Shown: positions 1 to 64,000 of the stretch, piece by piece
How positions within the stretch are numbered: position 1 is the first letter of the stretch
How the letters are laid out: every line of letters begins with the position of its first letter
Virus record (IMG/VR): IMGVR_UViG_3300029122_000292
Length of the DNA: 64,000 nucleotides
Strand: one strand, 5' to 3'
Source: a virus
The notes under the pieces: model-generated
Database searches by the model: none
What the model was told of the DNA's origin: nothing
Seen by the model: the letters and a program-made list of their open reading frames with translations, nothing else
Program-made: the position numbers and the translations under genes

Positions 1-735
1 CAGTGTTCCAAATGTGTTTGTTTCGGCAAGAGTATTGTCGTTTGTTTGATTCGGCTTCACATTGGCGGAAGTCATTAGATTCTGCAAATTGTCATTTGCT
101 TCCTTGATTTTTTTTGTATCTCCGGTAGCGTCTGCTTTTTCACAGATAAGTTCGCCCTTTGCAATGCGCTTAAACAAAGTTTCTTGTGGCACAGTTTTAC
201 ATTCTTGACGTGTGATCCAATTCTGATAGTGATCCTCAAGAAATAAATAATCCTGTTCCTCCAGACCAGCACCCCAGAATTTAATCATCTTCTGAGTGAC
301 TTTTGTGTTGCCAGTACGACCAGCAGCCAGCGCGTCCTTCTTCTCCTGATCTAACGTATCGTCATAAGACTTCCCCGCGTGCTGTCGCATATTAAGACGT
401 CCCATATATGTGTTGATTTTTGGAGAACCGGGAGTAGAGTGATCTGCAGCTTCAAGAAGTCCGTCACAGTAAAACATATCAAACAACATGGCTAATCGCT
501 TTATTGCTTCGTTCTCATCTCCGTATTTCTTTGCATAGAAGTTGAACATTTCTTCTTTGCATTCGTTGCACCACGGCAAATATCCATCGTTACCCATAAA
601 CCACTGACTCTGCGTCTTTGAGAAATTTCCCTTGCGCACATCATAGATCTTTCCGCAGCACATACATTTACCACCACTCCATGAGGCAGGGACCTTAATG
701 CGTGGCGGTTTCTTTTCAACGGCAGTTCTGGCCAT
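1..735 (-). CDS. hypothetical protein, N-terminal 245 aa of a gene that runs off the window edge; Cys-rich N-terminus
   Basis: Own reverse-strand translation from ATG 735-733 (MARTAVEKKPPRIKVPASWSGGKCMCCGK...) reads to position 1 without a stop. Absent from the ORF track, probably because no stop lies inside the window. Confidence 0.4.
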   Translation of the reverse strand, partial: MARTAVEKKPPRIKVPASWSGGKCMCCGKIYDVRKGNFSKTQSQWFMGNDGYLPWCNECKEEMFNFYAKKYGDENEAIKRLAMLFDMFYCDGLLEAADHSTPGSPKINTYMGRLNMRQHAGKSYDDTLDQEKKDALAAGRTGNTKVTQKMIKFWGAGLEEQDYLFLEDHYQNWITRQECKTVPQETLFKRIAKGELICEKADATGDTKKIKEANDNLQNLMTSANVKPNQTNDNTLAETNTFGTL

Positions 736-976
736 AGTCCTTCACCACCGTTCCGTCATCTGACATATTGTCAAAGCGATACTTGATATCATCCCACAGC
801 TTTAAGATTGCATTGAGCTTTTTTGTTTTGTGGAACTTTGTATATACAGAGCCCGTAGTTGGATGCTCGCCAATCTCTTCATAAAAAATTCCCATTGCAC
901 GAATAAAGAATGCACAACGGCGGGAATAGCAGTAGAAGTAATCGCCTCCTAAATCTTTATGAAATTTTTCTTCCAT
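716..976 (-). CDS. hypothetical protein (86 aa)
   Basis: ORF track; compact minus-strand gene order. Confidence 0.5.
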   Translation of the reverse strand: MEEKFHKDLGGDYFYCYSRRCAFFIRAMGIFYEEIGEHPTTGSVYTKFHKTKKLNAILKLWDDIKYRFDNMSDDGTVVKDYGQNCR

Positions 977-1146
977 CTTTGAATTCTGGAACCTCCTTTA
1001 CAATTTAATTTCATGGGTACAGGTATGCGAGTCGAACGCATCTGGAATTTTTCCTTGTCTCAGCTTATGAGGCTGGCCAGCACACCGGCGCTGTCACCTG
1101 CGACATATAGGGCTCGCCTTTTCGGACGAGCCGTTTATTTAACTAT

Positions 1147-1320
1147 TGTTGAATTTATCTGACAATTCTTTTAGGATCTGATAAGTCGTTTTCAATTCGC
1201 CATCATCGTTTTTAATATCGATCCCTAGTTCTTTAAGACTGGTTTCAATGTCCTTATCGGGACCAGCATAAACAGAATCGTGTTTGGAACCTGCCAAAAC
1301 AGAACAAATATCGTCCATAA
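1147..1320 (-). CDS. hypothetical small acidic protein (57 aa)
   Basis: Own translation MDDICSVLAGSKHDSVYAGPDKDIETSLKELGIDIKNDDGELKTTYQILKELSDKFNNS with GAGGAG ribosome-binding site 8 nt upstream; below the ORF-track length cutoff. Confidence 0.4.
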
Positions 1321-1380
1321 TAATTCTCCTCTACAATATAAAAACGCCCTGAGCGATTAAGCGCAGAGCGTCTAAATCTG

Positions 1381-2580
1381 TTAAATTACTATCTTTGCTG
1401 GTTTTTCAAGCTTCACATCATACAGACAGGTCAAACCATCATCAGCAATAACAGCTACGGCCTGCTGTGGGATATCATTCTTGCGAATACCAACGGCATA
1501 ACTATCAGTGCCGCATACGCAGCCGCTTTCAATAACCTTTGTCCCGTGTACAGTTGTCATTCCGTTTGTGTGGCGATGTCCGAGGAAGACCAAATCAATC
1601 GGCTGTTTCACCATCATGGTCAAATGTTCAACGACGTTAGCAGGGGAGTCTTTATCTCCATGTGCATACATCACCAGACTATTACGAGCCTTAAATCCAC
1701 CAAACGTAGGATCGAGCTTCTCTGTTTTTACTTCAATGCCAGCCAGATTCTGTAGCCGTGCCTTCATATAAAACGGAATCAGCGCTTCGAGTTCATCACC
1801 AGCGACTTGTTCGTCCTTGTTTGGGAAAACCCGTGAATGATTGCCGCTGACCGAATACACATCAATGTGTTGGCATACTTCGTACAGTTCTGCTACAAAG
1901 TTGCTTACCAACTCTGCGGCTGTCATAACCTGTTCGATACTATTTTCATTGTTCTGAACTCGAGTGTTAATATGAATATGACCATTGATAAGATCACCAA
2001 GCAACAGCACATGAATCTTTTCGGCAGCATGTCGCTCAACAATGTTAAATACTTGAGTGACATAGCTTTCTAGCCTTGCCTTTAAAATTTCCTTATCAAA
2101 CTTGTTCCATGCAGAGTCAATGCCAGCACCTGTATGTAAGTCAGATAGGCACACAATTAAGTCATGTCCGCTGCCTTCGTACTGTACAATATTCAGGAAA
2201 TCATTCTTGTCATAGGGCACAACAGCACTTGCAATCATTTCCTTGATGGATTCAGCACGCGCAATATCACGATAAACCTTATTTGTTGCCGCCCGCTCGT
2301 CTCGCATCTTGACCTGTTCTATCTTCAGCCGCTGCAACTCGTCTGCCACAGTGCTACCGCACATATGTTCAAGCGCATAGTCGTAGCCGGCCTTCCACGA
2401 CTTATATTTCTTTCGATAAGCACATTCCCCAAAATTGGAATTTGTAGCTTCGTTCAAAACTACGGCTGCTTGATCCCATGTTAATTTTCGCTCAGAGCAC
2501 GCATTGCCAATACGCATCATGTACTCGTCAAAGGATTCGTCATCCGTCTTTCTGAATTCATTCTTTTTAATTTCGTCCAT
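1381..2580 (-). CDS. calcineurin-like metallophosphoesterase (SbcD/Mre11-type or Ser/Thr phosphatase fold) with about 130-aa N-terminal extension
   Basis: Motifs GDLINGHIH, GNHSR, GHRHT typical of the metallophosphoesterase superfamily. Confidence 0.8.
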   Translation of the reverse strand: MDEIKKNEFRKTDDESFDEYMMRIGNACSERKLTWDQAAVVLNEATNSNFGECAYRKKYKSWKAGYDYALEHMCGSTVADELQRLKIEQVKMRDERAATNKVYRDIARAESIKEMIASAVVPYDKNDFLNIVQYEGSGHDLIVCLSDLHTGAGIDSAWNKFDKEILKARLESYVTQVFNIVERHAAEKIHVLLLGDLINGHIHINTRVQNNENSIEQVMTAAELVSNFVAELYEVCQHIDVYSVSGNHSRVFPNKDEQVAGDELEALIPFYMKARLQNLAGIEVKTEKLDPTFGGFKARNSLVMYAHGDKDSPANVVEHLTMMVKQPIDLVFLGHRHTNGMTTVHGTKVIESGCVCGTDSYAVGIRKNDIPQQAVAVIADDGLTCLYDVKLEKPAKIVI

Positions 2581-2588
2581 TCTATACC

Positions 2589-2786
2589 TCAGATCTCAAA
2601 ATTAGAGTTAGTGCGATGAGTGCGATTTAGTTCGCGCAACGCCTCCTCGGCTTCAACATTGCCGGGCAGCTGGGTTAAAACAGACTTGATTTCTTCCGCA
2701 TACCACTTATGAGTAGTGCGAGTAATGTGCACATTGGGGATAATCTTCCGCAGGTAAGTTGCTTCATTCTTAGTAATTTCAATCAT
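2589..2786 (-). CDS. hypothetical protein (65 aa)
   Basis: ORF track, co-oriented and tightly spaced. Confidence 0.45.
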   Translation of the reverse strand: MIEITKNEATYLRKIIPNVHITRTTHKWYAEEIKSVLTQLPGNVEAEEALRELNRTHRTNSNFEI

Positions 2787-2874
2787 ATGTATTAAATCTC
2801 CTTTTAAATTTAAAGTAGAAAGAGTTATACCCTTTCATATATTAAGAAAATAAAGTTAATTTCGTGTATCTTCG

Positions 2875-3669
2875 TCAATTCCGTTTGATTTTCGCTAACC
2901 GTGCCTTCTCTTTGTCTGTAGCACACTCTTTGCAATACAGACTGGCATTCGGTCTCTTTGCGATATACTTTTCACCACAAACAGTACAATAGCATTCTTT
3001 AGGATCAAACAATTCTCGCGCCACTTTACTGAGGTTAAGTCGGTTGTTCTCAAGTGTTACATTGAACGTGTACGCAATTACGTCATCTTTATCAAGTGCA
3101 AAATTCGGATATGTATATAAGCAGCCAATATCGTCTGTTCCAGTTCGATAGAGTAGATGATGCACGTCAGACAGTTCGTACATGCCGCGTACCGTGTTGT
3201 ATCCATCGTCCCAGTTGGACCCACCGCGATACATGATTTCGGTCTGTTCATCAAAACATTTCCCAAACCGCTTCATTTTAAAATCAGTGTCTAATGCCAC
3301 CGTGTCACTGCCATACAATCGGCAGAAGAAGATAATTCCAAGCAAGACTCTAAGTTGTGCCCAGTTGATGTGATAGCGGCGACGAGCGTCGGTGATATAA
3401 TCTAAATCTTTCTGATATAAAACAACTTGATGTACGTCAAGTATTGGTGCGTTATTTTTGCGCCCTCGGCTGAATGTTTGAATCAGATGGCTGCGATCAT
3501 AACTGACAGACTCGGGGTTTCGCATTCGTTCATAATAAATCGTGGCACATTCAATAGGGGAGAGGCTTGTCCGCTTTAATAAATTACGCAGCATCAGGTT
3601 TGACTCGTGATAGTATTTCCAATTGTCAAGAAGCATATTTTCGTTGCAATAAAATGTCGTATAAGCCAT
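2875..3669 (-). CDS. hypothetical protein with C-terminal zinc ribbon (CxxC...CxxC)
   Basis: ORF track; C-terminus CYCTVCGEKYIAKRPNASLYCKEC. Confidence 0.6.
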   Translation of the reverse strand: MAYTTFYCNENMLLDNWKYYHESNLMLRNLLKRTSLSPIECATIYYERMRNPESVSYDRSHLIQTFSRGRKNNAPILDVHQVVLYQKDLDYITDARRRYHINWAQLRVLLGIIFFCRLYGSDTVALDTDFKMKRFGKCFDEQTEIMYRGGSNWDDGYNTVRGMYELSDVHHLLYRTGTDDIGCLYTYPNFALDKDDVIAYTFNVTLENNRLNLSKVARELFDPKECYCTVCGEKYIAKRPNASLYCKECATDKEKARLAKIKRN

Positions 3670-3678
3670 TTAACCTCC

Positions 3679-3954
3679 TTACTCGATTGGTACAATATTG
3701 CCATCAATATAACGACAAAGCTGTCCATGTTCGTTATAGTATGGAGCCATATAGCTCGCTCCTGCACCACCACTAATGTAATAATACATAACTTTTGTAT
3801 CCTTGGCGTACACGATAGAAGTATTCAAAATATGATAAAAATTGTCACTATAATTGTCGGCCCAATTACCATATTGGTCTTCTTTTGTACCGCAGCCAGT
3901 CAGCAAACATCCTATCAAACAGATGGAAATCAATATAACAAAAACCCTCTTCAT
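3679..3954 (-). CDS. putative lipoprotein (91 aa)
   Basis: N-terminal signal peptide with lipobox LLTGC (MKRVFVILISICLIGCLLTGCG). Confidence 0.6.
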   Translation of the reverse strand: MKRVFVILISICLIGCLLTGCGTKEDQYGNWADNYSDNFYHILNTSIVYAKDTKVMYYYISGGAGASYMAPYYNEHGQLCRYIDGNIVPIE

Positions 3955-4211
3955 TCTGTTTTGTCCTCCCAGCCCACAGATTCATGAGCGAATTTTTGGA
4001 TACGTTGAGCTTCGTCCCAGCTAAACATCATCTCGCCGCAATTCGCACATTTCATGGCGGTAACATTTGAGGCTTCGAGTTCCTGTCCACGGCAGTGGAA
4101 TTTATATGTCAGCCCATTTGTCAGTGTCATAGTTCCGCCGCACTTGGGGCATTCCATCTGCTGCGGGGTTTCTGCGTGCTGTGGTTTCTTTTTTTTGAAC
4201 AGATTAAACAT
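3951..4211 (-). CDS. zinc-ribbon protein (86 aa)
   Basis: CPKCGG...CANCG cysteine pairs; start overlaps upstream stop. Confidence 0.55.
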   Translation of the reverse strand: MFNLFKKKKPQHAETPQQMECPKCGGTMTLTNGLTYKFHCRGQELEASNVTAMKCANCGEMMFSWDEAQRIQKFAHESVGWEDKTE

Positions 4212-4494
4212 CGATATTCACCTCTGCTGATTCTGGATAAAATTCTGGATCACCTGAAACATTTTTGCATTGTTGGATTATCTCATTAACCTTTGTTGTA
4301 TACGCAGTTTTACAATCGGCGCAATAGAATATATTAACGTTCTGAATTTTGATTTCTTGATGAGGTGTATTTTTGTTTTTGACTTTTATATCCTTTATAA
4401 CAGCAGGATATACTCTTGTTGAATAACAAAATGGACAATAAAACATATTCTTTTCAAGTTCAGCTATATTTATAAAATATTTAAAATCATTCAT
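4204..4494 (-). CDS. zinc-finger protein (96 aa)
   Basis: CPFC...CADC motif; ORF track. Confidence 0.5.
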   Translation of the reverse strand: MNDFKYFINIAELEKNMFYCPFCYSTRVYPAVIKDIKVKNKNTPHQEIKIQNVNIFYCADCKTAYTTKVNEIIQQCKNVSGDPEFYPESAEVNIDV

Positions 4495-4495
4495 A

Positions 4496-7045
4496 TCATT
4501 TCACCCTCGCCTCATAAATTTTTGGTTCAGCTAAACTATATCGTTGACCAAGGTATTCATACTTGCCATTCGGGTCGTGAACTGGTAACTGCACTGGAAC
4601 GGGTTTGATATTTTCAACTACGCCAGCACCAGCCATGTGCCACAAGAACTTTTTAAACTTGTTAGGATATTTTTCATAGCACAGCACCACTAGAATGTTA
4701 GCCAACTCACGAACATCGGGGCAGACCAGCTTGCACTTGTTACGATACACGTTATAGATTGCTTGCCAGTTGGTTTCATAGGTCTTTGCTTCTTCTTTCG
4801 TCATGATGCCTTCAAGCTCTTTACGATAGAGTTTCCAGTTTTTAGCTTTCTTTTCGAGCTCTAACTGGTTCTTGCGGTATTTATTAAAGTCCAGAAAGAT
4901 GGCTTCGATCTCATTAAATACATCCTGATCATAGCCGATTTCAGAATCGTACATTATGTGCCAATTAAAACTGCCAGCGGGCTCTTTATGCCAACGGACA
5001 CCACGCTCCCAACGCTCGAGACTCATACAAAGTAAATTCATATTGCTGTGTGCCTTGCTAAGATTATGTAAACGTGCATAGTAGGGGCCTGCATATTTCA
5101 TGAAATAGGGCGTGCTCTTAGGACCAGTACCATATTTTTGTATATTTCTGGGAATCTTATATCCACAGCCAGTTTTAGCTCTATCGATTTCCTTTCCATT
5201 TGCGACTGACAAAAGAGAAACATATTTCAAATATTCTTGTTTTGTCTTTTCAGTCTTAGGAACTTTGTTTTGATAGACAGTGCTTAAATTTGAAATCTCG
5301 CCAATTTGACTTTTAAGACCACGAAGAGTACAAGCAAATTTATTGTCAAGGGTATCAGTTTCAGCAAGAGCAGTCTTTTTGTCCTCAAGATCCAACGTAA
5401 TAGGGATATCTGTATGTACTCCGGGAATCATGGAAGGTTCATCAATAACAAGGACGAGGTCGCCGTCAAAATCGGAACCATTGAGTCGAGGTGCATTAAT
5501 GTCATAAATCGAAGTGAAACAACAATTTACAAGTCCATGAAAATATTTTTGAGTCAATTCATTATCGACGGCGCTAACAAGCAGGTGCTCTGATCTTGAT
5601 ATATGGGGGTTTCGTTCACAAATGCGGTCTCCAAGTGCAACGCCACGACGATCAAAAGTATAAATCTCACCAGCCTTTAACGCTCCAACAACAGGGAGCC
5701 CGCCAGCCCATTCCATTAGAGCAACAAGATCTGGTACCCAAAATTTAAATGTTGCATTCATCCAGAGTTTTCCACATTTAAATCCATCACGAGTTTTATC
5801 AAGTAAGGAATGGACATACTCTTTAACGCATGGCTCGTGAATCATTTCTTGATTACGTGCTAATGCAGCAATATAATGATTCAATGGATTAACATCGTCA
5901 GCCATTAATCCAAGAAAACAATCAGTGTAAAAAATATCATCACTTGTGACTTTTTCATAAAAATCTACAGACATGTCAGCGAAGTGTTTGAAATCATCGA
6001 ATTCTAGGTCTATATTTTGCAAAATTTGATAATTGCATTTTGTGGTTAAATTTTCTCGTTCAGCGCTATAATTCCATTTCGCAATAGCAAAGCAGCTTTT
6101 TGTTTTACGAAACCATTCCAAATATCTCTCCCAGTCTTTATATGTGCCGTCTTTCTTGAAATATTTATATCCTTTATAAAGGCTGACGGTAAGAATCATA
6201 AGTGGTTCACTGCCGGGAGTTACATCATATTCTTGTCCCCAAATATCTTTGATTTTTGTAACGCCACGCTCCGCATAAAATGATTCATAATCAATCTCGT
6301 GCATGCATCCTTTGATATATGGTGCGCGAATAATACAACTGTTAATATGTTCGTCAGTATTTATTTTGCGTTCAATCTGGCGCATGATTTCTGGATGACA
6401 AATACCTGCACCATCGAAGCAGTTAATAGTGATATCGGCTTTCTTTACAGCGACATCTTTTTGTGTCCAACTTCTTTTGTTGCCAGCTTTATCAATGAAT
6501 TCTGTTGTTTTATCGTATAGATATTCAACCATTTGGTCTTTAATTGTATTCTCGTAATCATCAACGATACAAATTTTAGGTTCCCATTCCGGTAAGCAAA
6601 AAGCAGACGAAAGATTCAAACCACGATAAGCATAATATTTGCTAAGAACAGTTGGCGTTTCAGAAAAATCAAGTCCCATACTAATTCGCCTATCAAGTTC
6701 TGGTGCAATATGACGTTCAACAAAGCTGAGCATGCTTTGACGAACCATACTTGCACTGCGTTCACTAAACAAATACGTTTCTCCATTGATTTTAAATCCG
6801 TGTTTCACAAGGCGTTCAAGAGCTTTTGGTTTGTTGTATCCACCTGTAGCGTCAACAAAAACAACAAATTTCTGAAACTTATCGTCATTCATAGATATCA
6901 TACGAATTTGGCGGAACATCATGTTATCTCCCTGTAACACAGTGAAATGAATAAGTTCTTCGTTAGTTAGTTTGAAATTATAATCATGAGTAATAATATA
7001 GTTAAGAGGAAATTTTAAAACGCTATATAATGGAGGAGAAAACAT
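4496..7045 (-). CDS. 849-aa protein with NGSDFDGD motif; candidate non-canonical single-subunit RNA polymerase (YonO / two-barrel type)
   Basis: Long ORF. DxDGD, the metal-binding signature of double-psi beta-barrel RNAPs (YonO has DFDGD), found as SDFDGDLVLVID. Rest of the fold cannot be verified by eye. Confidence 0.45.
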   Translation of the reverse strand: MFSPPLYSVLKFPLNYIITHDYNFKLTNEELIHFTVLQGDNMMFRQIRMISMNDDKFQKFVVFVDATGGYNKPKALERLVKHGFKINGETYLFSERSASMVRQSMLSFVERHIAPELDRRISMGLDFSETPTVLSKYYAYRGLNLSSAFCLPEWEPKICIVDDYENTIKDQMVEYLYDKTTEFIDKAGNKRSWTQKDVAVKKADITINCFDGAGICHPEIMRQIERKINTDEHINSCIIRAPYIKGCMHEIDYESFYAERGVTKIKDIWGQEYDVTPGSEPLMILTVSLYKGYKYFKKDGTYKDWERYLEWFRKTKSCFAIAKWNYSAERENLTTKCNYQILQNIDLEFDDFKHFADMSVDFYEKVTSDDIFYTDCFLGLMADDVNPLNHYIAALARNQEMIHEPCVKEYVHSLLDKTRDGFKCGKLWMNATFKFWVPDLVALMEWAGGLPVVGALKAGEIYTFDRRGVALGDRICERNPHISRSEHLLVSAVDNELTQKYFHGLVNCCFTSIYDINAPRLNGSDFDGDLVLVIDEPSMIPGVHTDIPITLDLEDKKTALAETDTLDNKFACTLRGLKSQIGEISNLSTVYQNKVPKTEKTKQEYLKYVSLLSVANGKEIDRAKTGCGYKIPRNIQKYGTGPKSTPYFMKYAGPYYARLHNLSKAHSNMNLLCMSLERWERGVRWHKEPAGSFNWHIMYDSEIGYDQDVFNEIEAIFLDFNKYRKNQLELEKKAKNWKLYRKELEGIMTKEEAKTYETNWQAIYNVYRNKCKLVCPDVRELANILVVLCYEKYPNKFKKFLWHMAGAGVVENIKPVPVQLPVHDPNGKYEYLGQRYSLAEPKIYEARVK

Positions 7046-7061
7046 CTATATCAATTCTCCT

Positions 7062-7412
7062 TTACTTTAATTTGTTTTGGAAATCGTCGTCATCGCCAGA
7101 GTCATCATCGCTGTCATCCAACTCGCTATTGCACACAACGTAGTAACAATCAATTGCACTGCTAATATAAAATACAAGAAGGGGAGTAATAACCAGCGCC
7201 ACGAATAACACTTTTCCAATAATCTGATAGGCCAAGTAGAAGATTACCAGTGTCTCAGCAGCGTGCAGTATCCAATTAAACCAGTCTTTGCTATTGATAA
7301 AAGCAGATACCGCAATAGTCAAAGGAATATTTGTACTCATCATGCCCTGCTGGCCGTCTTCGTCTTGCAGATCGTCAGACTTCTTAGGATCTTTATCCAC
7401 TGTTGCATTCAT
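7062..7412 (-). CDS. membrane protein with acidic C-terminal tail (holin-like topology)
   Basis: Two hydrophobic segments followed by DDSDDDSGDDDD. Confidence 0.5.
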   Translation of the reverse strand: MNATVDKDPKKSDDLQDEDGQQGMMSTNIPLTIAVSAFINSKDWFNWILHAAETLVIFYLAYQIIGKVLFVALVITPLLVFYISSAIDCYYVVCNSELDDSDDDSGDDDDFQNKLK

Positions 7413-7414
7413 CC

Positions 7415-7591
7415 TTACTCTTCATCATCCCACTCGCGGCGTTGCTTGTGGGATTTTTTACTATATTTAGACGCCGGAGCTTCCTGCGCTTTTTCGATCT
7501 CCTGCATAAACTGGTTTTCAATCATGCGCTGTTTGCGGGCTGCTCTCATATATGTACTCTTAGAATTCTTATCTCGTTTGCGGTCACTCAT
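7415..7591 (-). CDS. small basic protein (about 58 aa)
   Basis: ORF 7415..7636 trimmed to the internal Met (MSDRKRDKNSK...) to avoid a 53-nt overlap. Confidence 0.4.
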   Translation of the reverse strand: MSDRKRDKNSKSTYMRAARKQRMIENQFMQEIEKAQEAPASKYSKKSHKQRREWDDEE

Positions 7592-7892
7592 CGCCGTAAT
7601 CCTCCTCACTGTCGTTATCGTATTCTTCCAACCCATATAGCTTATGATATAAATATCGGGTCAAAGAAGGGGACATAGGCGTATAGTCTTCCATCCAGAG
7701 CGTATCATACAGTGAAGCATCACCAATAACTTCCTGCCAGTCCGCGTATACTTGAATCGCGTCAATGATATTTTCTACTGTGACACTATAATTACGCACC
7801 GCATCAACTACGGCGAATCCAATATTAAAAATATCCTGTTTTGAAAATTCTTCTTCTTTCATAATAGTCCTCCTTATAGAAGCGATTTGCAC
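7584..7892 (-). CDS. hypothetical acidic protein (102 aa)
   Basis: ORF track. Confidence 0.5.
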   Translation of the reverse strand: MQIASIRRTIMKEEEFSKQDIFNIGFAVVDAVRNYSVTVENIIDAIQVYADWQEVIGDASLYDTLWMEDYTPMSPSLTRYLYHKLYGLEEYDNDSEEDYGDE

Positions 7893-8095
7893 CGAAGTGG
7901 CTTCTTTAGTTTATCTAATTGGTTGTAAATATCTGCGATTTGCTCTTCTATAGTTTTTATTCTATCCCATGCGGATTCTTCTACAGGTTGTTCTTTGGGT
8001 ATGACAATAGCTGAATTTTTTGCTAAATCGCTCGATATCCAATAACCATAAGGGTTCTCCGGATTTCCAATAAAATCTAAGTCAATAACATCCAT
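7874..8095 (-). CDS. small protein with C-terminal ...RCKSLL tail
   Basis: ORF track; AGGAG ribosome-binding site upstream; member of the CxSLL-tail set. Confidence 0.6.
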   Translation of the reverse strand: MDVIDLDFIGNPENPYGYWISSDLAKNSAIVIPKEQPVEESAWDRIKTIEEQIADIYNQLDKLKKPLRCKSLL

Positions 8096-8107
8096 TTGGC
8101 GTCTCCT

Positions 8108-8335
8108 TTACAGTAAACTGTGACATACAAATGATTTCTTTTTCTTTATTTCAATACTTACTTCAGGACACCGCTCACGAAAAAAATCATATATTGCTTT
8201 ATCTGAAATGCAATCAAGTCCAACTAACTGTCCATCCGAAATTAACAATTCATCATCATAAGACCTGATACTGTCTCCGCGAGCGACCGCATCTATCAGA
8301 AGTCTTGCTCCTTCTTCTGTCCATTCAATAATCAT
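8108..8335 (-). CDS. small protein with C-terminal ...VCHSLL tail
   Basis: ORF 8108..8350 trimmed to ATG 8335 (MIIEW...). That ATG overlaps the upstream TGA (ATGA) and is preceded by AGGAG encoded within the upstream tail codons. Confidence 0.6.
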   Translation of the reverse strand: MIIEWTEEGARLLIDAVARGDSIRSYDDELLISDGQLVGLDCISDKAIYDFFRERCPEVSIEIKKKKSFVCHSLL

Positions 8336-8544
8336 AAAAGGCTCCTGCAAATAAACGATTTCGAATTTCTAATCATATACACAATTTGATCGTATATTTC
8401 TTTATCGGTTCTTCCCCAAAATCCATAGTATTCAAAATCTGGTTTAATTTTGCTTTCATCTATATCAGGTGCAAATGGATAAAGCTTTTTATATTCTCTG
8501 ACGAAACCTTTAATCATATTGAGTTCATCAATCTCATCTCTCAT
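8332..8544 (-). CDS. small protein with C-terminal ...ICRSLL tail
   Basis: ORF track; tail codons TGC AGG AGC CTT TTA TGA carry the ribosome-binding site and start of the next gene. Confidence 0.6.
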   Translation of the reverse strand: MRDEIDELNMIKGFVREYKKLYPFAPDIDESKIKPDFEYYGFWGRTDKEIYDQIVYMIRNSKSFICRSLL

Positions 8545-8948
8545 AATAGGCTCCTACATCTGAGTGGCCGTCTACTGGTTCGAATAATATCTTCCAAGCA
8601 TTCTGGCACGACAGAAAACCCTTTAAACAAATCAAACGTATTGCGGTATATTAAATCATCTATATTTATCTGTCGCATTTTATTTTCACAGATGTATCGA
8701 ACATCAGCTTCTCCATACAGCTTAGTGAATAATTTGCAATATTCAAACGACTTGGCCAATCCAAGATCTTCATCAAAGTAGAACATAGTACACTGTGCAT
8801 TCATTTTACTATAGTCAAACTTTTCACGAAATTCATCCGGCGATTTGCATATTACGATTACTTTGCGGTGTTTTTGTACAGTGTCTAAATTATCATACCA
8901 GTTACATACTGCTTGGTAGTTCTCTGGCTTTACGAATAATACTCTCAT
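8541..8948 (-). CDS. 135-aa protein with C-terminal ...RCRSLL tail
   Basis: ORF track; ATGA-type overlaps with neighbours. Confidence 0.6.
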   Translation of the reverse strand: MRVLFVKPENYQAVCNWYDNLDTVQKHRKVIVICKSPDEFREKFDYSKMNAQCTMFYFDEDLGLAKSFEYCKLFTKLYGEADVRYICENKMRQINIDDLIYRNTFDLFKGFSVVPECLEDIIRTSRRPLRCRSLL

Positions 8949-8978
8949 TGCGGTTTCCTCTGTGGCGCTGCGGCGCTC

Positions 8979-9398
8979 TTATAACAAGCTGTGGCATACT
9001 AGATTCTTTTTATTTCGTTCATGCCATGATGCTTTGATTTTTACGACATGATCTGGGGTCCACATATAGTCAAGCTCGATAGGATGTGCTAAATCCAGAT
9101 TGCTATCCTTATTAACAAGTCGGTAATAATTCATATCATTAAGCTGATCGAATTCTTTTGCAAGCCGTGTCGCTACATCACTCATGGAATTATAGGTATA
9201 TCCGGGTCCAAACCATATCTGATGAAATATTTTTGAACTATCGTCTGCTCTTAAATACCATGCTCTAAAATCACGGTACGATTTGAATGGCATGACCCAT
9301 ACCATGTTATTATCGTTTAATGGGACGTATATCCCATTTTTGGCGTTATAATTTACAGAAGTCAGCATTGCGACTCTGGCGGTTACAGTGTAATTCAT
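8979..9398 (-). CDS. 139-aa protein with C-terminal ...VCHSLL tail
   Basis: ORF track; start ATG overlaps stop of 9395..9658. Confidence 0.6.
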   Translation of the reverse strand: MNYTVTARVAMLTSVNYNAKNGIYVPLNDNNMVWVMPFKSYRDFRAWYLRADDSSKIFHQIWFGPGYTYNSMSDVATRLAKEFDQLNDMNYYRLVNKDSNLDLAHPIELDYMWTPDHVVKIKASWHERNKKNLVCHSLL

Positions 9399-9658
9399 AG
9401 TAAACTCCTACACGTGAGAGGTTTTAAATACCATGGCGTTGGTTTTGGCTCCCACTGGTTAAACAAACGTTCAAAGTAGAACCTTTCGTTTTTCTCGTCC
9501 AAGCACAATCTCACGTCGTGATAATTCACATATTTAGCGTCGGTATCGGCGAAACATTTTAAAATAGCGGACATCTCATTGTAAGTTTCTTTGAAGTAAC
9601 TGGAACGTCCCGTTTGTACGTAATCAATCGCTTCTTTTATAATTTCTTCTCGTGTCAT
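9395..9658 (-). CDS. 87-aa protein with C-terminal ...TCRSLL tail
   Basis: ORF track; tail codons TGT AGG AGT TTA CTA TGA embed AGGAG and ATG of the downstream gene. Confidence 0.6.
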   Translation of the reverse strand: MTREEIIKEAIDYVQTGRSSYFKETYNEMSAILKCFADTDAKYVNYHDVRLCLDEKNERFYFERLFNQWEPKPTPWYLKPLTCRSLL

Positions 9659-9685
9659 ACTATTGGGTTCCTCTAACTGTTGAAT

Positions 9686-10033
9686 TTATAATAGGCTATG
9701 GCAAACAAATGATTTTTTAGATTGCATTGTATACTTGCCGACTAATTGAAGATATTTTTTGTAGATTGCCTCTGCGGCGTCTCCATCAATTGTTTCTATA
9801 TGTTGTTCAGACATTATATCGACTTTGAAACGTTCTATTGATGAATCAAGTATGGAAGCTAATTCTGAATCATAATGTATGTATCTGCGGTCTACATCGA
9901 CATGAATTACAATAGAATCTATTTTTTTATTAAGTTCTTCGCTAAGCTGTTCACAGATATCCTTACTTGCGAGTTCTAGTATTTCTTTCTCATTCTTCTT
10001 GTAATTAGTCATTCCAAAAACATCTGTTATCAT
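9686..10033 (-). CDS. 115-aa protein with C-terminal ...VCHSLL tail
   Basis: ORF track. Confidence 0.6.
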   Translation of the reverse strand: MITDVFGMTNYKKNEKEILELASKDICEQLSEELNKKIDSIVIHVDVDRRYIHYDSELASILDSSIERFKVDIMSEQHIETIDGDAAEAIYKKYLQLVGKYTMQSKKSFVCHSLL

Positions 10034-10494
10034 AGCAAACTCCTACAGGTCAGTTGCACCGTTGGTCTTCCTATGGTTGGATCGTCCGCGTCCTCGATTT
10101 CTGGGTGAAACGCAACTTCGGATGGATCATATGTAGCTATAGAGCAGGCGGCAATATTACGACCTCCTATGATATGTTGCATACATAAATCAACATCGTC
10201 GATTACAACTTGTTTTGCGTTATATCCAAAGCTGGCGAGTTGGAAATCTAAGGCGTTAAAAACTCGAATAGTCAGTCGTTTTCCCTCAGTATCAACATAG
10301 ACTTCTCGCGAATCAACTCTGTATCCTCTATATGTCCATTTCCCGCAAGATGATTCGCATAAAAATATTATTGTTTTTGTCACTAGCTCCACATTAAGAG
10401 ATGTTGGTACAATAATATCACAGTCATTTTCAATTGCGTATTTACATATTTGATAGGTGCGACCACCGCCGCGTGGGGCGAATATTTTATACAT
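10030..10494 (-). CDS. 154-aa protein with P-loop-like N-terminus (APRGGGRT) and C-terminal ...TCRSLL tail
   Basis: ORF 10030..10512 trimmed to MYKIF ATG at 10494, which has AGGAGG 6 nt upstream. Confidence 0.55.
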   Translation of the reverse strand: MYKIFAPRGGGRTYQICKYAIENDCDIIVPTSLNVELVTKTIIFLCESSCGKWTYRGYRVDSREVYVDTEGKRLTIRVFNALDFQLASFGYNAKQVVIDDVDLCMQHIIGGRNIAACSIATYDPSEVAFHPEIEDADDPTIGRPTVQLTCRSLL

Positions 10495-10511
10495 GCTATG
10501 CAACCTCCTCA

Positions 10512-11267
10512 TTACGCGGCTTCTGGTTTGCGTTCAATCAATGGGAAGATCCCGTCTTTCTTTAATAAATCATAGATGAACAGACGACCTTTTTGAGTCC
10601 AATATGTGTGTACGTGGCTATGTGAGATTCCATTAGTATCTTCAGTAATAGACGTCTTAGTTACCGTGTAGCCTTGCTCGGCGTATTCTTGATAAAGCAG
10701 CCAGATACGTCCCTGCTGATATTGTATACGACGAGATCGCAGTTCCTGATTCATCTTCTGAGCGCTCCATCCATAGTCTTTAGCAATAACACTGATAGGA
10801 AGAGCATCAGGAGTCTGAAGAACCACATCATAGTAAGATGCCTTTGGCTGCATCTCTGCAAGCTGTTGTGTTTGGATAGCTACAGTTTCCTGAAGTGCTT
10901 TTACGCGAGCATTTGCGATAAGAAGAGCACGCTGCATAATCGCATCAGGAGAGTTCCACTGTTCTTCAATTTTGATAAAATACTGGCGTGCAATCTTGCC
11001 ACGTTCATTGCGCTGAATCATTGCAATTTCTTTTGCCATCGGAATAGTAAGCTGATGATCGGTTCGAGGCTTTCCTGCGAGGCCATCAGACCTATTTTCC
11101 AAAAATGGAACATAGTCTTCATTTTCTGTAAAACCGTAATCACACATTCTCTTGAACCATGTGGTGTAATTACTGTCAACATGGAGGAAATCGTAAAGTT
11201 CTCGACCGCTTACGGTTGGGCGTTCAGGATTTTCATAATTGATAGGGATTAAGTCAGTCATATTCAT
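10512..11267 (-). CDS. phage antirepressor (AntA N-terminal domain plus KilA-C-like C-terminal domain)
   Basis: N-terminal RELYDFL...TWFKR...GFTENEDY matches the AntA family. Confidence 0.7.
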   Translation of the reverse strand: MNMTDLIPINYENPERPTVSGRELYDFLHVDSNYTTWFKRMCDYGFTENEDYVPFLENRSDGLAGKPRTDHQLTIPMAKEIAMIQRNERGKIARQYFIKIEEQWNSPDAIMQRALLIANARVKALQETVAIQTQQLAEMQPKASYYDVVLQTPDALPISVIAKDYGWSAQKMNQELRSRRIQYQQGRIWLLYQEYAEQGYTVTKTSITEDTNGISHSHVHTYWTQKGRLFIYDLLKKDGIFPLIERKPEAA

Positions 11268-11710
11268 TCTCCTACTGCATGCGCAGCACTATGTAATTTG
11301 CCAAATGGTGTAATCAAATATCGATGTAGGGCTGTGTCTTCCATCTCTTTTTGTAACTGATGGAACTTAGCCATATTATCAAGATAAGAGGGAAGCACTT
11401 TTTCTACGATCTCATAGGTCAAGGCGTATATCTGCAACCATTCTTTCATCGTCATTCCACGATGCACCATAGGACGAATCATCTGCTCAATCTGGTCGCG
11501 GATATAATCAATAGAGAAAAAATCAATTTCGTGTAGTATACTCATTCTTTCTATGTAGTTCTTGAATAACTCCACTGTCTGTTCGGCTTCTGCTTCTCGG
11601 TAGCGGTCGTACAATTCTTTTGCAAGACTATCAATGGCGTCATAGTTCCATCCGTCGGTGGGAGACCAGTAGTCCGCTACTTTCAGGCCGCTTATTTTTA
11701 TTTCTATCAT
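11264..11710 (-). CDS. hypothetical protein (about 149 aa)
   Basis: ORF 11264..11911 trimmed to an internal Met so that it does not overlap the PhoH gene by 187 nt. Confidence 0.4.
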   Translation of the reverse strand: MIEIKISGLKVADYWSPTDGWNYDAIDSLAKELYDRYREAEAEQTVELFKNYIERMSILHEIDFFSIDYIRDQIEQMIRPMVHRGMTMKEWLQIYALTYEIVEKVLPSYLDNMAKFHQLQKEMEDTALHRYLITPFGKLHSAAHAVGE

Positions 11711-11723
11711 CTTGCGCGACTCC

Positions 11724-13070
11724 TCAATCGAGTAGATCGGCCAGTTTAGCGGTTTCGCTTCGTTCGCTGATTGGCATATACACAACACCAAACCGGTGCT
11801 GACCTGTGAGACGTTCGATTGCCTTCCGAAGACCGTTATTTGACTCAAATACAACATCATCAATCTGTCGCAGATCGCCATTGAGCCACAGGGCGCTATC
11901 TTCACCAACACGTCCGATTAGTAACTGAATATGCTCCTTAGTAAGATTCTCTGCTTCGCTGCAATAAATAATAGACCGTTTATAGCTTCGACCTCGAATT
12001 GGTCCCAGATGTTCCAGCTTAACCCAACCGTCAATAATGGCACGCTCAAGAGCTACATCGCCGCCAAGAGTATCGGATAGTGGTCCTGCATATGGCATCA
12101 ATTTTTCATTCGCGGTACCGGGTAAAAAACCAATCGATCTAGAATTCTTAACTTCGACAGTGTTCCGGACCCATACGATTCTGTCGTATTTGCCTTTTTC
12201 AATCAAGTCGATAGCGTGATTAACCATCAGGAAGTCCTTGCCGCTACCATACACACCAAGAAGCAGTTTGATTGTAATGTCGTCGTTCTGAAGTAGGTCA
12301 AAGGCAAGCTTTTGCTGAATGTTGAGCGGTTTGATCTTACCTGAGTATGCGGTGTTCAGGTTCTTGTATTTAATAGGTACATAGCGCGAGCCATCCCAGC
12401 GGAGTCCAGCCGTGTTACCATCAGCGTCGGCGTTTGGAATCAATACATAACCGTTTGTTGGTGTATCAACCAAGTTCTTTTGCTCGATATCTTTGGAGTA
12501 GGCCATTGCTAATGCTTCCTCGCCACCCTGATCAATGGGCACCTCTGTCCAGCCGGTGTAGTCATTGTGAGCACCGCCGTGATCAAGAGATAGTTCACAG
12601 GGCAGTTTCATAACCCGCTGCGCAAGATTGAAGCAGCTTAGGTCACTGGTAACAAAACAGAAGGAGTCAACATCAGCGGTCGTCTTGGCTACAAGTTCAT
12701 CTGCGGCCGACTTTTCAAACACTCCTGTCCTGGCATGAATCTTCTCTGCATCTTCTTTCTTTTCAATCAGCTCATTCAGATACCATCGGGCAGCAGCCAT
12801 AATCGTTCCGTCGTTGTTGTCTTTGACTGGGACATCATTCAGGATCGAGAATAGCTGATGGTAATCAATAGATACTACTGTGTACGCTGCTGGATGTTCG
12901 GCGAGCAGGCGAGTGACGGTGCGAGCCTTAGCTTTGGTGGTTTCATCCTTCTTGCCATTAGTTTTAATATCTTCCAGCTCATAGAGAGTGATGTCAGCAA
13001 TTAGAAACTGCTGTGCAAGCAGTGTGTCGGGCGGAAGATCTAGCAGAGCAGAGGTGTCATAGAATTTCAT
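11724..13070 (-). CDS. phoH: PIN-domain / PhoH-like ATPase (PhoH2/YlaK type)
   Basis: Walker A GVYGSGKDFLM plus N-terminal PIN-like domain; domain architecture common in phages. Confidence 0.8.
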   Translation of the reverse strand: MKFYDTSALLDLPPDTLLAQQFLIADITLYELEDIKTNGKKDETTKAKARTVTRLLAEHPAAYTVVSIDYHQLFSILNDVPVKDNNDGTIMAAARWYLNELIEKKEDAEKIHARTGVFEKSAADELVAKTTADVDSFCFVTSDLSCFNLAQRVMKLPCELSLDHGGAHNDYTGWTEVPIDQGGEEALAMAYSKDIEQKNLVDTPTNGYVLIPNADADGNTAGLRWDGSRYVPIKYKNLNTAYSGKIKPLNIQQKLAFDLLQNDDITIKLLLGVYGSGKDFLMVNHAIDLIEKGKYDRIVWVRNTVEVKNSRSIGFLPGTANEKLMPYAGPLSDTLGGDVALERAIIDGWVKLEHLGPIRGRSYKRSIIYCSEAENLTKEHIQLLIGRVGEDSALWLNGDLRQIDDVVFESNNGLRKAIERLTGQHRFGVVYMPISERSETAKLADLLD

Positions 13071-13076
13071 AGTGGA

Positions 13077-14790
13077 TCATTGTCCTCCTTGATAAGGATG
13101 TATTGGATATCGTTTTACGGTTAATATGTTTAAGTACTGTTTGTAAGGGCGAAATTTTGAGCTGCCAGAACATAGCGGGCGAGAAATGCTCTCAGCAGCA
13201 CAAACGGGACTTAAATATATCATGCCTATATTATACACCAAATTTTTGTTATTTGCAAGCGAAATTGCATATATTTTCCGGGGCGATACGTTGTTTTTTA
13301 GCGATGCTGCGCAGGACAGCTGCTTAATGGAGTGTTTAACGGCGTTTATGCGTGAAATGTGCGTTTTTAGTGGCATTTTTAGCGTTTTTAGGGCAAAATT
13401 TAACGTTTTTGATCAAAAAATGAGCGAAATTTGAGCGATCAGGGAAGTGAATTTTGGTCTTTATGGGATACTAGCGGGATGAAATTACGATGATAGGCGC
13501 AATTTATAACAATATAATATGATGTAAATTTGAACGATAATACGTTGTTTACCGGGTGATGCTTCGGGACGTTTTTTGGCTACGCAGCAATGTACTGTGG
13601 TATGGCGGCGTGTGGTGTTGTAGGCGACAGCTGTGCGATCTTGATGGGTGGAAATAGGGGCTGCAGAGCGGTGGTTGACATGGCTGTTGAGATTAAAATT
13701 GGGAAGTGAGGTGCTGCACAGATGGATGTAGAAATGTTGTGAGCTACGCAAGAGCTCGGGAGATTTAGGGCGTGATGGGGAGATAGAACAACTAAGCCCT
13801 TCGGGCTTCGCGCGGGCTGACCCCGGATTTTCAACCTGCCCCCCTCTTGCCCTGTCTATCATCCATTTTTTCTAGGATTCATGCGGCTTTTCGGCTAATA
13901 TGACCTTTTGTTAAAAGGTGGGATTAGGTAGTCCCTGAACACGGAATTTATACCTATTTATATATAGGCGACTTTCCATTCCGTTTTTGTGGGCGGTGGA
14001 TTTTGGTGTTTGTGCGCTTGTTGCAAAAATAAATAGATGGTCTATACTGTAGACACTCCAAGGGGAGCGGGAAACACCGGGAACGGCACCCACACCCCGG
14101 GGAGTAGTCGCACCTTGAAAATTGCAAAGTTTGGATTTTCCCATGTGGGCGGTTTATACCGCGCCGGGTATCCGGTCAAGGTTTATGCCTTGCCATTTTC
14201 AAAACATGGGTTTCCTATCTGAACAATTAGTGCGCCCAAACCCCGATGGCCAAACATTACCGGCATAATTCCCAAGAACGTGGGAGAAGTGCGGGGGGGG
14301 GCGGTGTACCTTGAAAACTGAACAAAAGGCAGAACCTAAGATAACACCACGGGGACTGTTATGCGCAAGCATAGTTTTGTAGAAAACGCCAAGGCCAGAG
14401 CTGGCGATAATAGATACAATACCAAAGATAGTACGGTTGTTTGATGGCGTAGAACCGCCTAGAGGAGAAAAAAGCTCTTGTACCACCCCTACTATAAGCT
14501 AGAATAGCGGGCAAGGGTGCAAGCAAAAGAACACCATTAGTTCCAGATGGGCAAAGTGCGCCAAGACTAACTAACGCACGATGGACAGCACACGGGCTGT
14601 ATAAGTCCGTGCCATAATGGAACACGGGCAACAGTGCAATGGCCTAGAGAAAAGCACAACCCCAAAAGCATATAAGCTGCAAGTGTAGCTTTACATAAAA
14701 GAGACGGTCATCGGTATGCACTCTCCAAAAGCGTACCGTACCAGAGCGCTAAACAATCCGGTTTAGTGCAAGTTTTTATAAGATGAGAGG
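13077..14790. other. 1.7 kb non-coding, locally GC-rich, structured region between divergent gene blocks; candidate origin/regulatory hub and/or ncRNA locus
   Basis: Only short mutually overlapping ORFs; phased (A)GCGTTTTTA(G) repeats at 13360-13430; GNRA-type hairpins such as AGCCCTTCGGGCT; G-runs. Confidence 0.4.
14017..14044 (+). promoter_or_regulatory. sigma70-like promoter TTGCAA-N16-TATACT
   Basis: Read directly from sequence inside the non-coding region. Confidence 0.35.
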
Positions 14791-14798
14791 TAACTATT

Positions 14799-15650
14799 AT
14801 GCTGAAAGTTTATGCTGATTATGACGCCATTGCTAAGGCGGGCAAGCTGAACGAACTGACCATCCCTGAACTGGTAAAGTTCTTGAATGACCAGAAAACC
14901 GTTCTGACCGCTGAGCAGTCTCAGAATGTCACCGCCACGCTCAACAAGGCAGTCGAAAATTCCAACAAGGCCGCCTGTGATGCAAAGTGTGGTGAGTTCT
15001 GCGCTATGGAACGTGCTGAAATGTGGCGTTCCTACGCTCCTAACCCATACTATCATGGCACCAAGATTACCACCGACCCCAAGACTATGGTTCTGTCCAC
15101 CCAGGATGCAAAGATGCTTATCAAGTTCAAGACCCTCGAAAAGTATTACCAGACCCTGAACGCTGTTGAAACCAACGACAAGGGAGAGCCTATGCCCAAC
15201 AAGGCGGTTTCTCTCTGCTCCAATGGCCGTTACGAAAAGCTGATTATGCTGTTCAACGGTATGCTCTCTGAGGAGACTGCAACCGAACTCAACGCGGCCA
15301 AGATGGTTCGTAGCACTAAGGTCGAGGAGACTCTCAAAGATATGGGTTTGGATTGCTTTGTCGGTCCTGTCAACAAGGGCAAGCGTCTTGCTCAGCTCCA
15401 GGCCATTTGGAACACCATGCTCCCCGAGGAACTGTCTGCAACTTGCACCGCACTGTCTTGTGACGTCAAGTATCTCAAGATTGCAGCAAACCGCGCAAAA
15501 CAGGGCTCTGTCAATGGCATTGGCGACAAGGCCATGATTGACGAGATTGTTGTCACCATCTCTAAGGGGCTGTCTTTTGATGGCAAGGCGCGTTCCTCTA
15601 AGTACGACTTTGCAAGCAAGAGCAAGTTCTTTGCCAAGGCTGAGCAGTAA
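14799..15650 (+). CDS. hypothetical protein (283 aa), GC3-rich with strong ribosome-binding site; probably highly expressed
   Basis: RBS GAGAGGTAACTATTATG; codon usage clearly differs from neighbouring AT-rich genes. Confidence 0.7.
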   Translation: MLKVYADYDAIAKAGKLNELTIPELVKFLNDQKTVLTAEQSQNVTATLNKAVENSNKAACDAKCGEFCAMERAEMWRSYAPNPYYHGTKITTDPKTMVLSTQDAKMLIKFKTLEKYYQTLNAVETNDKGEPMPNKAVSLCSNGRYEKLIMLFNGMLSEETATELNAAKMVRSTKVEETLKDMGLDCFVGPVNKGKRLAQLQAIWNTMLPEELSATCTALSCDVKYLKIAANRAKQGSVNGIGDKAMIDEIVVTISKGLSFDGKARSSKYDFASKSKFFAKAEQ

Positions 15651-15770
15651 CACACAGTAGTCGGATACCCTTTCGAGGTCGCACCGTTCAAAGCGGCCTC
15701 TTTCCAACGCAGTATGCGTAGCGTCTTAGAGTGTGGCGCATTTTGTACACTCAGAAAAGAGGTTATCACT

Positions 15771-16352
15771 ATGTCTTGTCCTTATGTCATAAGAGAAACC
15801 ATTGACGCCGACCACGTCCGTGAGCATGGGTATTACCAGCTTGACGAGATGGTTTATGACCTGACCCACGACTTTGCAAACGCAGATGTTAAGATCATCA
15901 CTCGCCCTGTGTACAATGTCGTCATGGAAAGTGGCGAAAGCCTTTCCGATGTGGACGACGAGACGGTGTTTAAGATGCTGTCTGCTGCTCTGCCTATTCG
16001 ACACATCGAAAATGCAAGGGATGGGTATATCATGTACTCTCGTCCTGAGAGCAAGCCCGCTGTCAAGGTTAAGACAGCCGATAGTATCACTCGTGCAAGC
16101 GTCACCGTTCGTGGCGTTAAACAGTATGATGAGCCTGTAATTTTGCCCATGGCGAGAGAGTGGTTTGTCGTCACTCATGCCGACATTCCTACTTGCCATT
16201 ACGGAACTGACGATGAACAGTATGCAACGAAGCGTTTCGAAAGAAGTGTTTCTAGAAAGTGGTACTATGACCCGTTCTATGACGAAGTTCGTTTGTATCA
16301 CAACGGACGTGTCATTCGTGCGGCTGTTTTGGGACACGAAATCGTTCTGTGA
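15771..16352 (+). CDS. hypothetical protein (193 aa)
   Basis: ORF 15714..16352 trimmed to the ATG preceded by AAGAGG. Confidence 0.55.
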   Translation: MSCPYVIRETIDADHVREHGYYQLDEMVYDLTHDFANADVKIITRPVYNVVMESGESLSDVDDETVFKMLSAALPIRHIENARDGYIMYSRPESKPAVKVKTADSITRASVTVRGVKQYDEPVILPMAREWFVVTHADIPTCHYGTDDEQYATKRFERSVSRKWYYDPFYDEVRLYHNGRVIRAAVLGHEIVL

Positions 16353-16503
16353 AAAAGGAGACCCGCCGGGTATGAAATCCTAAATAACATCTGCTGTCCC
16401 GGGTATGACGTTAAACTACTCACTCCCGCAAATTCAGAACGCCTTGACGTGGCGCGGGGGCTTTAAACTAAGATTCTGATAGAAAAGAGAGGTAATGCGT
16501 TAA

Positions 16504-17073
16504 ATGTTTAAAGACAGAAATGGCATAGTTATCCAGTGCGTCAATCGTAAAGGCATGACGTACAATGGGTGCAAAGTCCCGTATATGGGACTGTACGGCA
16601 CGCTCAACGGCAAGGAATTTGTTGCGGAGCCTCGTCTGAACGTGAAAACCGGAGAGATGCGACTCAAGCATCGTGACATGAAAACAAAATCCAGATGGGA
16701 CGATATCCCTGATAGGGCTATTGTTTTCCATGTTATCGAAGCGGCAAAGGTTGGATGCATCAAGCTTTACAAGTGGGAAACCAAAATGGTAAATCCCAAT
16801 CAGGACGAAATGAAAAAAGAGGCTTCTATTTGGCATAAAGAAGCTTCTAATCCTGACTGTATTAGACGTAAAAAGTATAAACTAAAATATCGTCAATCGT
16901 CTATGAGTGGCTACGGATACTCTGAACTTAGCTGCGCTCTTTACGGCGAATCCATTGAGATGAACGGAAAACAGAAAAAGCTGAACCGCTCTATGCAGAC
17001 ATATATGGATGGAACTGGCATGAGTTCTTCTTTTGATAATAGAGACAGAAGACCATTAAATCCAGCTATTTAA
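16504..17073 (+). CDS. hypothetical protein (189 aa)
   Basis: ORF track. Confidence 0.55.
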   Translation: MFKDRNGIVIQCVNRKGMTYNGCKVPYMGLYGTLNGKEFVAEPRLNVKTGEMRLKHRDMKTKSRWDDIPDRAIVFHVIEAAKVGCIKLYKWETKMVNPNQDEMKKEASIWHKEASNPDCIRRKKYKLKYRQSSMSGYGYSELSCALYGESIEMNGKQKKLNRSMQTYMDGTGMSSSFDNRDRRPLNPAI

Positions 17074-17097
17074 TCAAAAGCGGAAAGCGTTAATGAG

Positions 17098-17355
17098 TTA
17101 TTTATTGTTGCCGTGATTCCATTGACCATCTGCACCTAATTTTGGACTTGAATCATTTCCCAAATTTGAGTTTAAGCAAGTGATTTTATCGGATTGAAGC
17201 TGTTTGAGTTCTTTCGGCGTAAATCGAACTTTGATAAATGTTCCATTCTTTTTCGCAATTCCTTGCCGTTTGTTACATAAATGCTTATAACATAATCCAT
17301 CTTGAAAAACTGGGTTGTTACATTTAGGTCTATAACAAGTCAATTTCGGTTTCAT
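17098..17355 (-). CDS. small Cys-rich protein (85 aa)
   Basis: ORF track; CYRPKCNNPVFQDGLCYKH; lone minus-strand gene in the plus block. Confidence 0.45.
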   Translation of the reverse strand: MKPKLTCYRPKCNNPVFQDGLCYKHLCNKRQGIAKKNGTFIKVRFTPKELKQLQSDKITCLNSNLGNDSSPKLGADGQWNHGNNK

Positions 17356-17495
17356 AGTATCACCTCTTAGCTAGATTATAGTTTAAACTTTTAATAAAAT
17401 CAATTGGTCAACCCCAACGTCATTCGATTAAATTCGGCTGGCGTTTTCTTTTTTTACCTCTTTTCTCTGCTCCGTAAGGGGCGATACTGGGCGAT

Positions 17496-17522
17496 TCACG
17501 GTACCAGGGCAGACGAAACCGT
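17496..17522 (+). ncRNA. conserved hairpin element, copy 1 (stem CACGGU/ACCGUG, loop ACCAGGGCAGACGAA)
   Basis: One of three copies with covarying stems; see findings. Confidence 0.45.
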
Positions 17523-17565
17523 GACCAACGCGATAGCGTACACACAAGAAAGGAAGCACAGCAGT

Positions 17566-17973
17566 ATGAACGCAATCGAAAAGGTAATCTCGATGGAGTG
17601 GGGCGACATAATAGCCTTATTCCGTGAGTACAACCGCACCGCGAGCATCAACGCAAAGCCCCTAACCGCTTACATCATTTACGATGCAAGCAACTGGAAC
17701 AAGCTGATTCATGAGACCGCCCGCACGTACTCTGTCAATTCGTGGAGCAATCTTTTCTTCGATGGCAAGATTTCCACCAGCTTGTTCGGTGACTGCCTCG
17801 ATTTGTCAGAGTTTGGTGTCAGACTCGACTGGTACAACTGGAAGCGTGAGAAGTGCTACCTGTGCACCGATGGTCTGCCTGCCAACTGGAAAGAGCTGAT
17901 TCAGTCTTACAAAGACCGGATGGAAGTTCTCGCAAGCATGGCGGATGAAATTGAAACCGTTGAAGAGGTGTAA
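17566..17973 (+). CDS. hypothetical protein (135 aa)
   Basis: ORF 17404..17973 trimmed to MNAIEKV, preceded by GAAAGGAAG. Confidence 0.5.
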   Translation: MNAIEKVISMEWGDIIALFREYNRTASINAKPLTAYIIYDASNWNKLIHETARTYSVNSWSNLFFDGKISTSLFGDCLDLSEFGVRLDWYNWKREKCYLCTDGLPANWKELIQSYKDRMEVLASMADEIETVEEV

Positions 17974-18211
17974 TTCATGGCCATCATCGCAATCGAATCC
18001 GCCCTCGATGTCGCAATTATGTTTGGCGACAAAGAACTGGCGGTAATCTACGCCGAAGCCCTTGAAGAGGCTGGCGTCCACTATGAAAGCCCTGCCAAGT
18101 GCTGGGAATGACGAAAGAAGCGAAAATATTATTATAGCCTTAACTATGATTGTAGTGTGGGCTGTGGTATAATAAGGGAAGAAAACCCTTAAAGAAAGGA
18201 GAAGAAACATC

Positions 18212-18574
18212 ATGGATGCAAGAATGATTAGTTTTTGGGGTTGCGAAACTAACCCATGCGCAAACCCTGATACGGCAAATAACGGAGGGGGATACTCTCA
18301 ACCGTCCGGTGGAATCCTTGTTGCTCTCGAAAACGGTGAATATCTTATCGTCACCGTGGATGATATGTCTTGCGGCGATTTTGGCAGCAGAATCGGTTGG
18401 ACTATCGACAGTTCAGACAGTCGCAGATGGGGCGGCTGTTATGGCACCATGAACGATGCTATGGTGGATAACGAATGGACGGAAGAGTCTCTGGATTCCG
18501 TGTCTGGTGTGTACGGGATTGATGCCCGTGCAATGTTGTCGGATGCAATTTTGGCTGTGCATATTGCCGCATAA
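18212..18574 (+). CDS. hypothetical protein (120 aa)
   Basis: ORF track; AAGGAGAAG ribosome-binding site. Confidence 0.55.
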   Translation: MDARMISFWGCETNPCANPDTANNGGGYSQPSGGILVALENGEYLIVTVDDMSCGDFGSRIGWTIDSSDSRRWGGCYGTMNDAMVDNEWTEESLDSVSGVYGIDARAMLSDAILAVHIAA

Positions 18575-18596
18575 CGATAACGGAATGTTTCCGTCA

Positions 18597-18637
18597 AGAA
18601 GAGTCTTGTAAGTTAATTCTTGCAAGGCTCTTTTTTA
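18597..18637 (+). terminator. rho-independent terminator
   Basis: 12-bp stem GAGTCTTGTAAG/CTTGCAAGGCTC (with G-U pairs) followed by TTTTTTATTT. Confidence 0.6.
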
Positions 18638-18811
18638 TTTGAAAGGAGCATTATTATGGATTACTTTAGCAGTCAGACCATTTTCTTTTGTGGTATCGTT
18701 GTTGGTATTGGATTTGCCGTATCGATTCAGCTCGCAATCAAAGAGCTGTTCCACCAGCGGCGTCCCCACTAACAGCGTCTCACCAGTGCACACAGAAAGG
18801 AAGCGTATCAT

Positions 18812-19367
18812 CATGAAAGCAATTCGGAAATCCCTCCAAGGCGTAGCAGTCGTTATCGCAAGTATTTTTGCAGCGGCTACCGTATTTGCAATCCCTGTTA
18901 ATGCAGCAGAACCCTCAACCTACATCCAGTCTGGCACGATCTGGAGTGAAAGCGCCGGCGAGTATCAGGTACTCGATGATGCTGGCGAGTTGTGGGGCTT
19001 TACCGCCGGAGTTTATGACTATGTCGTTGGACAGTATGTCGAGATGACTATGTCAGACATGGGCACCCCGGACAACATCTACGACGACACTCTCATTGCC
19101 GTGTCTCCTGTATGGCGCGACTATGAAAGCGACATCGTTGGCCCCTTTGGCTACTACGTCGTTGATGGATGGATTGCAACCGATAACACAAGCTGCCTCA
19201 GCTACTGGGTGAGGGATTCTTACGGATCTTTATGGTTCTGGAACGGATTTTGCCCCAAACAGAAGGGTGAGCACGTTGTTCTCATTATGAACAGCAACGG
19301 CACACCCGACAAATTCTCAGATGATTCTATCGAGGACATCTTGTGGAGCGAAGACGAGGTAGACTGA
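18812..19367 (+). CDS. secreted protein with signal peptide (185 aa)
   Basis: MKAIRKSLQGVAVVIASIFAAATVFAIPVNAA; ribosome-binding site GAAAGGAAG. Confidence 0.6.
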
Positions 19368-19505
19368 AATGGATTCTATGAAATTTGATATGCTGTCTAT
19401 TGCGGCCGCTCTGTATGAAGGCGGCTGGCGTTCCACTATTGATGACTACGAACGGCTTGTAAGAGACTATCGCATGTCTCAGAAAGAAGAGAGGTAATCT
19501 ATATT

Positions 19506-20009
19506 ATGAATCAGTTGAAAGTACTTCAGTATGCACAGGCAGCCGCTATGGATAAGTGGTGGCTTTATGATGGGCTTGCCGACAAGTTCACTGGCGAAAA
19601 GGCTGGCGAGATGGCACGTGAAATGGCGAACAAAGTCATGAATGACGTTAAAGAAATTGGCGTCATGATTGATGCAGAAGAAAAGAGTCTCCGTGCCGAG
19701 GCTGAAAAGCAGCGCAAGCAGGAGCAGGCCGCAAAAGCACAGCAGGCGCAGCAGGCACAGCAGGAGAAAGCGCCGCAGCAACAGGAGCGCCCCACTGCCG
19801 GGCGTATCGTGGATGATGGCACGAAATGGACTGTTGCTATCCGATATAAAGATGGCAGCGAAACCGTTTCCCGATTCTCCAATGAAGATATCGCCCGTAA
19901 GGCATACGAAACAATCCGGATGCTGGATAGGGGGATTGCCGAATCGAATCTTTCCCGTATGACCTTGACCCACAAGAACAGCGTCGTGAAAGCATACGAG
20001 CGAGATTGA
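19506..20009 (+). CDS. hypothetical protein with KQ/AQ-rich low-complexity linker (167 aa)
   Basis: ORF track; GAGAGGTAA ribosome-binding site. Confidence 0.6.
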   Translation: MNQLKVLQYAQAAAMDKWWLYDGLADKFTGEKAGEMAREMANKVMNDVKEIGVMIDAEEKSLRAEAEKQRKQEQAAKAQQAQQAQQEKAPQQQERPTAGRIVDDGTKWTVAIRYKDGSETVSRFSNEDIARKAYETIRMLDRGIAESNLSRMTLTHKNSVVKAYERD

Positions 20010-20020
20010 GAGGCGCAACG

Positions 20021-20359
20021 ATGTATTTCAACTTCTTTTACGAGGACAACGCAGGGAATATCTTTGTGTTTGTCTACTATCGCGACGACCTTATCAACGT
20101 TGTGCATCTACGTGGCAATGAAAGCATCGAATCTGTGATGGATTCCTGTGATAGCGGCTGGCCGTTTGCTGATGAGTATAACCCTGAAAACTATGGCGGG
20201 TTGAGCATGACAGCGTTTCTTGACGAACTCGACATTATGGATGCGGAAGTTATCGCGGAGATCAATGGTCGCGAGCCGATTCTGTATCCCGCAGATATGG
20301 GAGCCGCAGGACGCAAGCTGTTTCAGAGTTTGATTGCGGAAAGGGGCGCAGCCGTATGA
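20021..20359 (+). CDS. hypothetical protein (112 aa)
   Basis: ORF 20006..20359 trimmed to ATG after GAGAGG. Confidence 0.5.
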   Translation: MYFNFFYEDNAGNIFVFVYYRDDLINVVHLRGNESIESVMDSCDSGWPFADEYNPENYGGLSMTAFLDELDIMDAEVIAEINGREPILYPADMGAAGRKLFQSLIAERGAAV

Positions 20360-20757
20360 TCGTCAGCGAGATCTACGAAACCATGGCGGGCGACCTCTAT
20401 GGTGTGGTTCTGAATGAGGATATCAAAATCATTCGGGTTGTCAAAATCAACGACCGCGAGCTTACCCCTGATTTTTTCCGGCGAGCAAGAATGGGATTCC
20501 TTACTGAGCATTCGTATGACCAGTTGCCCAAAGAAGAGATGTGGCGGTGTATTGAATCAAATTGCCGTCTGGTGGCGACCATCACAAACTGCCACGGATT
20601 TATCGTTCATGCAGACCACGATATGACCCGCAGCAGCCGTAAGATGTTTGGCAAGAGAGCGCGAATGAATTACGACCGCAGATACAATGGAGGCGATTAT
20701 GGTGGAACAATTCACAGTCAAGCCAACTACTGCCGCAAAGCAAACCAGTTCGCCTAA
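20356..20757 (+). CDS. hypothetical protein (133 aa)
   Basis: ORF track; ATGA overlap. Confidence 0.5.
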   Translation: MIVSEIYETMAGDLYGVVLNEDIKIIRVVKINDRELTPDFFRRARMGFLTEHSYDQLPKEEMWRCIESNCRLVATITNCHGFIVHADHDMTRSSRKMFGKRARMNYDRRYNGGDYGGTIHSQANYCRKANQFA

Positions 20758-20959
20758 AGCAATCGCAGTGTGTCCTATCTCGAATTTCGGCGGTTATGAA
20801 ATCTATGAATGTGACGATGAGCGCGTTCATGTAGGTATCAACAACGGCGATACAATCGAGGACTATGGGACACGCCAAGTCAAATATACGTCAAGCGGGC
20901 GTACGTACTTCAATCTGGGCGGACAGCGTCACTATATCGACGATTTTATCAGAGTTTAA
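20699..20959 (+). CDS. hypothetical protein (86 aa)
   Basis: ORF 20687..20959 trimmed to second ATG with GGAGG 6 nt upstream. Confidence 0.45.
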   Translation: MVEQFTVKPTTAAKQTSSPKAIAVCPISNFGGYEIYECDDERVHVGINNGDTIEDYGTRQVKYTSSGRTYFNLGGQRHYIDDFIRV

Positions 20960-20971
20960 GGAGAGCAGAAA

Positions 20972-21250
20972 ATGTCAGAATGGCAAGAGCTTTGTAGCCG
21001 CGCTATCTGGGTCACCGTTGGAATCTTTGTTGTTCCGTATGCTGGGCTTCAGATTGGCCGCGGGTTTTATTACCTAGATGAGTTCCCGCGATTCAATCGA
21101 GTCTGTCGGGGCTTGTATCGTGCGGTGAAAAATCTAGTGAGCGGCATCGTAGCTGTCTATCAGGATTGTCCGTGTGAATTCGTTCTATATACCACAGCGG
21201 TGATTGTAATCATTGCTGTTGCGATAAATAACGCGGCGGCACTCATGTAA
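20972..21250 (+). CDS. membrane protein (92 aa)
   Basis: Two hydrophobic helices. Confidence 0.5.
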   Translation: MSEWQELCSRAIWVTVGIFVVPYAGLQIGRGFYYLDEFPRFNRVCRGLYRAVKNLVSGIVAVYQDCPCEFVLYTTAVIVIIAVAINNAAALM

Positions 21251-21294
21251 GAGTACGCCACCACTACACACATCAAAAGAGAGAGGTAAGAAAA

Positions 21295-21714
21295 ATGTTG
21301 TTTTATCGTACTAAGCGTGAGGCCAACAACAAACCCATGTATCGCGGCAAGGGCAAGCGCAAGGATGAGGAAATTTGGAGTATCTACATCGCAGACGAGC
21401 TGTTCACCGAGGCCGAAGTCAAGCGGTTGAATCTGAATCTGGCTTACCTCGAACAGGTTGAAATCTCCCGGCGGCAGACACACCATCAGGGCTGTTATCG
21501 TGTGGCGAATTTTGACGCCAACATTACGGCTGTGAAACCGGTAAAGCAGGCTCCGGTCAAGATTCTTCCTAAGCAGGCCGAGATTGAAGTTGTCAAGCGT
21601 CTGAATGACCGGCGCGTATATAAGAAGCATAAGTGCCTTTGCCCCGACAATCGGCCGACGACCAAATTCGTTCGATACCATGTTGCAAATGATGCGGCGG
21701 TGGCAAACAAGTAA
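21295..21714 (+). CDS. hypothetical basic protein (139 aa)
   Basis: ORF track; GAGAGGTAAGAAAAATG. Confidence 0.55.
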   Translation: MLFYRTKREANNKPMYRGKGKRKDEEIWSIYIADELFTEAEVKRLNLNLAYLEQVEISRRQTHHQGCYRVANFDANITAVKPVKQAPVKILPKQAEIEVVKRLNDRRVYKKHKCLCPDNRPTTKFVRYHVANDAAVANK

Positions 21715-22366
21715 GAATTTCCAGCAATTTTCTACATACATAATGCGAGTCCAGATGATATTATAAACGAAGTTTTCGCAGAGGGAACTCCGGTAGTGTG
21801 AAAACGCACCGCCGGGGTTTAATGCGGCTACTGGTTCTGCAGAACTGGTACTGGTCCCAAGCCCAGAAATGCAATCGCAAGTGGCGCACATAGCGTCATG
21901 ATCGAAGCGGTTGCACAAACAGAAGGGCGCTCCACCGCACTAGTGAAATTTGATTTGATTTTGAAGCAAAGGCCACGCTGATAAATCAATGATAAAAGTA
22001 AACTAGAGGGTGTTACTTGAAGTGAGCGAAACTAAACGAAAGGAGGGTTTATAGCTTGAATTGTAAAATCAGTTACCGCTCGCTAGGAGTGGTCTTTGGT
22101 GCAAGGGTCGCGTCTTACTCCAATGAGAAAATTTTCATGGGATGGCGATACAAACTGTTTTGACGTTTAACTGAAACTTCCAAATTAAATAGAATTGACG
22201 TTGCAAGTGCTCGTTGCATCCGAGCATAAGTTCGCATCATACATACGAGTTTAGCGGTAGTCGCAAATAGGCGTAATCGACCTATAAGGTTCGCTATAAT
22301 GCGGGGCTAGGTGATTCCCGAACGGACAAGTTAAACGTATGTTAAGGATAAGAAACCGGGCGACTG

Positions 22367-22391
22367 GTGGTACCGGGGCAGACGTAACCAC
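22367..22391 (+). ncRNA. conserved hairpin element, copy 2 (stem GUGGU/ACCAC, loop ACCGGGGCAGACGUA)
   Basis: Compensatory stem changes relative to copies 1 and 3. Confidence 0.45.
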
Positions 22392-22444
22392 ATCCACCAC
22401 ATGCGTAGTAATGTAGTAAAGCAAAAAAGGAGGAAGTTGTAACA

Positions 22445-22714
22445 ATGATGGTACATATCTTAGATAATTCCTATTCCAAGCGAACCAAAGGTCAACCGTG
22501 GGTGATGTTCAATCGTTACAATGGGGATGTTTATAGCAGTCGTGAGCGTGCTATGAAAACGTTGACCGAAATGGCAAAATCGGTGAGTGCAGACTCGGAG
22601 TGCTATGACGTCGAATTTGATGCTGATGGCCGCAATCTTCATTATCGTTGGAAGAATTTGGACGGCGATGAGTTCGAACGCTATATTCAGATTGAATCAA
22701 GAGAAGTGAAATGA
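22445..22714 (+). CDS. hypothetical protein, paralog of 22730..23011
   Basis: Shared C-terminal region YDV..D.....YRWK......ER....I. Confidence 0.55.
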   Translation: MMVHILDNSYSKRTKGQPWVMFNRYNGDVYSSRERAMKTLTEMAKSVSADSECYDVEFDADGRNLHYRWKNLDGDEFERYIQIESREVK

Positions 22715-22729
22715 AAGGAGCACACACCT

Positions 22730-23011
22730 ATGAATGCACCTGTATATATCGTTGAGAATTCTTATTATATGCAGAACGATAAGTTCTCTTGGACTGAATA
22801 CGACCACAACATTCAGTCTGTACATAAGAATTTTGAGGGCGCCCTCGATGTCCTTCGTGCCATTTATAAGGAAGCAACTCAGAACCCAAATAATTACGAT
22901 GTGCTGATCGATAAAGAAGCAGCGGTTCCGTATGTGCTTTATCGCTGGAAGGGTGCAGAAAACAAACAGTACGAACGTTTCGCAGAAATTATTATTCATG
23001 ACCTGAAATGA
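22730..23011 (+). CDS. hypothetical protein, paralog of 22445..22714
   Basis: ORF track; tandem duplication. Confidence 0.55.
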   Translation: MNAPVYIVENSYYMQNDKFSWTEYDHNIQSVHKNFEGALDVLRAIYKEATQNPNNYDVLIDKEAAVPYVLYRWKGAENKQYERFAEIIIHDLK

Positions 23012-23026
23012 AAGGAGTTACGTAGT

Positions 23027-23362
23027 ATGGTTATCAACATGACTGAACTTTCTGTGGCGCAGTGGTCACTGAAGCAGCTCGATGCAGCTCGTAAGTTGTG
23101 TACGGATGGAGTTCTTCATGATGGGCCATTGCCTACAATTTCCCCTACGGACGCATCTATCAAAGTAAGACATATGGCATGGCAGATGGCCGAACAAATT
23201 GAGAAGTTGAAGCCGGAAGCAATCATCATCCAGGGTGAACCTGTTTTCGTGGCCACCTTCGTAAACAACTATCGTGACTTGCAGTGTTGCTCTCCTGATT
23301 ACGCTGAGTGTTACTCTCCTTGCTACGCTGACGGCAAGTTCGTGCAGTTCAGGAGGTTTTAA
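23027..23362 (+). CDS. hypothetical protein (111 aa)
   Basis: ORF track. Confidence 0.5.
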   Translation: MVINMTELSVAQWSLKQLDAARKLCTDGVLHDGPLPTISPTDASIKVRHMAWQMAEQIEKLKPEAIIIQGEPVFVATFVNNYRDLQCCSPDYAECYSPCYADGKFVQFRRF

Positions 23363-23388
23363 CGCTGTAGCGTGTAAGGAGTCCCTAA

Positions 23389-23591
23389 TGAAACCAGTAA
23401 GAGATAATCCTATCGAAGAAGGAATCGATGCTTTCTTTGAAGAAAAACAAAGACTCGAAGAAGAAAAGCAAAAACTCGAAAATGAAATTCGAGATTATGA
23501 ACAGAAATATTTAGATCAATATTATGATCAATTATACGAACAAGAGCTTTCCGAACTCTTGGATTTTTATAAGGAGATACTATATGAGTGA
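23389..23591 (+). CDS. coiled-coil small protein (67 aa)
   Basis: ORF 23274..23591 trimmed to MKPVRDN after AAGGAG. Confidence 0.45.
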
Positions 23592-23859
23592 TGCAGGACG
23601 TTGGAAGCTTGGTAAAGATATGCTTACCAGCGATACGATTCTCGATCCTGTCACGTTTGATGACCTGATTCTGGCTCTGAAATGCAACTACGCATATATC
23701 GGCGAAACAGCAGTCAGAACCCAGATGAAAGAAATTCTGGATCAGCGACTGGAAGATGTCAAATATCTGATCGAAAACAACATTGACGAGATCATTGCGC
23801 TGGCATCAGATGAACCGCTTGAGGACGCTGGCCACGATGATATTACACTCGAAGAATAG
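23584..23859 (+). CDS. hypothetical protein (91 aa)
   Basis: ORF 23524..23859 trimmed to MSDAGRW after GGAGAT. Confidence 0.45.
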   Translation: MSDAGRWKLGKDMLTSDTILDPVTFDDLILALKCNYAYIGETAVRTQMKEILDQRLEDVKYLIENNIDEIIALASDEPLEDAGHDDITLEE

Positions 23860-23868
23860 GAGTAAGAT

Positions 23869-24141
23869 ATGTTTGTTTTGACTGAAATTGTGGCCAATAA
23901 TGTTTCTGCATACGTTGGCAATATCCATGTATCAAACAATGTGGAAGAGCTTCAGAAAATTATGAATGCCGATTTTGACCACGATTTGAAAGAAGCAAAT
24001 GATCTTTGGATGGATTGCGGATCTAATCTCAATGATAAGCCACTGTCTATTTGTCACACATATTCTGCAAAAATCAAAACGTTAAAAGAATTCAAAAGCT
24101 GGTCGATTATGAAAGTGCAAGGGGAGGTGACGCAGTCGTGA
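23869..24141 (+). CDS. hypothetical protein (90 aa)
   Basis: ORF track. Confidence 0.5.
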   Translation: MFVLTEIVANNVSAYVGNIHVSNNVEELQKIMNADFDHDLKEANDLWMDCGSNLNDKPLSICHTYSAKIKTLKEFKSWSIMKVQGEVTQS

Positions 24142-24764
24142 AAACTGAAATCAATGGACAGCCCGCCGAACTGCTGTTCTATAACAATTGGATGTACAAC
24201 GTAGTCCGTATCCAGAACGAACTCAAGCGCATCTTTGAGAATGAAGGCGGTGAAATGGTACGGCGAGACCGTTATCAAAAGCCACTCCAGCTGCCGTCAA
24301 TTCCGACTTATGTGGTCAATCGCACGCTGAAAGAGCAAATCAAACAACTCGAAGAAAAGGTGTCATATCTGGAAACGCGCCCTATCAAATGCGTGGAGTC
24401 TTATCTTGATTACAAGAACAAACTGGAACGACTTCAGCAGATTCCAAATGAACCGATTTTAAAAACCGGCGCACATGATTTCGTCTTGGATGATATGTAT
24501 TACGGAATTCTGTTTGATGACAATATGTTTTTCGCTACATATTATGCAGTGGCGCATATTTCACACTCTGGTAATTACCGTATGGTTGCATATGATTACT
24601 TCAAAAAAATGACGACTGAGTGGAAATACGACTGCTTATATCGATATGATTGCAGTGAGACTGATATCAGAGAGATTGCTTATCAGATCTTCAATATGCT
24701 AATCAAACATAAAGCATTTCCAAAGCGCGGCAGTTCGGCTTATTTACATACAGTCACAATCTAA
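24138..24764 (+). CDS. hypothetical protein (208 aa), GTG start
   Basis: ORF 24051..24764 trimmed to GTG 24138, preceded by AAGGGGAGG and overlapping the upstream stop. Confidence 0.5.
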   Translation: MKTEINGQPAELLFYNNWMYNVVRIQNELKRIFENEGGEMVRRDRYQKPLQLPSIPTYVVNRTLKEQIKQLEEKVSYLETRPIKCVESYLDYKNKLERLQQIPNEPILKTGAHDFVLDDMYYGILFDDNMFFATYYAVAHISHSGNYRMVAYDYFKKMTTEWKYDCLYRYDCSETDIREIAYQIFNMLIKHKAFPKRGSSAYLHTVTI

Positions 24765-24782
24765 GAGGGGGTATGAAGTATA

Positions 24783-25055
24783 ATGAAATCAATCGAAGTT
24801 ACATACGATGTAGAAGTGTGGAATGGCAAAGCGTGGGAAACGGGTGAGGCTGCGACCAAATTGGAATTTATTGATGACGACACGGTTAAGGATCTTGTGA
24901 GATTCGAACACGCAGATACATCACAAATGGATTCAATCACCTATATGAAATGGCAAAAAATGGAGCAAATTCTTCGAGCAGTTGAATTTCTTCGTCGTAG
25001 ATGCTATGCTGAGCACTCTATCAAATCAATCAAGATCGTTGGAGGTGATAACTGA
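24783..25055 (+). CDS. hypothetical protein (90 aa)
   Basis: ORF track. Confidence 0.5.
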   Translation: MKSIEVTYDVEVWNGKAWETGEAATKLEFIDDDTVKDLVRFEHADTSQMDSITYMKWQKMEQILRAVEFLRRRCYAEHSIKSIKIVGGDN

Positions 25056-25471
25056 TGAAAGTATCAATCGAAGAAAAGCGTGCCGAAGCCATCAAGCGAA
25101 TGAAAGCGTTTGGATTCTTTCACGAAGCAATTGAACTGTTCGAGGCAGACGGTACACCGCTATCCAGTGAGCCGCCTTGGGGTGCATTTTACGTTCTGGA
25201 TGATAAACAGAAAGCAGCTGTTCACGAATTTGAAGAAGAGTACGGCGGACTTGTTTACAGTGTGATTCGGTCATTCCATAAGGAACTTGGCATCATTGAT
25301 AATTTGCTTTATGTCAGTGATGAAAAAGATGAATGGCCGATGGATTTGGACGACATTGAAAATATGTGTCCTTGTGTCTATGCTGTCAATTACAATACGC
25401 CAGAATTCAGCGAGTTTGGTTCGATCGGCGTGAAAATGGGTGCTGGAGCAGGGCTGATTCGCATTAGTTAA
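25055..25471 (+). CDS. hypothetical protein (138 aa)
   Basis: ORF track; ATGA overlap. Confidence 0.5.
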   Translation: MKVSIEEKRAEAIKRMKAFGFFHEAIELFEADGTPLSSEPPWGAFYVLDDKQKAAVHEFEEEYGGLVYSVIRSFHKELGIIDNLLYVSDEKDEWPMDLDDIENMCPCVYAVNYNTPEFSEFGSIGVKMGAGAGLIRIS

Positions 25472-25825
25472 ACTTCTTTAAGTGTTACTTAATTCACCCC
25501 ATACAGTTGTAAAATCTTCAAAAACCTGCGCTAACTCACTTGACTATAACATCATACCGTTGTATAATAGAAGCTGAAGAGCTATATATTTTGATCAGTT
25601 TGGGCGAATTGGTCAATATGCAACGAAATGTATATTTATTCAAATGTTCAATCATTCAATTCACAATTCAAAAAAATCAGAAACGAAATAGCGAATGGGT
25701 TTGGGCGAAGTCCAATCGCGAAGCGCCTCTGATTTGAAGCCGTGGCGAGCGATGAGCGAGTGGCGGCGAAAAAAATTTGGAAAGAGGATGAATTGAGATA
25801 ATGATGATGAGTTGTTAGTGATGTA

Positions 25826-25948
25826 AGAAAGAAGAGGATTATAGGAGATAATAGATAGAGAGTGTGAGAGGAAGGAAGAAGAGGAAGAAAGGAGAAGGAA
25901 GAGAGAAGAGAAAGAAGAGAAGAAGCGGAAGAGAAAGGAAGGGGAAAA
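25826..25948 (+). repeat. polypurine (GA-rich) tract; about 57 nt with no pyrimidine, about 120 nt almost pyrimidine-free
   Basis: GAGGAAGGAAGAAGAGGAAGAAAGGAGAAGGAAGAGAGAAGAGAAAGAAGAGAAGAAG... directly upstream of the lipoprotein gene start. Confidence 0.8.
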
Positions 25949-25953
25949 CCTTT

Positions 25954-26211
25954 ATGCGATTTCGAAAATTGTTTGCGGCGGCCGTACTGGCTTCTGCTCT
26001 GATGCTGACTGGATGCGGTGAAAAATCTGAGTCGGACGAAAATCTTCCCCGGGTCAAGTATGCCAAGGTCTACAACCCTGATGGTACGCTGTTGGTTGAA
26101 GGAGAGTATGAATCTTGCTACTATGGCAACCAGGTTGTCACGATCGAAATCGACGGTGTCAAGTATCAAACTGCCTATGTTAATGTAGTCACGATGTGGT
26201 GGTATGAATAA
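25954..26211 (+). CDS. small lipoprotein (85 aa)
   Basis: MRFRKLFAAAVLASALMLTGCGEKSE lipobox. The ORF-track N-terminal extension through the GA-tract is rejected. Confidence 0.6.
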   Translation: MRFRKLFAAAVLASALMLTGCGEKSESDENLPRVKYAKVYNPDGTLLVEGEYESCYYGNQVVTIEIDGVKYQTAYVNVVTMWWYE

Positions 26212-26239
26212 CTCCGGTAAAAGAAAGGAACGATAAATC

Positions 26240-26584
26240 GTGGAAGAAATCATAATGAAAGCCATTCCTGAGCACGGCGGAGTGTCGATGACTCGAGCCG
26301 AACAGGAAACCATTATCACGATCGGGGCGCTGGACAAGATTGCCGAGGTATGTTCTAACGATCCAATCTATTGGCGCAAGCTCGATGCTATGTGTGAAAA
26401 GTCTCCCGATGACTATAAGCTGACGAAGATTCATCGCACCAAGGACGGTTTGATTCTGTGCAAGTGGTACACAGTGCCGCGCAAACTGCTTGGGTTCAGA
26501 TCTTCACGTGTCTATACGGAAGAGCAGCGGGCACAGATTGCAGAACGATTCAAACAGTATCGAGAAGCGAAGGTCGAGCTTTGA
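26240..26584 (+). CDS. hypothetical protein (114 aa)
   Basis: ORF track (GTG start) or ATG at 26255. Confidence 0.5.
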   Translation: MEEIIMKAIPEHGGVSMTRAEQETIITIGALDKIAEVCSNDPIYWRKLDAMCEKSPDDYKLTKIHRTKDGLILCKWYTVPRKLLGFRSSRVYTEEQRAQIAERFKQYREAKVEL

Positions 26585-26847
26585 TCGCTTCCAGAATCAA
26601 TTCTTAGCCTGAAACGTCCTTATACGATAAGGGTTTCTCAGACATATAGTGATTCTGTAATGAAACTGCTATATCAGCACCAAATATGTGTCTACACCCC
26701 TTATTGCATAAGGGGGAAATGGCATAATATGAAACGAGGTGATATCGTGAAGGCATTCGATAACACATCTTAGGCGAATACACTCGTGGCAATCACCGCA
26801 AGACAGTTATCGTAAAACATCGAGATGAATACGTATTTCAGTTACGG

Positions 26848-26865
26848 CTGCCGGTTGACCGACAG
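26848..26865. promoter_or_regulatory. 18-bp imperfect palindrome CTGCCGGTTGACCGACAG (operator-like), copy A
   Basis: Half-sites CTGCCGG / CCGACAG (reverse complement CTGTCGG) separated by 4 nt; three copies in the window. Confidence 0.5.
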
Positions 26866-27289
26866 TTACGCAAAGGTAGGATGAGGTATCCCGGGGCGGA
26901 GGGGCCTGCTTTCAGCCTCTGAACGAGTCGACGGAGTCAGACCCAGAACCACTGAACGCCGAGCAAGGCGATTTGGTTGCAAAACGCCCGAAACTCAACA
27001 AAGTAGCTCATCAAAGTTCGACAGAAGCTCATCAATTGAACTCAATCAACGCGAGTTGAACGGGTACTGATCAACTTCGGGACCTTTTTAAGATCAATCT
27101 TGAGAGCTTAAAAGAGCAACAACATCATTTAGATCTCGATGAATAATAATGCATAAATATGCAGAAAGGACGAATAATATACAATGATTTATGCATAGCT
27201 AATTGAGGCGCTGCCTAACGCCTATTATAAATAAGGTAGTCGACAAAAATGACACAAAAAATATATTTAAGTTCTGTTTATAATGACAA

Positions 27290-27318
27290 TTGACGACACA
27301 GAGAAAATGTGTTATCAT
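27290..27318 (+). promoter_or_regulatory. sigma70-like promoter TTGACG-N17-TATCAT with TGn extension
   Basis: Read from sequence; 45 nt upstream of the Bro-N gene start. Confidence 0.5.
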
Positions 27319-27363
27319 CATTTCACAAACAGGACTTAAATATACATAAGGGAGGAAAAACAA

Positions 27364-28863
27364 GTGAATGAGAACGAAAACGTAGCGATGCAGCTGGCGA
27401 CCACAAGGAAGTTCGGCGAGCTTGAGATTCAGGTCTACGAGAATCCGGCGGTCGGTCACAGCAGGGTACAGGATGATTTCTGGATGACACGGGAGCAGAT
27501 TGGCACTGCATTGGAATACGATAAGCCGAATGAACGTATCGGCAAGATTCATCAACGTAACGCAGATCGTCTTGACCCACTTTCAACTTTGGTCAAAATG
27601 ACCAAGGTTGAAGGCAATAGAACGGTAAAACGTGAAATTATTTGTTACAATCTGCGTGGTGTTATGGAGATCTGCCGCTACAGCACCCAGCCTAAAGCGA
27701 ACGCCTTCATTGATTTCTGCTGGGATGTGATGGTCGCTCTGATGCAGGGCGAAACCGTATCTCTGGACAGAGGGAAGATGAGTGATGTAGAGTTGCGGCG
27801 ACAGGCACGCTTTGATGTTATGACTCAAGGCATTGAAGAACTTCGCCAGTCTCAGATTCAGCTTTGTTCTCAGATGGCCAAGATGGAAGAAAAGCGCCGG
27901 CAGGACAGGGAAGCTCTTGAGAATTTGATCCATTTCACAAAAGCAGACCTTGAGAAGGCAGAACGCATTGTGAGCAAGAACGACATCATTATCTCCACAA
28001 TTGAACAGATCAAGAAGCAGCTGGCAACGACTATCCAGCAGCCAACTTATCAGAATGGTTCTTATACTCCGCGTAAGACTTACATTCAGCCAGCAGAAAC
28101 TTCGTGGAAACATGACGTTAAGGAGATGGTGAGAAAAATCTCCCACATTGAGGGTGTGCCCCAAAAAGACATCTTTAACGGCATGTACAAAACCTTCGAG
28201 AAAGAGTTCGGATGGTCGGTATACGAAGAACGAAAGCTCTACGCGAAGAAAAAGGATATTTCGGATATTTATTCGATCCCGCTCATTGATATTGTGGAGA
28301 TGGCCAACGATAACATTCGGTCAAGTTTCTATTGCCGACTCAAGGATCGCTATGAGAACGATCTTTTTGATCCCGAGGAAGCAAAGAGGCAGCCGCATGT
28401 GAGCAAGCGAAATCCGCCGATGATCCCTGCCAGCATGATTCCTACACGGCATAAGTTTGAAGATTTTCCGAGTGTGTTGTCTCCTGAAAATCCGGGCGGC
28501 AATGATATCAAGGTTGTAGCAGAGGTTCAGGCAGTTGAAGTTGAAGCTCCAACGGTTGAAACGCCGGTGGCTGAAGCTCTGGTGGTCAAAGAACCGAAAA
28601 AGAAATACTACTACAAGCCGAGCATTACACTTCCGATCGTTGAACCCATTGCAAAAAAGCTGGGTGATAAGACGATTGGGTATTGGGTTACCTATGCAAA
28701 GATCTATGACACGATCGGCGTTGTCAAGATGGATCGTATGCGCAAGGCGTATGTACGTTCTCATAATAAGCCGCCCAAGGCTACTCCTGATATTTTCCAA
28801 CATTCTGATAAGAATATGAAAGTGTTTAAGGAAGCCGCAAAGATTGTGGCGGCAGCTATCTAA
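27364..28863 (+). CDS. Bro-N / KilA-C family antirepressor-like protein (499 aa)
   Basis: N-terminal Bro-N-like segment (FGELEIQVYEN...DFWMTREQIGTALEY...); GTG start after AGGGAGGAAAAACAA. Confidence 0.65.
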   Translation: MNENENVAMQLATTRKFGELEIQVYENPAVGHSRVQDDFWMTREQIGTALEYDKPNERIGKIHQRNADRLDPLSTLVKMTKVEGNRTVKREIICYNLRGVMEICRYSTQPKANAFIDFCWDVMVALMQGETVSLDRGKMSDVELRRQARFDVMTQGIEELRQSQIQLCSQMAKMEEKRRQDREALENLIHFTKADLEKAERIVSKNDIIISTIEQIKKQLATTIQQPTYQNGSYTPRKTYIQPAETSWKHDVKEMVRKISHIEGVPQKDIFNGMYKTFEKEFGWSVYEERKLYAKKKDISDIYSIPLIDIVEMANDNIRSSFYCRLKDRYENDLFDPEEAKRQPHVSKRNPPMIPASMIPTRHKFEDFPSVLSPENPGGNDIKVVAEVQAVEVEAPTVETPVAEALVVKEPKKKYYYKPSITLPIVEPIAKKLGDKTIGYWVTYAKIYDTIGVVKMDRMRKAYVRSHNKPPKATPDIFQHSDKNMKVFKEAAKIVAAAI

Positions 28864-29112
28864 GCTATCTACTTTCCTCCATTGTCCTTGGGACTGACAG
28901 CCGGGAAAGACCGGCATATATCCGGGTGTAGCGAAGCTGGTATCGCGCCAAATTTGGGATTTGGAGATTTCGCCCGTTCAAGTCGGGTCACTCGGACCAT
29001 GGTGCAGGGTCTTTCCTTTCTACCTGTGCCTATTGTGTGTATAAAACGGTTTCCATTAGACGAAACCGCGTGGCTGAAAATGCCGAGCAGGTACGATAAT
29101 CCTGCCTTATAT

Positions 29113-29499
29113 GGGCCCGAAAGGTTTTCGACAGGGCTATGAAAATTCACAATTCGCAGGTCGGCCATCACCTTACGAGGCAAAAAACAATAAACGCTAA
29201 CTACAATAGTTATCGCTGCGCGGCTTGATGCCGTGCCCAAAACAGCATCCTGATAGGCAGGTAAATGTTTGATGGTTCAAAGAATAAATCCCGGAACCCG
29301 ATGTAAACGGTAATAAACACCGGCGTTCTCGGACGCTAAAACCGAGTGGTGGAGTGATGTAACAAACCGTTACGTCCCTGGGTTTGCTGTGTTGGCGGCA
29401 TGAATTCCTTTCAAAAATTCTAAATGCTAACTATTGCGTAAGAAGATTGTGTACGAGTAATAGTTCTGGACGTGGGTTCGAATCCCACCGGGTCCACCA
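29113..29499 (+). ncRNA. ssrA: tmRNA (ssrA); putative tag peptide (A)NYNSYRCAA
   Basis: 5' GGGCCCG pairs with 3' CGGGTCC-A-CCA giving a G3-U70 wobble (AlaRS identity element); T-arm GGGTTCGAATCCC; internal reading frame starting GCT and ending GCG GCT TGA. Confidence 0.75.
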
Positions 29500-29862
29500 G
29501 TGGCGCAAGCCGCAAAGCTAGGTTCGATGCGACAGCGTAGTGTAGTGCGAGGTCGCTGGGGTGGCGCAATTCCACCGTGGATGCAATGCATTCATAACGC
29601 TTTGACCGAAATTGTGCGAACAGACTGCGACGGGGTAGCTCCTCGTGGAGTGAGGGTCTGGTGACAACATGAGTAGGCGATAGGATGACCTGCGAAAGTG
29701 GTCTAGTCAGTTTGGTGCCCGGACTGGCGGAGAGTGGATTTAAAAGGGCAGCCTTTGAGGATGGACTCTGGGGAAGACAAAATGTACCTAGTTGTATCTG
29801 CTGACGCGGTTAAGTCGCATTGCACATCGCCGATGCTGTTACATGGTTAAATCCTCCTCTCT

Positions 29863-29938
29863 GTGGCGTTAGTTCAGTTGGCAGAACACTTGGCTCATAA
29901 CCGAGTAGTCGTGGGTTCAAAGCCCTCACGCCGCACCA
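29863..29938 (+). tRNA. tRNA-Met (anticodon CAT)
   Basis: Manual fold: acceptor GTGGCGT/ACGCCGC, D-stem GTTC/GAAC, anticodon loop CTCATAA, T-loop TTCAAAG, encoded CCA. Confidence 0.75.
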
Positions 29939-29981
29939 TTTCGTGTACGAATATCAACAAATCAAAAAGAGGTAAATCAAA

Positions 29982-30245
29982 ATGGCTGAGAATGCAGCTA
30001 AAAATACCGAAAGATATCAATCCTATAAACTTCAATGGATGTTGGATCATGGACACACATTAGAGGAAATTTTTAGAGAACTCTACATGATTCAAAAGGA
30101 ATACTTGGAAGACGGAGAGTCATGCCCAAGCATTTGGACGTTGTTGGATCGATGGGAAAAGGATATTGGGTTTGGTGGAGAATGTTGGGCTTGCTTTGAT
30201 GAATGGCTGGAGAATGAAGGTAGAGAGGTAAATCAAAATGGCTGA
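29982..30245 (+). CDS. hypothetical protein (87 aa)
   Basis: ORF track; GAGGTAAATCAAAATG. Confidence 0.5.
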   Translation: MAENAAKNTERYQSYKLQWMLDHGHTLEEIFRELYMIQKEYLEDGESCPSIWTLLDRWEKDIGFGGECWACFDEWLENEGREVNQNG

Positions 30246-30909
30246 CAAGTATCTCAGTATCATTACAAACTTCGGCTGCCACTATAGCTGCCCTGAGTGT
30301 ATTGTCCGCAATAACAAGCTCAAGATGACACCGACAGACGAGTATTCTTCTTATATGCAGTTAGAGCATGTTCTGAAGAACGAATGTAATGACTGTAATT
30401 GGGTATCTGTGTCTGGCGGCGGTGATCCACTTTATCACTGGTGGGAACATCAGGCGTGGTGGACAGGATTCTTTTCGGTGTGTAAAGAACTTGGTCGCAA
30501 GATTGAGTTGCATACGAGCTATTATGATTTTGATCATGATGATGGAATTTTAATGTTTCCATTCGAACAGTTTGATAGAGTTGTGTATCATTTGCATTGT
30601 GCAGAGGAGCTTTATAAGATTTGTCGCCGGGGTAAAGAAATCGTTCGAGTGGTATTCGTTGTGGACGATTCTATGGACGAATACGAAGTTAGCAGGATTT
30701 CAGCTATTGTTCAAGAAAGCGACGATATCGACGAGCTTACATTCCGGCAACGCGTGGATGCAAACTATAAGCCGACCTATCATTTGCGCGGTCTCCTGCT
30801 GGCGGGGCATAAAAAGGCTTGGTGGTATGTGACACAGTGCGATTACAATACTTACTTCCACAACGGTAAACTGTACACGAAGTACACGGATATCTTTGAG
30901 AAGGAGTAA
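30238..30909 (+). CDS. small radical-SAM protein (CX3CX2C; QueE- or activase-like size)
   Basis: CHYSCPEC motif near the N-terminus; glycine-rich SVSGGGDPL segment. Confidence 0.55.
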   Translation: MADKYLSIITNFGCHYSCPECIVRNNKLKMTPTDEYSSYMQLEHVLKNECNDCNWVSVSGGGDPLYHWWEHQAWWTGFFSVCKELGRKIELHTSYYDFDHDDGILMFPFEQFDRVVYHLHCAEELYKICRRGKEIVRVVFVVDDSMDEYEVSRISAIVQESDDIDELTFRQRVDANYKPTYHLRGLLLAGHKKAWWYVTQCDYNTYFHNGKLYTKYTDIFEKE

Positions 30910-30914
30910 TTCAG

Positions 30915-31223
30915 ATGTACATTGTCGTAAGCGATTATACCAACGAAAAAGTTGACATCTACAAATCAGTAAGTTTCGATAAAGCATTTCAGGCGAGAAG
31001 CGATGCGATTGATTTTGCTGCCCGTAGCTATCAGAGCTTCTTTGACAATATGCCCAGCGATGAAGCTGCACGGTATGAAAACGCAACGCGAATTAACACT
31101 GACTCTTATGCGGATTTCTGTGGGTGTGCTTTGTGTCCGTATCCCGAGTATGCTATCGGAGCTGCGGTTGATAATGGTGAAGATAATCACATGTACTACA
31201 TGGTATTTAAGGTGGAGGAGTGA
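30915..31223 (+). CDS. hypothetical protein (102 aa)
   Basis: ORF track. Confidence 0.5.
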   Translation: MYIVVSDYTNEKVDIYKSVSFDKAFQARSDAIDFAARSYQSFFDNMPSDEAARYENATRINTDSYADFCGCALCPYPEYAIGAAVDNGEDNHMYYMVFKVEE

Positions 31224-31315
31224 TTTCATGAAGCGATACCTTGTAAGCGTTTGGATACGACAGTCTTATTCCATTTGTGGCAAAAAGCTGAGACCGGATT
31301 CTGAGGTAGTAAGTT

Positions 31316-31540
31316 ATGAAAAAACATAAAGATTTATTGCTGGCAGCCTGCGCATCGGCTGTTTCGTTTTTGAGTCTCGATGATGTTTTTGAGAAACTTC
31401 TACGGCACATCTCGCTTGTTCAAATGGCAACAGGAAACATAAGTTCTCTTTACGGACGTGTCAGCGAGTTGGCTCTTTCGGTATCTGTGGCTCTGTCGCT
31501 TGCGATTGGAGCTGTGGTATATATTTTATTCAAAAATTAA
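31316..31540 (+). CDS. small membrane protein (74 aa)
   Basis: Hydrophobic N- and C-terminal segments. Confidence 0.45.
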   Translation: MKKHKDLLLAACASAVSFLSLDDVFEKLLRHISLVQMATGNISSLYGRVSELALSVSVALSLAIGAVVYILFKN

Positions 31541-31552
31541 AAGGAGGAACGA

Positions 31553-32464
31553 ATGAAGAAGTTCAAAAAGATTTTCGTGGTTTCGTGTGCAATCGTGATG
31601 GCGTTGACCTTTACGGGGTGTACCAAGAAAGAGGTGTATACAATCGAACCTCATGAAACTGCATTTCTGATTTCACTCTCTGAGGGCGGTGGGAAACAGG
31701 CGTCCTTTGAGAGTGAGGCAATGCTCGCTGAAGCAAAGGTGGCAGCCAAACAGGTGTACATTACTTACTCGAAGCGACATCTGTCGCCGACTGACATCAT
31801 TGGTACTTGGGTACCGGATAACATGTTGGTTGTCGTCAATAGAACTCCTGTTACTCGTGAATGGTCCGAGGGCAAGGACAGTGGCACCAGCACTGTCAAC
31901 CAGTCCATCTCTGCCGAAAGCAAGGAGTCTATTGGCTTCTCTGTCGGTATGAACTGCTCTGCTCAGATCTACACTGAAAACGATGCAGTCAAGTTCCTGT
32001 ATTCCTACAACAACAAACAGCTCTCCGAGATTATGGATACTGAAATCCGTGCTCGTGTTGAAGCTGACTTTGTTGAAATGTGCGCCAAGTACACCATGAA
32101 TGAGATCCTTGAGAAGAAGGCCGAGATCATGGAGTATGTCCGCAAGGATGTGACTGAGTATTTTGCAGAACGCGGTATCACGATTACTGTCCTTGGTATG
32201 AAGGATGGCATTGAGTACGACGATGCGTCTGTTCAGGCTGCTATTAACAAGTCCTTTGTGGCTGAGCGCAATGATGAGGCGCAGGAGATTGAGAATCAGA
32301 CTAAGATTTCCAAGGCGAACGCAGAAGCCGAGGCGAATAAAATCATCTCTGAGTCTCTGACTGACCGGCTGATTCAGCAGCAGATGTATGAAAAGTGGGA
32401 TGGTAAGCTTCCTACTTATGTCGGCGGCGATGCCAGCATTCCTGTACTGAACGATATGAAGTAA
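31553..32464 (+). CDS. SPFH (band-7/prohibitin-like) domain lipoprotein (303 aa)
   Basis: Lipobox LTFTGC; Ala/Glu-rich coiled C-terminus typical of the SPFH family; GC3-rich. Confidence 0.6.
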   Translation: MKKFKKIFVVSCAIVMALTFTGCTKKEVYTIEPHETAFLISLSEGGGKQASFESEAMLAEAKVAAKQVYITYSKRHLSPTDIIGTWVPDNMLVVVNRTPVTREWSEGKDSGTSTVNQSISAESKESIGFSVGMNCSAQIYTENDAVKFLYSYNNKQLSEIMDTEIRARVEADFVEMCAKYTMNEILEKKAEIMEYVRKDVTEYFAERGITITVLGMKDGIEYDDASVQAAINKSFVAERNDEAQEIENQTKISKANAEAEANKIISESLTDRLIQQQMYEKWDGKLPTYVGGDASIPVLNDMK

Positions 32465-32553
32465 CCTCGTAGGAACGGAGACATTAAACCCGTGTCCTGA
32501 GATCAACACAAGATCTAAAAACTGTGTGGCAGCTCGGAAAGACGAGCAAGTAT

Positions 32554-32636
32554 GTTTCGGTGCTGGAATCGGCAGACAGGGGAGTCTCAAAAACTTCTGC
32601 GAAAGCATGTGGGTTCAAGTCCCATCCGAAACGCCA
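32554..32636 (+). tRNA. tRNA-Leu (anticodon CAA), type II
   Basis: Acceptor GTTTCGG/CCGAAAC, anticodon loop CTCAAAA, long variable arm, T-loop TTCAAGT, CCA. Confidence 0.7.
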
Positions 32637-32759
32637 TGGGTGAGTTGCGTCGCCCAAAAATCTCCTTTTCCTCACAAATGCTTAGTGGCTCATGAGTTCC
32701 AGACATGAATCACCGTGACTGAACAAGTCGTAGCAGGTACGCAATCCTGTTTTTGATAA

Positions 32760-32845
32760 GTCGGTATGGTGGAATAGGCGAGACACGTCTGCTTTAGGGA
32801 CAGATGCTTAAGTGCATGTGAGTTCAAATCTCACTACCGACACCA
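32760..32845 (+). tRNA. tRNA-Leu (anticodon TAG), type II
   Basis: Acceptor GTCGGTA/TACCGAC, anticodon loop TTTAGGG, variable arm ATGCTTAAGTGCAT, T-arm GTGAG-TTCAAAT-CTCAC, CCA. Confidence 0.6.
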
Positions 32846-32995
32846 ATCTCGCATGGGTAGGATCTTTAGCGGTCAGATCCGGCCGCGCCTGTGCGAGATA
32901 CCACCCCCCTGTGGGGAATGTTAAATTTTTCCATGTACGTTATTCTCGGCTCGCTCGAAAGAGTGCAGCGTGCCTTTGTAAGCCGAGTATTTTAT

Positions 32996-33064
32996 GTGGC
33001 TGTAGCTCAGATGGTAGAGCAGCAAGCTAACTGCGCGCCGTTGGTTCAAGTCCAACCAGTCACT
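32996..33064 (+). tRNA. tRNA-like gene; anticodon arm not resolved by eye
   Basis: Acceptor GTGGCTG/CAGTCAC, D-arm GCTC-AGATGGTA-GAGC, T-arm GTTGG-TTCAAGT-CCAAC. Region between the arms is too short for a standard anticodon arm plus variable loop. Confidence 0.4.
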
Positions 33065-33183
33065 CCGATGCCCGCTTATAGGGTCTCATTCCTCCTATTC
33101 GGGCTTTACCTCTTTTCTTCCTTGTTATTCCCGGCTCCATGGCGAATGCTGTGGCAATAAGGCGTAGTAAGCTGGGTTTATAT

Positions 33184-33258
33184 GCAGCGGTCGTACATCG
33201 GCTAGTATATCAGCCTTCCAAGCTGAGGAGGTGGGTTCGACTCCCATTCGCTGCTCCA
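33184..33258 (+). tRNA. tRNA-Gly (anticodon TCC)
   Basis: Acceptor GCAGCGG/TCGCTGC, anticodon stem TCAGC/GCTGA, loop CTTCCAA, T-loop TTCGACT, CCA. Confidence 0.7.
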
Positions 33259-33566
33259 TCGTGTGCGACGGTTTGAGACTCCTACATGCAAATCCAGCCG
33301 GGTAAGTCCGTCCACAACCGGTGTAGGTAGACATCTTTACTCATTAGGTCTCTAACTAAATGAGGAATAGAAAATCAGTTGTTCCAGCTAGATCGGGGAT
33401 TGGCCGTTCATTGGCAAACGACAGGCATCACACCGGTAAATGATGCTGAGCCAAATAGGAAGGGGAATAAGGTGCAAGTCGAGTAGCTGTCGGACGAATA
33501 CTCTTCAGGTAGCCAGTAAACTGGAACGTAAAACGAATGTTGGCTGTTTCTGATTTTCTTTTATAT

Positions 33567-33653
33567 GCTACCATGATGTAACTGGCAGGCATGAGGGACT
33601 TAAAATCCCTTGCTGGAAACAGCGTGCGGGTTCAAGTCCCGCTGGTAGCACCA
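33567..33653 (+). tRNA. tRNA-Leu (anticodon TAA), type II
   Basis: Acceptor GCTACCA/TGGTAGC, anticodon stem AGGGA/TCCCT, loop CTTAAAA, long variable arm, T-arm GCGGG-TTCAAGT-CCCGC, CCA. Confidence 0.75.
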
Positions 33654-33694
33654 TTGTTCGAATATCAACACATAAAAAATAGGAGCAAAACAAC

Positions 33695-33943
33695 ATGAAT
33701 ATCGTTATTGAAACTAAGGACGACAAATATGTAGCCGGTGTTTATGCTGACGAGGGAGAGAATACCGAAAACGATACGATCATTGATTGTGCTGTAAACG
33801 GGCTTCTTGCTATTATTCGTTTTTATATTCTTAAAGACGAAACCCTTACGATGGAAAACAAGAAGAATGTTGTGTCTGACCTATGCGATGAAATTAAGAA
33901 AAAGCTTTTGGAAGCAATTGAAGAGGAGAGCGCAGTCGTATGA
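33695..33943 (+). CDS. hypothetical acidic protein (82 aa)
   Basis: ORF track; AGGAGCAAAACAACATG. Confidence 0.5.
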   Translation: MNIVIETKDDKYVAGVYADEGENTENDTIIDCAVNGLLAIIRFYILKDETLTMENKKNVVSDLCDEIKKKLLEAIEEESAVV

Positions 33944-34329
33944 ATTCTATTATCAGTCCGTGGGTGTTTTATCTGATTGGCATGGCTGACACCATTCAGA
34001 TTTTGGCGCTTTTCGCTTCTATTTGTTTTGTTGCCATCTCTGGTTATTTGTGGTTTGATTGGATGAATGATTTCGCTCGTTATGGAGAAAAGGATGAAGA
34101 TGTTTTAAGAGAGCGCAAGATTGTTGTAAAGGTGTCAATTGCGGCAATTGTGAGCCTAGCGATTCTTGTCTTTACCCCTTCTTCCAAGACCTGTTATAAA
34201 ATGCTCGCCGCCAATATGTTTACAGAAAAGAATGTAACTGCTGCAACTGAATATGTCACTGACGTAATCGACTATGCAGTCGACAAAGTAAAAGAACTTG
34301 ACCCTGCAACTGAAAATGAAAGGAGCTAA
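33940..34329 (+). CDS. membrane protein (129 aa)
   Basis: Three hydrophobic segments; ATGA overlap. Confidence 0.5.
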   Translation: MNSIISPWVFYLIGMADTIQILALFASICFVAISGYLWFDWMNDFARYGEKDEDVLRERKIVVKVSIAAIVSLAILVFTPSSKTCYKMLAANMFTEKNVTAATEYVTDVIDYAVDKVKELDPATENERS

Positions 34330-34334
34330 ACATT

Positions 34335-34601
34335 ATGATCACCATGTCACATGAGGAAGTTCTTGAGACGATTCCGTTTATGTTTGTTTGCGAAACTCGG
34401 GAAGGTGCTCGTTGGAACAGTGGTACTCGCCGTAGGCTCTGGAACGAACAGTTTACCAAACAGGAACAAGCAGCGTGTGCAAGTTTGTTTAAGATGGCGC
34501 ATGAGTGGGCGCTCATTCGCGGTGTCCCTGATGTTGTTCGGATGGATCAGTCTACATATTGGCTGTGGATCAAGCTTGGCGAGTTTTGTGAAATGCTTTG
34601 A
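34335..34601 (+). CDS. hypothetical protein (88 aa)
   Basis: ORF track. Confidence 0.45.
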   Translation: MITMSHEEVLETIPFMFVCETREGARWNSGTRRRLWNEQFTKQEQAACASLFKMAHEWALIRGVPDVVRMDQSTYWLWIKLGEFCEML

Positions 34602-34616
34602 TCGCGAGGTGATGAC

Positions 34617-34874
34617 GTGAAGGTTTATGTTCTTTATGACTGTGTCGAAAATCCAGACGAGTGGGCGTTTGCTGGTGTTGAACACATTTATGCGAATCAT
34701 GCAGACGCGGTAGATCGGATGCAGGATTTGTTCTTAGAGTGTTTGAACGAACACGACATAAATAATGCAGAAAGTATGCGAGATAGCTATATTGACGATT
34801 GGGGAGCGCGTGTCGCGGACGTTCCGGCTGGTTATCGTCACACATGGACAATTACAGAGGAGACAGTTGTATGA
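34617..34874 (+). CDS. hypothetical protein (85 aa)
   Basis: ORF track. Confidence 0.45.
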   Translation: MKVYVLYDCVENPDEWAFAGVEHIYANHADAVDRMQDLFLECLNEHDINNAESMRDSYIDDWGARVADVPAGYRHTWTITEETVV

Positions 34875-35095
34875 AATACGATTTACATGTTGGGCAATTA
34901 GTTAGAATCGGCAATGAAGTGTCTGAAAACGATATGAATCGCAACAAAAGAGGGCGCATCGTAAGATTTGATAAAGATTACCCAGTTGTAGAGATGTTAG
35001 ACCCATTTACAAGTGGAGAAACAACGATTACTTGGTGCCCGCAGAGATTTTGGGAGCCGTGTCCAACAAAACTTACTTGCAAATCACTTCTGTGA
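34872..35095 (+). CDS. 74-aa SH3/KOW-like small protein with C-terminal ...TCKSLL tail
   Basis: ORF 34799..35095 trimmed to MKYDLHVGQLVRI. Paralog of 41540, 42637, 42926 and 45562. Confidence 0.55.
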
Positions 35096-35147
35096 TTTTA
35101 TTTTTTGGTCACACAAACATAACTTAAATATATAAAGGAGCGAAGAA

Positions 35148-35273
35148 ATGGTTATCAAGTATGTTGACGGCCACTATGAAATCGTATCGGCGGATAGTGG
35201 TCAGTTTATTCAGTCGGCCGATACATGGGACGAAGCTCTGGATAATATGAAGGAGCTACTACAAACCGCATAA
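35148..35273 (+). CDS. very small protein (41 aa)
   Basis: MVIKYVDGHYEIVSADSGQF... preceded by AAAGGAGCG and the CACAAAC..ACTTAAATATA motif. Confidence 0.4.
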   Translation: MVIKYVDGHYEIVSADSGQFIQSADTWDEALDNMKELLQTA

Positions 35274-35332
35274 GGTACAACGGGTGATTGCCCGTTTACA
35301 TATCAATCTTTAATTACAAAGGAGAAAACATT

Positions 35333-35755
35333 ATGAAAGCAATCGTTAAGTTCAACAATCTGTTCGTCACTTCCGCATACGATGTCGCTACCCTGAAGAA
35401 GGTCGAGAAGTTCCGTCCCGAGGCTTTGAAGCTGTATGAGGGCGAGGGCAAGGAGAAGAAGCTTGTGAGCGCCATTGCTGTTGCTTCTAAGGATGATATT
35501 AGCAAGTTCGGCGTGGCTTTTGCTCAGGATGCAGTCACTGGCGATAAGGTTGCCGTTTTGAGCCGTCCTGTTCCTGCTGGTATGAAGTCTGAGGCAGAGA
35601 TCAAGGAGTGGGTTCGCGACATGATTGGTCTGACCATTGTTCGCGGCACCAAGATCGAGGAGCAGATCGCAGCCGCTATGGAGTCCATCAATGCTGATGA
35701 GGCTGCCATGAATGCTGCAATCACTATCGATGGTGAGGACGCAGACGCCGAGTAA
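35333..35755 (+). CDS. hypothetical protein (141 aa), GC3-rich; probably abundant
   Basis: ORF 35288..35755 trimmed to MKAIVKF after AAAGGAGAAAACATT. Confidence 0.6.
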   Translation: MKAIVKFNNLFVTSAYDVATLKKVEKFRPEALKLYEGEGKEKKLVSAIAVASKDDISKFGVAFAQDAVTGDKVAVLSRPVPAGMKSEAEIKEWVRDMIGLTIVRGTKIEEQIAAAMESINADEAAMNAAITIDGEDADAE

Positions 35756-35852
35756 GAGCGCTGCTGAGGTTCCACGCCGGATGTTCCTGCGCAATACGTC
35801 CGGCATTTTAACGAGTAAACGATATTTTTCAAATTAAAAAGGAGTACATACT

Positions 35853-36092
35853 ATGATTAAGATTTGGGTTACCACTAATGACGACAAGATCGAGGACGTT
35901 GTTGCTACCAGCATGACCCCGAAGGACGTGTTCGCAAAGCATGGCGTGAACTACGCCAATGGCCAGAGCACTCTGGATGGCTGCATTCTGACGGTGGCAC
36001 AGCTGAACACTCCGCTGTCTGAGCTGGGCGTCGGCGATGAGGTGTATCTGGCCTCCATCTCCAAGCACGACAATGCGACTGGTATGAACTGA
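35853..36092 (+). CDS. 79-aa protein with possible MoaD/ThiS-like beta-grasp (ubiquitin-like) fold
   Basis: MIKIWV... N-terminus and GDEVYLASISKHDNATG near the C-terminus resemble MoaD (MIKVLFF... GDEVAFFPPVTGG). No terminal GG unless processed. Confidence 0.35.
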   Translation: MIKIWVTTNDDKIEDVVATSMTPKDVFAKHGVNYANGQSTLDGCILTVAQLNTPLSELGVGDEVYLASISKHDNATGMN

Positions 36093-36235
36093 TCGCGCTG
36101 ATCCGAAAATAAACAACTGAATTCGTTATTGGTTACAACGATATTCTAAACACTGCAGCCGCTGGCAGGCCGGTTAAAGTCTGCCTTATATGTGTCCAGT
36201 ATCTGGGCTTTTAAATTAAACAGGAGGAAATACAT

Positions 36236-37753
36236 ATGGCTTTCACAGCTTATTCCAGCAAGATCGGTTCGAGAGATTGCGACGAAGCATATCCGTTGAT
36301 TCTGAATTGCGACAATAGCAATCTCAACGATAATGTGATGTTGTCTGTACTGCGCGTACTGATCAATGATGACCGTATCAAGCATTCTATTTCGGGAGGG
36401 CATCGCATTCAGTCAATTATTGATTGCCAACAGTTCTATATGGGCGACGACGAAAAGTTCACTAAGGACATGTTCGTTCATGAAGATAACGCTTTCAATC
36501 AGATGAAATTTGGCATCATGTTTCAGACGATCGACGATAAGAAAGCAGACGCCATTATTTCTGAGTTCAAGAAGTACAATGCGGATTACGAAGCTGCCGG
36601 TTGGAAGATCATGGATGTCGCAGCTAAGTACATCGATAAGAATGGCAACGTCTATGTATATCAGAATGAAAAGAAGCAGGGTGTTGTCGTTGTTTGTGCT
36701 AAGAAGAATCTGATTCAGGCCATGCACATGGCGGCGAGTTGTTTGCCAAACCTGATGCCGTGGTTTTTCGCTGATCAGCCGCTGACTGATGATGAGAAGG
36801 CGATGCTGCGTACTCTTTATGATCAGGACAACGAAGCTTTCGGCAAATACATGGAGAAGGCATACGAGACCGGCGATTTCTATGGTAAGAAGTTGCGTGG
36901 CGCTCTGAAGGGATTTTGCAAGAAGGATTATGCAAACGAAATTACCCGGCAGGAGCGATATATTCGTGAAATCCAAGATGAAATCGAAAGAAAATATAAC
37001 GATATCCGTGAGAGAAATAAAAATCTTGAAGAAGCTCAATTTAAACTCACTATGATCATGGACCGTGCTTGCTGCACTGAGGATGACGAAGCTGCAATTG
37101 TTAATTTCCTGAAGCGCTGCAAGACGCTGGTTTATCTTGACTCCAATAGTGATCGAATCTCTATTGGTTATGTTGGCACGCTAAACGATTGTGATGAGGG
37201 CGAGTTCCGCACTTGTGTTGAGAAAAAGGCAAATAGTCGAAGCTACATTTTTCAGCGTTCGCCGTATGACACGGAACTTACGAAAGATTTCTTTGTGTCA
37301 ATTTGGAAGACCCATCGGTTCGCTATTCGCACCTACTGTGAATGGCGACTGTATTCCAGCTGCAAGGTTGAAGCAATTCGTGGTTCTGATATGCAAGGTC
37401 GCTCTGATTTGATGAAGGATCGTATTCGTCAGCCCCATATCGATCGGCATGCGTGCTATAGCGGTTATCGAGAGATGCTCAATGCGCTTAGTGTAAAACA
37501 CGATTACATTGGCGTCCTGACTACGATTATTGGTTCAAGCGCATCTATCAACTGGAAGGATGGCACCGTTGTAAGCGACCTCATGTACGATTTGTTTGAC
37601 GAATACTATATCAAAACTCGTAAGTGTATCGAGGATAACGCGGGTAATCTGTACACGGTGGCAGAAGTATTTGATATTCTCAAGAACGAAAAGGACGCAG
37701 CAGCAACAGCAGAAGCAGTAAAGAAGGAGGTCGCTAAAGATGAAGCCCATTAA
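36236..37753 (+). CDS. hypothetical protein (505 aa)
   Basis: ORF track; GGAGGAAATACATATG. Confidence 0.6.
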   Translation: MAFTAYSSKIGSRDCDEAYPLILNCDNSNLNDNVMLSVLRVLINDDRIKHSISGGHRIQSIIDCQQFYMGDDEKFTKDMFVHEDNAFNQMKFGIMFQTIDDKKADAIISEFKKYNADYEAAGWKIMDVAAKYIDKNGNVYVYQNEKKQGVVVVCAKKNLIQAMHMAASCLPNLMPWFFADQPLTDDEKAMLRTLYDQDNEAFGKYMEKAYETGDFYGKKLRGALKGFCKKDYANEITRQERYIREIQDEIERKYNDIRERNKNLEEAQFKLTMIMDRACCTEDDEAAIVNFLKRCKTLVYLDSNSDRISIGYVGTLNDCDEGEFRTCVEKKANSRSYIFQRSPYDTELTKDFFVSIWKTHRFAIRTYCEWRLYSSCKVEAIRGSDMQGRSDLMKDRIRQPHIDRHACYSGYREMLNALSVKHDYIGVLTTIIGSSASINWKDGTVVSDLMYDLFDEYYIKTRKCIEDNAGNLYTVAEVFDILKNEKDAAATAEAVKKEVAKDEAH

Positions 37754-38636
37754 TATCACGGAGCAGGTTGTAGCAGATATGGCACGTGAATTTGTTCAGG
37801 AGCTGTATAAGACCGGTAGGGTTAAGACGGATTCTTTCTCATACAAGAAGAATTTTGCGTCTGTTAAAAAGGATGCTGTCGAGGTGAATTTCACCTATGA
37901 AGCGTATTCTCAGATGTTTGCGTTGATTGATCACTTCGATTGTGAGGTTGCATGGCGCGGCATTGTGAATCGTATCGATAAGACGCATTTTCAGATTACC
38001 AAGATTCTGCTGTATCCTCAGACTGTGACTGGTACCACAGTGGACACCGATCAGGAAGAATTTTCAAAGTGGTTTCAGGCGCTGCCTGTTGAAACGATTC
38101 GCAACCTGAGATTTCAGGGACACAGCCATGTCGATTTCGGTGTAACGCCGAGCAGTCGCGATATGGAGGATCAGTGGCGATTCATTGACGGACTCAAGCC
38201 GACGAGTTATCAGATTTTTATGATTTGGAACAAGAAGCGTCAGTATAACGTTCGCGTCATTGATCTGGCCGACAATGTCATCTATGAGGGAGCCGATGTC
38301 AAGGTTACTGTTGGAGATTTTGACTCGACTCGATTTCTCGAGGATGCAGACAAAACGGTTCGAAAGCGCCCTGTATATGTCGCAAGCACAGTCGCAAATT
38401 ACGGAGCTTATGGAGCAGGCACCTATTATGGTAAAGCAGTTACGCCGCAAAAAACGTACCCGCAAACAGTTACCACGCAAACGCCAGTGCCGCAAATCAA
38501 GACGGTAACTGGCGCAGCGGCTCCGAAAGTCAAGGAAGTGTCTGAGACTCGATATCCATTGGTCAATCATTACAAGGAGAATCCAGAAGATCTTGATACG
38601 TGCTGGAATTCCAGCTGTTTTCCGTATGACAATTAA
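37740..38636 (+). CDS. JAMM/MPN+ family metallopeptidase (298 aa)
   Basis: Canonical JAMM motif HSHVDFGVTPSSRD (HxHx7Sx2D) with upstream Glu. Confidence 0.65.
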   Translation: MKPINITEQVVADMAREFVQELYKTGRVKTDSFSYKKNFASVKKDAVEVNFTYEAYSQMFALIDHFDCEVAWRGIVNRIDKTHFQITKILLYPQTVTGTTVDTDQEEFSKWFQALPVETIRNLRFQGHSHVDFGVTPSSRDMEDQWRFIDGLKPTSYQIFMIWNKKRQYNVRVIDLADNVIYEGADVKVTVGDFDSTRFLEDADKTVRKRPVYVASTVANYGAYGAGTYYGKAVTPQKTYPQTVTTQTPVPQIKTVTGAAAPKVKEVSETRYPLVNHYKENPEDLDTCWNSSCFPYDN

Positions 38637-38651
38637 AGAAAGGACTACAAA

Positions 38652-39326
38652 ATGAATCTGAGTAAGCTTGAAATGGTATTCAACCCCGATGATATCAGCG
38701 GCCAGATCCACATTATTGGTTGTGGTTCGGTTGGCTCTACTGTGGCGGAACTTCTTGCACGGTATGGTCTGAAGAATTTCACGCTGTGGGATATGGACGA
38801 GGTTGAAAGCAAGAATATCGTCAACCAGATGTTCTTCGCCAACAATATTGAAGCTCCAAAGGTCGAGGCGGTTCGCGATATTATCTGTGCCATCAATCCT
38901 GATGCCAAAGATGAAATTGTTCTGAAGCCGAATGGTTGGCAGGGTGAGATGATTCGCGGTTATGTATTCCTCGCGGTCGACAATATCGAAATTCGCAAGC
39001 AATTCATGGAGGCGAACAAGTACAATCCGAATATCAAGGGTGTGTTTGATGTCCGCACCGGGTTCCATGATGCACAGTGCTGGGCAGCAGATTGGAGTAA
39101 GGAAAAAGACCGAGAGAATTTATGGAACTCTATGAATTTCTCTCATGAAGATGCACAGGCTGGCACTCCGGTTTCTGCATGTGGCATCGTTCAAGGTCTC
39201 GCCCCGACTGTTCGTTTCGTGTGTTGTTTGGCGGTTACGAACTTTATCAATTTCGCGACTAATATCGCACCTTTGAAGAAAATGATCGTTGCAAATCCGT
39301 ACACTTTTAACGTTACGGCTGCATAA
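38652..39326 (+). CDS. ThiF/MoeB-family E1-like adenylyltransferase (224 aa)
   Basis: Rossmann motif IIGCGSVGSTVAELLARYGL followed by LWDMDEVESKNIVNQ, as in the E1/MoeB/ThiF nucleotide-binding site. Confidence 0.65.
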   Translation: MNLSKLEMVFNPDDISGQIHIIGCGSVGSTVAELLARYGLKNFTLWDMDEVESKNIVNQMFFANNIEAPKVEAVRDIICAINPDAKDEIVLKPNGWQGEMIRGYVFLAVDNIEIRKQFMEANKYNPNIKGVFDVRTGFHDAQCWAADWSKEKDRENLWNSMNFSHEDAQAGTPVSACGIVQGLAPTVRFVCCLAVTNFINFATNIAPLKKMIVANPYTFNVTAA

Positions 39327-39375
39327 AGAATAAATAAAAAAAAATCGTGATGAATTACTGTTGAAATATACAGTC

Positions 39376-39393
39376 CTGCCGGATGACCGACAG
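39376..39393. promoter_or_regulatory. 18-bp imperfect palindrome CTGCCGGATGACCGACAG, copy B, at the head of the 290-nt leader upstream of the RT
   Basis: Identical at 18/18 to copy C and 17/18 to copy A. Confidence 0.5.
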
Positions 39394-39620
39394 GTTCGTA
39401 AAGGTAAGATCATATACATCCCACCGGGAAACCGAGGCGTGTGATCGCATGCGATGTACGTCGGCTCCGCAGGTATGCTGATTCGCTGATCGAAATAATC
39501 AACGTAGACACGTGCCGGCAATGAGCTCAAAACGCAAACCCGCAGGAAGACGTCCCGTCGAAGGCACCTCCCTGAGCATACAAACCACCATTTAGATCAC
39601 GATTTAGAAGAGGTAAACAT
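39394..39620 (+). ncRNA. candidate structured ncRNA / RT-associated RNA in the non-coding region upstream of the RT
   Basis: About 230 nt with no ORF; contains the perfect 12-nt palindrome ATCGCATGCGAT and several GC hairpins. Identity as msr/msd-like RNA is inference only. Confidence 0.3.
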
Positions 39621-40856
39621 ATGTACGTTACTTATTGGAATCCGCCGAGAACAAGGCAGATTACGTTTGATGAAATCCTTAGTGGAGTCGTTGACGTGAA
39701 CCAGTTGAAATATGCTGGCGATGAAACTTCTACTCGAACTGTACAGCGTAATGGGTTGAATGATCGTCTCGTAGCAATTACAAACGTTACCAATATGATT
39801 GCACGGCTCGCGGAATTCAATCAGAAATACGCTCGTCTTGAAGCAGTACGTGACCTGTCGACGTATTACTATCACTTTGAAATTCCCAAGAAGACTGGTG
39901 GCGTTCGTCCAATTGATGCACCGAACAATGAACTGAGCGATGCGTTGGTTGAGTTGCGGACGCTGTTAAAAAGTTTCATGATTGCTGATTATCACACGGC
40001 AGCACACGCATATATCAATGGGCGCGGCACTCTGAGTGCAATTAAAAAGCATCAGGCGGGACACAGATATACAGTAAAAGATCGTGAGACTGGGAAAGAA
40101 AAGATCGTCACCTATGAAAACAACTGGGCTGTCAAGTTTGACTTTCATGGATTCTTCCCGAGCTCCACTCCTGAGTTTATCTACAGTATGTTCAGAAAGA
40201 TTTATCCGTTTTCTCTCATTATGAAGGATCGAAATGGATACAATCAGCTGACTAAAGCGATGCGCCTGTGCTTCTTGAACGGCGGTCTTCCGCAGGGAAC
40301 GCCAATCAGTCCGTGGATCACGAACGTTATGATGATCCCGTTTGATTATATGTTAAACAAGAAGCTTTCTTACAAATATACCATGAAAGACGGCATTTCT
40401 CGCACTTTTACATACACCAGATATGCAGACGATATCACCATCAGCTGCTATTTGAGTTTTGACCCGATGGAAATGCAGGATATTATCAAAGAGACGTTGG
40501 ACGCAATCAATGCTCCGTTTACTTTGAATGAAGAAAAAACGCATTATGGTAATCGGCATTCGAGCGAAAACTGGATGCTCGGTCTGATGTGGAACGCCAA
40601 TAACGATATCACAGTCGGATGGCGCAATTTTAAGGACTTCAAGAAGATGGCATCTAATTACATCATCTGCAAGAAAGAAGGGAAAACGTGGGACCTTGAA
40701 GACTTGCAGCAGTTTAATGGCAGGCTGAATTACTACCGTATGGTAGAAAAAGAATCGGTTGACACGGTGATTTCTCGGTACAACGAAAAGTATCGTGTTG
40801 ATATGATGGCAATGCTCAAAGCTGACTTAAAACCAAAAGAAGGAGTTGTTTTCTAA
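39621..40856 (+). CDS. reverse transcriptase, retron/group-II-like clade (411 aa)
   Basis: RT motifs IPKKTGGVRPI, FDFHGFFPS, GLPQGTPISP, YTRYADDITIS; N-terminal similarity to retron RTs. Confidence 0.85.
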   Translation: MYVTYWNPPRTRQITFDEILSGVVDVNQLKYAGDETSTRTVQRNGLNDRLVAITNVTNMIARLAEFNQKYARLEAVRDLSTYYYHFEIPKKTGGVRPIDAPNNELSDALVELRTLLKSFMIADYHTAAHAYINGRGTLSAIKKHQAGHRYTVKDRETGKEKIVTYENNWAVKFDFHGFFPSSTPEFIYSMFRKIYPFSLIMKDRNGYNQLTKAMRLCFLNGGLPQGTPISPWITNVMMIPFDYMLNKKLSYKYTMKDGISRTFTYTRYADDITISCYLSFDPMEMQDIIKETLDAINAPFTLNEEKTHYGNRHSSENWMLGLMWNANNDITVGWRNFKDFKKMASNYIICKKEGKTWDLEDLQQFNGRLNYYRMVEKESVDTVISRYNEKYRVDMMAMLKADLKPKEGVVF

Positions 40857-41194
40857 TGATTGAAATGATGTGTAGAGATGGCGGCACTCCAGTTGAATTG
40901 CTCGATCAAGCGGCAAGTGTCGTAGAGGAATCCATTGGGTGTCCAGTTGACCTGTTGGATATCGACGACCACAGAGCAATGGTCTATTGGGGGCCGTCTG
41001 ATGTTGCAAGCGCAATCAAGGAGCTTGGCATCAAAGAAATCGATGCAGAGGATATGAGCTTATGTGCAGATCTCTTGTGCGATTTTGAAGTGAATATTCA
41101 TCAGGCAATGCTTGAGGCCGGACACGACGCTCTACAGAGCTGTTTGGAATGTCTTGTTGATGAACTGCGAAAACAGGACAAAGAATCCAAGTAA
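40856..41194 (+). CDS. small acidic protein translationally coupled to the RT (112 aa)
   Basis: ATGA overlap with RT stop. Confidence 0.55.
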   Translation: MIEMMCRDGGTPVELLDQAASVVEESIGCPVDLLDIDDHRAMVYWGPSDVASAIKELGIKEIDAEDMSLCADLLCDFEVNIHQAMLEAGHDALQSCLECLVDELRKQDKESK

Positions 41195-41241
41195 TTATAT
41201 ATTGTAATCTCTTTTGAATATCGGGCGTTTTACGTCGCGAG

Positions 41242-41259
41242 CTGCCGGATGACCGACAG
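41242..41259. promoter_or_regulatory. 18-bp imperfect palindrome CTGCCGGATGACCGACAG, copy C
   Basis: Followed by about 280 nt of hairpin-rich non-coding sequence (for example GCTGCCTGAGTTGGCAGC). Confidence 0.5.
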
Positions 41260-41539
41260 TTATGAAGAATACCATAGCACGCTCATACGGGCTCCATGGG
41301 CTGCCTGAGTTGGCAGCCTCGCCCTCCTGAGCTATGGATCAAATTAGTTCGCAAGCACGGAGTCTCCGTTCTGCAGCCTAGATCCCAGCAGAGCTGGAGA
41401 TCGCGGCTGCAATCGCTGCGACTCATTGGCCATCAGAACATTTACTCGACAATGCTTCCGGGATCAAAGATCCCTCCAAATTATCTCGCAAATGTTCTTC
41501 CAGCCAACTGTTACTCACAATTTAGAAAAGAGATTGATT

Positions 41540-41803
41540 ATGGATTACAAATATAAAATTGGACAAAAAGTACGAATTCGGAAAGACTTGACAGCTGGTG
41601 CAGAATATCCAATGCAGAGCGGAGAAAGCTATGGTTGCAATCCGGGAGTTAATGAAGATATGGAAAGATACCGTGGTCAACTTATGACAATCGATCGCCA
41701 AACATACGGTGTTTATACGCTCTGTGAGGACAACGAATATTGGAGTTGGACTGACACGATGTTTGAGTCTCCAAAACCACTTACATGTAAAAGTCTTTTG
41801 TAA
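41540..41803 (+). CDS. 87-aa SH3/KOW-like small protein with C-terminal ...TCKSLL tail
   Basis: ORF 41426..41803 trimmed to MDYKYKIGQKVRIRKDL. Confidence 0.55.
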   Translation: MDYKYKIGQKVRIRKDLTAGAEYPMQSGESYGCNPGVNEDMERYRGQLMTIDRQTYGVYTLCEDNEYWSWTDTMFESPKPLTCKSLL

Positions 41804-41817
41804 AGGAGTGAATTTTA

Positions 41818-42633
41818 ATGGCAGAAACCGCAAAGAAAGTGGCACAAAAAACCATTCTTTTCCCAGTTGAAGATCAGCCTGCAAAACTCGTCGTTACAGA
41901 GGACGATATTGAACGAATTATTCAGCAGGCAGTTAAAAGTGCCACTGCAACGAAAAAAGCACGGAAACCTCGTCGGACGGACAGTCTTTATCTCAAGGAT
42001 GGGCGTAGAAAGCCAACCCCGGCAGATCCTATCAAGTCAAAGGAAGATTTTAAGAAAATTGTTGATTATCTTGGATCAAATGGCACTGAAGAAATTGCGC
42101 TCAGGAACAAAACACTATTCATTCTCGGCTGTTCAATTGGTGTTCGATGCGGCGATTTGTTGAAGCTTAAAACGGCTGATGTTTATTATGAGAACGCTCA
42201 TGTAAAAGATCATGTTGAGCTGATCGAACAGAAGACCGGCAAGCGAAACGTGTGTAAGATTTCTCATATGGCAAAAGAAGCTTTAAGAGAATATTATCAG
42301 GCAATTAGTTTTCGAATTGACCGCGACACGCTTCTTTTTCAGAGCAAGAAAGGTGGACAGCTTAACGTTAGATCAGTGAGCAACCTTTTGAAGAAGGCTG
42401 GTAAGGCGTGTGGTTTGAATATTGAGTTATCTACTCACACTATGCGTAAAACTTATGCTATGGCCGCGTTACAGAGTGCAGAAGGTACAGTTGATGAAGC
42501 GAACATCGTGAGTATTCTGCAAAACAAATTTAACCACAGTAATCAGCGTATTACGATGAGATATATCAAAATGGATCAAGAAAAACTTGATGAAGTCTCT
42601 GAGAATGTTTCCGACTGGTTTGAAGGAGAATAA
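41818..42633 (+). CDS. tyrosine recombinase / phage-integrase-family catalytic domain protein (271 aa)
   Basis: Arg I (GVRCGDLLKL), HxxR (THTMRKTYA) and catalytic Tyr (ITMRYIKMD). Confidence 0.7.
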   Translation: MAETAKKVAQKTILFPVEDQPAKLVVTEDDIERIIQQAVKSATATKKARKPRRTDSLYLKDGRRKPTPADPIKSKEDFKKIVDYLGSNGTEEIALRNKTLFILGCSIGVRCGDLLKLKTADVYYENAHVKDHVELIEQKTGKRNVCKISHMAKEALREYYQAISFRIDRDTLLFQSKKGGQLNVRSVSNLLKKAGKACGLNIELSTHTMRKTYAMAALQSAEGTVDEANIVSILQNKFNHSNQRITMRYIKMDQEKLDEVSENVSDWFEGE

Positions 42634-42636
42634 GCT

Positions 42637-42909
42637 ATGAATTATAGATTTAAACCCGGTGACAAAGTGACCGTTAGAAAAGATTTGGCGACATATGAAA
42701 CGTATCATATGTTATCTGGAGAAACCCCATGTGATGCCATTATTGCTACTTATTCTATGGAAAATCTTCGAGGGAAACAAGTCACAATCGAGAACTATGA
42801 TTGTTGTGGGAGTGCAATGTGTTACAGGGTAAAAGAAAGCTCCAGATATTGGGCAGATGAAATGTTTGAAGAGTCTAAAAAGCCGTTTACGTGTAAAAGT
42901 CTATTATGA
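42637..42909 (+). CDS. 90-aa SH3/KOW-like small protein with C-terminal ...TCKSLL tail
   Basis: ORF track; KPGDKVTVRKDL...WADEMFE. Confidence 0.6.
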   Translation: MNYRFKPGDKVTVRKDLATYETYHMLSGETPCDAIIATYSMENLRGKQVTIENYDCCGSAMCYRVKESSRYWADEMFEESKKPFTCKSLL

Positions 42910-42925
42910 AAAGAGGTAAGAGAAC

Positions 42926-43210
42926 GTGTCGAAAAGCAAGTACAAATATAAGAATGGAGAAGCAATTCGCGTCAGGGAAGATCTTCAATCTGGAACAGTT
43001 TATTACATGAGATCTGGTCCAGAACCGGATGCCAATGGTATTGAGACGTCATGGAGTGGACGTGGACAAGTAGGTTATCGTGGACAAATTGTACATATTT
43101 CTCACAAAGCAAACGGTCGATACAAAATTCTTGAAGACGGAAAAACATATTATTATACGGATGAAATGTTCGATCGTCCAAAGAACTTGATTTGCAAAAG
43201 TTTGTTGTGA
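42926..43210 (+). CDS. 94-aa small protein with C-terminal ...ICKSLL tail
   Basis: ORF track; GTG start after AGAGG. Confidence 0.55.
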   Translation: MSKSKYKYKNGEAIRVREDLQSGTVYYMRSGPEPDANGIETSWSGRGQVGYRGQIVHISHKANGRYKILEDGKTYYYTDEMFDRPKNLICKSLL

Positions 43211-43219
43211 GGTGATTGT

Positions 43220-43375
43220 ATGAATGAAATCTGGTGCGTGATTGAATGCAGTTCAGATGGCGAAATCTTTCAGCCTGATTTTTTCAATTCAAAGGAAGAT
43301 GCGGCTGCATTTATTGAGGAAGAGACAAAAGAATGTCTTTTCAATATGGCAGATTTACCTGGGCTGATAGAATGA
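43220..43375 (+). CDS. very small acidic protein (51 aa)
   Basis: Own translation MNEIWCVIECSSDGEIFQPDFFNSKEDAAAFIEEE...; GAGGTGATTGTATG. Confidence 0.35.
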   Translation: MNEIWCVIECSSDGEIFQPDFFNSKEDAAAFIEEETKECLFNMADLPGLIE

Positions 43376-43489
43376 CCGATATCGTTGACGGGGAACCGAT
43401 TGGAGGGGTATGGACGGATAAATACAGTTGGGTTTGGCATAGCTTTGAAGTTACTAATAAAATTGAAAAATTAAAGGAGAATAATAACA

Positions 43490-45562
43490 ATGTCTGATTT
43501 CAAGAAATTTCGTGCACTGCTGCAGAACCACTTCAATGAGATGGTGAAGGGTGAGAATCCACTGTTTATCACCGATGCAGACGAGGATGAACTGTACAAT
43601 CTGTATCTTGATAGTTTCCCGGCCGGCACAAATGAGCTGTTCCGTAAGCGGCGCGAGTATGACTGTTCCTGCTGCCGCCGTTTTGTGAAGAATATCGGCA
43701 AGCTGGTGGCGTTTGACAAGAATTATAATTTGATTTCCATCTGGGATTTCGATGCAAAGTCTGCCAAGTATCAGCCTGTTGTTGATACGCTGGCTGCCTA
43801 TGTAAAGAGCCGCGCCATTGTGAATCCGTACTTTGTCAGTCGCAATATGATCGGTTCTGGGAATATGTTCGGCACCGAGATGAACTACGAGTATGATGAA
43901 AACCACAATGATGTATATACTTGGGATCATTTCGCAGTCAAGATTCCGCAGCGTTTTATTACCAGTGGAGATGACGTGGCTACCAAGATGGCACAGTGGC
44001 GTGACTCCGCAAACGTGTTCAAGCGTTCTCTGGAAGAGCTAACCATGGAGGCTGTTGATACTGTGCTGGAGCTGATTGCTCAGAATAGTCTGTATCGCGG
44101 CAAGGAGTTTGAGCGATCTGTAAAGGAGTTTAAGCACGATAAGATTGACTATGACAAACTGTCTGTTAATGAAAAGCTTGCCTTTGTATGGCTTGCCCCT
44201 ACGTATGCTACGGCGGCGCAGCTTCGTATTCGTAACACCGCTATCGGCACCCTTCTTATCAATTTGAGCGAAGGTATGAACGTGGATGCAGCCGTTACTG
44301 CCTTCGAGAAAGTTGTTGCTCCCGCAAACTATAAGCGTCCCAAGGCGATTTTCACCAAGAAGATGTTGGAAGATGCACAGAAGACTGTCACCGAGCTGGG
44401 CTATATGAGCAGTCTGGGTCGTCGGTTTGCTACTCTGGATGATATCACCGCCAACAATATCTTGTTCTGCAACCGTGATGCTGCTTCTCGTATTGCTGGT
44501 GCTACAAATCCGTTTGAAGCAATGGCTAAGACTGTTGCGATTGATCCCAAGAAGTTTAACCGTGCAGAAGAAATTGGCATCGACAAGTTTATCAAAGACG
44601 TGCTGCCGACTGCAACTGGTTTGGAACTGTTCATGGAAAATCGTTTCGAGAAGAATATGATGTCTCTGATTGCACCGCAGGATAAGACTGCGCCGAGCAT
44701 GTTCAAGTGGCCGAATGGTTTCAGCTGGGCATATACCGGTAATGTGACTGACAGTCAGATCCGCGAGAACGTCAAGAACGCTGGTGGCAAAGTCGATGGC
44801 GTGCTGCGTTTCTCTATTCAGTGGAACGATAAGCCGGGTGAATGGGATGAAAACGATCTCGATGCCCACTGTGTTGAACCGAATGGCTTTGAGATCTATT
44901 ACGGCGACAAACGAGATTTGCGTACCGGTGGTAATCTGGACGTGGATATCATTCATCCTAATTGTAATAAGGCGGCTGTTGAGAACATCACTTGGTCTGA
45001 CATCAAGAAGATGAAGGATGGCGAGTATAACTTTTCTGTTCATTGCTTCTCTAACCGTGGCGGCAAAACCGGCTTCCGCGCAGAGATTGAATTTGATGGT
45101 CAAATCTACTCCTTTAATTATAATATTCCGCTGCGTCAGACTCAGATTGTTTCTGTTGCTACTGTTGTGTTGAAGGATGGGCAGTTTACTATTAAGGAAC
45201 ATCTCAATAGTTCTACTTCTTCCCGTGAGATCTGGGGTGTGAATTCCAATCAGTTCGTACCTGTGTCTGTGGCGATGTACTCTCCGAACTACTGGGATGA
45301 GCAGACTGGCAATGGCAACCGTCACTACTTCTTCATGCTCAAGGATTGCGTCAACCCTGAAAAGCCCAATGGTTTCTACAACGAATTCCTGAAGGCGGAA
45401 CTGCTACAGCATAAGCGTGTGTTCGAGGCTCTCGGTTCTCAGATGGCGGTTCAATCGGTGGATGACCAGCTGTCTGGTGTTGGCTTCTCTGAGACGAAGC
45501 ACGACTCCCTCATTGTCAAGGTGCAAGGCGCTACTGAGCGAGTTCTGAAAGTGGTGATTTAA
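43490..45562 (+). CDS. hypothetical protein (690 aa), GC3-rich
   Basis: ORF track; AAGGAGAATAATAACAATG; no recognisable motifs. Confidence 0.7.
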   Translation: MSDFKKFRALLQNHFNEMVKGENPLFITDADEDELYNLYLDSFPAGTNELFRKRREYDCSCCRRFVKNIGKLVAFDKNYNLISIWDFDAKSAKYQPVVDTLAAYVKSRAIVNPYFVSRNMIGSGNMFGTEMNYEYDENHNDVYTWDHFAVKIPQRFITSGDDVATKMAQWRDSANVFKRSLEELTMEAVDTVLELIAQNSLYRGKEFERSVKEFKHDKIDYDKLSVNEKLAFVWLAPTYATAAQLRIRNTAIGTLLINLSEGMNVDAAVTAFEKVVAPANYKRPKAIFTKKMLEDAQKTVTELGYMSSLGRRFATLDDITANNILFCNRDAASRIAGATNPFEAMAKTVAIDPKKFNRAEEIGIDKFIKDVLPTATGLELFMENRFEKNMMSLIAPQDKTAPSMFKWPNGFSWAYTGNVTDSQIRENVKNAGGKVDGVLRFSIQWNDKPGEWDENDLDAHCVEPNGFEIYYGDKRDLRTGGNLDVDIIHPNCNKAAVENITWSDIKKMKDGEYNFSVHCFSNRGGKTGFRAEIEFDGQIYSFNYNIPLRQTQIVSVATVVLKDGQFTIKEHLNSSTSSREIWGVNSNQFVPVSVAMYSPNYWDEQTGNGNRHYFFMLKDCVNPEKPNGFYNEFLKAELLQHKRVFEALGSQMAVQSVDDQLSGVGFSETKHDSLIVKVQGATERVLKVVI

Positions 45563-45834
45563 TGGCTCGTTACAAAGTCGGAGACAAGGTACGCTTAATC
45601 GATAATTTTGTGCAATACGAAGAGTATCATATGCGAGATCGGAATAACAATCCCGGATATACTATAACAGTCAAGTGGTCATTAGAAGAAAGAATGAAAC
45701 TTGCTGGAAAAATTGTGACGATTGCTGAAGTTGGAGAATACTACCGAATCGAAGAAGACAACCATAGTAAACATTGGACTGATGATATGTTTGTTGGCAC
45801 GGCAAAATGTCTTGTTTGTCGGTCGTTACTGTAA
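45562..45834 (+). CDS. 90-aa SH3/KOW-like small protein with C-terminal ...VCRSLL tail
   Basis: ORF track; ATGG overlap with upstream stop. Confidence 0.6.
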   Translation: MARYKVGDKVRLIDNFVQYEEYHMRDRNNNPGYTITVKWSLEERMKLAGKIVTIAEVGEYYRIEEDNHSKHWTDDMFVGTAKCLVCRSLL

Positions 45835-45854
45835 TTTTGAAAGGGGAAATTATT

Positions 45855-46238
45855 ATGGAAAAGAATCTGTTTGAAATCGCAACTCGTAATCGTTACCGCT
45901 TCACCTACAAGGGCGTCATGACTGTTGAGGATCTGTGGGACCTGAATGTTGAGGCTCTGGATGCAATTTTTAAGACTCTGAATCGTCAGAAGAAGACCGC
46001 AGACGAAGACTCTTTGCTGGCTGTTAAGAGTGCCGAAGATACTGAACTGGCAAACAAGATTGAACTGGTGAAGTATATCGTGTCTGTCAAGTTGGCTGAG
46101 TCTGAGGCACGTGTGAATGCTGCCGAGAAGAAGGCGCAGCGCGATAAGATTATGAAAATCGTGGCAAAGAAGAAGGACAAGGAACTGGAAGATATGGATG
46201 TCGAGCAGCTGATGAAGAAGCTGGAAGAGCTGAACTGA
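45855..46238 (+). CDS. hypothetical coiled-coil protein (127 aa)
   Basis: ORF 45807..46238 trimmed to MEKNLFEIA after AAAGGGGAAATTATT. Confidence 0.55.
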   Translation: MEKNLFEIATRNRYRFTYKGVMTVEDLWDLNVEALDAIFKTLNRQKKTADEDSLLAVKSAEDTELANKIELVKYIVSVKLAESEARVNAAEKKAQRDKIMKIVAKKKDKELEDMDVEQLMKKLEELN

Positions 46239-46255
46239 GAAGGGAAGTATCAAAA

Positions 46256-47359
46256 ATGAAAGTTGTTGAAAGCGCAAGCAATCTGTTCCTGTATGGCGAC
46301 GATATGAAGGCGTATGACAAGATCCCGGCGGGTACCTATGATATCCACTGTTCTGAGATGACCGGTTTCTATCTGTCCCGCCGCCCTGATATGGTCATCA
46401 ACGAAAAGGTGTATGGTGTCCAGAGTGGCAAGGTTGCCAAAGTGCTGAATTCGTTCAAAGCGTTCAATCGTAACTTGGGTGTCATCCTCAGCGGCAATAA
46501 AGGCATCGGCAAATCTCTGACCGCTAAGATGATTGCAATCGAGGCTATTAAGCAGGGCTATCCTGTCATTCTGGCTAACCGCTATATCGGCGGTATCGCA
46601 AATTTCATCGAATCCATCAATCAGGAAGTTATGATCCTGTTTGACGAGTTTGATAAGACCTTCAAGTCCCGGGACAATGAAAATCCGCAGGATACGATGC
46701 TGAGTCTGTTCGATGGCACCAGCGCGGGCAAAAAGCTCTTCGTTGTCACCTGTAACCAGCTCAATGGCCTGAACGATTATCTGGTCAACCGTCCCGGCCG
46801 CTTCCACTATCACTTCCGCTTCGATTATCCGGGCGCTGACGAGGTAGAAACCTATCTCAAAGATAAGCTCGAAGAGAAGTATTACGATCAGATCCCAGCT
46901 GTGGTCGATTTTTCTGGCAAGATCGATCTGAACTACGACTGCCTGCGGTCTATTGCTTTTGAACTGAATCTTGGCACTCCATTCGCAGAAGCCATCAAGG
47001 ATCTGAATATCATCAATATGAACGAGACCAGCTACAAGATCACTGTTTTATTCAAGGATGGTTACCGTACGTCCTGCACCAAGCGTTTTGATATGTTCAA
47101 TGGTGCACAGCGTATCTATTTTGAGATCAAACTGAAGGATGGCTTCTGGCCTGATTGCTACATCAACACCGAGGATATCCAGTATAACCCCGCCAACGGC
47201 GAGCAGTTCATTGATGGCAAGAAGGTTGATGTGGTCAATCCGTATTCTAAGAACGTAGAGGATGAAAAAGATCGCTATGAAGCCTTTGAAAAGGATAATG
47301 GCGTGGCCAAGGTCATCATTTCTCGTGCTCGTGAAAGAGACATTCACTACATGGTCTAA
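46256..47359 (+). CDS. classic AAA-family ATPase (367 aa)
   Basis: Walker A GNKGIGKS, Walker B ILFDEFD, sensor-2-like NRPGRFHYHF. Confidence 0.75.
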   Translation: MKVVESASNLFLYGDDMKAYDKIPAGTYDIHCSEMTGFYLSRRPDMVINEKVYGVQSGKVAKVLNSFKAFNRNLGVILSGNKGIGKSLTAKMIAIEAIKQGYPVILANRYIGGIANFIESINQEVMILFDEFDKTFKSRDNENPQDTMLSLFDGTSAGKKLFVVTCNQLNGLNDYLVNRPGRFHYHFRFDYPGADEVETYLKDKLEEKYYDQIPAVVDFSGKIDLNYDCLRSIAFELNLGTPFAEAIKDLNIINMNETSYKITVLFKDGYRTSCTKRFDMFNGAQRIYFEIKLKDGFWPDCYINTEDIQYNPANGEQFIDGKKVDVVNPYSKNVEDEKDRYEAFEKDNGVAKVIISRARERDIHYMV

Positions 47360-47370
47360 GGAGGCTCAAT

Positions 47371-48198
47371 ATGGTCAAAGCAAATTATTATGAAATCAGT
47401 TCTTTCCCTGATGGCACTCCGCTGATTAAGAAGGATAAAGCTATCAATTATCTCAATGCGATCAATATCGTTTGGACGTTTGAATCCATGGCAGAGCTCC
47501 CCACAGTCATTATGATCGCAAAGGACGCAAAGGATAACGGGGCAGAAGTCGAGCTGTTTATGCCGTATATTCCGAACGCTCGTATGGATCGCGTTCATAG
47601 TGACGAGGATGTGTTTACTCTCAAGTGGTTCGCAGAGGAGATCAATCGATGTGGGTTCAGCTGCGTCAACGTGTTCGATCCCCACAGTGATGTGGCTCCC
47701 GCATTGATCAATCGTTGCGAGGTACATACTCCGATTCGTGAAATCTGTCAGGCAATCGAGGAAAGCAAGCCTGATGTGGTCTATTTCCCAGATGCCGGCG
47801 CAATGAAACGGTACGAAGGAACTGTTCACTGGGCACTCGATCGTGTCGGTTGTAAGGCTTATATCATTCACGGAGACAAGAAGCGTGACTGGAAGACCGG
47901 AAAGATTCTCGGCTTGGATGTCACCGGTTATCCTCCAAAGGGTGGCAAGGTTCTGATGATTGACGATATTTGTTCTTACGGTGGCACTATGTTCTATTCG
48001 GCCAAGAAGCTGAAGGAACTGGGTGCTGGTGATATCGATATGTATATCAGCCACTGCGAGAACAGTATTCTGGATTCTGAGCGCGGCCATCTGTTTGATA
48101 ACCCGGATCTGATTCATATGGTCTATACCACGGACAGTATCTTCACTGGCCATCACGACAAGGTCACTGTATTAGAGCATCATTGGGATGAGGACTGA
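47371..48198 (+). CDS. prs: ribose-phosphate pyrophosphokinase (PRPP synthetase) family; either Prs or the Prs-like ADPR-PP synthetase (Adps) of phage NAD+ reconstitution pathways
   Basis: Type-I PRTase/PRPP-binding loop KVLMIDDICSYGGTM; size and layout of Prs. Confidence 0.7.
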   Translation: MVKANYYEISSFPDGTPLIKKDKAINYLNAINIVWTFESMAELPTVIMIAKDAKDNGAEVELFMPYIPNARMDRVHSDEDVFTLKWFAEEINRCGFSCVNVFDPHSDVAPALINRCEVHTPIREICQAIEESKPDVVYFPDAGAMKRYEGTVHWALDRVGCKAYIIHGDKKRDWKTGKILGLDVTGYPPKGGKVLMIDDICSYGGTMFYSAKKLKELGAGDIDMYISHCENSILDSERGHLFDNPDLIHMVYTTDSIFTGHHDKVTVLEHHWDED

Positions 48199-48490
48199 TA
48201 TGAAATTTAACAAAGAAGAAGTCTATAACGCTCTTGATATTCTGACTTGTCAAATCCAAGAGTCTGACGAGGTCGGATGGTGTTGTAAGCAGGAACTGAA
48301 AAATGTCCTTGACGATTACTTCAATTGAATCGAAAGCAAGAAAGTCGTAGTCGATCCAAAATATGAAAGCTATAGATGCCCAAAGTGTAATACAACGTTA
48401 ATTGGTCAATATGATCACTACTGCAGACAATGTGGTCAAAAATTGGACTGGAGGATTAACGATAAAAGTTAAGATTTAAGGAGAATTGGC

Positions 48491-48667
48491 ATGAATTACT
48501 TTGAGTATGAAAAATTCGATATCTCTGACAAAGCAGCGAAGGTGGCGGAGTGGCTCAGGGAGCACGGTGATGATTTTATCACCATTGAAGGGTTGAATCT
48601 TAACTCAAGTGGTTTGGCTGACAATCTTGAAACGTTGGCGTATGTCCTTCGTGGTAGAGTTGAATAA
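48491..48667 (+). CDS. small protein (58 aa)
   Basis: AAGGAGAATTGGCATG; ORF below the track cutoff. Confidence 0.4.
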   Translation: MNYFEYEKFDISDKAAKVAEWLREHGDDFITIEGLNLNSSGLADNLETLAYVLRGRVE

Positions 48668-48695
48668 AAGCTGAGATTTAAGGAGAGGATTTGAA

Positions 48696-50174
48696 ATGAT
48701 CAACATTAACCCAATGCTGCTGTGCGATTTCTATAAAACAACGCACAGTAAGCAGTTCCCGGCTGGCACTACTAAGCTGGTTAGTTATTTCACTCCGCGC
48801 ATGAGCCGTCTGGATGGCGTGGATGAAGTCGTTGTGTTTGGTGTTCAGGCGTTCTGCAAGAATTATCTGCAGAATTATTTTAAACGTTGGTTTTTTGATT
48901 TCCCAAAGGAGTGGGTTGTCTCAAATTATCAGCGTGTCCTGGACGCAACCATTGGCAAGGACGCTTATGATATCGATAAGATTGCTGCCCTGCATGACCT
49001 GGGCTATCTTCCTGTCGAGATCAAGGCGCTGCCAGAAGGCACTCGTTGCCCCATCCATGTGCCGTTCCTTGAGATGAGCAATACACATCCTGATTTCGCA
49101 TGGGTTCCGCAGTTCCTCGAATCTTTTATGAGTTCTGAGCTGTGGCATCCGATGATTTCTGCAACGGTCGGAACTCTGTATCGCGATATCGTGGACAAGT
49201 ATTACGATGAAACCGTGGATGATGGCGTACCGCATGCTCGTGCTCTAGGCGATTTCAGTTTCCGTGGTCAGGAGTGTATGCAGTCGGCAGTTAAGTCAAG
49301 CGCCGGTTGGTGTCTGAGTTTTCTGAATACGGCTACTGTCCCTGCGATTCCGTATCTGGAAGAAATGTATCGCTGCAATTGTGAAGAAGAGCCTGTTGCG
49401 TTTGGCGCTGTTAGCACCGAGCATAGTGTGATGTGTTCTAACTTCGCTGTCGATGGTGACGAGATTACTTTCATCCGCCGGGCACTGACTGAGCTGTATC
49501 CCAATATGAGCTTCAGCATGGTATCTGATTCCTACGACTATTGGAATCTAGTCGATAATATCCTGCCGCAGCTCAAGGATGAAATTATGGCGCACAACGG
49601 TACGATGCTGATTCGTGGCGACTCTGGTGATCCGGTCGAAATCGTCACGCAGACCGTCTATCATCTGTGGAATATCTTCGGTGGCACGGTCAACAGCAAG
49701 GGTTATAAGGTGCTCGACCCTCATGTAAAGGCTCTGTATGGCGATTCCATCACTGTGCAGCGCTGTGAAAAGATTTATGCCGAACTCAAAGCACATGGTT
49801 TCGCCTGCAACAATGTCAGTCTTGGCGTTGGTTCGTTCTCCATGCAGTGCATCGAGCAGAATGGTCAGTTGAAGCCGTTTACTCGCGATACTTTTGGCAT
49901 GGCAGTTAAGGCAACTTATGGCGTTGTCAATGGCAAGGAGATTCAGATCTTCAAAGATCCCAAGACTGATACCGACCACTTCAAGAAGAGTCTGAAGGGC
50001 ATGTGTTATGTCACTAAGGATGATTCTGGAAAGCTGGTTTGTACTGATGGTCTGATGGATCATGCTGCTCATTCGGATGGCAATCTGTTGCAGCCCGTAT
50101 TCCGTAATGGCGTGATGGTCAAGGAATACAGTTTGAAGGAAGTTCGCGACCGGCTGTGGGAAGGAAAGTTCTAA
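48696..50174 (+). CDS. nadV: nicotinamide phosphoribosyltransferase family (NadV/NAMPT, or the NAMPT-like Namat)
   Basis: Extensive similarity to NAMPT: LLCDFYKTTHSKQFP, VSDSYDYWN, IRGDSGDP, NSKGYKVLDPHVKALYGDSI. Confidence 0.8.
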   Translation: MININPMLLCDFYKTTHSKQFPAGTTKLVSYFTPRMSRLDGVDEVVVFGVQAFCKNYLQNYFKRWFFDFPKEWVVSNYQRVLDATIGKDAYDIDKIAALHDLGYLPVEIKALPEGTRCPIHVPFLEMSNTHPDFAWVPQFLESFMSSELWHPMISATVGTLYRDIVDKYYDETVDDGVPHARALGDFSFRGQECMQSAVKSSAGWCLSFLNTATVPAIPYLEEMYRCNCEEEPVAFGAVSTEHSVMCSNFAVDGDEITFIRRALTELYPNMSFSMVSDSYDYWNLVDNILPQLKDEIMAHNGTMLIRGDSGDPVEIVTQTVYHLWNIFGGTVNSKGYKVLDPHVKALYGDSITVQRCEKIYAELKAHGFACNNVSLGVGSFSMQCIEQNGQLKPFTRDTFGMAVKATYGVVNGKEIQIFKDPKTDTDHFKKSLKGMCYVTKDDSGKLVCTDGLMDHAAHSDGNLLQPVFRNGVMVKEYSLKEVRDRLWEGKF

Positions 50175-50407
50175 TGAGTGGTTCAAGAACGTGGATGGGC
50201 GAACCAGAGCTATTATACTTCATTGTTGATGGCAAAGCAGTTGCGTGTGAGTATCGAAATGAAGCTAGAAAGCTTATTCAAAATGGATTTTTCAGGAAAT
50301 ATGGGTATGGCAATGTTATAGTTGTGAATCCTACTTTTGAAAAATTCAATCTAAATAGTCCGAGAGCAGCACAGTATTTTGCAATTAAAAATTTAGATAA
50401 GAGGTGA
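50174..50407 (+). CDS. hypothetical protein (77 aa)
   Basis: ORF 50156..50407 trimmed to ATG overlapping the nadV stop. Confidence 0.4.
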   Translation: MSGSRTWMGEPELLYFIVDGKAVACEYRNEARKLIQNGFFRKYGYGNVIVVNPTFEKFNLNSPRAAQYFAIKNLDKR

Positions 50408-50411
50408 GTTC

Positions 50412-50885
50412 ATGGCCATAATTATCAAAGAGGGCAACGTATTTGATTCCGATGCCGACATTATTTGCCATCAGGTGAATTGTCAGGGTGTAATGGGGTC
50501 AGGTGTTGCTAAAGAAGTTCGCGAGCGTTATCCAGATGTATATGCTCAGCATAAGTATCTATGTGATATAAATAAGGATTATTCTGCAGGATTACTTGGA
50601 AAGGCACAAATCATTTCGGCTGACAACGCATTTTCTCGATACATCGCTAATTGTTTCGGTCAGGATAAATACGGTTATGATGGTGCTCAGTATACTTCAG
50701 TTGGTGCATTGATGGAAGCTTTTGTCTATGTAGCGGAGATTGCACGAAAGAATCACTTAAAGGTCGCTATGCCGTATAAAATCGGTTGCGTTCGTGGTGG
50801 TGCTGACTGGGAGACCGTCAAGAAGATCATTGATGTTACATTTCAAGACGTAGATGTAGAACTGTGGAAACTGGAGGGTAAATAA
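50412..50885 (+). CDS. macro-domain protein (ADP-ribose binding / hydrolase)
   Basis: N-terminal IIKEGNVFDSDADIICHQVNCQGVMGSGVAKEV typical of macro domains. Confidence 0.7.
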   Translation: MAIIIKEGNVFDSDADIICHQVNCQGVMGSGVAKEVRERYPDVYAQHKYLCDINKDYSAGLLGKAQIISADNAFSRYIANCFGQDKYGYDGAQYTSVGALMEAFVYVAEIARKNHLKVAMPYKIGCVRGGADWETVKKIIDVTFQDVDVELWKLEGK

Positions 50886-50886
50886 T

Positions 50887-51651
50887 ATGCGTAAGTATGA
50901 ATTTGATGCAGCAAAGACAAAGGATGAAATCATTACGTGGATTCGGAATTATTTCCGAAAGAATGGCCCTGATTGCAATGCTGTGATTGGTATTTCTGGC
51001 GGCAAGGATTCAAGTATCGTCGCTGCTCTGTGCTGCGAGGCGCTTGGCAATGGCCGCGTGATCGGAGTTCTGATGCCGCAGGGTGTACAGGAAGATATCG
51101 ATGTGGCGCGGGAACTGGTTGCTCATCTAGGGATCAAGTCCTTCGAGATCAATATCGCCGAGACTGTGAATACGCTGTTAGCCAATGGACGGGCAGCGGG
51201 GCTGTGTGATTCAAAGCAGGCTCGTGTAAATCTGCCGGCACGAATCCGTATGGCAACCCTGTTCATGGTGTCTCAGAGTACGAATGGGCGAGTGGCTAAC
51301 ACTTGCAACGCTTCAGAAAATTTCGTCGGGTGGCAAACTGTGGGAGGGGATGGATTTGGCCAGTTCAGTCCTCTTAGTAAGCTGACTGTTACTGAGGTAA
51401 AATCCGTTGGTCGTGAGTTGGGTCTTCCTGAAAAGTTCATCGAGAAAGCACCTGCAGATGGGCTGACTGGCAAAACCGATGAAGATAATTTCGGGTTTAC
51501 TTATGAATTCCTTGACAAATATATCCGCACTGGTGAGTTTGGTGGCGATACCGCAACTGCAGCTAAGATCGATCGGATGCATGAGGCGAATTTGTTTAAG
51601 GATTTGCCGATGCCTACGTATGACCCATCCTTGTTTAATTGGTGGGGCTAA
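50887..51651 (+). CDS. nadE: NH3-dependent NAD+ synthetase
   Basis: PP-loop GISGGKDSS and overall NadE-like layout. Confidence 0.75.
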   Translation: MRKYEFDAAKTKDEIITWIRNYFRKNGPDCNAVIGISGGKDSSIVAALCCEALGNGRVIGVLMPQGVQEDIDVARELVAHLGIKSFEINIAETVNTLLANGRAAGLCDSKQARVNLPARIRMATLFMVSQSTNGRVANTCNASENFVGWQTVGGDGFGQFSPLSKLTVTEVKSVGRELGLPEKFIEKAPADGLTGKTDEDNFGFTYEFLDKYIRTGEFGGDTATAAKIDRMHEANLFKDLPMPTYDPSLFNWWG

Positions 51652-52058
51652 TGATTTGGATCGTACTGTTTTTAAGTATGATATGGCTTCATATTTATGA
51701 CGATTATCATACACAAGGGATTCTGGCGCAATTCAAACAGAAGAAATGGTGGAAAGAAAATTATCCACAGGATCTGTACAAACACGATTGGAGGATTGCT
51801 CTATACGAACATGCTTTTCAATGGTCGTTCACCACGATGCTCCCGCTGCTTGTGTATTCTATGTGGGCATGGAAAGAAACAGGTTTATATCATGGTTTGA
51901 TATGGTGGACTGGATTGCTTGTCATAAATACAAAGGTTCATGCTGAAATAGACAATGAAAAAGCAAATAATCTGACGATCAGTTTGTTTATAGATCAGAT
52001 TCTTCACATTCTTCAGATCGGATTTACGATTATACTTTTTATGATTGGAGTGAATTAA
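51651..52058 (+). CDS. membrane protein (135 aa)
   Basis: Hydrophobic helices; ATGA overlap with nadE stop. Confidence 0.5.
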   Translation: MIWIVLFLSMIWLHIYDDYHTQGILAQFKQKKWWKENYPQDLYKHDWRIALYEHAFQWSFTTMLPLLVYSMWAWKETGLYHGLIWWTGLLVINTKVHAEIDNEKANNLTISLFIDQILHILQIGFTIILFMIGVN

Positions 52059-52631
52059 ATGGAAAAGACAAAGGTTGATGTCTTGATTGTTGTCGATATG
52101 CAGAACGATTTTGTTACTGGCGCTCTTGGCACTCCTGAAGCTCAGGCCATTGTGCCAAAGGTCGTGGAGAAGATCAAGAACTGGAATGGTCCGGTATTCT
52201 ACACGATGGACACTCATGATGAAGACTATCTTAATACTCAGGAGGGCAAACATCTTCCCATTATTCATTGCGTTGAAGGAACAGACGGATGGAAGTTGAT
52301 AAACGAAATCGGAGATGGTTTTGTCACAGACTACGATCAAATCTATCATAAGAAAACGTTTGGTAGTTATGAGTTGTTCATTGATGCAACGTTAGACGAT
52401 AATCAAAAAATCTATCAGACGTTGTTTCCTGGGAATGTTAATTCCATCACTTTGATTGGGCTTTGCACAGATATTTGCGTGATTACAAATGCGTTGCTTT
52501 TGAAAACGGCAAAGCCTGAAGTTCCTATCATTGTGGATGCAAGCTGCTGTGCCGGTGTTACTCCTGAGTCTCACAAGAATGCTTTGGCAGCCATGAAGAT
52601 GTGCCAGATTGAGATTGTAAACGAGGAATAA
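52059..52631 (+). CDS. pncA: isochorismatase-family nicotinamidase (PncA-like)
   Basis: VVDMQNDF Asp motif, catalytic Cys in LIGLCTDICV, conserved Lys; 190 aa. Confidence 0.7.
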   Translation: MEKTKVDVLIVVDMQNDFVTGALGTPEAQAIVPKVVEKIKNWNGPVFYTMDTHDEDYLNTQEGKHLPIIHCVEGTDGWKLINEIGDGFVTDYDQIYHKKTFGSYELFIDATLDDNQKIYQTLFPGNVNSITLIGLCTDICVITNALLLKTAKPEVPIIVDASCCAGVTPESHKNALAAMKMCQIEIVNEE

Positions 52632-52632
52632 A

Positions 52633-52821
52633 ATGCACTACGTTAATGAAGATATTATTTTGAGTGCTGATGGAGCAAAACGACTCCGGTATCTTTTAAG
52701 CCATCCGGACGTAGAGAACACGCAAAAGAAGTTAAAGGAGTGTATGGACTCTCTCGCTGAAATGAACTATCGAGAAAATGAGGACGGCACTGCTTCTTTT
52801 GATATTGATATTGAGGTGTAA
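52633..52821 (+). CDS. hypothetical protein (62 aa)
   Basis: ORF track. Confidence 0.4.
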   Translation: MHYVNEDIILSADGAKRLRYLLSHPDVENTQKKLKECMDSLAEMNYRENEDGTASFDIDIEV

Positions 52822-52875
52822 TCAATGGAAGAAATTATGATTTTCGGTTAATTCACAGCGGATGCCAGGTGAGTA

Positions 52876-52900
52876 GCGGTACTGGGGCAGACATAACCGC
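52876..52900 (+). ncRNA. conserved hairpin element, copy 3 (stem GCGGU/ACCGC, loop ACUGGGGCAGACAUA)
   Basis: Third copy, 43 nt upstream of the 52943 gene. Confidence 0.45.
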
Positions 52901-52942
52901 CGCCAGAATAAAACAATAAAACATATAAAGGAGCAGACGAGT

Positions 52943-53143
52943 ATGAAAAGATTGGTCGTAACTGTAAATTGTATGGCTGTTTACAATAGTTTTATTGACG
53001 TTCCTGATAGTATGAATATTGATGAAGCCATTAAATATGCGAAAGAACATCTTTCTAATATCCCTATTACAAATGGGCTCGAATATGTTTCTGATAGTGA
53101 TGAATTGGATGAAGAAAATTGTGAGTTCGAAGATGTTGAGTAA
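52943..53143 (+). CDS. small acidic protein (66 aa)
   Basis: ORF track; AAAGGAGCAGACGAGTATG. Confidence 0.5.
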   Translation: MKRLVVTVNCMAVYNSFIDVPDSMNIDEAIKYAKEHLSNIPITNGLEYVSDSDELDEENCEFEDVE

Positions 53144-53173
53144 TGAAATCATGCTTTTGTTGGAGATGATCGT

Positions 53174-53437
53174 ATGATCCTTATTAATGAAATAGATATG
53201 AAAATTAAGATCCCCGGTGGATATTTCGTATGTCTGCCAACTGGAGCCACGGACGATTATCCGGGTCTTGGCATCTTTTTCTCTAAAGACGGGAAAACAG
53301 TTGATTGGAATGACCTGATTTCAATCACTGAATACAATTCTATATTTAAAAATATCCAAACGGTTGGCTTTCGGCAAGGGCAGGAAAACTATGTCGCCGC
53401 TATTCGTTTTGAAGATGGAAATATTATTGGAGAATGA
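53174..53437 (+). CDS. hypothetical protein (87 aa)
   Basis: ORF track. Confidence 0.45.
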   Translation: MILINEIDMKIKIPGGYFVCLPTGATDDYPGLGIFFSKDGKTVDWNDLISITEYNSIFKNIQTVGFRQGQENYVAAIRFEDGNIIGE

Positions 53438-53448
53438 GGTAGAGCAAA

Positions 53449-53703
53449 ATGAATAATACAAAAATAACAAGAATTGAAACACCGGTTGGAACTCTTCGCG
53501 TCGAAGTAGGAGAAACGAATCATTCGTATTATGTTTCGGTTTCGCTTGAACAAGATAATGGAGACATTGTAGATCTTACGGATAGTGAAATTGTTAAAGA
53601 AGACAATCATGCTGAAATCACTGTATGGGCAAATCCCACTACAGACGAATGGACGAAGCAGTATTTTATTTCAGAGAATGTTTTGAAAGGAAGTGCTATA
53701 TAA
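53449..53703 (+). CDS. hypothetical protein (84 aa)
   Basis: ORF track; GAGGTAGAGCAAAATG. Confidence 0.5.
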   Translation: MNNTKITRIETPVGTLRVEVGETNHSYYVSVSLEQDNGDIVDLTDSEIVKEDNHAEITVWANPTTDEWTKQYFISENVLKGSAI

Positions 53704-53704
53704 A

Positions 53705-54253
53705 GTGAACGCGGAAAACATCAAGAACGAAGCATATCAGCTGATTGATAAATATTTCATGCCAGCAAAGGCAATCATTGTGAAGGATTTCCTTAATACA
53801 TATGGATTTTGGGACGCTCCGGCTTCCACCAAATATCACGGTAACTATCCCGGCGGCTTGGCTGAGCACAGTCTGGCGGTTGCAAAAAATCTTTTGATGT
53901 TAACAGAGAAGCTTGGTTTGAAATGGGATAATCCCGGGTCTCCATTTATTGTTGGTCTGCTACATGATGTTTGTAAGATGGATCAATACAAGCTGATTGG
54001 CACAGAAAATGGTTATCAGTATGTTTATGCGAATGATTCGATCTACAGCCATCACGGTGAAAAGTCCATTTGTATGTTGGCGAGTTATATCACCCTTACC
54101 CAAGAGGAAATCGCTTGTATCCGCTGGCACATGGGCGCATATGAGACCGATACAAACGAGTGGAAGTATTATGGCAACGCCATTGCAAAATATCCAAACG
54201 TGCTCTGGACGCACACTGCGGACATGATGGCAAGTCATATCGAAGGAGTGTAA
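53705..54253 (+). CDS. HD-domain phosphohydrolase
   Basis: H...HD motif (LAEHSLAVAKN...GLLHDVCK); GTG start at 53705 after GAAAGGAAG (the ORF track uses GTG at 53693). Confidence 0.65.
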   Translation: MNAENIKNEAYQLIDKYFMPAKAIIVKDFLNTYGFWDAPASTKYHGNYPGGLAEHSLAVAKNLLMLTEKLGLKWDNPGSPFIVGLLHDVCKMDQYKLIGTENGYQYVYANDSIYSHHGEKSICMLASYITLTQEEIACIRWHMGAYETDTNEWKYYGNAIAKYPNVLWTHTADMMASHIEGV

Positions 54254-54255
54254 AT

Positions 54256-54504
54256 ATGCTTGCATATGGAGAACTTAGCTGTCAAAGATGTGGAATTACG
54301 TGGTATGGGCCCAAATGTGGAATGAAATATTGCAAAGAGTGTCGACGAATTGTCAATAGAGAAAAGGTTGCTCGTTGTAATCAGAAAAAGCGGGCAGAAA
54401 AAGAATCCAAAGACAAAACTCGTGAAGCATTTCTGGATATTGTAAGAAAGGCCGATGCAGAAGGATTATCTTATGGGCACTATTGTTTAAAGCATGGAAT
54501 TTGA
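54256..54504 (+). CDS. zinc-ribbon protein (82 aa)
   Basis: CQRCG...CGMKYCKEC; start trimmed to MLAYG after GGAGTG. Confidence 0.5.
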   Translation: MLAYGELSCQRCGITWYGPKCGMKYCKECRRIVNREKVARCNQKKRAEKESKDKTREAFLDIVRKADAEGLSYGHYCLKHGI

Positions 54505-54512
54505 GGTGTAGT

Positions 54513-54683
54513 ATGAAATATACGGTATATGCTTCTGCAATTAGATACTATGAGACTGTCATTGAGGCAGACTCAAAAGAAGAAGCGGAAAGAATCGCAA
54601 AAATCATGTATAACGAGAATGAAATGAACGATTATGAAGACGAATTGATGTCGATCGAAGTTGATGGAGAAAATGATGAATGA
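54513..54683 (+). CDS. small acidic protein (56 aa)
   Basis: ORF 54483..54683 trimmed to MKYTVYAS after GAGGTG. Confidence 0.4.
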   Translation: MKYTVYASAIRYYETVIEADSKEEAERIAKIMYNENEMNDYEDELMSIEVDGENDE

Positions 54684-54827
54684 CATTAATGATTTATATG
54701 ATGTGATTCAGTCTGGATTAGCTCTTGCTGGACTGTCAATTATAGATTTCGATAAAGATGGAATGATTGTCCGCGACAAAATCAAAGACAATGATTATCG
54801 AATCAAAATTACAGAAGAGGTTAACTG

Positions 54828-55160
54828 ATGAAGGTAAAAAGTACGACGGCAGATATTACATACGAAATGACCGAAGATCAAATTGAGGCAGCATATCGAT
54901 ATCAGGAATTCAAATATCGAGTTGAGGACGCAAAGGGCCACATTTACGACATGTTCAATTCATGCGACTGCGATGAAGAAGCGTTCAAAGAAGAGTATGG
55001 CGTTACTTACAGTGAAATTCTGAATTGCGCAGAAGATGTTGCGGAGCAGTTTTTAGACGATTATGATTGCAACATTCCAGAAAACGATGAGTTCGATTTT
55101 ATCATCTGGGATAAGATGCGACAGCTTTGTAAGGCAAAAGAGGCTGTTGATGCCAAATAA
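54828..55160 (+). CDS. hypothetical acidic protein (110 aa)
   Basis: ORF track. Confidence 0.5.
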   Translation: MKVKSTTADITYEMTEDQIEAAYRYQEFKYRVEDAKGHIYDMFNSCDCDEEAFKEEYGVTYSEILNCAEDVAEQFLDDYDCNIPENDEFDFIIWDKMRQLCKAKEAVDAK

Positions 55161-55464
55161 ATGGAGAAACGTGCGGCTTTCAGAGATTCAAGATCGTCGA
55201 GTAAAACTTACGAGCGAAAAGAAAACTGAAATTCTGCGCAAATATCAAACTGGTGGATATTCGCTTAGAAGTTTGGCTAGAGAATACAATGTGAGTCATA
55301 AAACAATCGCGTTGATTGTGAATCCAGAATCAAAAGCAAAAAACGATCAATACATAAAGGACCACTGGATGTTTTACGCTCTCGACTCAGAATCTCAAAG
55401 ATTGGCACATCAGCGTACAGAAGAATATAAAAAACGATTATATCAAAAAGGAGAATTAAAGTAA
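55153..55464 (+). CDS. helix-turn-helix protein (resolvase/terminase-small-like HTH) (103 aa)
   Basis: EILRKYQTGGYSLRSLAREYNVSHKTIALIV. Confidence 0.5.
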   Translation, partial: PNKWRNVRLSEIQDRRVKLTSEKKTEILRKYQTGGYSLRSLAREYNVSHKTIALIVNPESKAKNDQYIKDHWMFYALDSESQRLAHQRTEEYKKRLYQKGELK

Positions 55465-56048
55465 TGGGACAGCGATTAGTTATCACAGTTCATGCTTTTG
55501 ACGAAGATATCGCTAAGATCTATTATCATTGGTCTGCATATACCACAAGTGCCCTTCAGAAGGCAAAAGACATCATCGATAACGTTGATTGGTTTAATTC
55601 TACTAGCAAGGACGAACTTATTCTTCGCATTACAAGACAGCTTGAGAAATGCGGTGGTGGAGTGAATATTCGCGACCGAGAAGCGTTCAAGAAAAAATAC
55701 CCGAATGAAACATTTAAAGATAACATCAACAGAAATTATGGTTTGATTGCAATCACGGACGACGGTATAGAAGAATTAGAGCACTGGTCGCAAGGTGATC
55801 TAACCATCGATTTCGATACGGAAAAAGTCTACAATGATGTGATGTTTACATATGAATCTGATGAAGAATTTAAGCAAGATAGATTGGATGCTGGATTTGA
55901 AGATGACGATATTGATGTGAAAAACATCAAGCAGCTTTTATTTGATCCGACCGAAGTGCATTTCTTTGCGCTCGATTCAGCAATTGAGACGTTGGATGGT
56001 TTACAGTTCTGCCGCTACTTTGGTCAGATTTATGAGTTGATTATTTGA
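55464..56048 (+). CDS. hypothetical protein (194 aa)
   Basis: ORF track; ATGG overlap. Confidence 0.55.
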   Translation: MGQRLVITVHAFDEDIAKIYYHWSAYTTSALQKAKDIIDNVDWFNSTSKDELILRITRQLEKCGGGVNIRDREAFKKKYPNETFKDNINRNYGLIAITDDGIEELEHWSQGDLTIDFDTEKVYNDVMFTYESDEEFKQDRLDAGFEDDDIDVKNIKQLLFDPTEVHFFALDSAIETLDGLQFCRYFGQIYELII

Positions 56049-56056
56049 GGTGAATT

Positions 56057-56896
56057 ATGACACACGAATGGGTGGAACAGAAAAATAAAGAATATCATGA
56101 ACAGTTTAAAGATTATCCACAGGCATTGGTAGATGAATGGAATCGAATTCCTGAATGGGCTAAGAGCGCCATTGATCGTCGTATTGCTGATGTCGAAATA
56201 AAACTGTTTGAGGCGCTTGCAAAGCTTAACGAGGAACCAGACAGTTTCGATGTACATAGATTGGTCACAGAAACGGATAGCGATTCCTTTTTTGTGAAAT
56301 GGTATATTAACCATGATATCGAAAAGGGCGCAGATTCCGATGAAGCGCTGAAGAAAATCTCGAAGGAATTTGAAAAACTGCGAGATATGGCAGAAAAATA
56401 TGAAGAATTCTTAGAATATAAAGATCGTTATCTTGAAGCAGAAGATCGTATTATGGAGTTTGATGGGGATATTATCATTACAGATCCATGTTATCTGTCT
56501 CATAATATGTCAAATGACGAGCGGAGAAAATTTGAATGTTGCGATATCGGCAGTCATGGCATTATTGGAATAGAGTCCAATACTTACTACGGTGATTGGC
56601 GTTGTACTACATTCGTGCCCGAAACGAATGTTAAACTGGGCGGATTCTGCGCAGATGCCGGTATGGTATGTGTGGCTGATTTAGTCTCCGTCTTAAAGTT
56701 TAATCCAAAATACAATGATCATCTTGAAAAGCCTTGGTGTGCAACTTGGATCAAAAATCTCAAAGGTGTTGTTCGTATCGCCATTGATGAAAACAAAGAG
56801 CGCTGGCCAGCTTATATCGTTCATGTGGTAGGGCATGGTGTCAATAAAGAAACAGGAGAGACGATCGAATTTGATACGGTGCAAACAGGGTTATGA
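56057..56896 (+). CDS. hypothetical protein (279 aa)
   Basis: ORF track; GAGGTGAATTATG. Confidence 0.55.
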   Translation: MTHEWVEQKNKEYHEQFKDYPQALVDEWNRIPEWAKSAIDRRIADVEIKLFEALAKLNEEPDSFDVHRLVTETDSDSFFVKWYINHDIEKGADSDEALKKISKEFEKLRDMAEKYEEFLEYKDRYLEAEDRIMEFDGDIIITDPCYLSHNMSNDERRKFECCDIGSHGIIGIESNTYYGDWRCTTFVPETNVKLGGFCADAGMVCVADLVSVLKFNPKYNDHLEKPWCATWIKNLKGVVRIAIDENKERWPAYIVHVVGHGVNKETGETIEFDTVQTGL

Positions 56897-57022
56897 TGAA
56901 CTATATTTTGTTATTTCAATTTATTGATTTTTGCCTTGATTGGGCATGGTTAATTGTTCCGATATGGGCATTTTGTTTTATTGCTGTGATGTTAATAATC
57001 TAAAGCGTAAAGAGGTGGTAAA

Positions 57023-57826
57023 ATGACACGAGAAGAATTACAACGTATCATTGATAGCGAACCCTATGATTTTCTACGTACTGATCCTCACCTTGGCAAG
57101 CATTTGATGTTTCTGACCATTGGCGGCAGCCATGCTTATGGAACGAATGTAGCAGGATCAGATGTTGATATTCGCGGTGTCGCTTTGAACTCCAAAGAGG
57201 ATCTACTCGGGTTGGGTGAGTTTGAACATCGTGTAGATACGATGACGGATACAACGGTATTTAGCTTCAACAAGGCTGCGAAGTTATTGTGTAGCAGGAA
57301 TCCAAACATGCTGGAACAGTTTGGTAATCCAGACGAGCTTGTTATCACTTACAGCCCGACCGCAAAGCTGTTGTTCGATAATAAGAATTTGTTTCTATCA
57401 AAGCGTGTGATTTATTCATTTGGTGGATTTGCAGGGAAGTTAATTAAAGAAGCAGATGCTAAATGGCGTGCGTACCTGTATGAAGTTGAAGTATCTGGCG
57501 TGAATCCAAATGTTAAACCGTATATTCCATGTGGAGAAAAACGTTTCAATAAGATTGTAATGAATGTGATTCGCTTATATCATATGTTGTTTGACATCTT
57601 AGAAAAAGGTGAGATCAACACTTATCGTGGGGCTGAGCACGATATTTTGATGCAGATTCGAAACGGGGACTACGACTACGAAGAGTTGCGCAAGCATACG
57701 ATTCCTATTTATGAGGCAAGACTGCAGGCAGACAAGAAAGAAACAGATCTGCCTGACCGAGTTGATATGAAACAGGTCAATGAGTTAGCCGTGACTATCA
57801 ATGAGCAGGCGCTAAAGGTGGTGTAA
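57023..57826 (+). CDS. polymerase-beta-superfamily nucleotidyltransferase (267 aa)
   Basis: GGSHAYGTNVAGSDVDIRGV fits the GS...DxD nucleotidyltransferase signature. Confidence 0.6.
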   Translation: MTREELQRIIDSEPYDFLRTDPHLGKHLMFLTIGGSHAYGTNVAGSDVDIRGVALNSKEDLLGLGEFEHRVDTMTDTTVFSFNKAAKLLCSRNPNMLEQFGNPDELVITYSPTAKLLFDNKNLFLSKRVIYSFGGFAGKLIKEADAKWRAYLYEVEVSGVNPNVKPYIPCGEKRFNKIVMNVIRLYHMLFDILEKGEINTYRGAEHDILMQIRNGDYDYEELRKHTIPIYEARLQADKKETDLPDRVDMKQVNELAVTINEQALKVV

Positions 57827-58049
57827 AATGAAAATTGAAGACTATTCGCCAGATGAATTGGCTGAAATTTTTAAGGAAGAATTAGATCGTCTTGGCATCC
57901 CATATCATTATGATCTGGACGTGGAATCGAAATTTGAACCCTTAATGCCTGATGAGCCGGTTTTGAAAGTGTAATTTATTGTACTATTAGGATGATATAA
58001 TTATAAGGAAGGAGTGCGCCCTCTTAAAGTGAGGGTGTAAAAATTGAAT

Positions 58050-58652
58050 ATGTTGAAGCTGTCAGTGTCGAACGCAAACAGCAAGATGGGTAATATTAAA
58101 TCCATCTCTATGCCACGAGTGGTTACTTGTGCGCCTGACGTGCCTTGTGCGAAGACGTGCTATGTTAGTCATTTCGATTGGCGACGAACGGTACAAAACG
58201 CATATGAAAACAACCTGAATCTTTGGTTGACAGACCCTGACAGCTTCGAACAGCAAGCAATTGCTGCAGCTTACGGGTCTTTTTATTTTAGGTGGCATGT
58301 CAGTGGAGACATTATCAGTCAGGATTATCTTGCGATGATGTGCCGCGTCGCTCGTAAGTTGCCGCATACTCACTTCCTGGCGTTCACAAAACAGTATAAA
58401 ATCGTTAACCAGTATTTGGCAGCGAAAAAGAAAATTCCCAAAAATTTACATATTTTATTTTCAGAATGGCCGGGTTATAATATGGATAACACCTATAATT
58501 TACCAGTTGCTTATGTATCGTTCAAAAATGGAGTTTGCGATGCACCGGCAGACGCAAACGAATGTGGCGGTCATTGTGAAGATTGCGCATATGCCGGCAA
58601 GAACTGTTGGGTGTTGAAAAAGGGGCAGTCTGTAGTACTGCGGGAGCATTAA
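58050..58652 (+). CDS. Cys-rich hypothetical protein (200 aa)
   Basis: ORF 58044..58652 trimmed to ATG after GAGGGTG. Confidence 0.5.
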   Translation: MLKLSVSNANSKMGNIKSISMPRVVTCAPDVPCAKTCYVSHFDWRRTVQNAYENNLNLWLTDPDSFEQQAIAAAYGSFYFRWHVSGDIISQDYLAMMCRVARKLPHTHFLAFTKQYKIVNQYLAAKKKIPKNLHILFSEWPGYNMDNTYNLPVAYVSFKNGVCDAPADANECGGHCEDCAYAGKNCWVLKKGQSVVLREH

Positions 58653-58690
58653 TCTGCAGACCCCTATTATAATAAGGTAGGAGGATGCGC

Positions 58691-59314
58691 ATGAACTGTG
58701 TTATTACAAACGGTGCGTGCTACATTAAAAGAAACAGCGAGAACTTATTGGTCGCAACGGATAGCCTTGGAGACGCATTTCTGTTTCCGGCTGAAAAAGC
58801 ACAAGCGACAATCACATGTCTACCAAAGGCATTACAGGACAAAGGATTCAAAGTAAAAAGTGTCTCAGAGATTCTTGGACGTATAGAATCGACCGTGATG
58901 GCCGAGGTTGGAAGAGCTGAACAGGAACAGTATGATGCCGGCATTCCCATCAAAGAAGGGGAGACATTACATAATCTGAAGCAGGCATTGTTGATTGTAG
59001 ACGAGACTCTTGGATCGATTCAATCATTATATGTTGATGCTTGTAAAGAGCTGAACGATGTAAGCCTCGAAATTATTGATCTTCAGCATGCCATTGAATT
59101 CGCAAAGGCGAATGCGGTTAGAAAGTGCTATCTTGAAACAGAATTGCAAAAAGCGTTGCTTAAACGACGAGAATGCAAAGATGTAAAAGTACTTATCGAG
59201 TGTGTTATGGAGTTTGACAGAGGAGATTGGGGCACAGGAAAACTGCAAAAAGTTTTTGATCGGTCTGAAAAACGGTCTTATATGCCGCGTATCCGTAATG
59301 ATTTGTTTGAATAA
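58691..59314 (+). CDS. hypothetical protein (207 aa)
   Basis: Second ATG after GGAGG. Confidence 0.5.
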   Translation: MNCVITNGACYIKRNSENLLVATDSLGDAFLFPAEKAQATITCLPKALQDKGFKVKSVSEILGRIESTVMAEVGRAEQEQYDAGIPIKEGETLHNLKQALLIVDETLGSIQSLYVDACKELNDVSLEIIDLQHAIEFAKANAVRKCYLETELQKALLKRRECKDVKVLIECVMEFDRGDWGTGKLQKVFDRSEKRSYMPRIRNDLFE

Positions 59315-59336
59315 AAAAATATAAAGGAGTCTTATC

Positions 59337-59735
59337 ATGAGTGGAGCTATTTCGTTTTTCCTTGGGTTGTTCGGTCTTGGTGCGGCTGGTGCAGTCAGCG
59401 CGGGACAGAACGCAAAAATCAAGAAGGCAGATTATCAGTATGGCGAAGAGCATGGCCTTCATGGCACCTCTGAGGTTCTGCAAATGCGGGAGCGAGTGCG
59501 TAAAGAATGGTGGAGCATCTGCGGCAAAACCTACAACGCATGTGAGCGGCCTGCATCGAGTTACGGCGACCTCAGCAGAACCCCGTGGTGCTATCTGAAA
59601 AAGCGCTGGTTCATTGATCATCTGAACAAAAAGGGCATTCCTTATGATGATCTGGTCGTGGATGATGTTACCGGCGTTACCTTCTACGAGAGCCAGAAAA
59701 GAACGTCCCAAGCCTATATGAGAAAGCTGCGGTAA
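59337..59735 (+). CDS. membrane-anchored protein (132 aa)
   Basis: N-terminal hydrophobic ISFFLGLFGLGAAGAV. Confidence 0.5.
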   Translation: MSGAISFFLGLFGLGAAGAVSAGQNAKIKKADYQYGEEHGLHGTSEVLQMRERVRKEWWSICGKTYNACERPASSYGDLSRTPWCYLKKRWFIDHLNKKGIPYDDLVVDDVTGVTFYESQKRTSQAYMRKLR

Positions 59736-59750
59736 TAGGAGAATAATTAT

Positions 59751-59969
59751 ATGAAAGCTTATGACGCATTAACTGCTGTACTTAGAACCGTTGAAGCGAA
59801 TCATGCCAAATTACGCGAAGAACCTGATTCTGACGGCGATACCCATGATAAATGGGAAGCGGAAGAAGATGTTCTGTGCGAATTGGAGGAGGCGCTTGAA
59901 GAAGCTATTGATCGATACGAAGAAGCGATGGAAGTGCGAAAGAGTTTGCGAGTTGCAATATTGAAATAA
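59751..59969 (+). CDS. small acidic helical protein (72 aa)
   Basis: ORF track. Confidence 0.45.
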   Translation: MKAYDALTAVLRTVEANHAKLREEPDSDGDTHDKWEAEEDVLCELEEALEEAIDRYEEAMEVRKSLRVAILK

Positions 59970-60082
59970 CAACCAAGAAGTTTAAATTGGGGGTTGAATA
60001 TTAAGACATAATATGGTAGAATAACAACTGAAAATAGTAATGCCGCAGAATTCAATGTGAATTTCGGTTGTATTTGGAGGTC

Positions 60083-60406
60083 ATGATGATAAAAACTTTT
60101 ACTGCGGAGGAGTTTTTTAGCTACATCCGGTCTTTTGAAAAAATGTATGTATGGTGCGGTTCGGATGGAAACAGTGGATTGTTTATTCGGACAAATCCAA
60201 AACGCGCTGCTATCATGAAAAGAAAAAATGGGTATGAGATCTCTTGCATGATCGCTCAGAAAGGAGCGATGTTTTGCGAGGAGGGCGGGCTGATACTTTA
60301 CGGCAATGAATTTCAGTGTAACATTGAAACAGATTGCGCTAGATATGAGGTGGCTGTAAAATCTGATAAGATGGCTGGACTGATGAAAATCATTTTACAA
60401 ACATAA
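60083..60406 (+). CDS. hypothetical protein (107 aa)
   Basis: ATG after GGAGG. Confidence 0.5.
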   Translation: MMIKTFTAEEFFSYIRSFEKMYVWCGSDGNSGLFIRTNPKRAAIMKRKNGYEISCMIAQKGAMFCEEGGLILYGNEFQCNIETDCARYEVAVKSDKMAGLMKIILQT

Positions 60407-60431
60407 CTTAAAAATAAAATGAATAAAAACG

Positions 60432-60460
60432 CTTGACAAGTCAGGTTTGAGGTGATATAA
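60432..60460 (+). promoter_or_regulatory. near-consensus sigma70 promoter TTGACA-N17-TATAAT with TGn extended -10
   Basis: Read from sequence; 43 nt upstream of the MazF-like gene. Confidence 0.6.
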
Positions 60461-60502
60461 TGGTACCATAGAGAACAAGCCATAGACAAGGAGGTCATAA
60501 AT

Positions 60503-60919
60503 ATGTTCGTGGCTGGAAAGAGCATCCCGAAGATTGGCGAAATCCGTTTTGGATACGCCAGTGACGATGAAAGTCGACTAAGTACTCATAAATACGTCGG
60601 CGTCCATCCGTATCTCGTTGTGTCAAACAATACTTACAATAAGACTTCTGGACAGTGCGAAGTTATTCCGTTTACCACAAAGCGGATCGGCAAGTACAAT
60701 CCAGTTCACGTTGAGTATAAGGCGGGCGAGGTAAGTGGGTTAATCAAAGATTCCACTCTAATCATTGAGGGAAGAGATACGCTGCGAAATTGCCAGCTTA
60801 GTGAACCGGTGGGCGAGTTCACGGAAGGAAACTGGGAGCGCGTTGTGGAAGCAATGAAAGTTCAGTGCCCTTTCCTAAGAAAAGAATCAGCAGATAAACC
60901 TGTTTTAACAATCGCATAA
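60503..60919 (+). CDS. MazF/PemK/Kid-family toxin-like protein (mRNA interferase fold)
   Basis: HPYLVVSNNTYNKTSGQCEVIPFTTK aligns with MazF RPAVVLSPFMYNNKTGMCLCVPCTTQ; N-terminal P.IGEI also conserved. Confidence 0.7.
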   Translation: MFVAGKSIPKIGEIRFGYASDDESRLSTHKYVGVHPYLVVSNNTYNKTSGQCEVIPFTTKRIGKYNPVHVEYKAGEVSGLIKDSTLIIEGRDTLRNCQLSEPVGEFTEGNWERVVEAMKVQCPFLRKESADKPVLTIA

Positions 60920-60994
60920 ATTATTGTCTATTGAAAAAACTCCTTACATAGTGTAAAATATTATAAAAACACCCTCACTATGTAAGGAGTGAAT

Positions 60995-62059
60995 ATGATG
61001 GACAGCACGATGTACAACTACGATCGCAAAGCTGCTTTCATGGAGTTTTATATCAACGGTGGAAGAAACGAAGACGCCGCTAGGTACAGACAAAGAGATG
61101 CAGTAACTGCGTTGAACAAGGTTGCAATTGTTGAAACAAAATACAATAAAGATTTCTGTGAATTTAAAAGCGGCTCAACAGAGATGAATGATCTTTGTGT
61201 TTTGTGGCTTAACAATTTGGCGGATACAAGAAGAGTAAGAATGACATCTATTTTAAGAGCCTATCTTAAATGGTGTTATCAAAACGATTATATCAACGCC
61301 GAACAGTATTATAGTCATGATATGACTAGTACAGTATCTAGAAGCTCAAACAAAACCGACGTCTGGTCTTCGATGTTGATTAAACAGATGGAGGTTGCAA
61401 GCGAAAACGAAACAAACTCTCTAGACTCTGACTTTATTTTTGAAGATAAAGAGTCCTTTATAGAATATGTTTCGACTGTGCTTGGTCATGAAAAATATAC
61501 GATGCCGGCAGCTTTAATGATTTTACTTTACTATCAGTTTGAATCTACAGCTGTAACGAAAATATTAAAGACAGAAGTAGATGCCGCCGGGCATACAGTG
61601 CAAAACGTTTATATCGATGACGAAACAGCATTTAATATTATTTATCGTGCAAAAGTCATTGACAGTTATAGCACAACGTTTGAAAGAAATAATAAAAATT
61701 ATGATCGAATAGAGTATTATGCTGATTCTCCGTACTTGTTAAGAAATACTTCAAGAGGAAGAAAAAAAGAACAAGAAACCGATCAGCAAGTTCCATATTC
61801 GTTCGTAAAAAAGGTTATGGAAGTGGAACGAAAAGCGAACAAAGAACTTCCAGAAGATTCTCCGTATAAAAATGTTATTATAAAGGGCGCAACAATTTCA
61901 AAATTAAAACTGTTCCACGAAATGAGAGTAGACGAAAAAAAGTACGGATTAGAATTTGTAAAAGAAAACATAATAGATGGAAAGTATGGTAATTATACAG
62001 TTCCGCAAACTGTATATAGAGAGTATTGTTTGATGGCGTCCAAAGCACGAAAAATTTAA
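60995..62059 (+). CDS. hypothetical protein (354 aa)
   Basis: ATG after AAGGAGTG. Confidence 0.55.
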   Translation: MMDSTMYNYDRKAAFMEFYINGGRNEDAARYRQRDAVTALNKVAIVETKYNKDFCEFKSGSTEMNDLCVLWLNNLADTRRVRMTSILRAYLKWCYQNDYINAEQYYSHDMTSTVSRSSNKTDVWSSMLIKQMEVASENETNSLDSDFIFEDKESFIEYVSTVLGHEKYTMPAALMILLYYQFESTAVTKILKTEVDAAGHTVQNVYIDDETAFNIIYRAKVIDSYSTTFERNNKNYDRIEYYADSPYLLRNTSRGRKKEQETDQQVPYSFVKKVMEVERKANKELPEDSPYKNVIIKGATISKLKLFHEMRVDEKKYGLEFVKENIIDGKYGNYTVPQTVYREYCLMASKARKI

Positions 62060-62068
62060 AAAGATATT

Positions 62069-62092
62069 GAGCCGAAAGGCTCTTTATCTTTC
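62069..62092 (+). terminator. rho-independent terminator GAGCCGAAAGGCTC + TTTATCTTT
   Basis: Read from sequence. Confidence 0.5.
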
Positions 62093-62139
62093 GACGCACA
62101 AACATGACTTAAATATACTTTCTGCAAGGAGGTGAGAGA

Positions 62140-62742
62140 ATGAAGAGGATGATTGCGGCGTGTATCTCAACGATTATGGTTGCGTGCGTGACTATTTCGG
62201 CTGCAGCTGATGATCCAATTGGGACATACGACAGTTGGAAGCCGGATTTAAAAGAATACACTTCACAAGTCTGCGATGAATATGGAGTCGATTATAGTTT
62301 GGCTCTTGGCGTGATATATAATGAAAGCCGATTTAAAAGCGGACTGACTCATATGAACTCAAACGGAACAACCGATTATGGGCTGATGCAAGTCAATGAG
62401 GTTAATTTCAAATATTTGAACAGGACGCTTGGCATTACATCAATGAATCAGTTGTTGGATGATAGGGTTGGAATTAGATGTGGAGTTCACTTACTCGCGT
62501 ATCATAAACACGCAACAGGGAACGATTCCGCAGCTCTCCTACGATATCAGGTGGGAGAGGGTACATATAAAAAGTATATAAAACGTGGTAAGTACACAAA
62601 TGATACTCATGGTCGGGTATGGCAGTACAGAAACATCTATTATGAATATCTGAATCAACACAATGAATCAAAATTAAATGGCTTCACGAGGAAAGATCCG
62701 ATTGAATCCATTTTAAATACGTGGGCAGAAATGCTCACTTGA
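62140..62742 (+). CDS. secreted lytic transglycosylase (SLT domain), candidate endolysin
   Basis: Signal peptide; catalytic ES and GLMQV motifs (VIYNESRFKSG...DYGLMQVNE). Confidence 0.7.
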   Translation: MKRMIAACISTIMVACVTISAAADDPIGTYDSWKPDLKEYTSQVCDEYGVDYSLALGVIYNESRFKSGLTHMNSNGTTDYGLMQVNEVNFKYLNRTLGITSMNQLLDDRVGIRCGVHLLAYHKHATGNDSAALLRYQVGEGTYKKYIKRGKYTNDTHGRVWQYRNIYYEYLNQHNESKLNGFTRKDPIESILNTWAEMLT

Positions 62743-62849
62743 CAAGCTGATGTAGCTCAGAGGCAGAGCACGGTACTTGTAATGCCGGGGTCGAGATTCC
62801 GAAATTCTCCATCAGCTCCATTTAAAAATTTCTCAGGAGGAATATAAAT

Positions 62850-63014
62850 ATGCTTACGGTCGTAATGAAGGATGGCAACATCAAAGAGTACGGATTAGGT
62901 GAATTTACTGAATACGAATGGCGGAGAGAGGTTTTTGTCGTCATAAAAGGTGCTCAGTGGATTGGAATGTTTAATTGGGATTCTGTTAAAGAAGTCCATT
63001 TTACAGAAGTTTAA
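62850..63014 (+). CDS. small protein (54 aa)
   Basis: Own translation MLTVVMKDGNIKEYGLGEFTEYEW... after CAGGAGGAATATAAAT. Confidence 0.4.
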   Translation: MLTVVMKDGNIKEYGLGEFTEYEWRREVFVVIKGAQWIGMFNWDSVKEVHFTEV

Positions 63015-63035
63015 ATATTATGAAGGAGAAGGATT

Positions 63036-63677
63036 ATGACTACTGAAACTATGACAATTCATCGCGGTCTGGCAGAGCTAAAGGTTATTGAAGATCGCAT
63101 CAACAAGCTGCTTCGTGAAGCTAAGTTTTGTGCACCAGCTAAAAAGAGCATGAAGAAGCTGGACGGTGTGGATATCGATGAGTTTAAGACAAATGCTCAG
63201 TCCGTTTTCGATAAGATCACTGCACTGATTTCAAAGCAGGCAGCACTTAAGCGGGCGATTTCTGAATCCAACGCAAAGACCTATGTTACTGTGGCCGGTA
63301 TTAATTTTACTGTTGCGATGGCAATCTGGATGAATCAGCATGGCATTGATTTCCAGAGTGCGCTGCTTAATGTGATCGATCGCCAGTACTCTAATGCCAC
63401 TGCTGTGATTGAAAACGCAAACGCTCGTCTGAGTGACCGTGCTGACTCTTTTGTGAGCTCTACAAATTCCGCTTCGGATAAGAACAACATGGACGCGGAT
63501 ACCTTGAAGGAAATCCGCCAAGACTATATTGATCGTGAGACTATGGTTTTGGTTGATGGTATCGATGTTAAAAGGGTAAAGAACGAGCTGGCTGACAAGA
63601 TCGATAAGTTTAAGGCCGAAGTCGATGCAGCACTGTCTGCCTCTAATGCCGTGACCGAGATCACGATTGAGTACTAA
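63036..63677 (+). CDS. hypothetical protein (213 aa)
   Basis: ORF track; GGAGAAGGATTATG. Confidence 0.55.
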   Translation: MTTETMTIHRGLAELKVIEDRINKLLREAKFCAPAKKSMKKLDGVDIDEFKTNAQSVFDKITALISKQAALKRAISESNAKTYVTVAGINFTVAMAIWMNQHGIDFQSALLNVIDRQYSNATAVIENANARLSDRADSFVSSTNSASDKNNMDADTLKEIRQDYIDRETMVLVDGIDVKRVKNELADKIDKFKAEVDAALSASNAVTEITIEY

Positions 63678-63868
63678 GTTGTAACACCGCAAGGTGTCTA
63701 CATAATCATTGTTTATCGAAAACGACAAACCGTAATTGTTCGCTTTTGTTTATAGGGACTTGCTTAAGCGAAATCAAAATATAAAAAGCTAACACCTATA
63801 TAAAAGTGGCCTTATAAGCCTTCATGATGAAGAACAAGTTTATATTAGATTATAAATAATACTTGATT

Positions 63869-63940
63869 TTCTGATTTGCTAAATGGTTAAAGCGACAGAC
63901 AGAAAATCTGTAATTGTAGGTTCGAATCCTGCATCAGAGA
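63869..63940 (+). tRNA. tRNA-like gene, possibly Phe (GAA), with unusual A33 and no encoded CCA
   Basis: Acceptor TTCTGAT/ATCAGAG, anticodon stem ACAGA/TCTGT, T-arm GTAGG-TTCGAAT-CCTGC. Confidence 0.4.
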
Positions 63941-64000
63941 ACAAAATCGATCAGTAAGCGGAATCAACCCAAGGGAAGATACGAGCTGATCAAATTCATC

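Follow-up and report, generated by a model that had tools for sequence, protein, structure and literature searches.

The region 13077–14790 raises a simple question: what does a phage keep in 1.7 kb of DNA that carries no gene? This stretch is an intergenic, presumably regulatory region between the divergent gene arms of a ~150 kb human-gut phage, and it forms the largest non-coding gap of the window, which is the whole stretch of DNA analysed here (64,000 nucleotides). Phage genomes with this stretch are widespread across human gut metagenomes, and annotation pipelines assign nothing to its 1.7 kb. As originally predicted, the coding strand switches at this gap, which is bounded on the left by a PhoH-like gene (11724–13070, minus strand) and on the right by a gene on the plus strand (14799–15650). 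The region was also rightly described as free of ORFs. TAA, TAG and TGA are all present in each of the six frames, so that a reassigned stop codon rescues no gene. ORFs of up to 125 aa can be drawn within the region; their frame and position vary among 33 relatives, and translations of the 125-aa ORF gave no match in PHROGs or Pfam. A hidden gene or a stop-codon reassignment was therefore rejected. As the gap recurs in over 60 independent assemblies, it is no frameshift artefact, and the frameshifted large gene that the original prediction had considered as an alternative is excluded. A second copy was not found within the 64-kb window.

The composition of the region is less unusual than had been claimed. 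GC was said to be clearly above that of the flanks, but it is 45.4% compared with 45.0% in the left 2 kb and 48.5% in the right 2 kb, corresponding to the 70th percentile among equal-sized windows. Within the region GC is uneven (37% at 13077–13560, 48% at 13561–14050 and 49% in the RNA described below). The reported runs of eight to nine G reduce to a single run of at least seven, a G9 at 14293–14301, the length of which differs between relatives.

Comparison of related sequences strongly supports 14054–14778 as the gene for a predicted discrete, previously uncatalogued and very large folded RNA. The suggestion that a structured non-coding RNA or long leader precedes the gene at 14799 thereby gained strong support, namely covariation over ~725 nt and a promoter and terminator of its own. 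At a probability of about one half, we infer that this RNA joins a Nus-factor antitermination leader of the rRNA-operon type to a large RNA with a further role and, jointly with this, that 13077–14790 is the divergent early control region of a Firmicutes phage. The RNA and the DNA to its right comprise the following elements:

14021–14048, plus strand: sigma-A-type promoter of the RNA, TTGCAA-16-TATACT, with a predicted start at ~14054.
14054–14778, plus strand: predicted large structured non-coding RNA gene, long form, ~725 nt (fold z-score -4.0, covariation).
14055–14105, plus strand: P1, a 5' hairpin of variable length with an invariant GGAAAC, in a boxB-like position (helices 1–3, 4 compensatory pairs).
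14109–14129, plus strand: boxA-like element i, CGCACCTTGAAAATTGCAAAG, nearly invariant among 21 representatives.
14130–14305, plus strand: core domains A and B, with multi-helix junctions, UUUAU(A) loops and an invariant UCCCA-AGAAC-UGGGA hairpin (helices 6–16).
14306–14329, plus strand: boxA-like element ii, GTACCTTGAAAACTGAACAAAAGG, unpaired in the consensus fold.
14330–14470, plus strand: core hairpins C–E and the conserved 3' end of the core, UUGAUGG-hairpin-CCUAGAGGAGAAA (helices 17–21).
14471–14745, plus strand: 3' extension, present in the long form only (72 pairs including terminator helix 13).
14746–14778, plus strand: intrinsic-terminator-like hairpin (9 bp) with U-run, 20 nt 5' of the start codon of gene 1.
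14799–15650, plus strand: gene 1, the first rightward gene, 283 aa, of no known family, always directly following the RNA.
15661–15713, plus strand: RAGATH-5-like RNA motif directly after gene 1 (41.9 bits against a gathering score of 50; local E = 6.4e-6).

Gut viromes and metagenomes supplied over 50 sequence variants, and covariation among these supports ~180 base pairs of the fold. In the core fold of 108 pairs, 95.9% of the cells were paired and 32 pairs showed compensatory double changes. None of 500 shuffles reached this result, and slid controls were 39–49% paired with at most 10 such pairs. The covariation score of the core was 0.221, compared with at most 0.062 in the slid controls. 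The 3' extension together with the terminator contributes 72 pairs (99.6% paired, 29–40% when slid), 10 of them with compensatory changes. Compensatory substitutions beyond controls and the lack of a conserved reading frame are the general marks of a structured non-coding RNA, and many conserved G-U pairs fix the plus strand as the one that encodes it. The expected GNRA-capped hairpins were recovered, for example GCAA at 14365–14368. Parts of the fold are exchangeable: domain A is replaced by a different fold in the relatives L070, L101 and L088, and short-form relatives carry a shorter, unrelated module in place of the 3' extension.

An Rfam scan, which had been proposed as a check, returned no family for the RNA. 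At the gathering threshold the window matched only outside 13077–14790, a permissive scan of 12900–15000 (E ≤ 10) gave just three chance matches to eukaryotic snoRNAs or miRNAs, and nothing was found within the RNA of the relatives L071, L021, L074, L088 and L118. The known families of Rfam 15 were rejected for lack of a match, including ROOL, GOLLD, OLE, HEARO, raiA, group I and II introns, RNase P and 6S as well as tmRNA, T-box, riboswitch and rRNA families.

The 5' end of the RNA is marked by the sigma70-like promoter that had been noticed from the sequence. Its -35 and -10 are retained in diverged relatives and persist through sequence turnover (TATTAT, TATTGT and TGnTATTAT in relatives). 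Conservation and the first helix both start directly 3' of this promoter, at the predicted transcription start. Identity peaks at 84–98% over 14091–14330, compared with ~66–73% for the adjoining PhoH DNA, and L070 matches the whole intergenic region at 91% identity but the adjacent protein at only 64%. At the 3' end, the 9-bp stem (14746–14769) is followed by AAG, a slightly atypical 3-nt spacer, and then U5. The stem (helix 13) is 100% paired, with compensatory changes in 2 pairs, thus combining a stem-loop kept in evolution with a U-run, as in intrinsic terminators. From the terminator to gene 1, neither inspection by eye (14650–14798) nor a plus-strand scan revealed a -35/-10 pair of the sigma-A type. 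The start, the use of the terminator and the read-through are predictions made from sequence signals. Most short-form relatives have no terminator, and hence read-through control is not the universal function of the RNA.

Two boxA-like elements suggest a link to antitermination. Element i (GCACCTTGAAAATTGCA) is identical to the 16S-23S spacer of C. difficile (GCACTTTGAAAACTGCA) at 15 of 17 positions, and at 16 of 17 in L026 and L030; it is also close to the 16S flank of C. sporogenes. Element ii, ~190 nt further 3', contains an exact 16-mer (TTGAAAACTGAACAAA) common to the rrn leaders of Listeria and Priestia (E = 0.002). This was the sole significant match when the RNA was compared with three rrn operons, and rRNA-operon homology beyond boxA was not found. 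With a PWM built from six rrn boxA sites, element ii was the top match in the 64-kb window (19.6 of 23.2 bits); element i scored 13.7 bits with the same PWM, which lies within the range of shuffled sequences and is not significant alone. Exact matches to CYTTGAAAAYTR occur only twice in the 64 kb, in elements i and ii, both on the plus strand. The two elements read CCTTG where rrn boxA reads CTTTG, and CTTTG was seen in L026, L030 and L118 only. Element ii is not invariant, being TTGACAAC in short-form clades. Element i is partly paired (helices 4–6), helices 4 and 5 being without covariation, and in the predicted fold its CCUU pairs with GAGG at 14462–14465 in a helix without covariation support.

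In sequence, the elements match the boxA of Firmicutes rrn operons, from reference species that may not be the host lineage of the phage. The position also fits, as the predicted promoter (14021–14048) is followed by P1 (14055–14105) and then by boxA (14109–14129), and the Listeria rrn leader has the same promoter-hairpin-boxA order. In MT835676, a more distant phage, the promoter, P1 and AGCACTTTGAAAATT are kept, while the RNA body and the first gene differ. An 18-mer scan of IMG/VR with the boxA region added chance matches only, which were rejected by the RNA profile, and in GenBank phages a 37-nt boxA query matched nothing but coding genes, at chance level.

If the RNA is an antitermination leader, host sigma-A RNA polymerase would start at ~14054, and the nascent RNA would fold P1 and then expose element i, with element ii following later. 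By analogy to rrn operons, lambda nut and CRISPR arrays, boxA would recruit host NusB-S10 and its partner Nus factors. The antitermination complex of rrn operons is composed of NusB-S10, NusA, NusG, SuhB and S4. With the polymerase loaded in this way, the long untranslated transcript would be shielded from Rho. A fraction of the polymerases would pass the terminator (14746–14778) and go on to transcribe the 283-aa gene as well as the long rightward operon, and those halted at the terminator would release a free RNA of ~725 nt. A fold so large and so well conserved implies an additional role for this RNA. As a separate observation that speaks against the leader reading, a boxA of 12 nt cannot account for a conserved fold of 725 nt.

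Should boxA be functional in this RNA, the phage would, judging from literature searches, be the first Firmicutes gut phage seen to borrow rRNA antitermination. Large phage RNAs would then also be connected with transcription processivity and with the ribozyme-rich gene clusters of gut phages. The RNA offers an unusual functional handle, with a fixed place at the head of a presumably early operon, clear signals for promoter and terminator, naturally occurring long and short forms and two mutable copies of boxA, a host signal that is well understood.

Possible, if rather unlikely, is that the RNA is chiefly an independent 'ornate' RNA comparable to GOLLD and ROOL, which would act in trans, for example as scaffold, multimer or decoy for host proteins or defence; the boxA-like motifs would then merely secure full synthesis or be coincidental. 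Such an RNA might well have ~725 nt, ~180 supported pairs, GNRA loops and modular peripheral domains, a promoter and, in the long form, a terminator of its own, and a phage setting like that of GOLLD and ROOL (PMC12286853, PMC5737381). Subdomains are swapped while the core is kept (domain A in L070 and L101, the 3' module in L108), which also fits. However, the RNA shows no likeness to any Rfam large-RNA model and always lies immediately 5' of the first rightward gene. In the short forms and in MT835676, which have no terminator, it is physically the 5' leader of gene 1. GOLLD and ROOL are often close to tRNAs, and this RNA is not.

A bolder proposal, which we regard as improbable, is that of a phage 'pseudo-pre-rRNA' imitating the signals of rrn leaders and spacers to capture Nus factors, S10 and S4. 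Were it true, early transcription of the phage could become Rho- and terminator-proof, co-transcriptional folding of a new ornate RNA particle could be chaperoned, and factors could be titrated off the host rrn operons, resulting in host shut-off. With the ribozyme motifs that follow the genes, the rightward arm would be one long protected precursor, cut by RNA elements like an rRNA operon.

The left 1 kb of the region carries promoters, a divergent pair of 20-nt motifs, lineage-specific phased T-tracts, a G-rich tract and conserved non-coding blocks, and no genes:

13125–13144, minus strand: 20-nt phage motif ACAAAC-N3-ACTTAAATATA with 1 mismatch, directed toward the PhoH-like gene, the start codon of which lies ~55 nt downstream.
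13200–13219, plus strand: exact, rightward copy of the same motif, forming a divergent inverted pair with 13125–13144.
13230–13258, minus strand: sigma-A-type promoter of the leftward PhoH operon, TTGCAA-17-TATAAT, from a promoter scan.
13361–13418, no strand assigned: phased T-tract/A-tract array of GCGTTTTTAG-type units, spaced 9–12 and 21 bp, from a repeat search.
13533–13580, plus strand: conserved element AACGATAATACGTTGTTTACCGG followed by a hairpin (13552–13567) and a T-run, terminator-like.
13590–13765, plus strand: G-rich, C-depleted tract (G ~0.40, C ~0.12), from composition.
13766–14020, no strand assigned: conserved non-coding block with a palindrome (13895–13927) and GGAATTTATACCTATTTATATATAGGCGA (13944–13972), identity 0.62–0.86.

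The 20-nt motif has 7 copies in the window, mostly 5–25 nt 5' of an RBS, and is a candidate phage-specific promoter or operator. The copy pointed out originally was confirmed (ACTTAAATATA at 13209–13219). The 13200–13219 copy is retained solely in the closest relatives, and L007, L026 and L028 have another inverted motif in its place. The -10 context of the leftward promoter (GGTGTATAATA) is present in every clade, even in otherwise unalignable ones. Promoter-like sites in the region number 6, with 3.3 ± 2.1 expected, so their count is not above chance. The element at 13533–13580 is kept in all relatives, including the most distant, and is a partial direct repeat of 13281–13310. The block at 13766–14020 is also common to MT835676 and probably represents regulatory DNA; in 13766–14050 no consensus RNA fold was found on either strand except one palindrome.

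The region had also been proposed as a replication origin. Such an origin would lie in particular at 13300–13800, the phased A/T-tracts serving as bent DNA or iterons and the G-rich, C-poor tract as R-loop or primer RNA. We consider an origin quite unlikely, and the proposal received no positive support. The phased repeats exist, with GCGTTTTTA at 13361 and 13382, GCATTTTTA at 13373 and ACGTTTTTG at 13403, and their phasing of ~10.5 bp would suit an origin. TRF reports a period of 21 with 2.4 copies, and GCRTTTTTA has five matches in the whole window, three of which lie in a span of 30 nt. The repeats are not conserved, however: gaps occur at the array in 43–69% of the relatives. A unit scan, with a pattern ill-matched to the window's own repeats, showed only 1–2 loosely similar copies in relatives. 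Curved DNA, an UP-like element or binding sites are candidate roles. The tract at 13590–13765 would agree with an origin, since its G-rich, C-depleted make-up (GC skew 0.38–0.73) is kept in 53 of 53 distinct variants despite poor sequence conservation, and so would the size of the gap. The recommended GC-skew analysis placed the cumulative minimum at ~12–13 kb, at the divergence of the gene arms, and positive skew already begins at ~12.9 kb, inside non-coding DNA. This switch is not independent evidence, because it coincides exactly with the switch in gene orientation. An AT-rich stretch is present (13077–13560), but neither conserved iterons nor, at up to 1 mismatch within 13077–14790, a DnaA box accompany it. 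No iteron family rose above chance two-copy matches, and no replication-initiator gene was identified beside the region.

Very unlikely is a cis-acting sensor, that is, a riboswitch- or T-box-like attenuator in which binding of a ligand, tRNA or protein would decide between a terminator and an antiterminator conformation and so control gene 1. The terminator does directly precede the RBS of gene 1, neither reading nor scanning the interval revealed a promoter-like -35/-10 pair, and two CCUU motifs are each able to pair with the conserved AGAGGAG at 14461–14467, suggesting alternative conformations. Against this, no riboswitch or T-box model matched, inspection found no conserved sequence complementary to a terminator arm, most short forms are without any terminator, and the RNA is 3–7 times longer than known sensors. 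Finally, despite mechanical ORFs of up to 125 aa, a degraded, frameshifted or stop-reassigned protein gene or an assembly artefact is refuted by the stop codons in six frames, the shifting ORFs without PHROGs or Pfam matches and the recurrence of the gap described above, and by substitutions that track base pairing without codon periodicity.

The product of gene 1 (283 aa) had no match in Pfam, PHROG or PADLOC and no tblastn match in GenBank phages. It belongs to a tight family of 30 clusters without names or domains, and its AlphaFold model was uninformative (pLDDT 46.7). Homology to gene 1 of MT835676 was not detected. Relatives carry, at the position of the RAGATH-5-like motif, either RAGATH-5 scoring above threshold or, as in L071, a Pistol ribozyme. 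The rightward operon is rich in ribozyme motifs and tRNAs and includes a tmRNA; terminator-like sites are not enriched over the next 20 kb (14, with 17.6 expected). The phage also encodes a YonO-type RNA polymerase (4496–7045). A search of GTDB species genomes for hosts or prophages (protein-profile and 20-mer scans) gave no match, and the RNA has a narrow distribution in one human-gut phage group.

Among known systems, the antitermination leader that we favour resembles rrn operons in its order of elements. As with rrn boxB-boxA, a sigma-A promoter is followed by a hairpin and a boxA-type sequence within ~55 nt, and a second boxA lies farther downstream, comparable to the 16S-23S spacer. The predicted transcript is likewise long, untranslated and highly structured, with a boxA near-identical to that of Firmicutes rrn operons. 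In contrast to rrn, it is phage-encoded, neither the RNA separating the two boxA copies nor that beyond them is rRNA (SSU and LSU models gave no match), and the core motif of the putative boxA is CCTTGAAAA in most variants rather than CTTTGAAAA.

Phages have cis-acting antitermination RNAs just 3' of early promoters, such as the put RNAs of HK022 and lambda nut. Like these, the RNA described here is located at the very start of a long, presumably early operon and combines a hairpin with boxA, but it is ~10 times larger. The hairpin precedes boxA, in the order of rrn and not of nut, and no N-like protein was identified, the 283-aa product being without a detectable family. NusB:NusE bind the BoxA of both lambda nut and rrn operons, and in lambda the N gene follows nutL as gene 1 follows the element here (PMC2800207). 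BoxA also guards non-coding CRISPR arrays against Rho (Stringer et al. 2020, PMC7665894). There, too, boxA stands at the head of a long transcript without coding function, on which Rho could otherwise act (PMC7665894). Here the transcript consists of a single large fold followed by protein genes instead of a repeat-spacer array, and the host is presumably a Firmicute, a group absent from the report of that screen (PMC7665894).

To our knowledge, few classes of bacterial or phage RNA exceed 500 nt. GOLLD (RF01998) and ROOL (RF03087) are large phage- or prophage-associated RNAs whose function is still open, and they share with our RNA the 500–800 nt class, many helices, modular peripheral domains and the phage context (PMC5737381, PMC12286853). 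Our RNA differs from them in that it matches neither model at E ≤ 10, occupies a fixed place in front of one particular gene as its leader, contains copies of boxA and is confined to one gut-phage group.

A further parallel is the yonN-yonK gap (1.68 kb) of SPbeta, where 'an unannotated non-coding RNA' was noted by Forrest et al. 2017 (PMC5467207). Both are Firmicutes phages with a YonO-type polymerase and a gene-free gap of ~1.7 kb in which a structured RNA lies 5' of the first gene of a long operon. The RNAs themselves differ, since the SPbeta gap contains DUF3800-VIII (47.5 bits) and a sub-threshold skipping-rope match. The SPbeta gap heads a late structural operon read by YonO, whereas here a sigma-A-like promoter precedes what is probably an accessory or early operon.

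The interval 13077-14790, between the leftward PhoH-like gene (11724-13070, minus strand) and gene 1, the first rightward gene (14799-15650, plus strand, 283 aa), is indeed free of genes. Only mechanical ORFs of at most 125 aa occur in it, all three stop codons are present in every frame, and the frame and position of these ORFs vary among 33 relatives. The original prediction was right about the positions of the T-tract repeats, the G9 run, the GNRA loops, the promoter-like site and a copy of ACTTAAATATA. A GC content above that of the flanks, which had also been claimed, did not hold up (45.4% inside vs 45.0% in the left and 48.5% in the right 2 kb). The earlier finding is real, and more specific than could be seen at the time: the divergent control region of this common gut phage contains a new structured RNA of very large size, which has a boxA head like that of rRNA operons. 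No prior description was found in Rfam or in the literature searched, and the RNA may be among the unnamed candidates of large microbiome screens.

Predicted features of the RNA and its surroundings
13258-13230, minus: predicted leftward sigma-A promoter; -10 context kept in all clades
14021-14048, plus: predicted promoter, TTGCAA-16-TATACT
14109-14129, plus: element i, CGCACCTTGAAAATTGCAAAG, boxA-like, directly after the 5' hairpin P1; near-invariant
14306-14329, plus: element ii, GTACCTTGAAAACTGAACAAAAGG, boxA-like, unpaired in the fold; near-invariant
14746-14769, plus: terminator-like 9-bp hairpin followed by AAGUUUUU; two pairs covary

The RNA stands out by its conservation. In an alignment of 33 relatives that covered the 1.8 kb preceding the 283-aa gene, conservation was low and gappy in 13130-13760 and moderate in 13760-14050; identity then rose sharply to 84-98% in 14091-14330 and remained high until about 14480. 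For comparison, the neighboring PhoH gene shows about 66-73% DNA identity in distant clades. In the related locus L070, similarity is discordant between the RNA and the protein gene next to it: the entire intergenic region is 91% identical vs 64% for the protein. L071-L073, whose protein is 68% identical, align with 13764-14793 at about 75%. The distance between the conserved start CACTCCAA and the gene 1 start codon falls into two size classes, a short form of 542-574 nt and a long form of 715-757 nt, to which the RNA described here belongs (14054-14778). Altogether 34 related IMG/VR loci were collected, and the RNA was found on 33 further human-gut contigs.

Folding of 14040-14800 was compared with shuffles and gave z = -4.0 for the plus and -2.6 for the minus strand. 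For the core (14054-14470, 417 nt), the consensus fold built on 21 representatives of 56-97% identity comprises 108 pairs with 95.9% of cells paired. Both sides changed at 32 of these pairs, and the covariation score was 0.221; 0 of 500 shuffles attained such values. When the 3' partners were slid by 1-3 columns as a control, only 39-49% of cells were paired, with at most 10 both-side changes. The 3' part of the long form (14458-14801, 11 sequences) gave 72 pairs, 99.6% paired and 10 of them compensatory, vs 29-40% paired and at most one compensatory pair in the slid controls. Read on the opposite strand, many of the invariant G-U pairs turn into A-C mismatches, and hence the RNA is assigned to the plus strand. 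Neither this RNA nor its counterparts in relatives matched any Rfam family, and no second copy is present in the 64 kb. Support for a gene encoding a structured RNA is good, with a probability of roughly 0.9.

Peripheral elements of the fold behave as RNA modules. P1 differs in length among relatives, one clade carries an inserted 28-nt hairpin, and a GCAA-capped hairpin is exchanged for a longer one. In L070, L101 and L088 a different fold takes the place of domain A, while the 3' extension is swapped between long and short forms, with L108 being a hybrid. The RNA is a mosaic, in which whole subdomains (domain A, 3' modules) are traded between otherwise near-identical RNAs (L070 5240-6012; L101; L088; L108).

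The first helix and the high conservation begin at the predicted transcript start, at about 14054. In relatives the -10 element reads TATTAT, TATTGT or is TGn-extended, with the spacing to CACTCC unchanged, suggesting that the promoter is functionally preserved despite sequence turnover. The predicted terminator stops 20 nt short of the gene 1 start codon, and no sigma-A -35/-10 pair was found between the two (14650-14798 inspected by eye; plus-strand scan). This terminator is missing in most short-form relatives and in the more distant phage MT835676, and we infer that the RNA is a plain 5' leader of gene 1 in these cases.

Elements i and ii resemble one another and look like boxA regions from the rRNA operons of Gram-positive bacteria. 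Published sequences support this likeness. The mycoplasma primer set containing GTTCTTTGAAAACTGAAT targets the 16S-23S spacer. This sequence is one of four primers in a nested mycoplasma-detection PCR (PMC3019172), and the 16S gene of Clostridium sporogenes is flanked by TGTTCTTTGAAAATTGCACAG (bioRxiv 10.1101/401489). We compared the RNA with three Firmicutes rRNA operons (Listeria, Priestia and C. difficile; plasmid or chromid records). The Listeria leader has the order promoter, hairpin, GACCTTTGAAAACTGAACAAAG; the Priestia leader contains GAACTTTGAAAACTGAACAAAG, and C. difficile has AGCACTTTGAAAACTGCA in the spacer and GAACTTTGAAAATTAAACAG in the leader. An exact 16-mer, TTGAAAACTGAACAAA, is common to element ii and the Listeria and Priestia leaders (E = 0.002), and was the only significant match of the RNA to the three operons. 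Across GCACCTTGAAAATTGCA, element i agrees with the C. difficile spacer GCACTTTGAAAACTGCA at 15 of 17 positions (16 of 17 in L026 and L030). A position-weight matrix from six rrn sites (maximum 23.2 bits) gave its highest score anywhere in the 64 kb, 19.6 bits, to element ii; the best hits of 200 shuffles reached 14.4 on average and 19.8 at most. With 13.7 bits, a score that alone is not significant, element i ranked fourth. The pattern CYTTGAAAAYTR has exactly two exact occurrences in the window, both inside the RNA and on the plus strand. In MT835676 the upstream block, the promoter, P1 and AGCACTTTGAAAATT are also present, followed by a different leader of about 500 nt and an unrelated first gene. 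Judged from this comparison, the hairpin-boxA head is the most persistent part of the RNA.

The window is part of a phage genome of about 145-150 kb that recurs in human-gut viromes and metagenomes.

Features of the two genome arms
1381 to 13070, minus: leftward genes, among them exonuclease, YonO/RdRP-type RNA polymerase, anti-repressor and PhoH-like ATPase
4496-7045, minus: YonO/RdRP-type single-chain RNA polymerase (Pfam RdRP 2.8e-14)
15661-15713, plus: RAGATH-5-like motif located right between genes 1 and 2 (41.9 bits, threshold 50)
21777-21866, plus: type-P5 twister ribozyme (47.1 bits) within a 730-nt gene-free gap
28922-33653 and 62746-63942, plus: ten tRNA genes and the tmRNA
29113-29499, plus: phage-encoded tmRNA, tag ANYNSYRCAA
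38652-39326, plus: ThiF/E1-like protein, adjoining the reverse transcriptase region
39327-39620: ORF-free gap of 294 nt directly upstream of the reverse transcriptase, possibly msr/msd
39621-40856, plus: retron-type reverse transcriptase (PADLOC RT_II-A 2e-37, Pfam RVT_1)
41818-42633, plus: tyrosine integrase, likewise adjoining the reverse transcriptase region
48696-50174, plus: phage-encoded nicotinamide phosphoribosyltransferase, NAMPT (PHROG 448, 1.7e-162)

ARAGORN called eight tRNAs, and Rfam adds two more, at 32996-33064 and 32554-32633 (the latter as placed by Rfam itself). With many small unknown genes, the twister, the tmRNA, the tRNAs, the reverse transcriptase and NAMPT, the rightward arm from 14799 is early or accessory and not structural. 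The polymerase is related to SPbeta YonO and 39.5% identical to the one annotated in Thomasclavelia phage TR-TP1. Since its closest annotated relatives are in Thomasclavelia, Enterocloster and SPbeta phages, the host is predicted to be a Firmicute. Two RNA-bearing metagenome contigs, VOFB01000498.1 (574,840 bp) and ODYE01000005.1 (285,494 bp), are far larger than the phage and may be integrated prophages or chimeric assemblies; if they are prophages, the flanking DNA would identify the host.

NusB-S10 binds single-stranded BoxA in lambda nut and rrn leaders and nucleates a termination-resistant polymerase (PMC2800207), and an upstream boxA prevents Rho termination of non-coding CRISPR arrays (PMC7665894). 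By analogy, the head of the RNA would put host Nus factors onto the polymerase. This would shield the long untranslated transcript against Rho and permit read-through of 14746-14778 to gene 1 and the downstream operon, and the free 725-nt RNA would be the product of terminated transcripts. We give this antitermination mechanism an even chance at best. Most variants have CCTTG instead of CTTTG, element ii becomes TTGACAAC in short-form clades, and element i may be partly paired in the modeled fold. Furthermore, about 700 nt of conserved fold cannot be explained by boxA, and terminator-like sites are not enriched downstream. At the position of the RAGATH-5-like motif, relatives carry either a RAGATH-5 that passes the threshold or a self-cleaving ribozyme of the Pistol class (L071 6856-6926; L074 6863-6915; L118 4534-4586), and the twister-P5 also occurs in L071 and L074. 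Thus, the rightward arm resembles a long precursor that RNA elements process, an arrangement compatible with a requirement for processive transcription.

As for the left 1 kb of the region, ACTTAAATATA belongs to a 20-nt motif, ACAAAC-N3-ACTTAAATATA, with seven copies in the window:

13125-13144, minus
13200-13219, plus
27262-27281, minus
27325-27344, plus
35113-35132, plus
60397-60416, plus
62098-62117, plus

For most copies an RBS follows 5-25 nt downstream, with the gene in the same orientation, and two divergent inverted pairs are formed (13125/13200 and 27262/27325). Sister lineages have another motif in its place. The 20-nt motif probably serves as a promoter specific to the phage, which the YonO-like polymerase may use, or as an operator. 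The T-tract array is confined to certain lineages. An element CGATA(AT)ACGTTGTTT...TTTTTTGGC occurs twice, at 13281-13310 and 13533-13590; the second copy, with an inserted hairpin (13552-13567), is found in every relative, and its hairpin and T-run (13533-13580) are kept in all of them. It is followed by a tract of 110-190 nt (about 13590-13765 in the window) that is G-rich and C-depleted (GC skew 0.38-0.73); each of the 53 distinct variants, down to the most distant relatives, keeps this composition while the sequence drifts. Such a tract could in principle support R-loop priming, and the cumulative skew minimum does fall in the region, as expected for the replication origin proposed originally. 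However, gene orientation switches at the same place, which confounds the skew, and no DnaA box with up to 1 mismatch and no conserved iterons were found in the region. An origin here has a low probability. The block 13766-14020, conserved as DNA and with no consensus RNA fold but one palindrome, is probably regulatory.

A comparable arrangement is known from SPbeta (NC_001884), where a gene-free gap of 1.68 kb separates yonN and yonK (3154-4834, minus strand). The literature on this gap notes only "an unannotated non-coding RNA" (PMC5467207); with Rfam motifs we found a DUF3800-VIII RNA (47.5 bits) and a weak, sub-threshold skipping-rope match. The layout of the gap is analogous in the two phages, whereas the RNAs of the SPbeta gap are unrelated to the RNA described here.

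Follow-up and report, generated by a model that had tools for sequence, protein, structure and literature searches.

Three retron-like noncoding RNAs of a phage share a repeated 18-base hairpin and are apparently served by one reverse transcriptase encoded beside a ubiquitin-like conjugation cassette

Retrons consist of an msr-msd noncoding RNA (ncRNA) and a retron reverse transcriptase (RT), and Types I-XIII are distinguished (Mestre et al. 2020, PMC7736814). In the type VI retron, the retron RNA is physically joined to the start of the downstream coding region in a hybrid RNA (10.1101/2025.10.22.683967). This study was concerned with an 18-nt imperfect palindrome that is repeated in phage DNA (the window, 64,000 nt, which is the whole stretch that was analysed). 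The best reading of this palindrome is an RNA hairpin common to three retron-like ncRNAs, not a DNA site bound by a protein. The three loci are very probably genes for retron-type msr-msd RNAs in which the 18-nt box forms the second msr hairpin (H2), and all three RNAs are apparently served by one phage RT, as judged from sequence comparison.

A pattern search of the window identified exactly three matches to CTGCCGGWTGACCGACAG, all on the + strand (26848-26865, 39376-39393 and 41242-41259, hereafter copies A, B and C), each with 0 mismatches, and no additional match was identified with three mismatches allowed. The threefold occurrence claimed in the original prediction was thus borne out, with the box identical at all three loci against a chance expectation of 0.01; three copies were reached in 0 of 100 shuffles. 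The exact 18-mer is present in 32 IMG/VR stretches, 31 of which represent the same three loci in relatives (approximately 145 kb) of the phage, so that the motif search proposed for related phages gives positional conservation. The remaining match (L041) is a chance match in an unrelated GC-rich coding contig. Two further predicted features were also recovered. First, the similarity of copies A and B extends beyond the box, at 86% over 35 nt from the box (family D4). Secondly, the flanks of the box lack conserved ORFs; a mechanical ORF inside copy C (41296-41556) loses its ATG and frame in close relatives.

Each box lies within an element of 264-332 nt with the same order: a1, an invariant G, H1, H2 (the 18-mer), a variable body and TTTAG flush to a2, all on the + strand. 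ncRNA A (26818..27141, 324 nt; covariance model match of 49 bits, E 2e-8) contains a1 at 26818-26826 (CATCGAGAT), a candidate branching G at 26827, H1 at 26832-26846, H2 followed by a variable msd-like body, TTTAG at 27128-27132 and a2 at 27133-27141 (ATCTCGATG). ncRNA B (39342..39605, 264 nt; 52.9 bits, E 2e-9) is directly upstream of the RT gene, with a1 at 39342-39351 (AAATCGTGAT), a candidate branching G at 39352, H1 at 39357-39374, TTTAG at 39591-39595 and a2 at 39596-39605 (ATCACGATTT). ncRNA C (41205..41536, 332 nt; 41.7 bits, E 8.5e-7) is downstream of the RT gene and a 112-aa gene, with a1 at 41205-41215 (TAATCTCTTTT), a candidate branching G at 41216, H1 at 41221-41240, TTTAG at 41521-41525 and a2 at 41526-41536 (AAAAGAGATTG). 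The a1/a2 inverted repeat which closes the three elements is 9-11 bp long and is flush to the G at one end and to AG at the other. The box had been thought to head each element, which was not confirmed: a1 starts 30-36 nt upstream of it.

The covariance model of a1-G-H1-H2 has exactly three matches in the 64-kb window (E 2e-9 to 8.5e-7), and the next best has E 2.6. A scan blind to the box, which accepted stems of 8 bp or more directly adjoining GNAT and AG, recovered the same three loci and two matches inside ORFs, with none on the - strand. In Rfam, the three regions have no match at the gathering score and none with E <1. Stable hairpins had been predicted downstream of all the boxes, and this stood for A and C but was weak for B. 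The minimum free energy fold of ncRNA A has a1/a2 closed and H1 and H2 formed (z -2.2), the fold of ncRNA C has z -5.3 with a hairpin of approximately 80 nt near a2, and the fold of ncRNA B (z -1.05) is no better than its shuffles. The bodies of A, B and C fold as several hairpins, not as one long msd hairpin.

Elements of approximately 300 nt that are bounded by inverted repeats and spread over 14 kb might also be small, non-autonomous, MITE-like mobile elements with a1/a2 as terminal inverted repeats. The probability of this is negligible, since the terminal repeats differ between copies and the internal 5' part is conserved, the opposite of MITEs, and the copies occupy orthologous positions in relatives, all on the RT strand.

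The msr-msd reading was examined further by the covariation analysis that had been proposed with the original prediction. Pairing in a1/a2, H1 and H2 is kept while the sequences change among 20-21 distinct homologues. For H1 and H2, 81% of cells are paired compared to 32-43% with slid partners, and there are 83 double-change cells compared to 21-35, a result reached by 0 of 500 shuffles. For a1/a2, 92% of cells are paired compared to 34-50% in the control and there are 82 double-change cells compared to 18-26 (0 of 500 shuffles), counts which are inflated because a2 was placed by maximising pairing; the independent anchor is the flush TTTAG/AG. The G directly after the last a1 pair is invariant in 21/21 and 20/20 aligned RNAs. 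G.U cells number 30 and A.C cells 19, counts which alone do not decide the strand. In addition, the a1/a2 stem is 8-16 bp in 26 of 28 model matches in relatives, ending exactly at the G and restarting right after AG, in ncRNAs of 128-369 nt.

These comparisons also bear on the proposal that the box is a DNA operator, with a dimeric phage regulator binding the imperfect palindrome and co-controlling three transcription units. Seven-plus-seven inverted half-sites with a 4-bp spacer, repeated exactly three times upstream of same-strand genes, would suit such an operator. However, in relatives with 44-71% RT identity the box is replaced by CACTCAGGCTAAGCCGAGTG, CATCTTGGTTTTATCAGATG, CTCTCAGGTGATATTCGAGAG and others, while at the H2 position the stem still pairs, a bulge or wobble is still present inside it, and the distance from the upstream invariant G is unchanged; with the sequence wholly changed, bulges and G.U pairs make these poor DNA palindromes. 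The position of the box is also set by its element, at a constant depth within the a1/a2 bounds, and does not coincide with promoter-like sites. The genes downstream of the elements differ between relatives, and elements may occur in tandem without intervening genes, for example in L053, where three lie within 600 nt. Co-control of three units from an operator was thus not sustained and is extremely unlikely. The other prediction, of three paralogous ncRNA genes with a common 5' end, was essentially right and can be sharpened: the RNAs would be msr-msd RNAs, with the shared part the msr and the box its second hairpin.

Among the segments, H2 alone is more similar within a genome than between genomes. 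Its identity is 74% among paralogues of one genome and 43% between genomes, an excess that is absent from a1 (37 vs 47%), H1 (26 vs 29%) and the post-H2 segment (41 vs 38%). Because H2 similarity within genomes exceeds that between genomes, H2 would fit a recognition hairpin for a single RT. Among close relatives the msr is approximately 100% conserved and the body 65-85%; the body of ncRNA A occurs as two unrelated alleles, between which msr and a1/a2 do not differ. The relatives have 1-5 such RNAs per RT, and in every relative examined an orthologous RNA fills the gap between the E1-like gene (described below) and the RT gene.

The positions of the elements raise the question of whether they are cis-regulatory 5' leaders, riboswitch- or attenuator-like and unrelated to reverse transcription, of a Bro-N gene, the RT gene and a small-gene/recombinase unit. 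The RT start codon follows the end of ncRNA B by 15 nt, a purine-rich stretch just ahead of the ATG at 41540 is overlapped by the a2 of ncRNA C, and type VI retrons are a precedent for retron RNA that also gates translation (10.1101/2025.10.22.683967). Copy A is different: it ends at 27141, 220 nt short of the Bro-N/Ant-like gene (27364..28863, + strand, 499 aa), for which there is a separate promoter-like site at 27290-27318, and A is therefore not the leader of that gene, contrary to the original prediction. Copies also occur in tandem and before unrelated genes, the element occurs strictly together with one RT clade, and known leaders have no use for the a1-G / TTTAG-a2 geometry. Thus, a purely cis-regulatory role is very unlikely; "leader" is the wrong word for A and describes at most a secondary property of B and C. 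A Bro-N gene likewise follows an ncRNA in L052 and L053.

The RT gene (39621..40856, + strand) encodes 411 aa with a Pfam RVT_1 match of 1.5e-13. Its best PADLOC matches are all retron RTs (RT_II-A, 2e-37, and also III-A, XII, XIII and I-A), as are 12 of 12 sequence matches in the PDB. It scores 148 bits with NCBIfam retron_St85_RT (cutoff 235) and falls below every family-specific cutoff, which places it in no named subfamily. By these similarities its lineage is assigned as retron or retron-like. The catalytic YxDD is intact (YTRYADD, residues 265-271) and invariant in 29 homologues. The NAXXH of region X is not intact: where Ec83 has NAKIH and Ec78 has NAAAH, the RT has AIKKH in the alignment. 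The consensus in the clade is DAxKKH, and only the H is kept (H144, invariant), described as the most conserved residue in PMC7736814. The VTG triplet of region Y in RT7 is also not intact, reading MLG in WMLG compared to HVTG in Ec83 and Ec78; within the clade L320 and G321 do not vary, and of VTG only the G is kept. The clade also has a specific N-terminal extension of approximately 75 aa. No second RT was found in the window by tblastn.

Degenerate NAXXH and VTG motifs, the N-terminal extension, multi-hairpin bodies and weak similarities to Drt2 and Drt3a would be in keeping with templates for non-retron reverse transcription (unbranched, protein-primed, or repeated/rolling as in DRT2/DRT9), in which the RNAs are RT substrates and no 2'-5' branched msDNA is made. 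We consider this unlikely. Retron priming is defined geometrically by an invariant G that abuts a covarying a1/a2 stem, which is what these RNAs have, and the protein resembles retron RTs far more than DRTs (148 vs 40 bits, NCBIfam). A diversity-generating retroelement was rejected: there is no direct repeat >40 nt in 25000-46000, where a TR/VR of approximately 100 nt is needed, and the RT resembles retron RTs most closely, not those of DGRs.

Directly after the RT gene is a gene for an acidic protein of 112 aa (40856..41194, + strand), which has no family match in Pfam, PADLOC, NCBIfam or PHROG. Phage relatives at close and middle distance also have a gene here, and tblastn identified homologues after the RT in L048-L052 and L058.

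Upstream of ncRNA B is a cassette of four + strand genes. The first (35853..36092) encodes a ubiquitin-like (Ubl) candidate of 79 aa, proposed from an alignment and a PDB profile search in which 6 of 6 matches were ubiquitin-like proteins, although the best of these, SAMP2, is weak (E 0.0098). Its C-terminus has an invariant K-x-D-N-A followed by 0-4 residues, with no GG (alignment A8). The second gene (36236..37753) encodes a 505-aa protein, given no family, with two alpha/beta domains joined by a long helix and an invariant Cys169. The third (37740..38636) encodes a 298-aa JAMM/MPN+ metallopeptidase, deubiquitinase-like by its motif and by Foldseek: the motif E69...H128-S-H130-x7-S138-x-x-D141 does not vary among 37 homologues, and the Foldseek matches are Rpn11 (2e-9), CSN5, JAMM1 and BubCD. 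The fourth (38652..39326), directly upstream of ncRNA B, encodes a 224-aa ThiF/E1-like adenylyltransferase (Pfam ThiF, 7e-21; NCBIfam ThiF and 6A-MBL cap2_3; PADLOC Cap2 E1-E2 models, 1.6e-15). No recognisable E2 was found.

The RT clade always lies directly downstream of this Ubl-like/505-aa/JAMM/ThiF-E1 cassette in phages and bacterial islands alike. Among loci that have upstream DNA available and an RT at least 33% identical, 22 of 22 have the E1 gene directly upstream of the RT, and the JAMM gene is also found wherever enough upstream DNA is present. For example, cassette and RT occur together in a bacterial chromosomal island (L056, Oscillospiraceae MAG), whereas cassette genes are present in 0 of 5 generic retron RT loci. 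A functional link between cassette and RT is suggested by synteny only.

If the loci are msr-msd genes, the RT would recognise H2 on all three RNAs and use the 2'-OH of G26827, G39352 and G41216 as primer. Copying would begin at the G of TTTAG (27132, 39595 and 41525) and run back into the variable body, giving three different branched msDNAs that each begin 5'-CTAAAT. Gene linkage suggests that the RT and RNAs may cooperate with the upstream cassette in a single mobile system that is found in Clostridia phages and in genomic islands. Speculatively, its likeliest role would be in conflict between phage and host or between phages, for which the different msDNAs might provide alternative sensors or ligands.

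The locus resembles retrons for several reasons. First, its RT is most similar to retron RTs. Secondly, ncRNA B is directly upstream of the RT gene on the same strand. Third, a1/a2 covary with an invariant G after a1, and the msr hairpins are conserved while the template part evolves fast. Lastly, the system is found on phages and mobile islands. Unlike in retrons, there are several msr-msd genes per RT (1-5, here three), one of them at a distance of 12.5 kb and some arranged in tandem; all that is left of NAXXH and VTG is an invariant H and G, in an RT extended N-terminally; the body has multiple hairpins; and the associated genes are the Ubl-like, JAMM and E1 set, which fits no effector listed for Types I-XIII. 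The words ubiquitin, JAB and adenylyltransferase are absent from the retron classification paper (PMC7736814). A similarity to the type VI hybrid RNA is that ribosome-binding regions lie directly next to the a2 of C and next to the 3' end of B; unlike it, A, B and C have no conserved small ORF inside them, and A has no gene attached.

Bil (Ubl-E2-JAB-E1), Bub and type II CBASS Cap2/Cap3 are ubiquitin-like conjugation modules. The phage cassette is like them in its order (small Ubl-like protein, large protein, JAMM peptidase, E1) and in the matches of its E1 to Cap2 E1-E2 models and of its JAMM protein to Rpn11 and BubCD. It is unlike them in that an E2 was not recognised, the Ubl candidate ends in DNA(+0-4) and not GG, and the module neither stands alone nor has a CD-NTase as its partner, but is linked to an RT and ncRNAs. 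No description was found in the literature of an RT always beside ubiquitin-like conjugation genes and serving several ncRNAs. We propose tentatively, and with slightly less than even confidence, a previously unclassified retron type in which one RT serves dispersed and tandem msr-msd genes through one co-evolving hairpin, and in which machinery for ubiquitin-like conjugation (Ubl, JAMM, E1) takes the place of a toxin as partner. If true, tagging of proteins (or nucleic acids) in conflict between phage and host would be linked to DNA made by reverse transcription. The closest parallel to the RNA arrangement is the engineered multitron or retron array, in which one RT is combined with several ncRNAs with a common msr and differing template regions (PMC10370050). 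The words natural, naturally, "in nature" and native are absent from that paper. Unlike those synthetic constructs, the arrangement described here is natural and conserved across a clade and, if the proposal is true, would represent a natural "multitron."

The 18-nt box CTGCCGGWTGACCGACAG was found by a pattern search of the window at 26848, 39376 and 41242, all on the + strand, which confirms the triple occurrence reported in the original prediction. No fourth copy is present in the window even when 3 mismatches are permitted. The chance expectation is 0.01, and three copies were reached in 0 of 100 shuffles. The further similarity described beside the first two copies was also borne out (86% over 35 nt). 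The window belongs to a large phage with close relatives among IMG/VR contigs of ~145 kb. The search of related phages that had been suggested as a check showed that the exact 18-mer is confined in IMG/VR to relatives of this phage, at the same three orthologous positions. The sole exception, a match in contig L041, lies in unrelated GC-rich coding DNA and was rejected as chance.

In each unit the box is set 30-36 nt into a larger element, and one plan holds for all three elements, designated ncRNA A (26818-27141), ncRNA B (39342-39605) and ncRNA C (41205-41536). The 5' part consists of a sequence of 9-11 nt (a1), an invariant G within G-N-A-T, and a first hairpin (H1) whose sequence varies. 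The box folds as the second hairpin (H2), which has 7 bp, a C.A mismatch and an AUGA loop. The 3' part consists of a body of ~170-250 nt, TTTAG and a2, the exact reverse complement of a1. The a1 and a2 sequences are CATCGAGAT and ATCTCGATG in ncRNA A, AAATCGTGAT and ATCACGATTT in ncRNA B, and TAATCTCTTTT and AAAAGAGATTG in ncRNA C. This shared plan matches that of retron msr-msd RNAs.

In the MFE folds of all three RNAs (3/3), a1/a2 is closed and H1 and H2 are formed; the fold of ncRNA B was no better than those of its own shuffles. The three regions had no Rfam family match, at the gathering score or at permissive E-values, and no stretches complementary to the msd bodies were found in other parts of the window. 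Promoter and terminator scans were uninformative at ncRNAs A and B and gave a weak site just 5' of ncRNA C, ending at 41203. A small ORF inside ncRNA C (41296-41556) was rejected as it is not conserved. Other RNAs of the window are a twister ribozyme (Twister-P5, 21777-21866, + strand, 47.1 bits against a gathering score of 37.6), a phage-encoded tmRNA with the tag ANYNSYRCAA (29113-29499) and nine tRNAs, with genes within 28922-33653 and 62746-63942. GATC is enriched in the three ncRNAs taken together, with 12 observed and 3.7 expected, a count reached by only 0.3% of equal-sized windows; the RNAs of the relatives contain 44 vs 24.8 expected. The template start of ncRNA A and of ncRNA B itself reads G|ATC. 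Some retrons are triggered by Dam methylation of msDNA.

A covariance model of a1-G-H1-H2, built from 21 distinct homologues, matched the window exactly three times (E 2e-9 to 8.5e-7; next best E 2.6), and no additional ncRNA copies were identified by this model in the window. An independent scan, which ignored the box and required a stem of 8 bp or more, flush with both GNAT and AG, recovered the same three loci and two extra matches, with zero on the - strand. The extra matches (22816-23107 and 43360-43778) were rejected as chance because they lie inside ORFs and have no covariance-model match. The relatives compared ranged in RT identity from 99% down to ~40%, and their RNAs were 128-369 nt long. 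An a1/a2 stem of 8-16 bp is present in 26 of 28 model matches, with its 5' arm running precisely up to the G and its 3' arm following directly on AG, which in relatives is mostly within TTTAG. For H1 and H2, 81% of alignment cells were paired compared with 32-43% for slid partners, and there were 83 compensatory cells compared with 21-35 (0 of 500 shuffles reached this). For a1/a2 the corresponding values were 92% vs 34-50% and 82 vs 18-26 (0 of 500 shuffles), counts that are affected by a2 having been located by pairing, with the flush AG/TTTAG as the independent anchor. Counts of G.U and A.C, which can indicate the strand, were 30 vs 19, a difference that is not decisive and is partly an alignment artefact. 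RNAalifold on the raw MAFFT alignment recovered H1 alone, and H2 needed the structure to be stated.

The original prediction had read the half-sites of the box as a DNA operator for a dimeric protein. This reading was rejected because of the covariation. In addition, other lineages carry CACTCAGGCTAAGCCGAGTG (the type of loci L050 and L013), CATTACGCCTAAGGCGGATG, CACTCTGGTTTTATCGAGTG or CTCTCAGGTGATATTCGAGAG at the box position, where the hairpin shape is constant, with an internal bulge or wobble kept, while the sequence differs. A constant shape with a changing sequence favours a structured RNA over a DNA operator recognised by its sequence. The proposal that the three elements are leaders of co-controlled transcription units did not hold either. 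ncRNA A ends at 27141, and the gene at 27364 is preceded by a promoter-like site of its own (27290-27318). The genes 3' of the RNAs vary between relatives and include RTs, Bro-N genes, small SH3-like genes and tyrosine or serine recombinases, and one relative (L053) has RNAs in tandem. A MITE was rejected since the terminal repeats differ and the interior is conserved, and a diversity-generating retroelement (DGR) since TR/VR-type repeats were not found.

A Bro-N/Ant-like gene has at least one such ncRNA 5' of it in three lineages (window 27364-28863; L052, 211-1981; L053, 11954-13678), even where the gene adjoins the RT instead of lying 12 kb away, and a functional tie between this gene and the ncRNAs is possible. 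Four paralogous small genes of ~87-94 aa with 32-42% identity occur at 41540-41803, 42637-42909, 42926-43210 and 45568-45825, and at least two of them have a near-identical 3' end in common.

H2 is the sole segment with an excess of similarity within genomes. Its identity is 74% among paralogues within a genome vs 43% between genomes, and the corresponding values are 37 vs 47% for a1, 26 vs 29% for H1 and 41 vs 38% for the segment after H2. A reader that is common to the paralogues and specific to the genome is thus the best explanation for an 18-nt island of identity in RNAs that have otherwise diverged. The obvious candidate for this reader would be the single RT.

The ORF at 39621-40856 (411 aa) is a reverse transcriptase. 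Its best PADLOC matches are all retron RTs (RT_II-A, 2e-37), as are 12 of 12 PDB sequence matches (Ec83, Ec78, Ec86, Ec67, Kva2), and its best NCBIfam match is retron_St85_RT, at 148 bits under a cutoff of 235. The catalytic YADD is intact. The NAXXH position reads AIKKH, where only the H is invariant, and the VTG position reads MLG, where only the G is invariant. A clade-specific N-terminal extension of ~75 aa (residues 1-75, window 39621-39850) is highly conserved (MYITYWNPPxTRQITFDEIL...). Alignments to solved retron RTs do not reach it, and generic retron RTs, at 25-30% identity in tblastn, match from about residue 77 onward. The gene directly 3' of the RT in phage lineages always encodes a 112-aa protein (40856-41194) that is strongly acidic and matches no family, and our guess is that this protein may be a partner or a DNA mimic.

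The architecture, the covariation and the retron-like RT with its catalytic YADD are the observed elements of the system, and its working is proposed as follows. The RT would bind H2 of each RNA and would be primed from the 2'-OH of G26827, G39352 and G41216, with the a1/a2 stem expected to set the branching G beside the first templated base. Copying would begin at the G of TTTAG (27132, 39595 and 41525) and proceed into the variable body. The predicted products are three msDNAs that share a 5'-CTAAAT start and differ in their bodies, and it is a matter of speculation that several msDNAs could serve as alternative sensors or ligands.

In near-identical phages the first ~65 nt of the RNA are ~100% conserved and the body is 65-85% conserved, which is the modular pattern expected of msr and msd. 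For example, the body of ncRNA A (26890-27125) has two unrelated alleles among near-identical phages (L029, L032, L046, L047), both with identical a1, msr and a2. This difference resembles an exchange of the template part as a cassette. Across the clade there are 1 to 5 RNAs per RT, usually two or three, and therefore multi-template use seems to be characteristic of the clade and no accident of this genome. In L053 (9642-12556), one RT is flanked by five RNAs, of which three lie in tandem within 600 nt. In another locus, L054 (11340-14346), two tRNA-like genes come right after the downstream ncRNA, and a further RT gene, the second of this locus (448 aa), lies 2 kb beyond.

Directly upstream of ncRNA B is a conserved cassette (35288-39326) encoding a 155-aa protein, a 79-aa putative ubiquitin-like (Ubl) protein, a 505-aa protein, a JAMM peptidase and a ThiF/E1 protein. 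The 79-aa profile matches only ubiquitin-like proteins (best SAMP2, E 0.0098), and the protein ends in an invariant KxDNA followed by 0-4 residues. The JAMM motif is exact and invariant, and Foldseek matches the peptidase to Rpn11 (2e-9) and also to BubCD. The RT C-terminus was rejected as a possible E1 substrate, since it lacks both conservation and a terminal Gly. ThiF/E1 is the cassette gene directly upstream of the RT in 22 of 22 loci for which RT identity is 33% or more and upstream sequence is available; it is usually accompanied by the JAMM peptidase and the large protein, and 0 of 5 generic retron loci carry any of these genes. These genes are found together outside phages too, one case being an island in a MAG of the Oscillospiraceae. 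The linkage between the RT clade and the cassette is strong and does not by itself prove a joint function. Its strictness, in large gut Clostridia phages and bacterial islands, suggests an undescribed tie of reverse transcription to ubiquitin-like conjugation as part of microbial conflict.

Annotation is now possible for three "intergenic" regions of ~145-kb phages that form a common family in the human gut. If true, one RT reading several templates would reveal the basis of RT-RNA specificity, here a hairpin of ~18 nt, and would supply a scaffold for multiplexed in vivo production of ssDNA. To our knowledge, a retron in every known account has one RT, one template RNA and one effector. Our literature searches, which covered retrons with ThiF or with Ubl/JAB, natural multi-ncRNA retrons and virome RTs of retron-like type, did not find this system described. 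That phage genomes can carry retrons is already known, and the words ubiquitin, JAB and adenylyltransferase are absent from the retron classification paper (PMC7736814). Most structural hallmarks of retrons are found here, and the system is predicted to work like one. However, NAXXH and VTG are degenerate, the RT has the ~75-aa extension, and the system fits none of Types I-XIII. For these reasons, we file it as a retron variant outside every named type.

Follow-up and report, generated by a model that had tools for sequence, protein, structure and literature searches.

A stretch of phage DNA of 64,000 nucleotides (hereafter the window) carries several small SH3-like genes whose products share a C-terminal CxSLL sequence and which are grouped around a reverse transcriptase (RT) gene and a tyrosine recombinase gene. 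The question raised by this locus is what such a shared tail does, and whether the genes are cassettes served by the neighbouring enzymes, as a sequence-only reading had suggested, or encode a family of binders. In this study, we propose to read the tail as a modular docking peptide at the C-terminus, one that co-evolves with a single phage-encoded receptor, a reading to which we assign a probability of roughly 55%.

The SH3-like proteins

As the sequence-only reading had noted, all five SH3-like open reading frames lie on the plus strand and each ends in C[KR]SLL followed by a stop. Four of them are clear SH3_15-like paralogs. These are an 87-aa protein encoded 5' of the recombinase gene (41540..41803, …PKPLTCKSLL), a 90-aa protein (42637..42909, …KKPFTCKSLL), a 94-aa protein (42926..43210, …PKNLICKSLL) and a 90-aa protein encoded immediately 3' of a DUF8224 gene (45562..45834, …AKCLVCRSLL), the last having no counterpart at the corresponding position in relative L006. 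The four are 25-38% identical in pairs, have the motifs Y[KR]x[KP]G[DQE]xV, G[KQ]xVxI and W[AT]D[ET]MF in common, and match the HMM of phrog_7488, a family of unknown function, with E = 4e-10, 7.7e-12, 2.8e-4 and 9.8e-6, respectively. The fifth protein (34871..35095, 74 aa, …PTKLTCKSLL) is a member of a shorter sister subfamily, 't', which forms its own BLAST cluster. The five-member family and the motifs described for it therefore held for the four main members only, since this protein has neither the central segment nor WxDxMF; its start, previously placed at 34872, is at 34871, as the frame from 34872 runs into stops. It gave no match in the phrog_7488 HMM search, and HHalign comparison of its group with the main group returned a probability of 96% (E 2.7e-9), a score to which the common tail contributes.

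The suggested SH3-like fold was supported by structure prediction. The AF2 model of 42637..42909 is a confident five-strand SH3-like barrel, nearest to the Mib repeat of Mind bomb, with a low-confidence tail. The best window member against Pfam SH3_15 (45562..45834) scored 16 bits (E 0.015; gathering threshold 24 bits), and homologs retrieved with the family profile exceeded the threshold (P0062, 44 bits; P0053, 36 bits). Judged by these models, each of the five ORFs encodes a single-domain member of an extensive phage family of predicted SH3_15 (Mib-repeat-like) beta-barrels, which may plausibly act as binders.

One tail on many unrelated proteins

The CxSLL tail is a genome-wide tag carried at the C-terminus and is not specific to the SH3-like family, a point that lay outside the earlier interpretation. 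It is also found on eight contiguous minus-strand ORFs with unrelated bodies (7874..10512), all encoding orphans: a 160-aa early protein with no Pfam match (10030..10512, …VQLTCRSLL) and proteins of 115 aa (9686..10033, …KSFVCHSLL), 87 aa (9395..9658, …KPLTCRSLL), 139 aa (8979..9398, …KNLVCHSLL), 135 aa (8541..8948, …RPLRCRSLL), 70 aa (8332..8544, …KSFICRSLL), ~75-80 aa (8108..8350, …KSFVCHSLL) and 73 aa (7874..8095, …KPLRCKSLL). The window consensus is K-[PSN]-[LF]-x-C-[KRH]-S-L-L-stop. Thirteen window ORFs of at least 40 aa end in C.SLL, against a mean of 0.045 and a maximum of 1 in 200 codon shuffles, and SLL is the most frequent C-terminal tripeptide in related loci (518 of 20815 ORFs; runner-up, 83). 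Among 547 distinct tail genes, Ser is encoded by AGT (190), TCT (131), TCA (91), TCG (73), AGC (57) and TCC (5), and all six Leu codons are likewise in use, indicating that conservation acts at the level of the peptide. The tail is predicted to be unstructured (AF2, low confidence).

The relatives compared are ~150-kb human-gut phages, the hosts of which are likely Firmicutes and probably Lachnospiraceae. Their tails, ~9 residues long, occur on 20 or more families of small proteins (43-201 aa) that are unrelated by BLAST, mainly in the early-gene region. They have the core hydrophobic-x-[C/F]-x-[S/N/T]-L-[L/I]-COOH and come in genome-specific flavours: KPFxCKSLL, NECxCESLL, xxFxSLL, PFxCxNLL and FCCxSLI. 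Relatives of two window orphans, 10030..10512 and 8541..8948, were seen with A-flavour as well as B-flavour tails.

Five tail families include A-flavour as well as B-flavour members, and the flavour goes with the genome. It was pure in 50/56 loci at first scoring; the other six, scored as mixed, had one tail each with Tyr for Cys at -6 (e.g. NEYYCTSLL). In 39/39 contigs the flavour of the early region matched that of the DUF8224 region, ~30 kb away, and a type C phage carries F-x-SLL on ~11 SH3-like paralogs and also on 6 early proteins unrelated to them. Although tails within arrays could be evened out by gene conversion between paralogs, this process cannot account for the same flavour on unrelated families ~30 kb off.

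Bodies and tails part company between genomes. The nearest relatives of the SH3-like bodies sit in other genomes, of different flavour, and one such cross-flavour pair has bodies that are 86% identical and the tails YDLRFESLL and NECYCESLL, with DNA identity dropping sharply just past the WTDDMF codons. A body that enters a genome of another flavour has its tail replaced. For most non-tail genes, alleles that are 81-100% identical occur across flavours (RNAP 100%, TerL 99%, portal 93%, AAA 99%, NAMPT 98%). The same applies to the 690-aa DUF8224 protein (43490..45562, plus strand; phrog_1735, PF26675 in L002), a conserved landmark between the SH3-like arrays, whose alleles do not follow flavour (maximum A-B identity 95%).

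Proposed docking peptide, candidate receptor location and rival explanations

Because the tag shifts in step on all tail proteins between phages, one common docking partner is indicated. Phages of different flavour swap most other genes at >90% identity and hence presumably share hosts, for which reason the receptor would be encoded by the phage rather than by the host. We suggest that the phage appends a disordered address peptide of ~9 residues to at least 20 unrelated small-protein families, and that every tail would dock on the one co-evolving receptor, probably by strand addition and recognition of the free carboxylate; the alternating tail pattern would suit an extended strand. The variable bodies, SH3-like peptide-binding folds among them, would then be interchangeable heads on a constant handle, and the outcome of docking could be target recruitment, modification, turnover or assembly. 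The SH3-like genes of this lineage form three tandem arrays, which grow and shrink in copy number.

The ~60 window proteins scanned included none with a PDZ, TPR or protease domain. Of the surveyed regions, 35.3-42.6 kb is the strongest candidate for the location of the receptor, being the sole gene set that tracks flavour (the survey covered ~100 kb of the ~150-kb genome), with a cross-flavour allele identity of only 44-74%. This region runs from the linked block proper (35330..41194, plus strand) to the recombinase. The block encodes p155 (35330..35755), a 79-aa candidate Ubl (35853..36092), the 505-aa E2/RWD-like p505 (36236..37753), a JAB protein (37740..38636), a ThiF/E1 protein with an E1 adenylation domain (38652..39326; Pfam ThiF 7.4e-21), a retron-type RT (39621..40856) and the acidic p112 (40856..41194). 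A JAB/JAMM metalloprotease motif, HSHVDFGVTPSSRD (H-x-H-x7-S-x2-D), can be read in the JAB protein, for which HMM support is weak (PADLOC JAB E 0.003). As the block is interleaved with the SH3-like arrays, its association with flavour may be mere linkage. Relative L064, moreover, has 7 tail genes although JAB, E1, RT and Int are missing at this locus, and relatives L069 and L076 have 4 tail genes on a different backbone with no block within 10 kb.

Among the alternatives, the one that survives best, although we consider it unlikely, is that the tail is a virion-targeting tag, by which the small proteins would enter the capsid or virion and be co-injected, with a scaffold, portal or capsid protein as receptor. 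Such a receptor would be phage-encoded, consistent with genome-specific flavours, and the array copy number varies; the logic matches that of the T4 IP loci, in which many unrelated hypervariable small proteins have a short tag as their sole common feature. However, the tail genes lie in early/non-structural operons, between an antirepressor and a YonO-like RNAP and among NAD-salvage, RT and E1 genes. The head module (TerL, portal and the next ~10 kb) contains no tail genes, and its alleles are 86-99% identical across flavours, so these head genes cannot hold flavour specificity.

Similarly doubtful is a direct role in Ubl chemistry, in which ThiF/E1 would adenylate the C-terminal Leu and the tail proteins would be Ubl-like modifiers, or in which the tail would dock on p505 and its bearers would be substrates or specificity adaptors of that E2/RWD-like protein. 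The association of the block with flavour is confounded by physical linkage; L064 retains its tails with neither JAB nor E1 at this locus, and the charge shift in JAB runs in the wrong direction. Moreover, the block already has its own candidate Ubl, and known E1 substrates have a C-terminal Gly, Ala or Asn rather than Leu-Leu. We hold with equally low expectation the broader proposal that the tails plug >20 small-protein families, SH3-like binders included, into the phage's own candidate Ubl-conjugation machine. If true, the tail proteins would be interchangeable specificity adaptors or substrates of that machine, and the phage would encode a modular Ubl ligase whose handle and receptor co-evolve in incompatible flavours among recombining phages.

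Slightly further down in our estimation, and improbable, is a C-terminal degron that keeps early proteins short-lived through a host protease (ClpXP, FtsH or similar) or a phage AAA+ ATPase. The tail is indeed a hydrophobic, disordered C-terminus on early proteins, the phage has its own tmRNA, and a classical AAA ATPase (46256..47359; Pfam AAA 9.5e-12) is encoded beside the SH3-like member at 45562. Nevertheless, acidic and basic flavours switch among phages probably sharing hosts, whereas host proteases are conserved, and the phage AAA+ alleles are 99% identical across flavours. The LAA-type degron also differs from the invariant S at -2 and LL of the tail.

There is very little to recommend a signal at the nucleic-acid level, be it a ribosome-binding site, promoter, terminator or recombination hotspot, or to recommend Cys thiol chemistry, the latter covering an AIP-like thiolactone from the Cys to the carboxylate four residues on, lipidation and metal binding. 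In 4/13 window tails the sequence TGT AGG AGY YTN YTA TGA combines AGGAG with an overlapping ATGA start of the next gene, but the majority of tails have no internal SD sequence and tail codons are fully degenerate. Cys and COOH are spaced as in staphylococcal AIP rings (e.g. CSSLF); against this, one whole genome has Phe for Cys at -4 on ~17 proteins, and neither an AgrD-like leader nor a recognition segment at the C-terminus is present. An AgrD-type autoinducing peptide precursor was rejected, as the tail has no residues beyond the presumptive ring, one genome has Phe in place of Cys throughout and the bodies are folded proteins of 70-160 aa.

The least tenable explanation, already contradicted by observation, is a cassette system in which the adjoining tyrosine recombinase or RT shuffles, inverts or diversifies the copies. 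The small recombinase (41818..42633, plus strand, 271 aa; Pfam Phage_integrase 2.4e-17, phrog_216) does lie inside the SH3-like array, and the three members reported to flank it were confirmed; it is flanked by copies in every relative, a distant lineage included, and copy number differs among relatives. In contrast to what this model implies, the order in 57 syntenic relatives, t-a-u-b-J-E-R-c-S(1-3)-Int-S(2-5)-DUF8224-S(1-5), is strictly collinear on one strand, with variation confined to copy number in three fixed slots and no inversion or shuffling of copies. A search for inverted or direct repeats flanking the copies found only the tail-coding sequence itself, and neither recombination sites of the tyrosine recombinase nor a TR/VR repeat pair were found. 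A constant gene order lacking recombination sites is the very outcome that the sequence-only reading had given as its refutation. The RT matches retron families and is not of the DGR type, L064 retains its 7 tail genes with RT and Int missing at the locus, and the paralogs are old (25-45% identity), with orthologs across genomes.

Comparison with known systems

For the fold, the closest known proteins are the Mib repeat of Mind bomb/Pfam SH3_15 (PF18346) and YorP of B. subtilis SPbeta (PDB 2heq). The window members differ in being single-domain and, taken alone, below the Pfam cut-off (16 vs 24 bits), and in carrying a C-terminal tail, which multi-repeat relatives lack. The order of the linked block, with a small candidate Ubl, E2-like, JAB and E1, resembles that of Bil-type (BilABCD) and CBASS Cap2/Cap3 operons, and the ThiF protein is also hit by CBASS E1-E2 models, over their E1 portion. 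Unlike those operons, the block is phage-encoded, its E2-like protein has 505 aa with RWD-like domains and its candidate Ubl ends in …HDNA(R/TGMN) rather than GG; none of the NCBIfam and PADLOC models for Bil/CBASS systems recognised it.

The tail itself agrees with the class I PDZ-binding pattern, [S/T]-x-hydrophobic at a free C-terminus, S-L-L-stop being present in 13/13 window tails. As in class I PDZ-binding motifs, including those of eukaryotic-virus proteins, it occupies the very end of the protein (S/T at -2, Leu at 0), is predicted to be disordered, is found on unrelated proteins and has an alternating pattern fit for strand addition. It differs in its phage/bacterial context, in conservation reaching to about -8 with an invariant Leu at -1, and in N, Q or G at -2 in some flavours of relatives; PDZ systems also have a PDZ domain, of which the scanned window proteins contain none. 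With the beta-clamp binding motif and the T4 gp45-binding tails it would share the principle of one hub for many unrelated proteins that bear a short hydrophobic C-terminal peptide. The beta-clamp motif is QL[SD]LF, and the xSLL core of the tail resembles QMSLL of MutS. The tail, however, has no conserved Gln and a charged position -3, and its flavours differ among phages probably sharing hosts, in contrast to a conserved host clamp. A beta-clamp binding motif was rejected on these grounds (the tail has C or F at -4 and one of K, R, H, E or D at -3, where the motif calls for Gln and a hydrophobic residue).

The T4 capsid-targeting sequence of the IP loci offers a phage-encoded receptor and a short tag that alone is common to hypervariable small proteins. 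It is N-terminal and cleaved, whereas the CxSLL tag is C-terminal, and, in contrast to T4 IP, the genes with the tag are placed in early/non-structural operons and head genes do not follow flavour. Poxvirus ankyrin/PRANC (F-box-like) and BTB-kelch proteins likewise form expanded paralog families in which the binding heads vary and the C-terminal handle stays constant. Their handle plugs into a ubiquitin-type ligase, unlike the phage tail, whose link to the candidate Ubl, E2-like, JAB and E1 genes is one of association only; and whereas the poxvirus handle is a folded domain docking on host SCF, that of the phage is a 9-residue peptide.

The SH3-like proteins and their common C-terminus

A six-frame scan recovered all five SH3-like ORFs of the sequence-only reading, each on the plus strand and ending in C-x-S-L-L-stop (34871..35095, 41540..41803, 42637..42909, 42926..43210 and 45562..45834); the first was found to begin at 34871, not at 34872. 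Their grouping as one five-member family held for the proteins from 41540, 42637, 42926 and 45562, which carry the motifs described for them, are 25-38% identical and match the functionally uncharacterised phrog_7488. The 34871 protein, in contrast, clustered apart; it is shorter, lacks the WxDxMF motif and forms its own BLAST cluster. Profile-profile comparison linked its group to the four-member group with 96% probability, a score to which the shared tail contributes. When 1.84 billion representative proteins were searched with the family profile, 2852 relatives were identified, the best matches being mostly long, tail-less proteins in which the domain is repeated 2-6 times in tandem. Since these tandem-copy relatives exceed the Pfam SH3_15 threshold, the SH3/KOW-like assignment was right and the domain falls in a populous, uncharacterised phage branch of SH3_15. 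A search of PDB sequences with the family profile gave no match.

The chief finding lay outside the frame of the earlier reading: a short C-terminal peptide is present on many unrelated small proteins and changes in concert per genome. The scan found C-x-S-L-L-stop at the end of 13 window ORFs, against a mean of 0.045 expected from codon shuffles of the window. Besides the five SH3-like ORFs these comprise eight contiguous minus-strand ORFs (7874..10512) between the antirepressor and RNA polymerase genes, whose bodies (the proteins without the tail) are mutually unrelated and matched no family in Pfam, PHROG, NCBIfam and PADLOC scans. The tail is thus no mark of the SH3-like family, and about one in eight window genes carries it.

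Conservation of the tail extends over about nine residues, K-[PSN]-[LF]-x-C-[KRH]-S-L-L. All six Ser and all six Leu codons were in use in the 547 distinct tail genes that the window and its relatives contribute; as synonymous codons are free to vary, selection acts on the tail peptide and not on the DNA or RNA. In four window genes ending in CRSLL (8332..10033, minus strand) the tail codons TGT AGG AGY YTN YTA TGA double as a Shine-Dalgarno sequence (AGGAG) and as the stop-start overlap ATGA at which the next gene begins. Nine of the 13 window tails make no such use of AGGAG/ATGA, so a role in translational coupling is secondary, and Arg at position -3 seems to be chosen where coupling is used.

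The loci of relatives were fetched at five anchors (DUF8224, RNA polymerase, the Bro-N protein, a 279-aa protein and terminase). Hundreds of tail-bearing genes were found among these related gut phages, on otherwise unrelated proteins of unknown function. In the first set of loci SLL was the top C-terminal tripeptide (518 of 20815 ORFs; the next reached 83), and across the relatives' loci proteins of 43-201 aa from at least 20 families, unrelated by BLAST, ended in the tail. The searchable literature yielded no earlier description of the motif, and searches on shared C-terminal motifs in phage small proteins, YorP and phage E1/JAB returned nothing relevant.

Gene order and genomic setting

The SH3-like copies around the tyrosine recombinase (Int, 41818..42633) had been interpreted as a possible cassette or diversification arrangement, which the comparison of relatives did not support. 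In 57 syntenic loci the genes lie always on one strand in the order t-a-u-b-J-E-R-c-S(1-3)-Int-S(2-5)-DUF8224-S(1-5)-d-A-P-N, where t is the 34871-type gene and S an SH3-like copy, and no inverted or direct repeats flank the copies, similarity of the tail-coding sequence excepted. The window holds 1, 2 and 1 copies in the three S slots, the fewest of all, and the recombinase keeps its place inside the array even in a distant lineage. The arrays expand and contract, and nothing suggests site-specific shuffling. The RT (39621..40856) matches retron families (NCBIfam retron St85, 3.5e-43) and not DGR RTs. An exact 18-nt direct repeat, CTGCCGGATGACCGACAG, occurs at 39376..39393 and 41242..41259 and brackets the RT together with an overlapping, very acidic 112-aa ORF (p112, 40856..41194), with non-coding stretches of about 290 nt and 345 nt to either side of the pair. 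Rfam matches over 33-47 kb were confined to tRNAs, with none for a retron msr.

The window derives from a large phage, with 9-10 tRNAs, one tmRNA, an AntA/KilAC antirepressor, PhoH and NAD-salvage genes; the terminase gene lies just outside its start. Its nearest relatives are uncultivated human-gut contigs of about 100-150 kb, and no complete close genome was found in the phage collection. Among the bacterial genomes searched, relatives of DUF8224, at most 57% identical, occurred in Lachnospiraceae, Bacillales and other prophages; SH3-like and tail genes were absent beside them, nor was any host copy of the tag observed. The eight-gene tail cluster is followed immediately downstream by a YonO-like RNA polymerase of the single-subunit type, 849 aa long (4496..7045, minus strand; Pfam RdRP PF05183, 2.8e-14), a type of enzyme also found in SPbeta.

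The tmRNA (29113..29499, plus strand), with the unusual tag ANYNSYRCAA, lies within a tRNA cluster (28922..33653) containing three tRNA-Leu genes (CAA, TAG, TAA); an extra tRNA at 32996..33064 was detected by Rfam only and missed by ARAGORN. TAG served as stop codon in none of the 547 tail genes and in only 4 of the 87 long ORFs of the window; each of these opposes the strand of its neighbours or overlaps better-supported genes or the tmRNA. As the long ORFs are intact under code 11, the rarity of TAG looks like avoidance, not recoding. A type-P5 twister ribozyme (21777..21866, plus strand; Rfam 47.1 bits, gathering score 37.6) sits in an ORF-poor stretch of higher GC at about 12-27 kb. A 223-aa protein (30238..30909, plus strand; phrog_17662, 2.3e-79) has an N-terminal CX3CX2C motif, GCHYSCPEC, and only faint matches to radical-SAM models (NrdG2 and YhhB, E about 5e-4). 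An NAD-salvage and ADP-ribose cluster spans 47371..52631 on the plus strand. Pfam annotation of a syntenic relative (L002) identifies NAMPT (48696..50174), a macro domain (50412..50885), NAD synthase (50887..51651) and an isochorismatase/nicotinamidase-like protein (52059..52631); the first ORF (275 aa, 47371..48198) has no Pfam annotation there, and its N-terminus suggests a ribose-phosphate pyrophosphokinase. A protein with a MazF/PemK-like toxin domain (Pfam 1.2e-08) precedes a second recombinase-like protein, one carrying an MrpR N-terminal core-binding domain (together 60503..62059, plus strand), and an SLT lytic transglycosylase lies at 62140..62742.

Genome-specific flavours of the tail

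Five versions of the tail, here called flavours, were distinguished: B, that of the window (K-P-[FL]-x-C-[KRH]-S-L-L); A (N-E-C-x-C-[ED]-S-L-L); C (x-x-F-x-S-L-L), with Phe for Cys on about 11 SH3-like paralogs and six unrelated early proteins of one phage; D (P-F-x-C-x-N-L-L); and E (F-C-C-x-[SG]-L-I). The flavour was uniform inside each locus, and in all 39 contigs from which both the early and the DUF8224 regions, about 30 kb apart, were recovered, the two agreed (30 A/A, 9 B/B).

Five body families were found with flavour A or B depending on the genome, and an SH3-like body usually had its closest relative outside its own genome, under a different flavour; for the 45562 protein, identity reaches 55% with a type A protein and only 36% with its own paralogs. 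Because the nearest bodies cross flavours, the paralogs predate the flavours, and the form of the tail is imposed genome by genome. One SH3-like pair with 86% body identity ends in YDLRFESLL and NECYCESLL; its DNA is about 90% identical up to the WTDDMF codons, after which identity collapses through the stop. Chemistry of the tail Cys (thiolactone, lipid or metal) was dropped as an explanation, since Phe replaces Cys throughout one genome, which makes thiol chemistry unlikely.

A candidate docking motif and its putative partner

Concerted change, within each genome, of a tag on unrelated proteins is the signature of a docking motif co-evolving with a single receptor, and such a motif is the preferred reading of the tail. 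An extended strand that ends in a recognised carboxylate would fit its alternation (hydrophobic or Cys at -6 and -4, small polar at -2, Leu at 0). Alleles of flavour A and B phages were compared all-against-all over about 95 kb; flavour B falls into several deep allele classes, so that co-segregation judged by identity to the window only is misleading. Most genes had alleles 81-100% identical across the two flavours (RNA polymerase 100%, AAA ATPase 99%, NAMPT 98%, PhoH 97%, DUF8224 95%), and the phages are strongly mosaic. Such near-identical alleles indicate that phages of different flavour recombine and presumably share hosts, so a host-encoded receptor is an unlikely source of flavour specificity. 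We put the probability that the receptor is phage-encoded at about 55%. The head module is likewise shared (terminase 99%, portal 93%, other head genes 86-99%); that the tail is a tag for packaging into the virion is unlikely.

Besides the tail genes, one block within the roughly 95 kb surveyed stood out as consistently flavour-specific, 35330..42633, with A-B identities of 67% for p155, 48% for the 79-aa candidate Ubl, 44% for the E2/RWD-like p505, 55% for JAB, 74% for ThiF/E1, 68% for the retron-type RT, 47% for p112 and 62% for the recombinase. It was distinct in the type C phage too (41-70%). An HTH protein (55063..55464) and two tiny ORFs also fell below 75%, in few loci or in the A/B comparison alone. 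The block is the leading but unproven location of the receptor; as it is interleaved with the SH3-like arrays, its association with flavour may be plain linkage. Also to be weighed against the association, seven tails persist in one relative (L064) that lacks JAB, E1, RT and Int at this locus, and four tail genes sit on a different backbone in two further relatives. The net charge shift between flavours is complementary for p112 and ThiF, not for the JAB protein, and serves as a lead only. p505 and the JAB protein matched nothing in PDB sequence searches, and a search for more distant p505-containing lineages gave the same lineage only.

With Ubl, E2, JAB and E1 candidates in this block, the tail could be read as a link to Ubl machinery; this link is quite improbable, and so is a degron. 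No PDZ, TPR or protease receptor was found among about 60 window proteins scanned.

The cleanest natural specificity swap for experiments is L023/L324 (IMGVR_UViG_3300045988_127729), which matches the terminase of a flavour B phage at 100% identity, has Phe for Cys in all of its tails, and in the 35-42 kb block reaches only 41-70% identity with A or B alleles. The flavours amount to a natural specificity experiment with cognate and non-cognate tails. A tag that changes in concert offers a direct handle on the dark-matter proteins of gut phages, and its hub, once identified, would give more than 20 orphan families a common functional context together. The flavours look like an incompatibility system limiting the exchange of gene modules among mosaic phages. 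Devices of this kind, one docking peptide common to many proteins, are known; if the receptor proves to be the Ubl-like module, there is a real chance that the tag goes beyond that kind.
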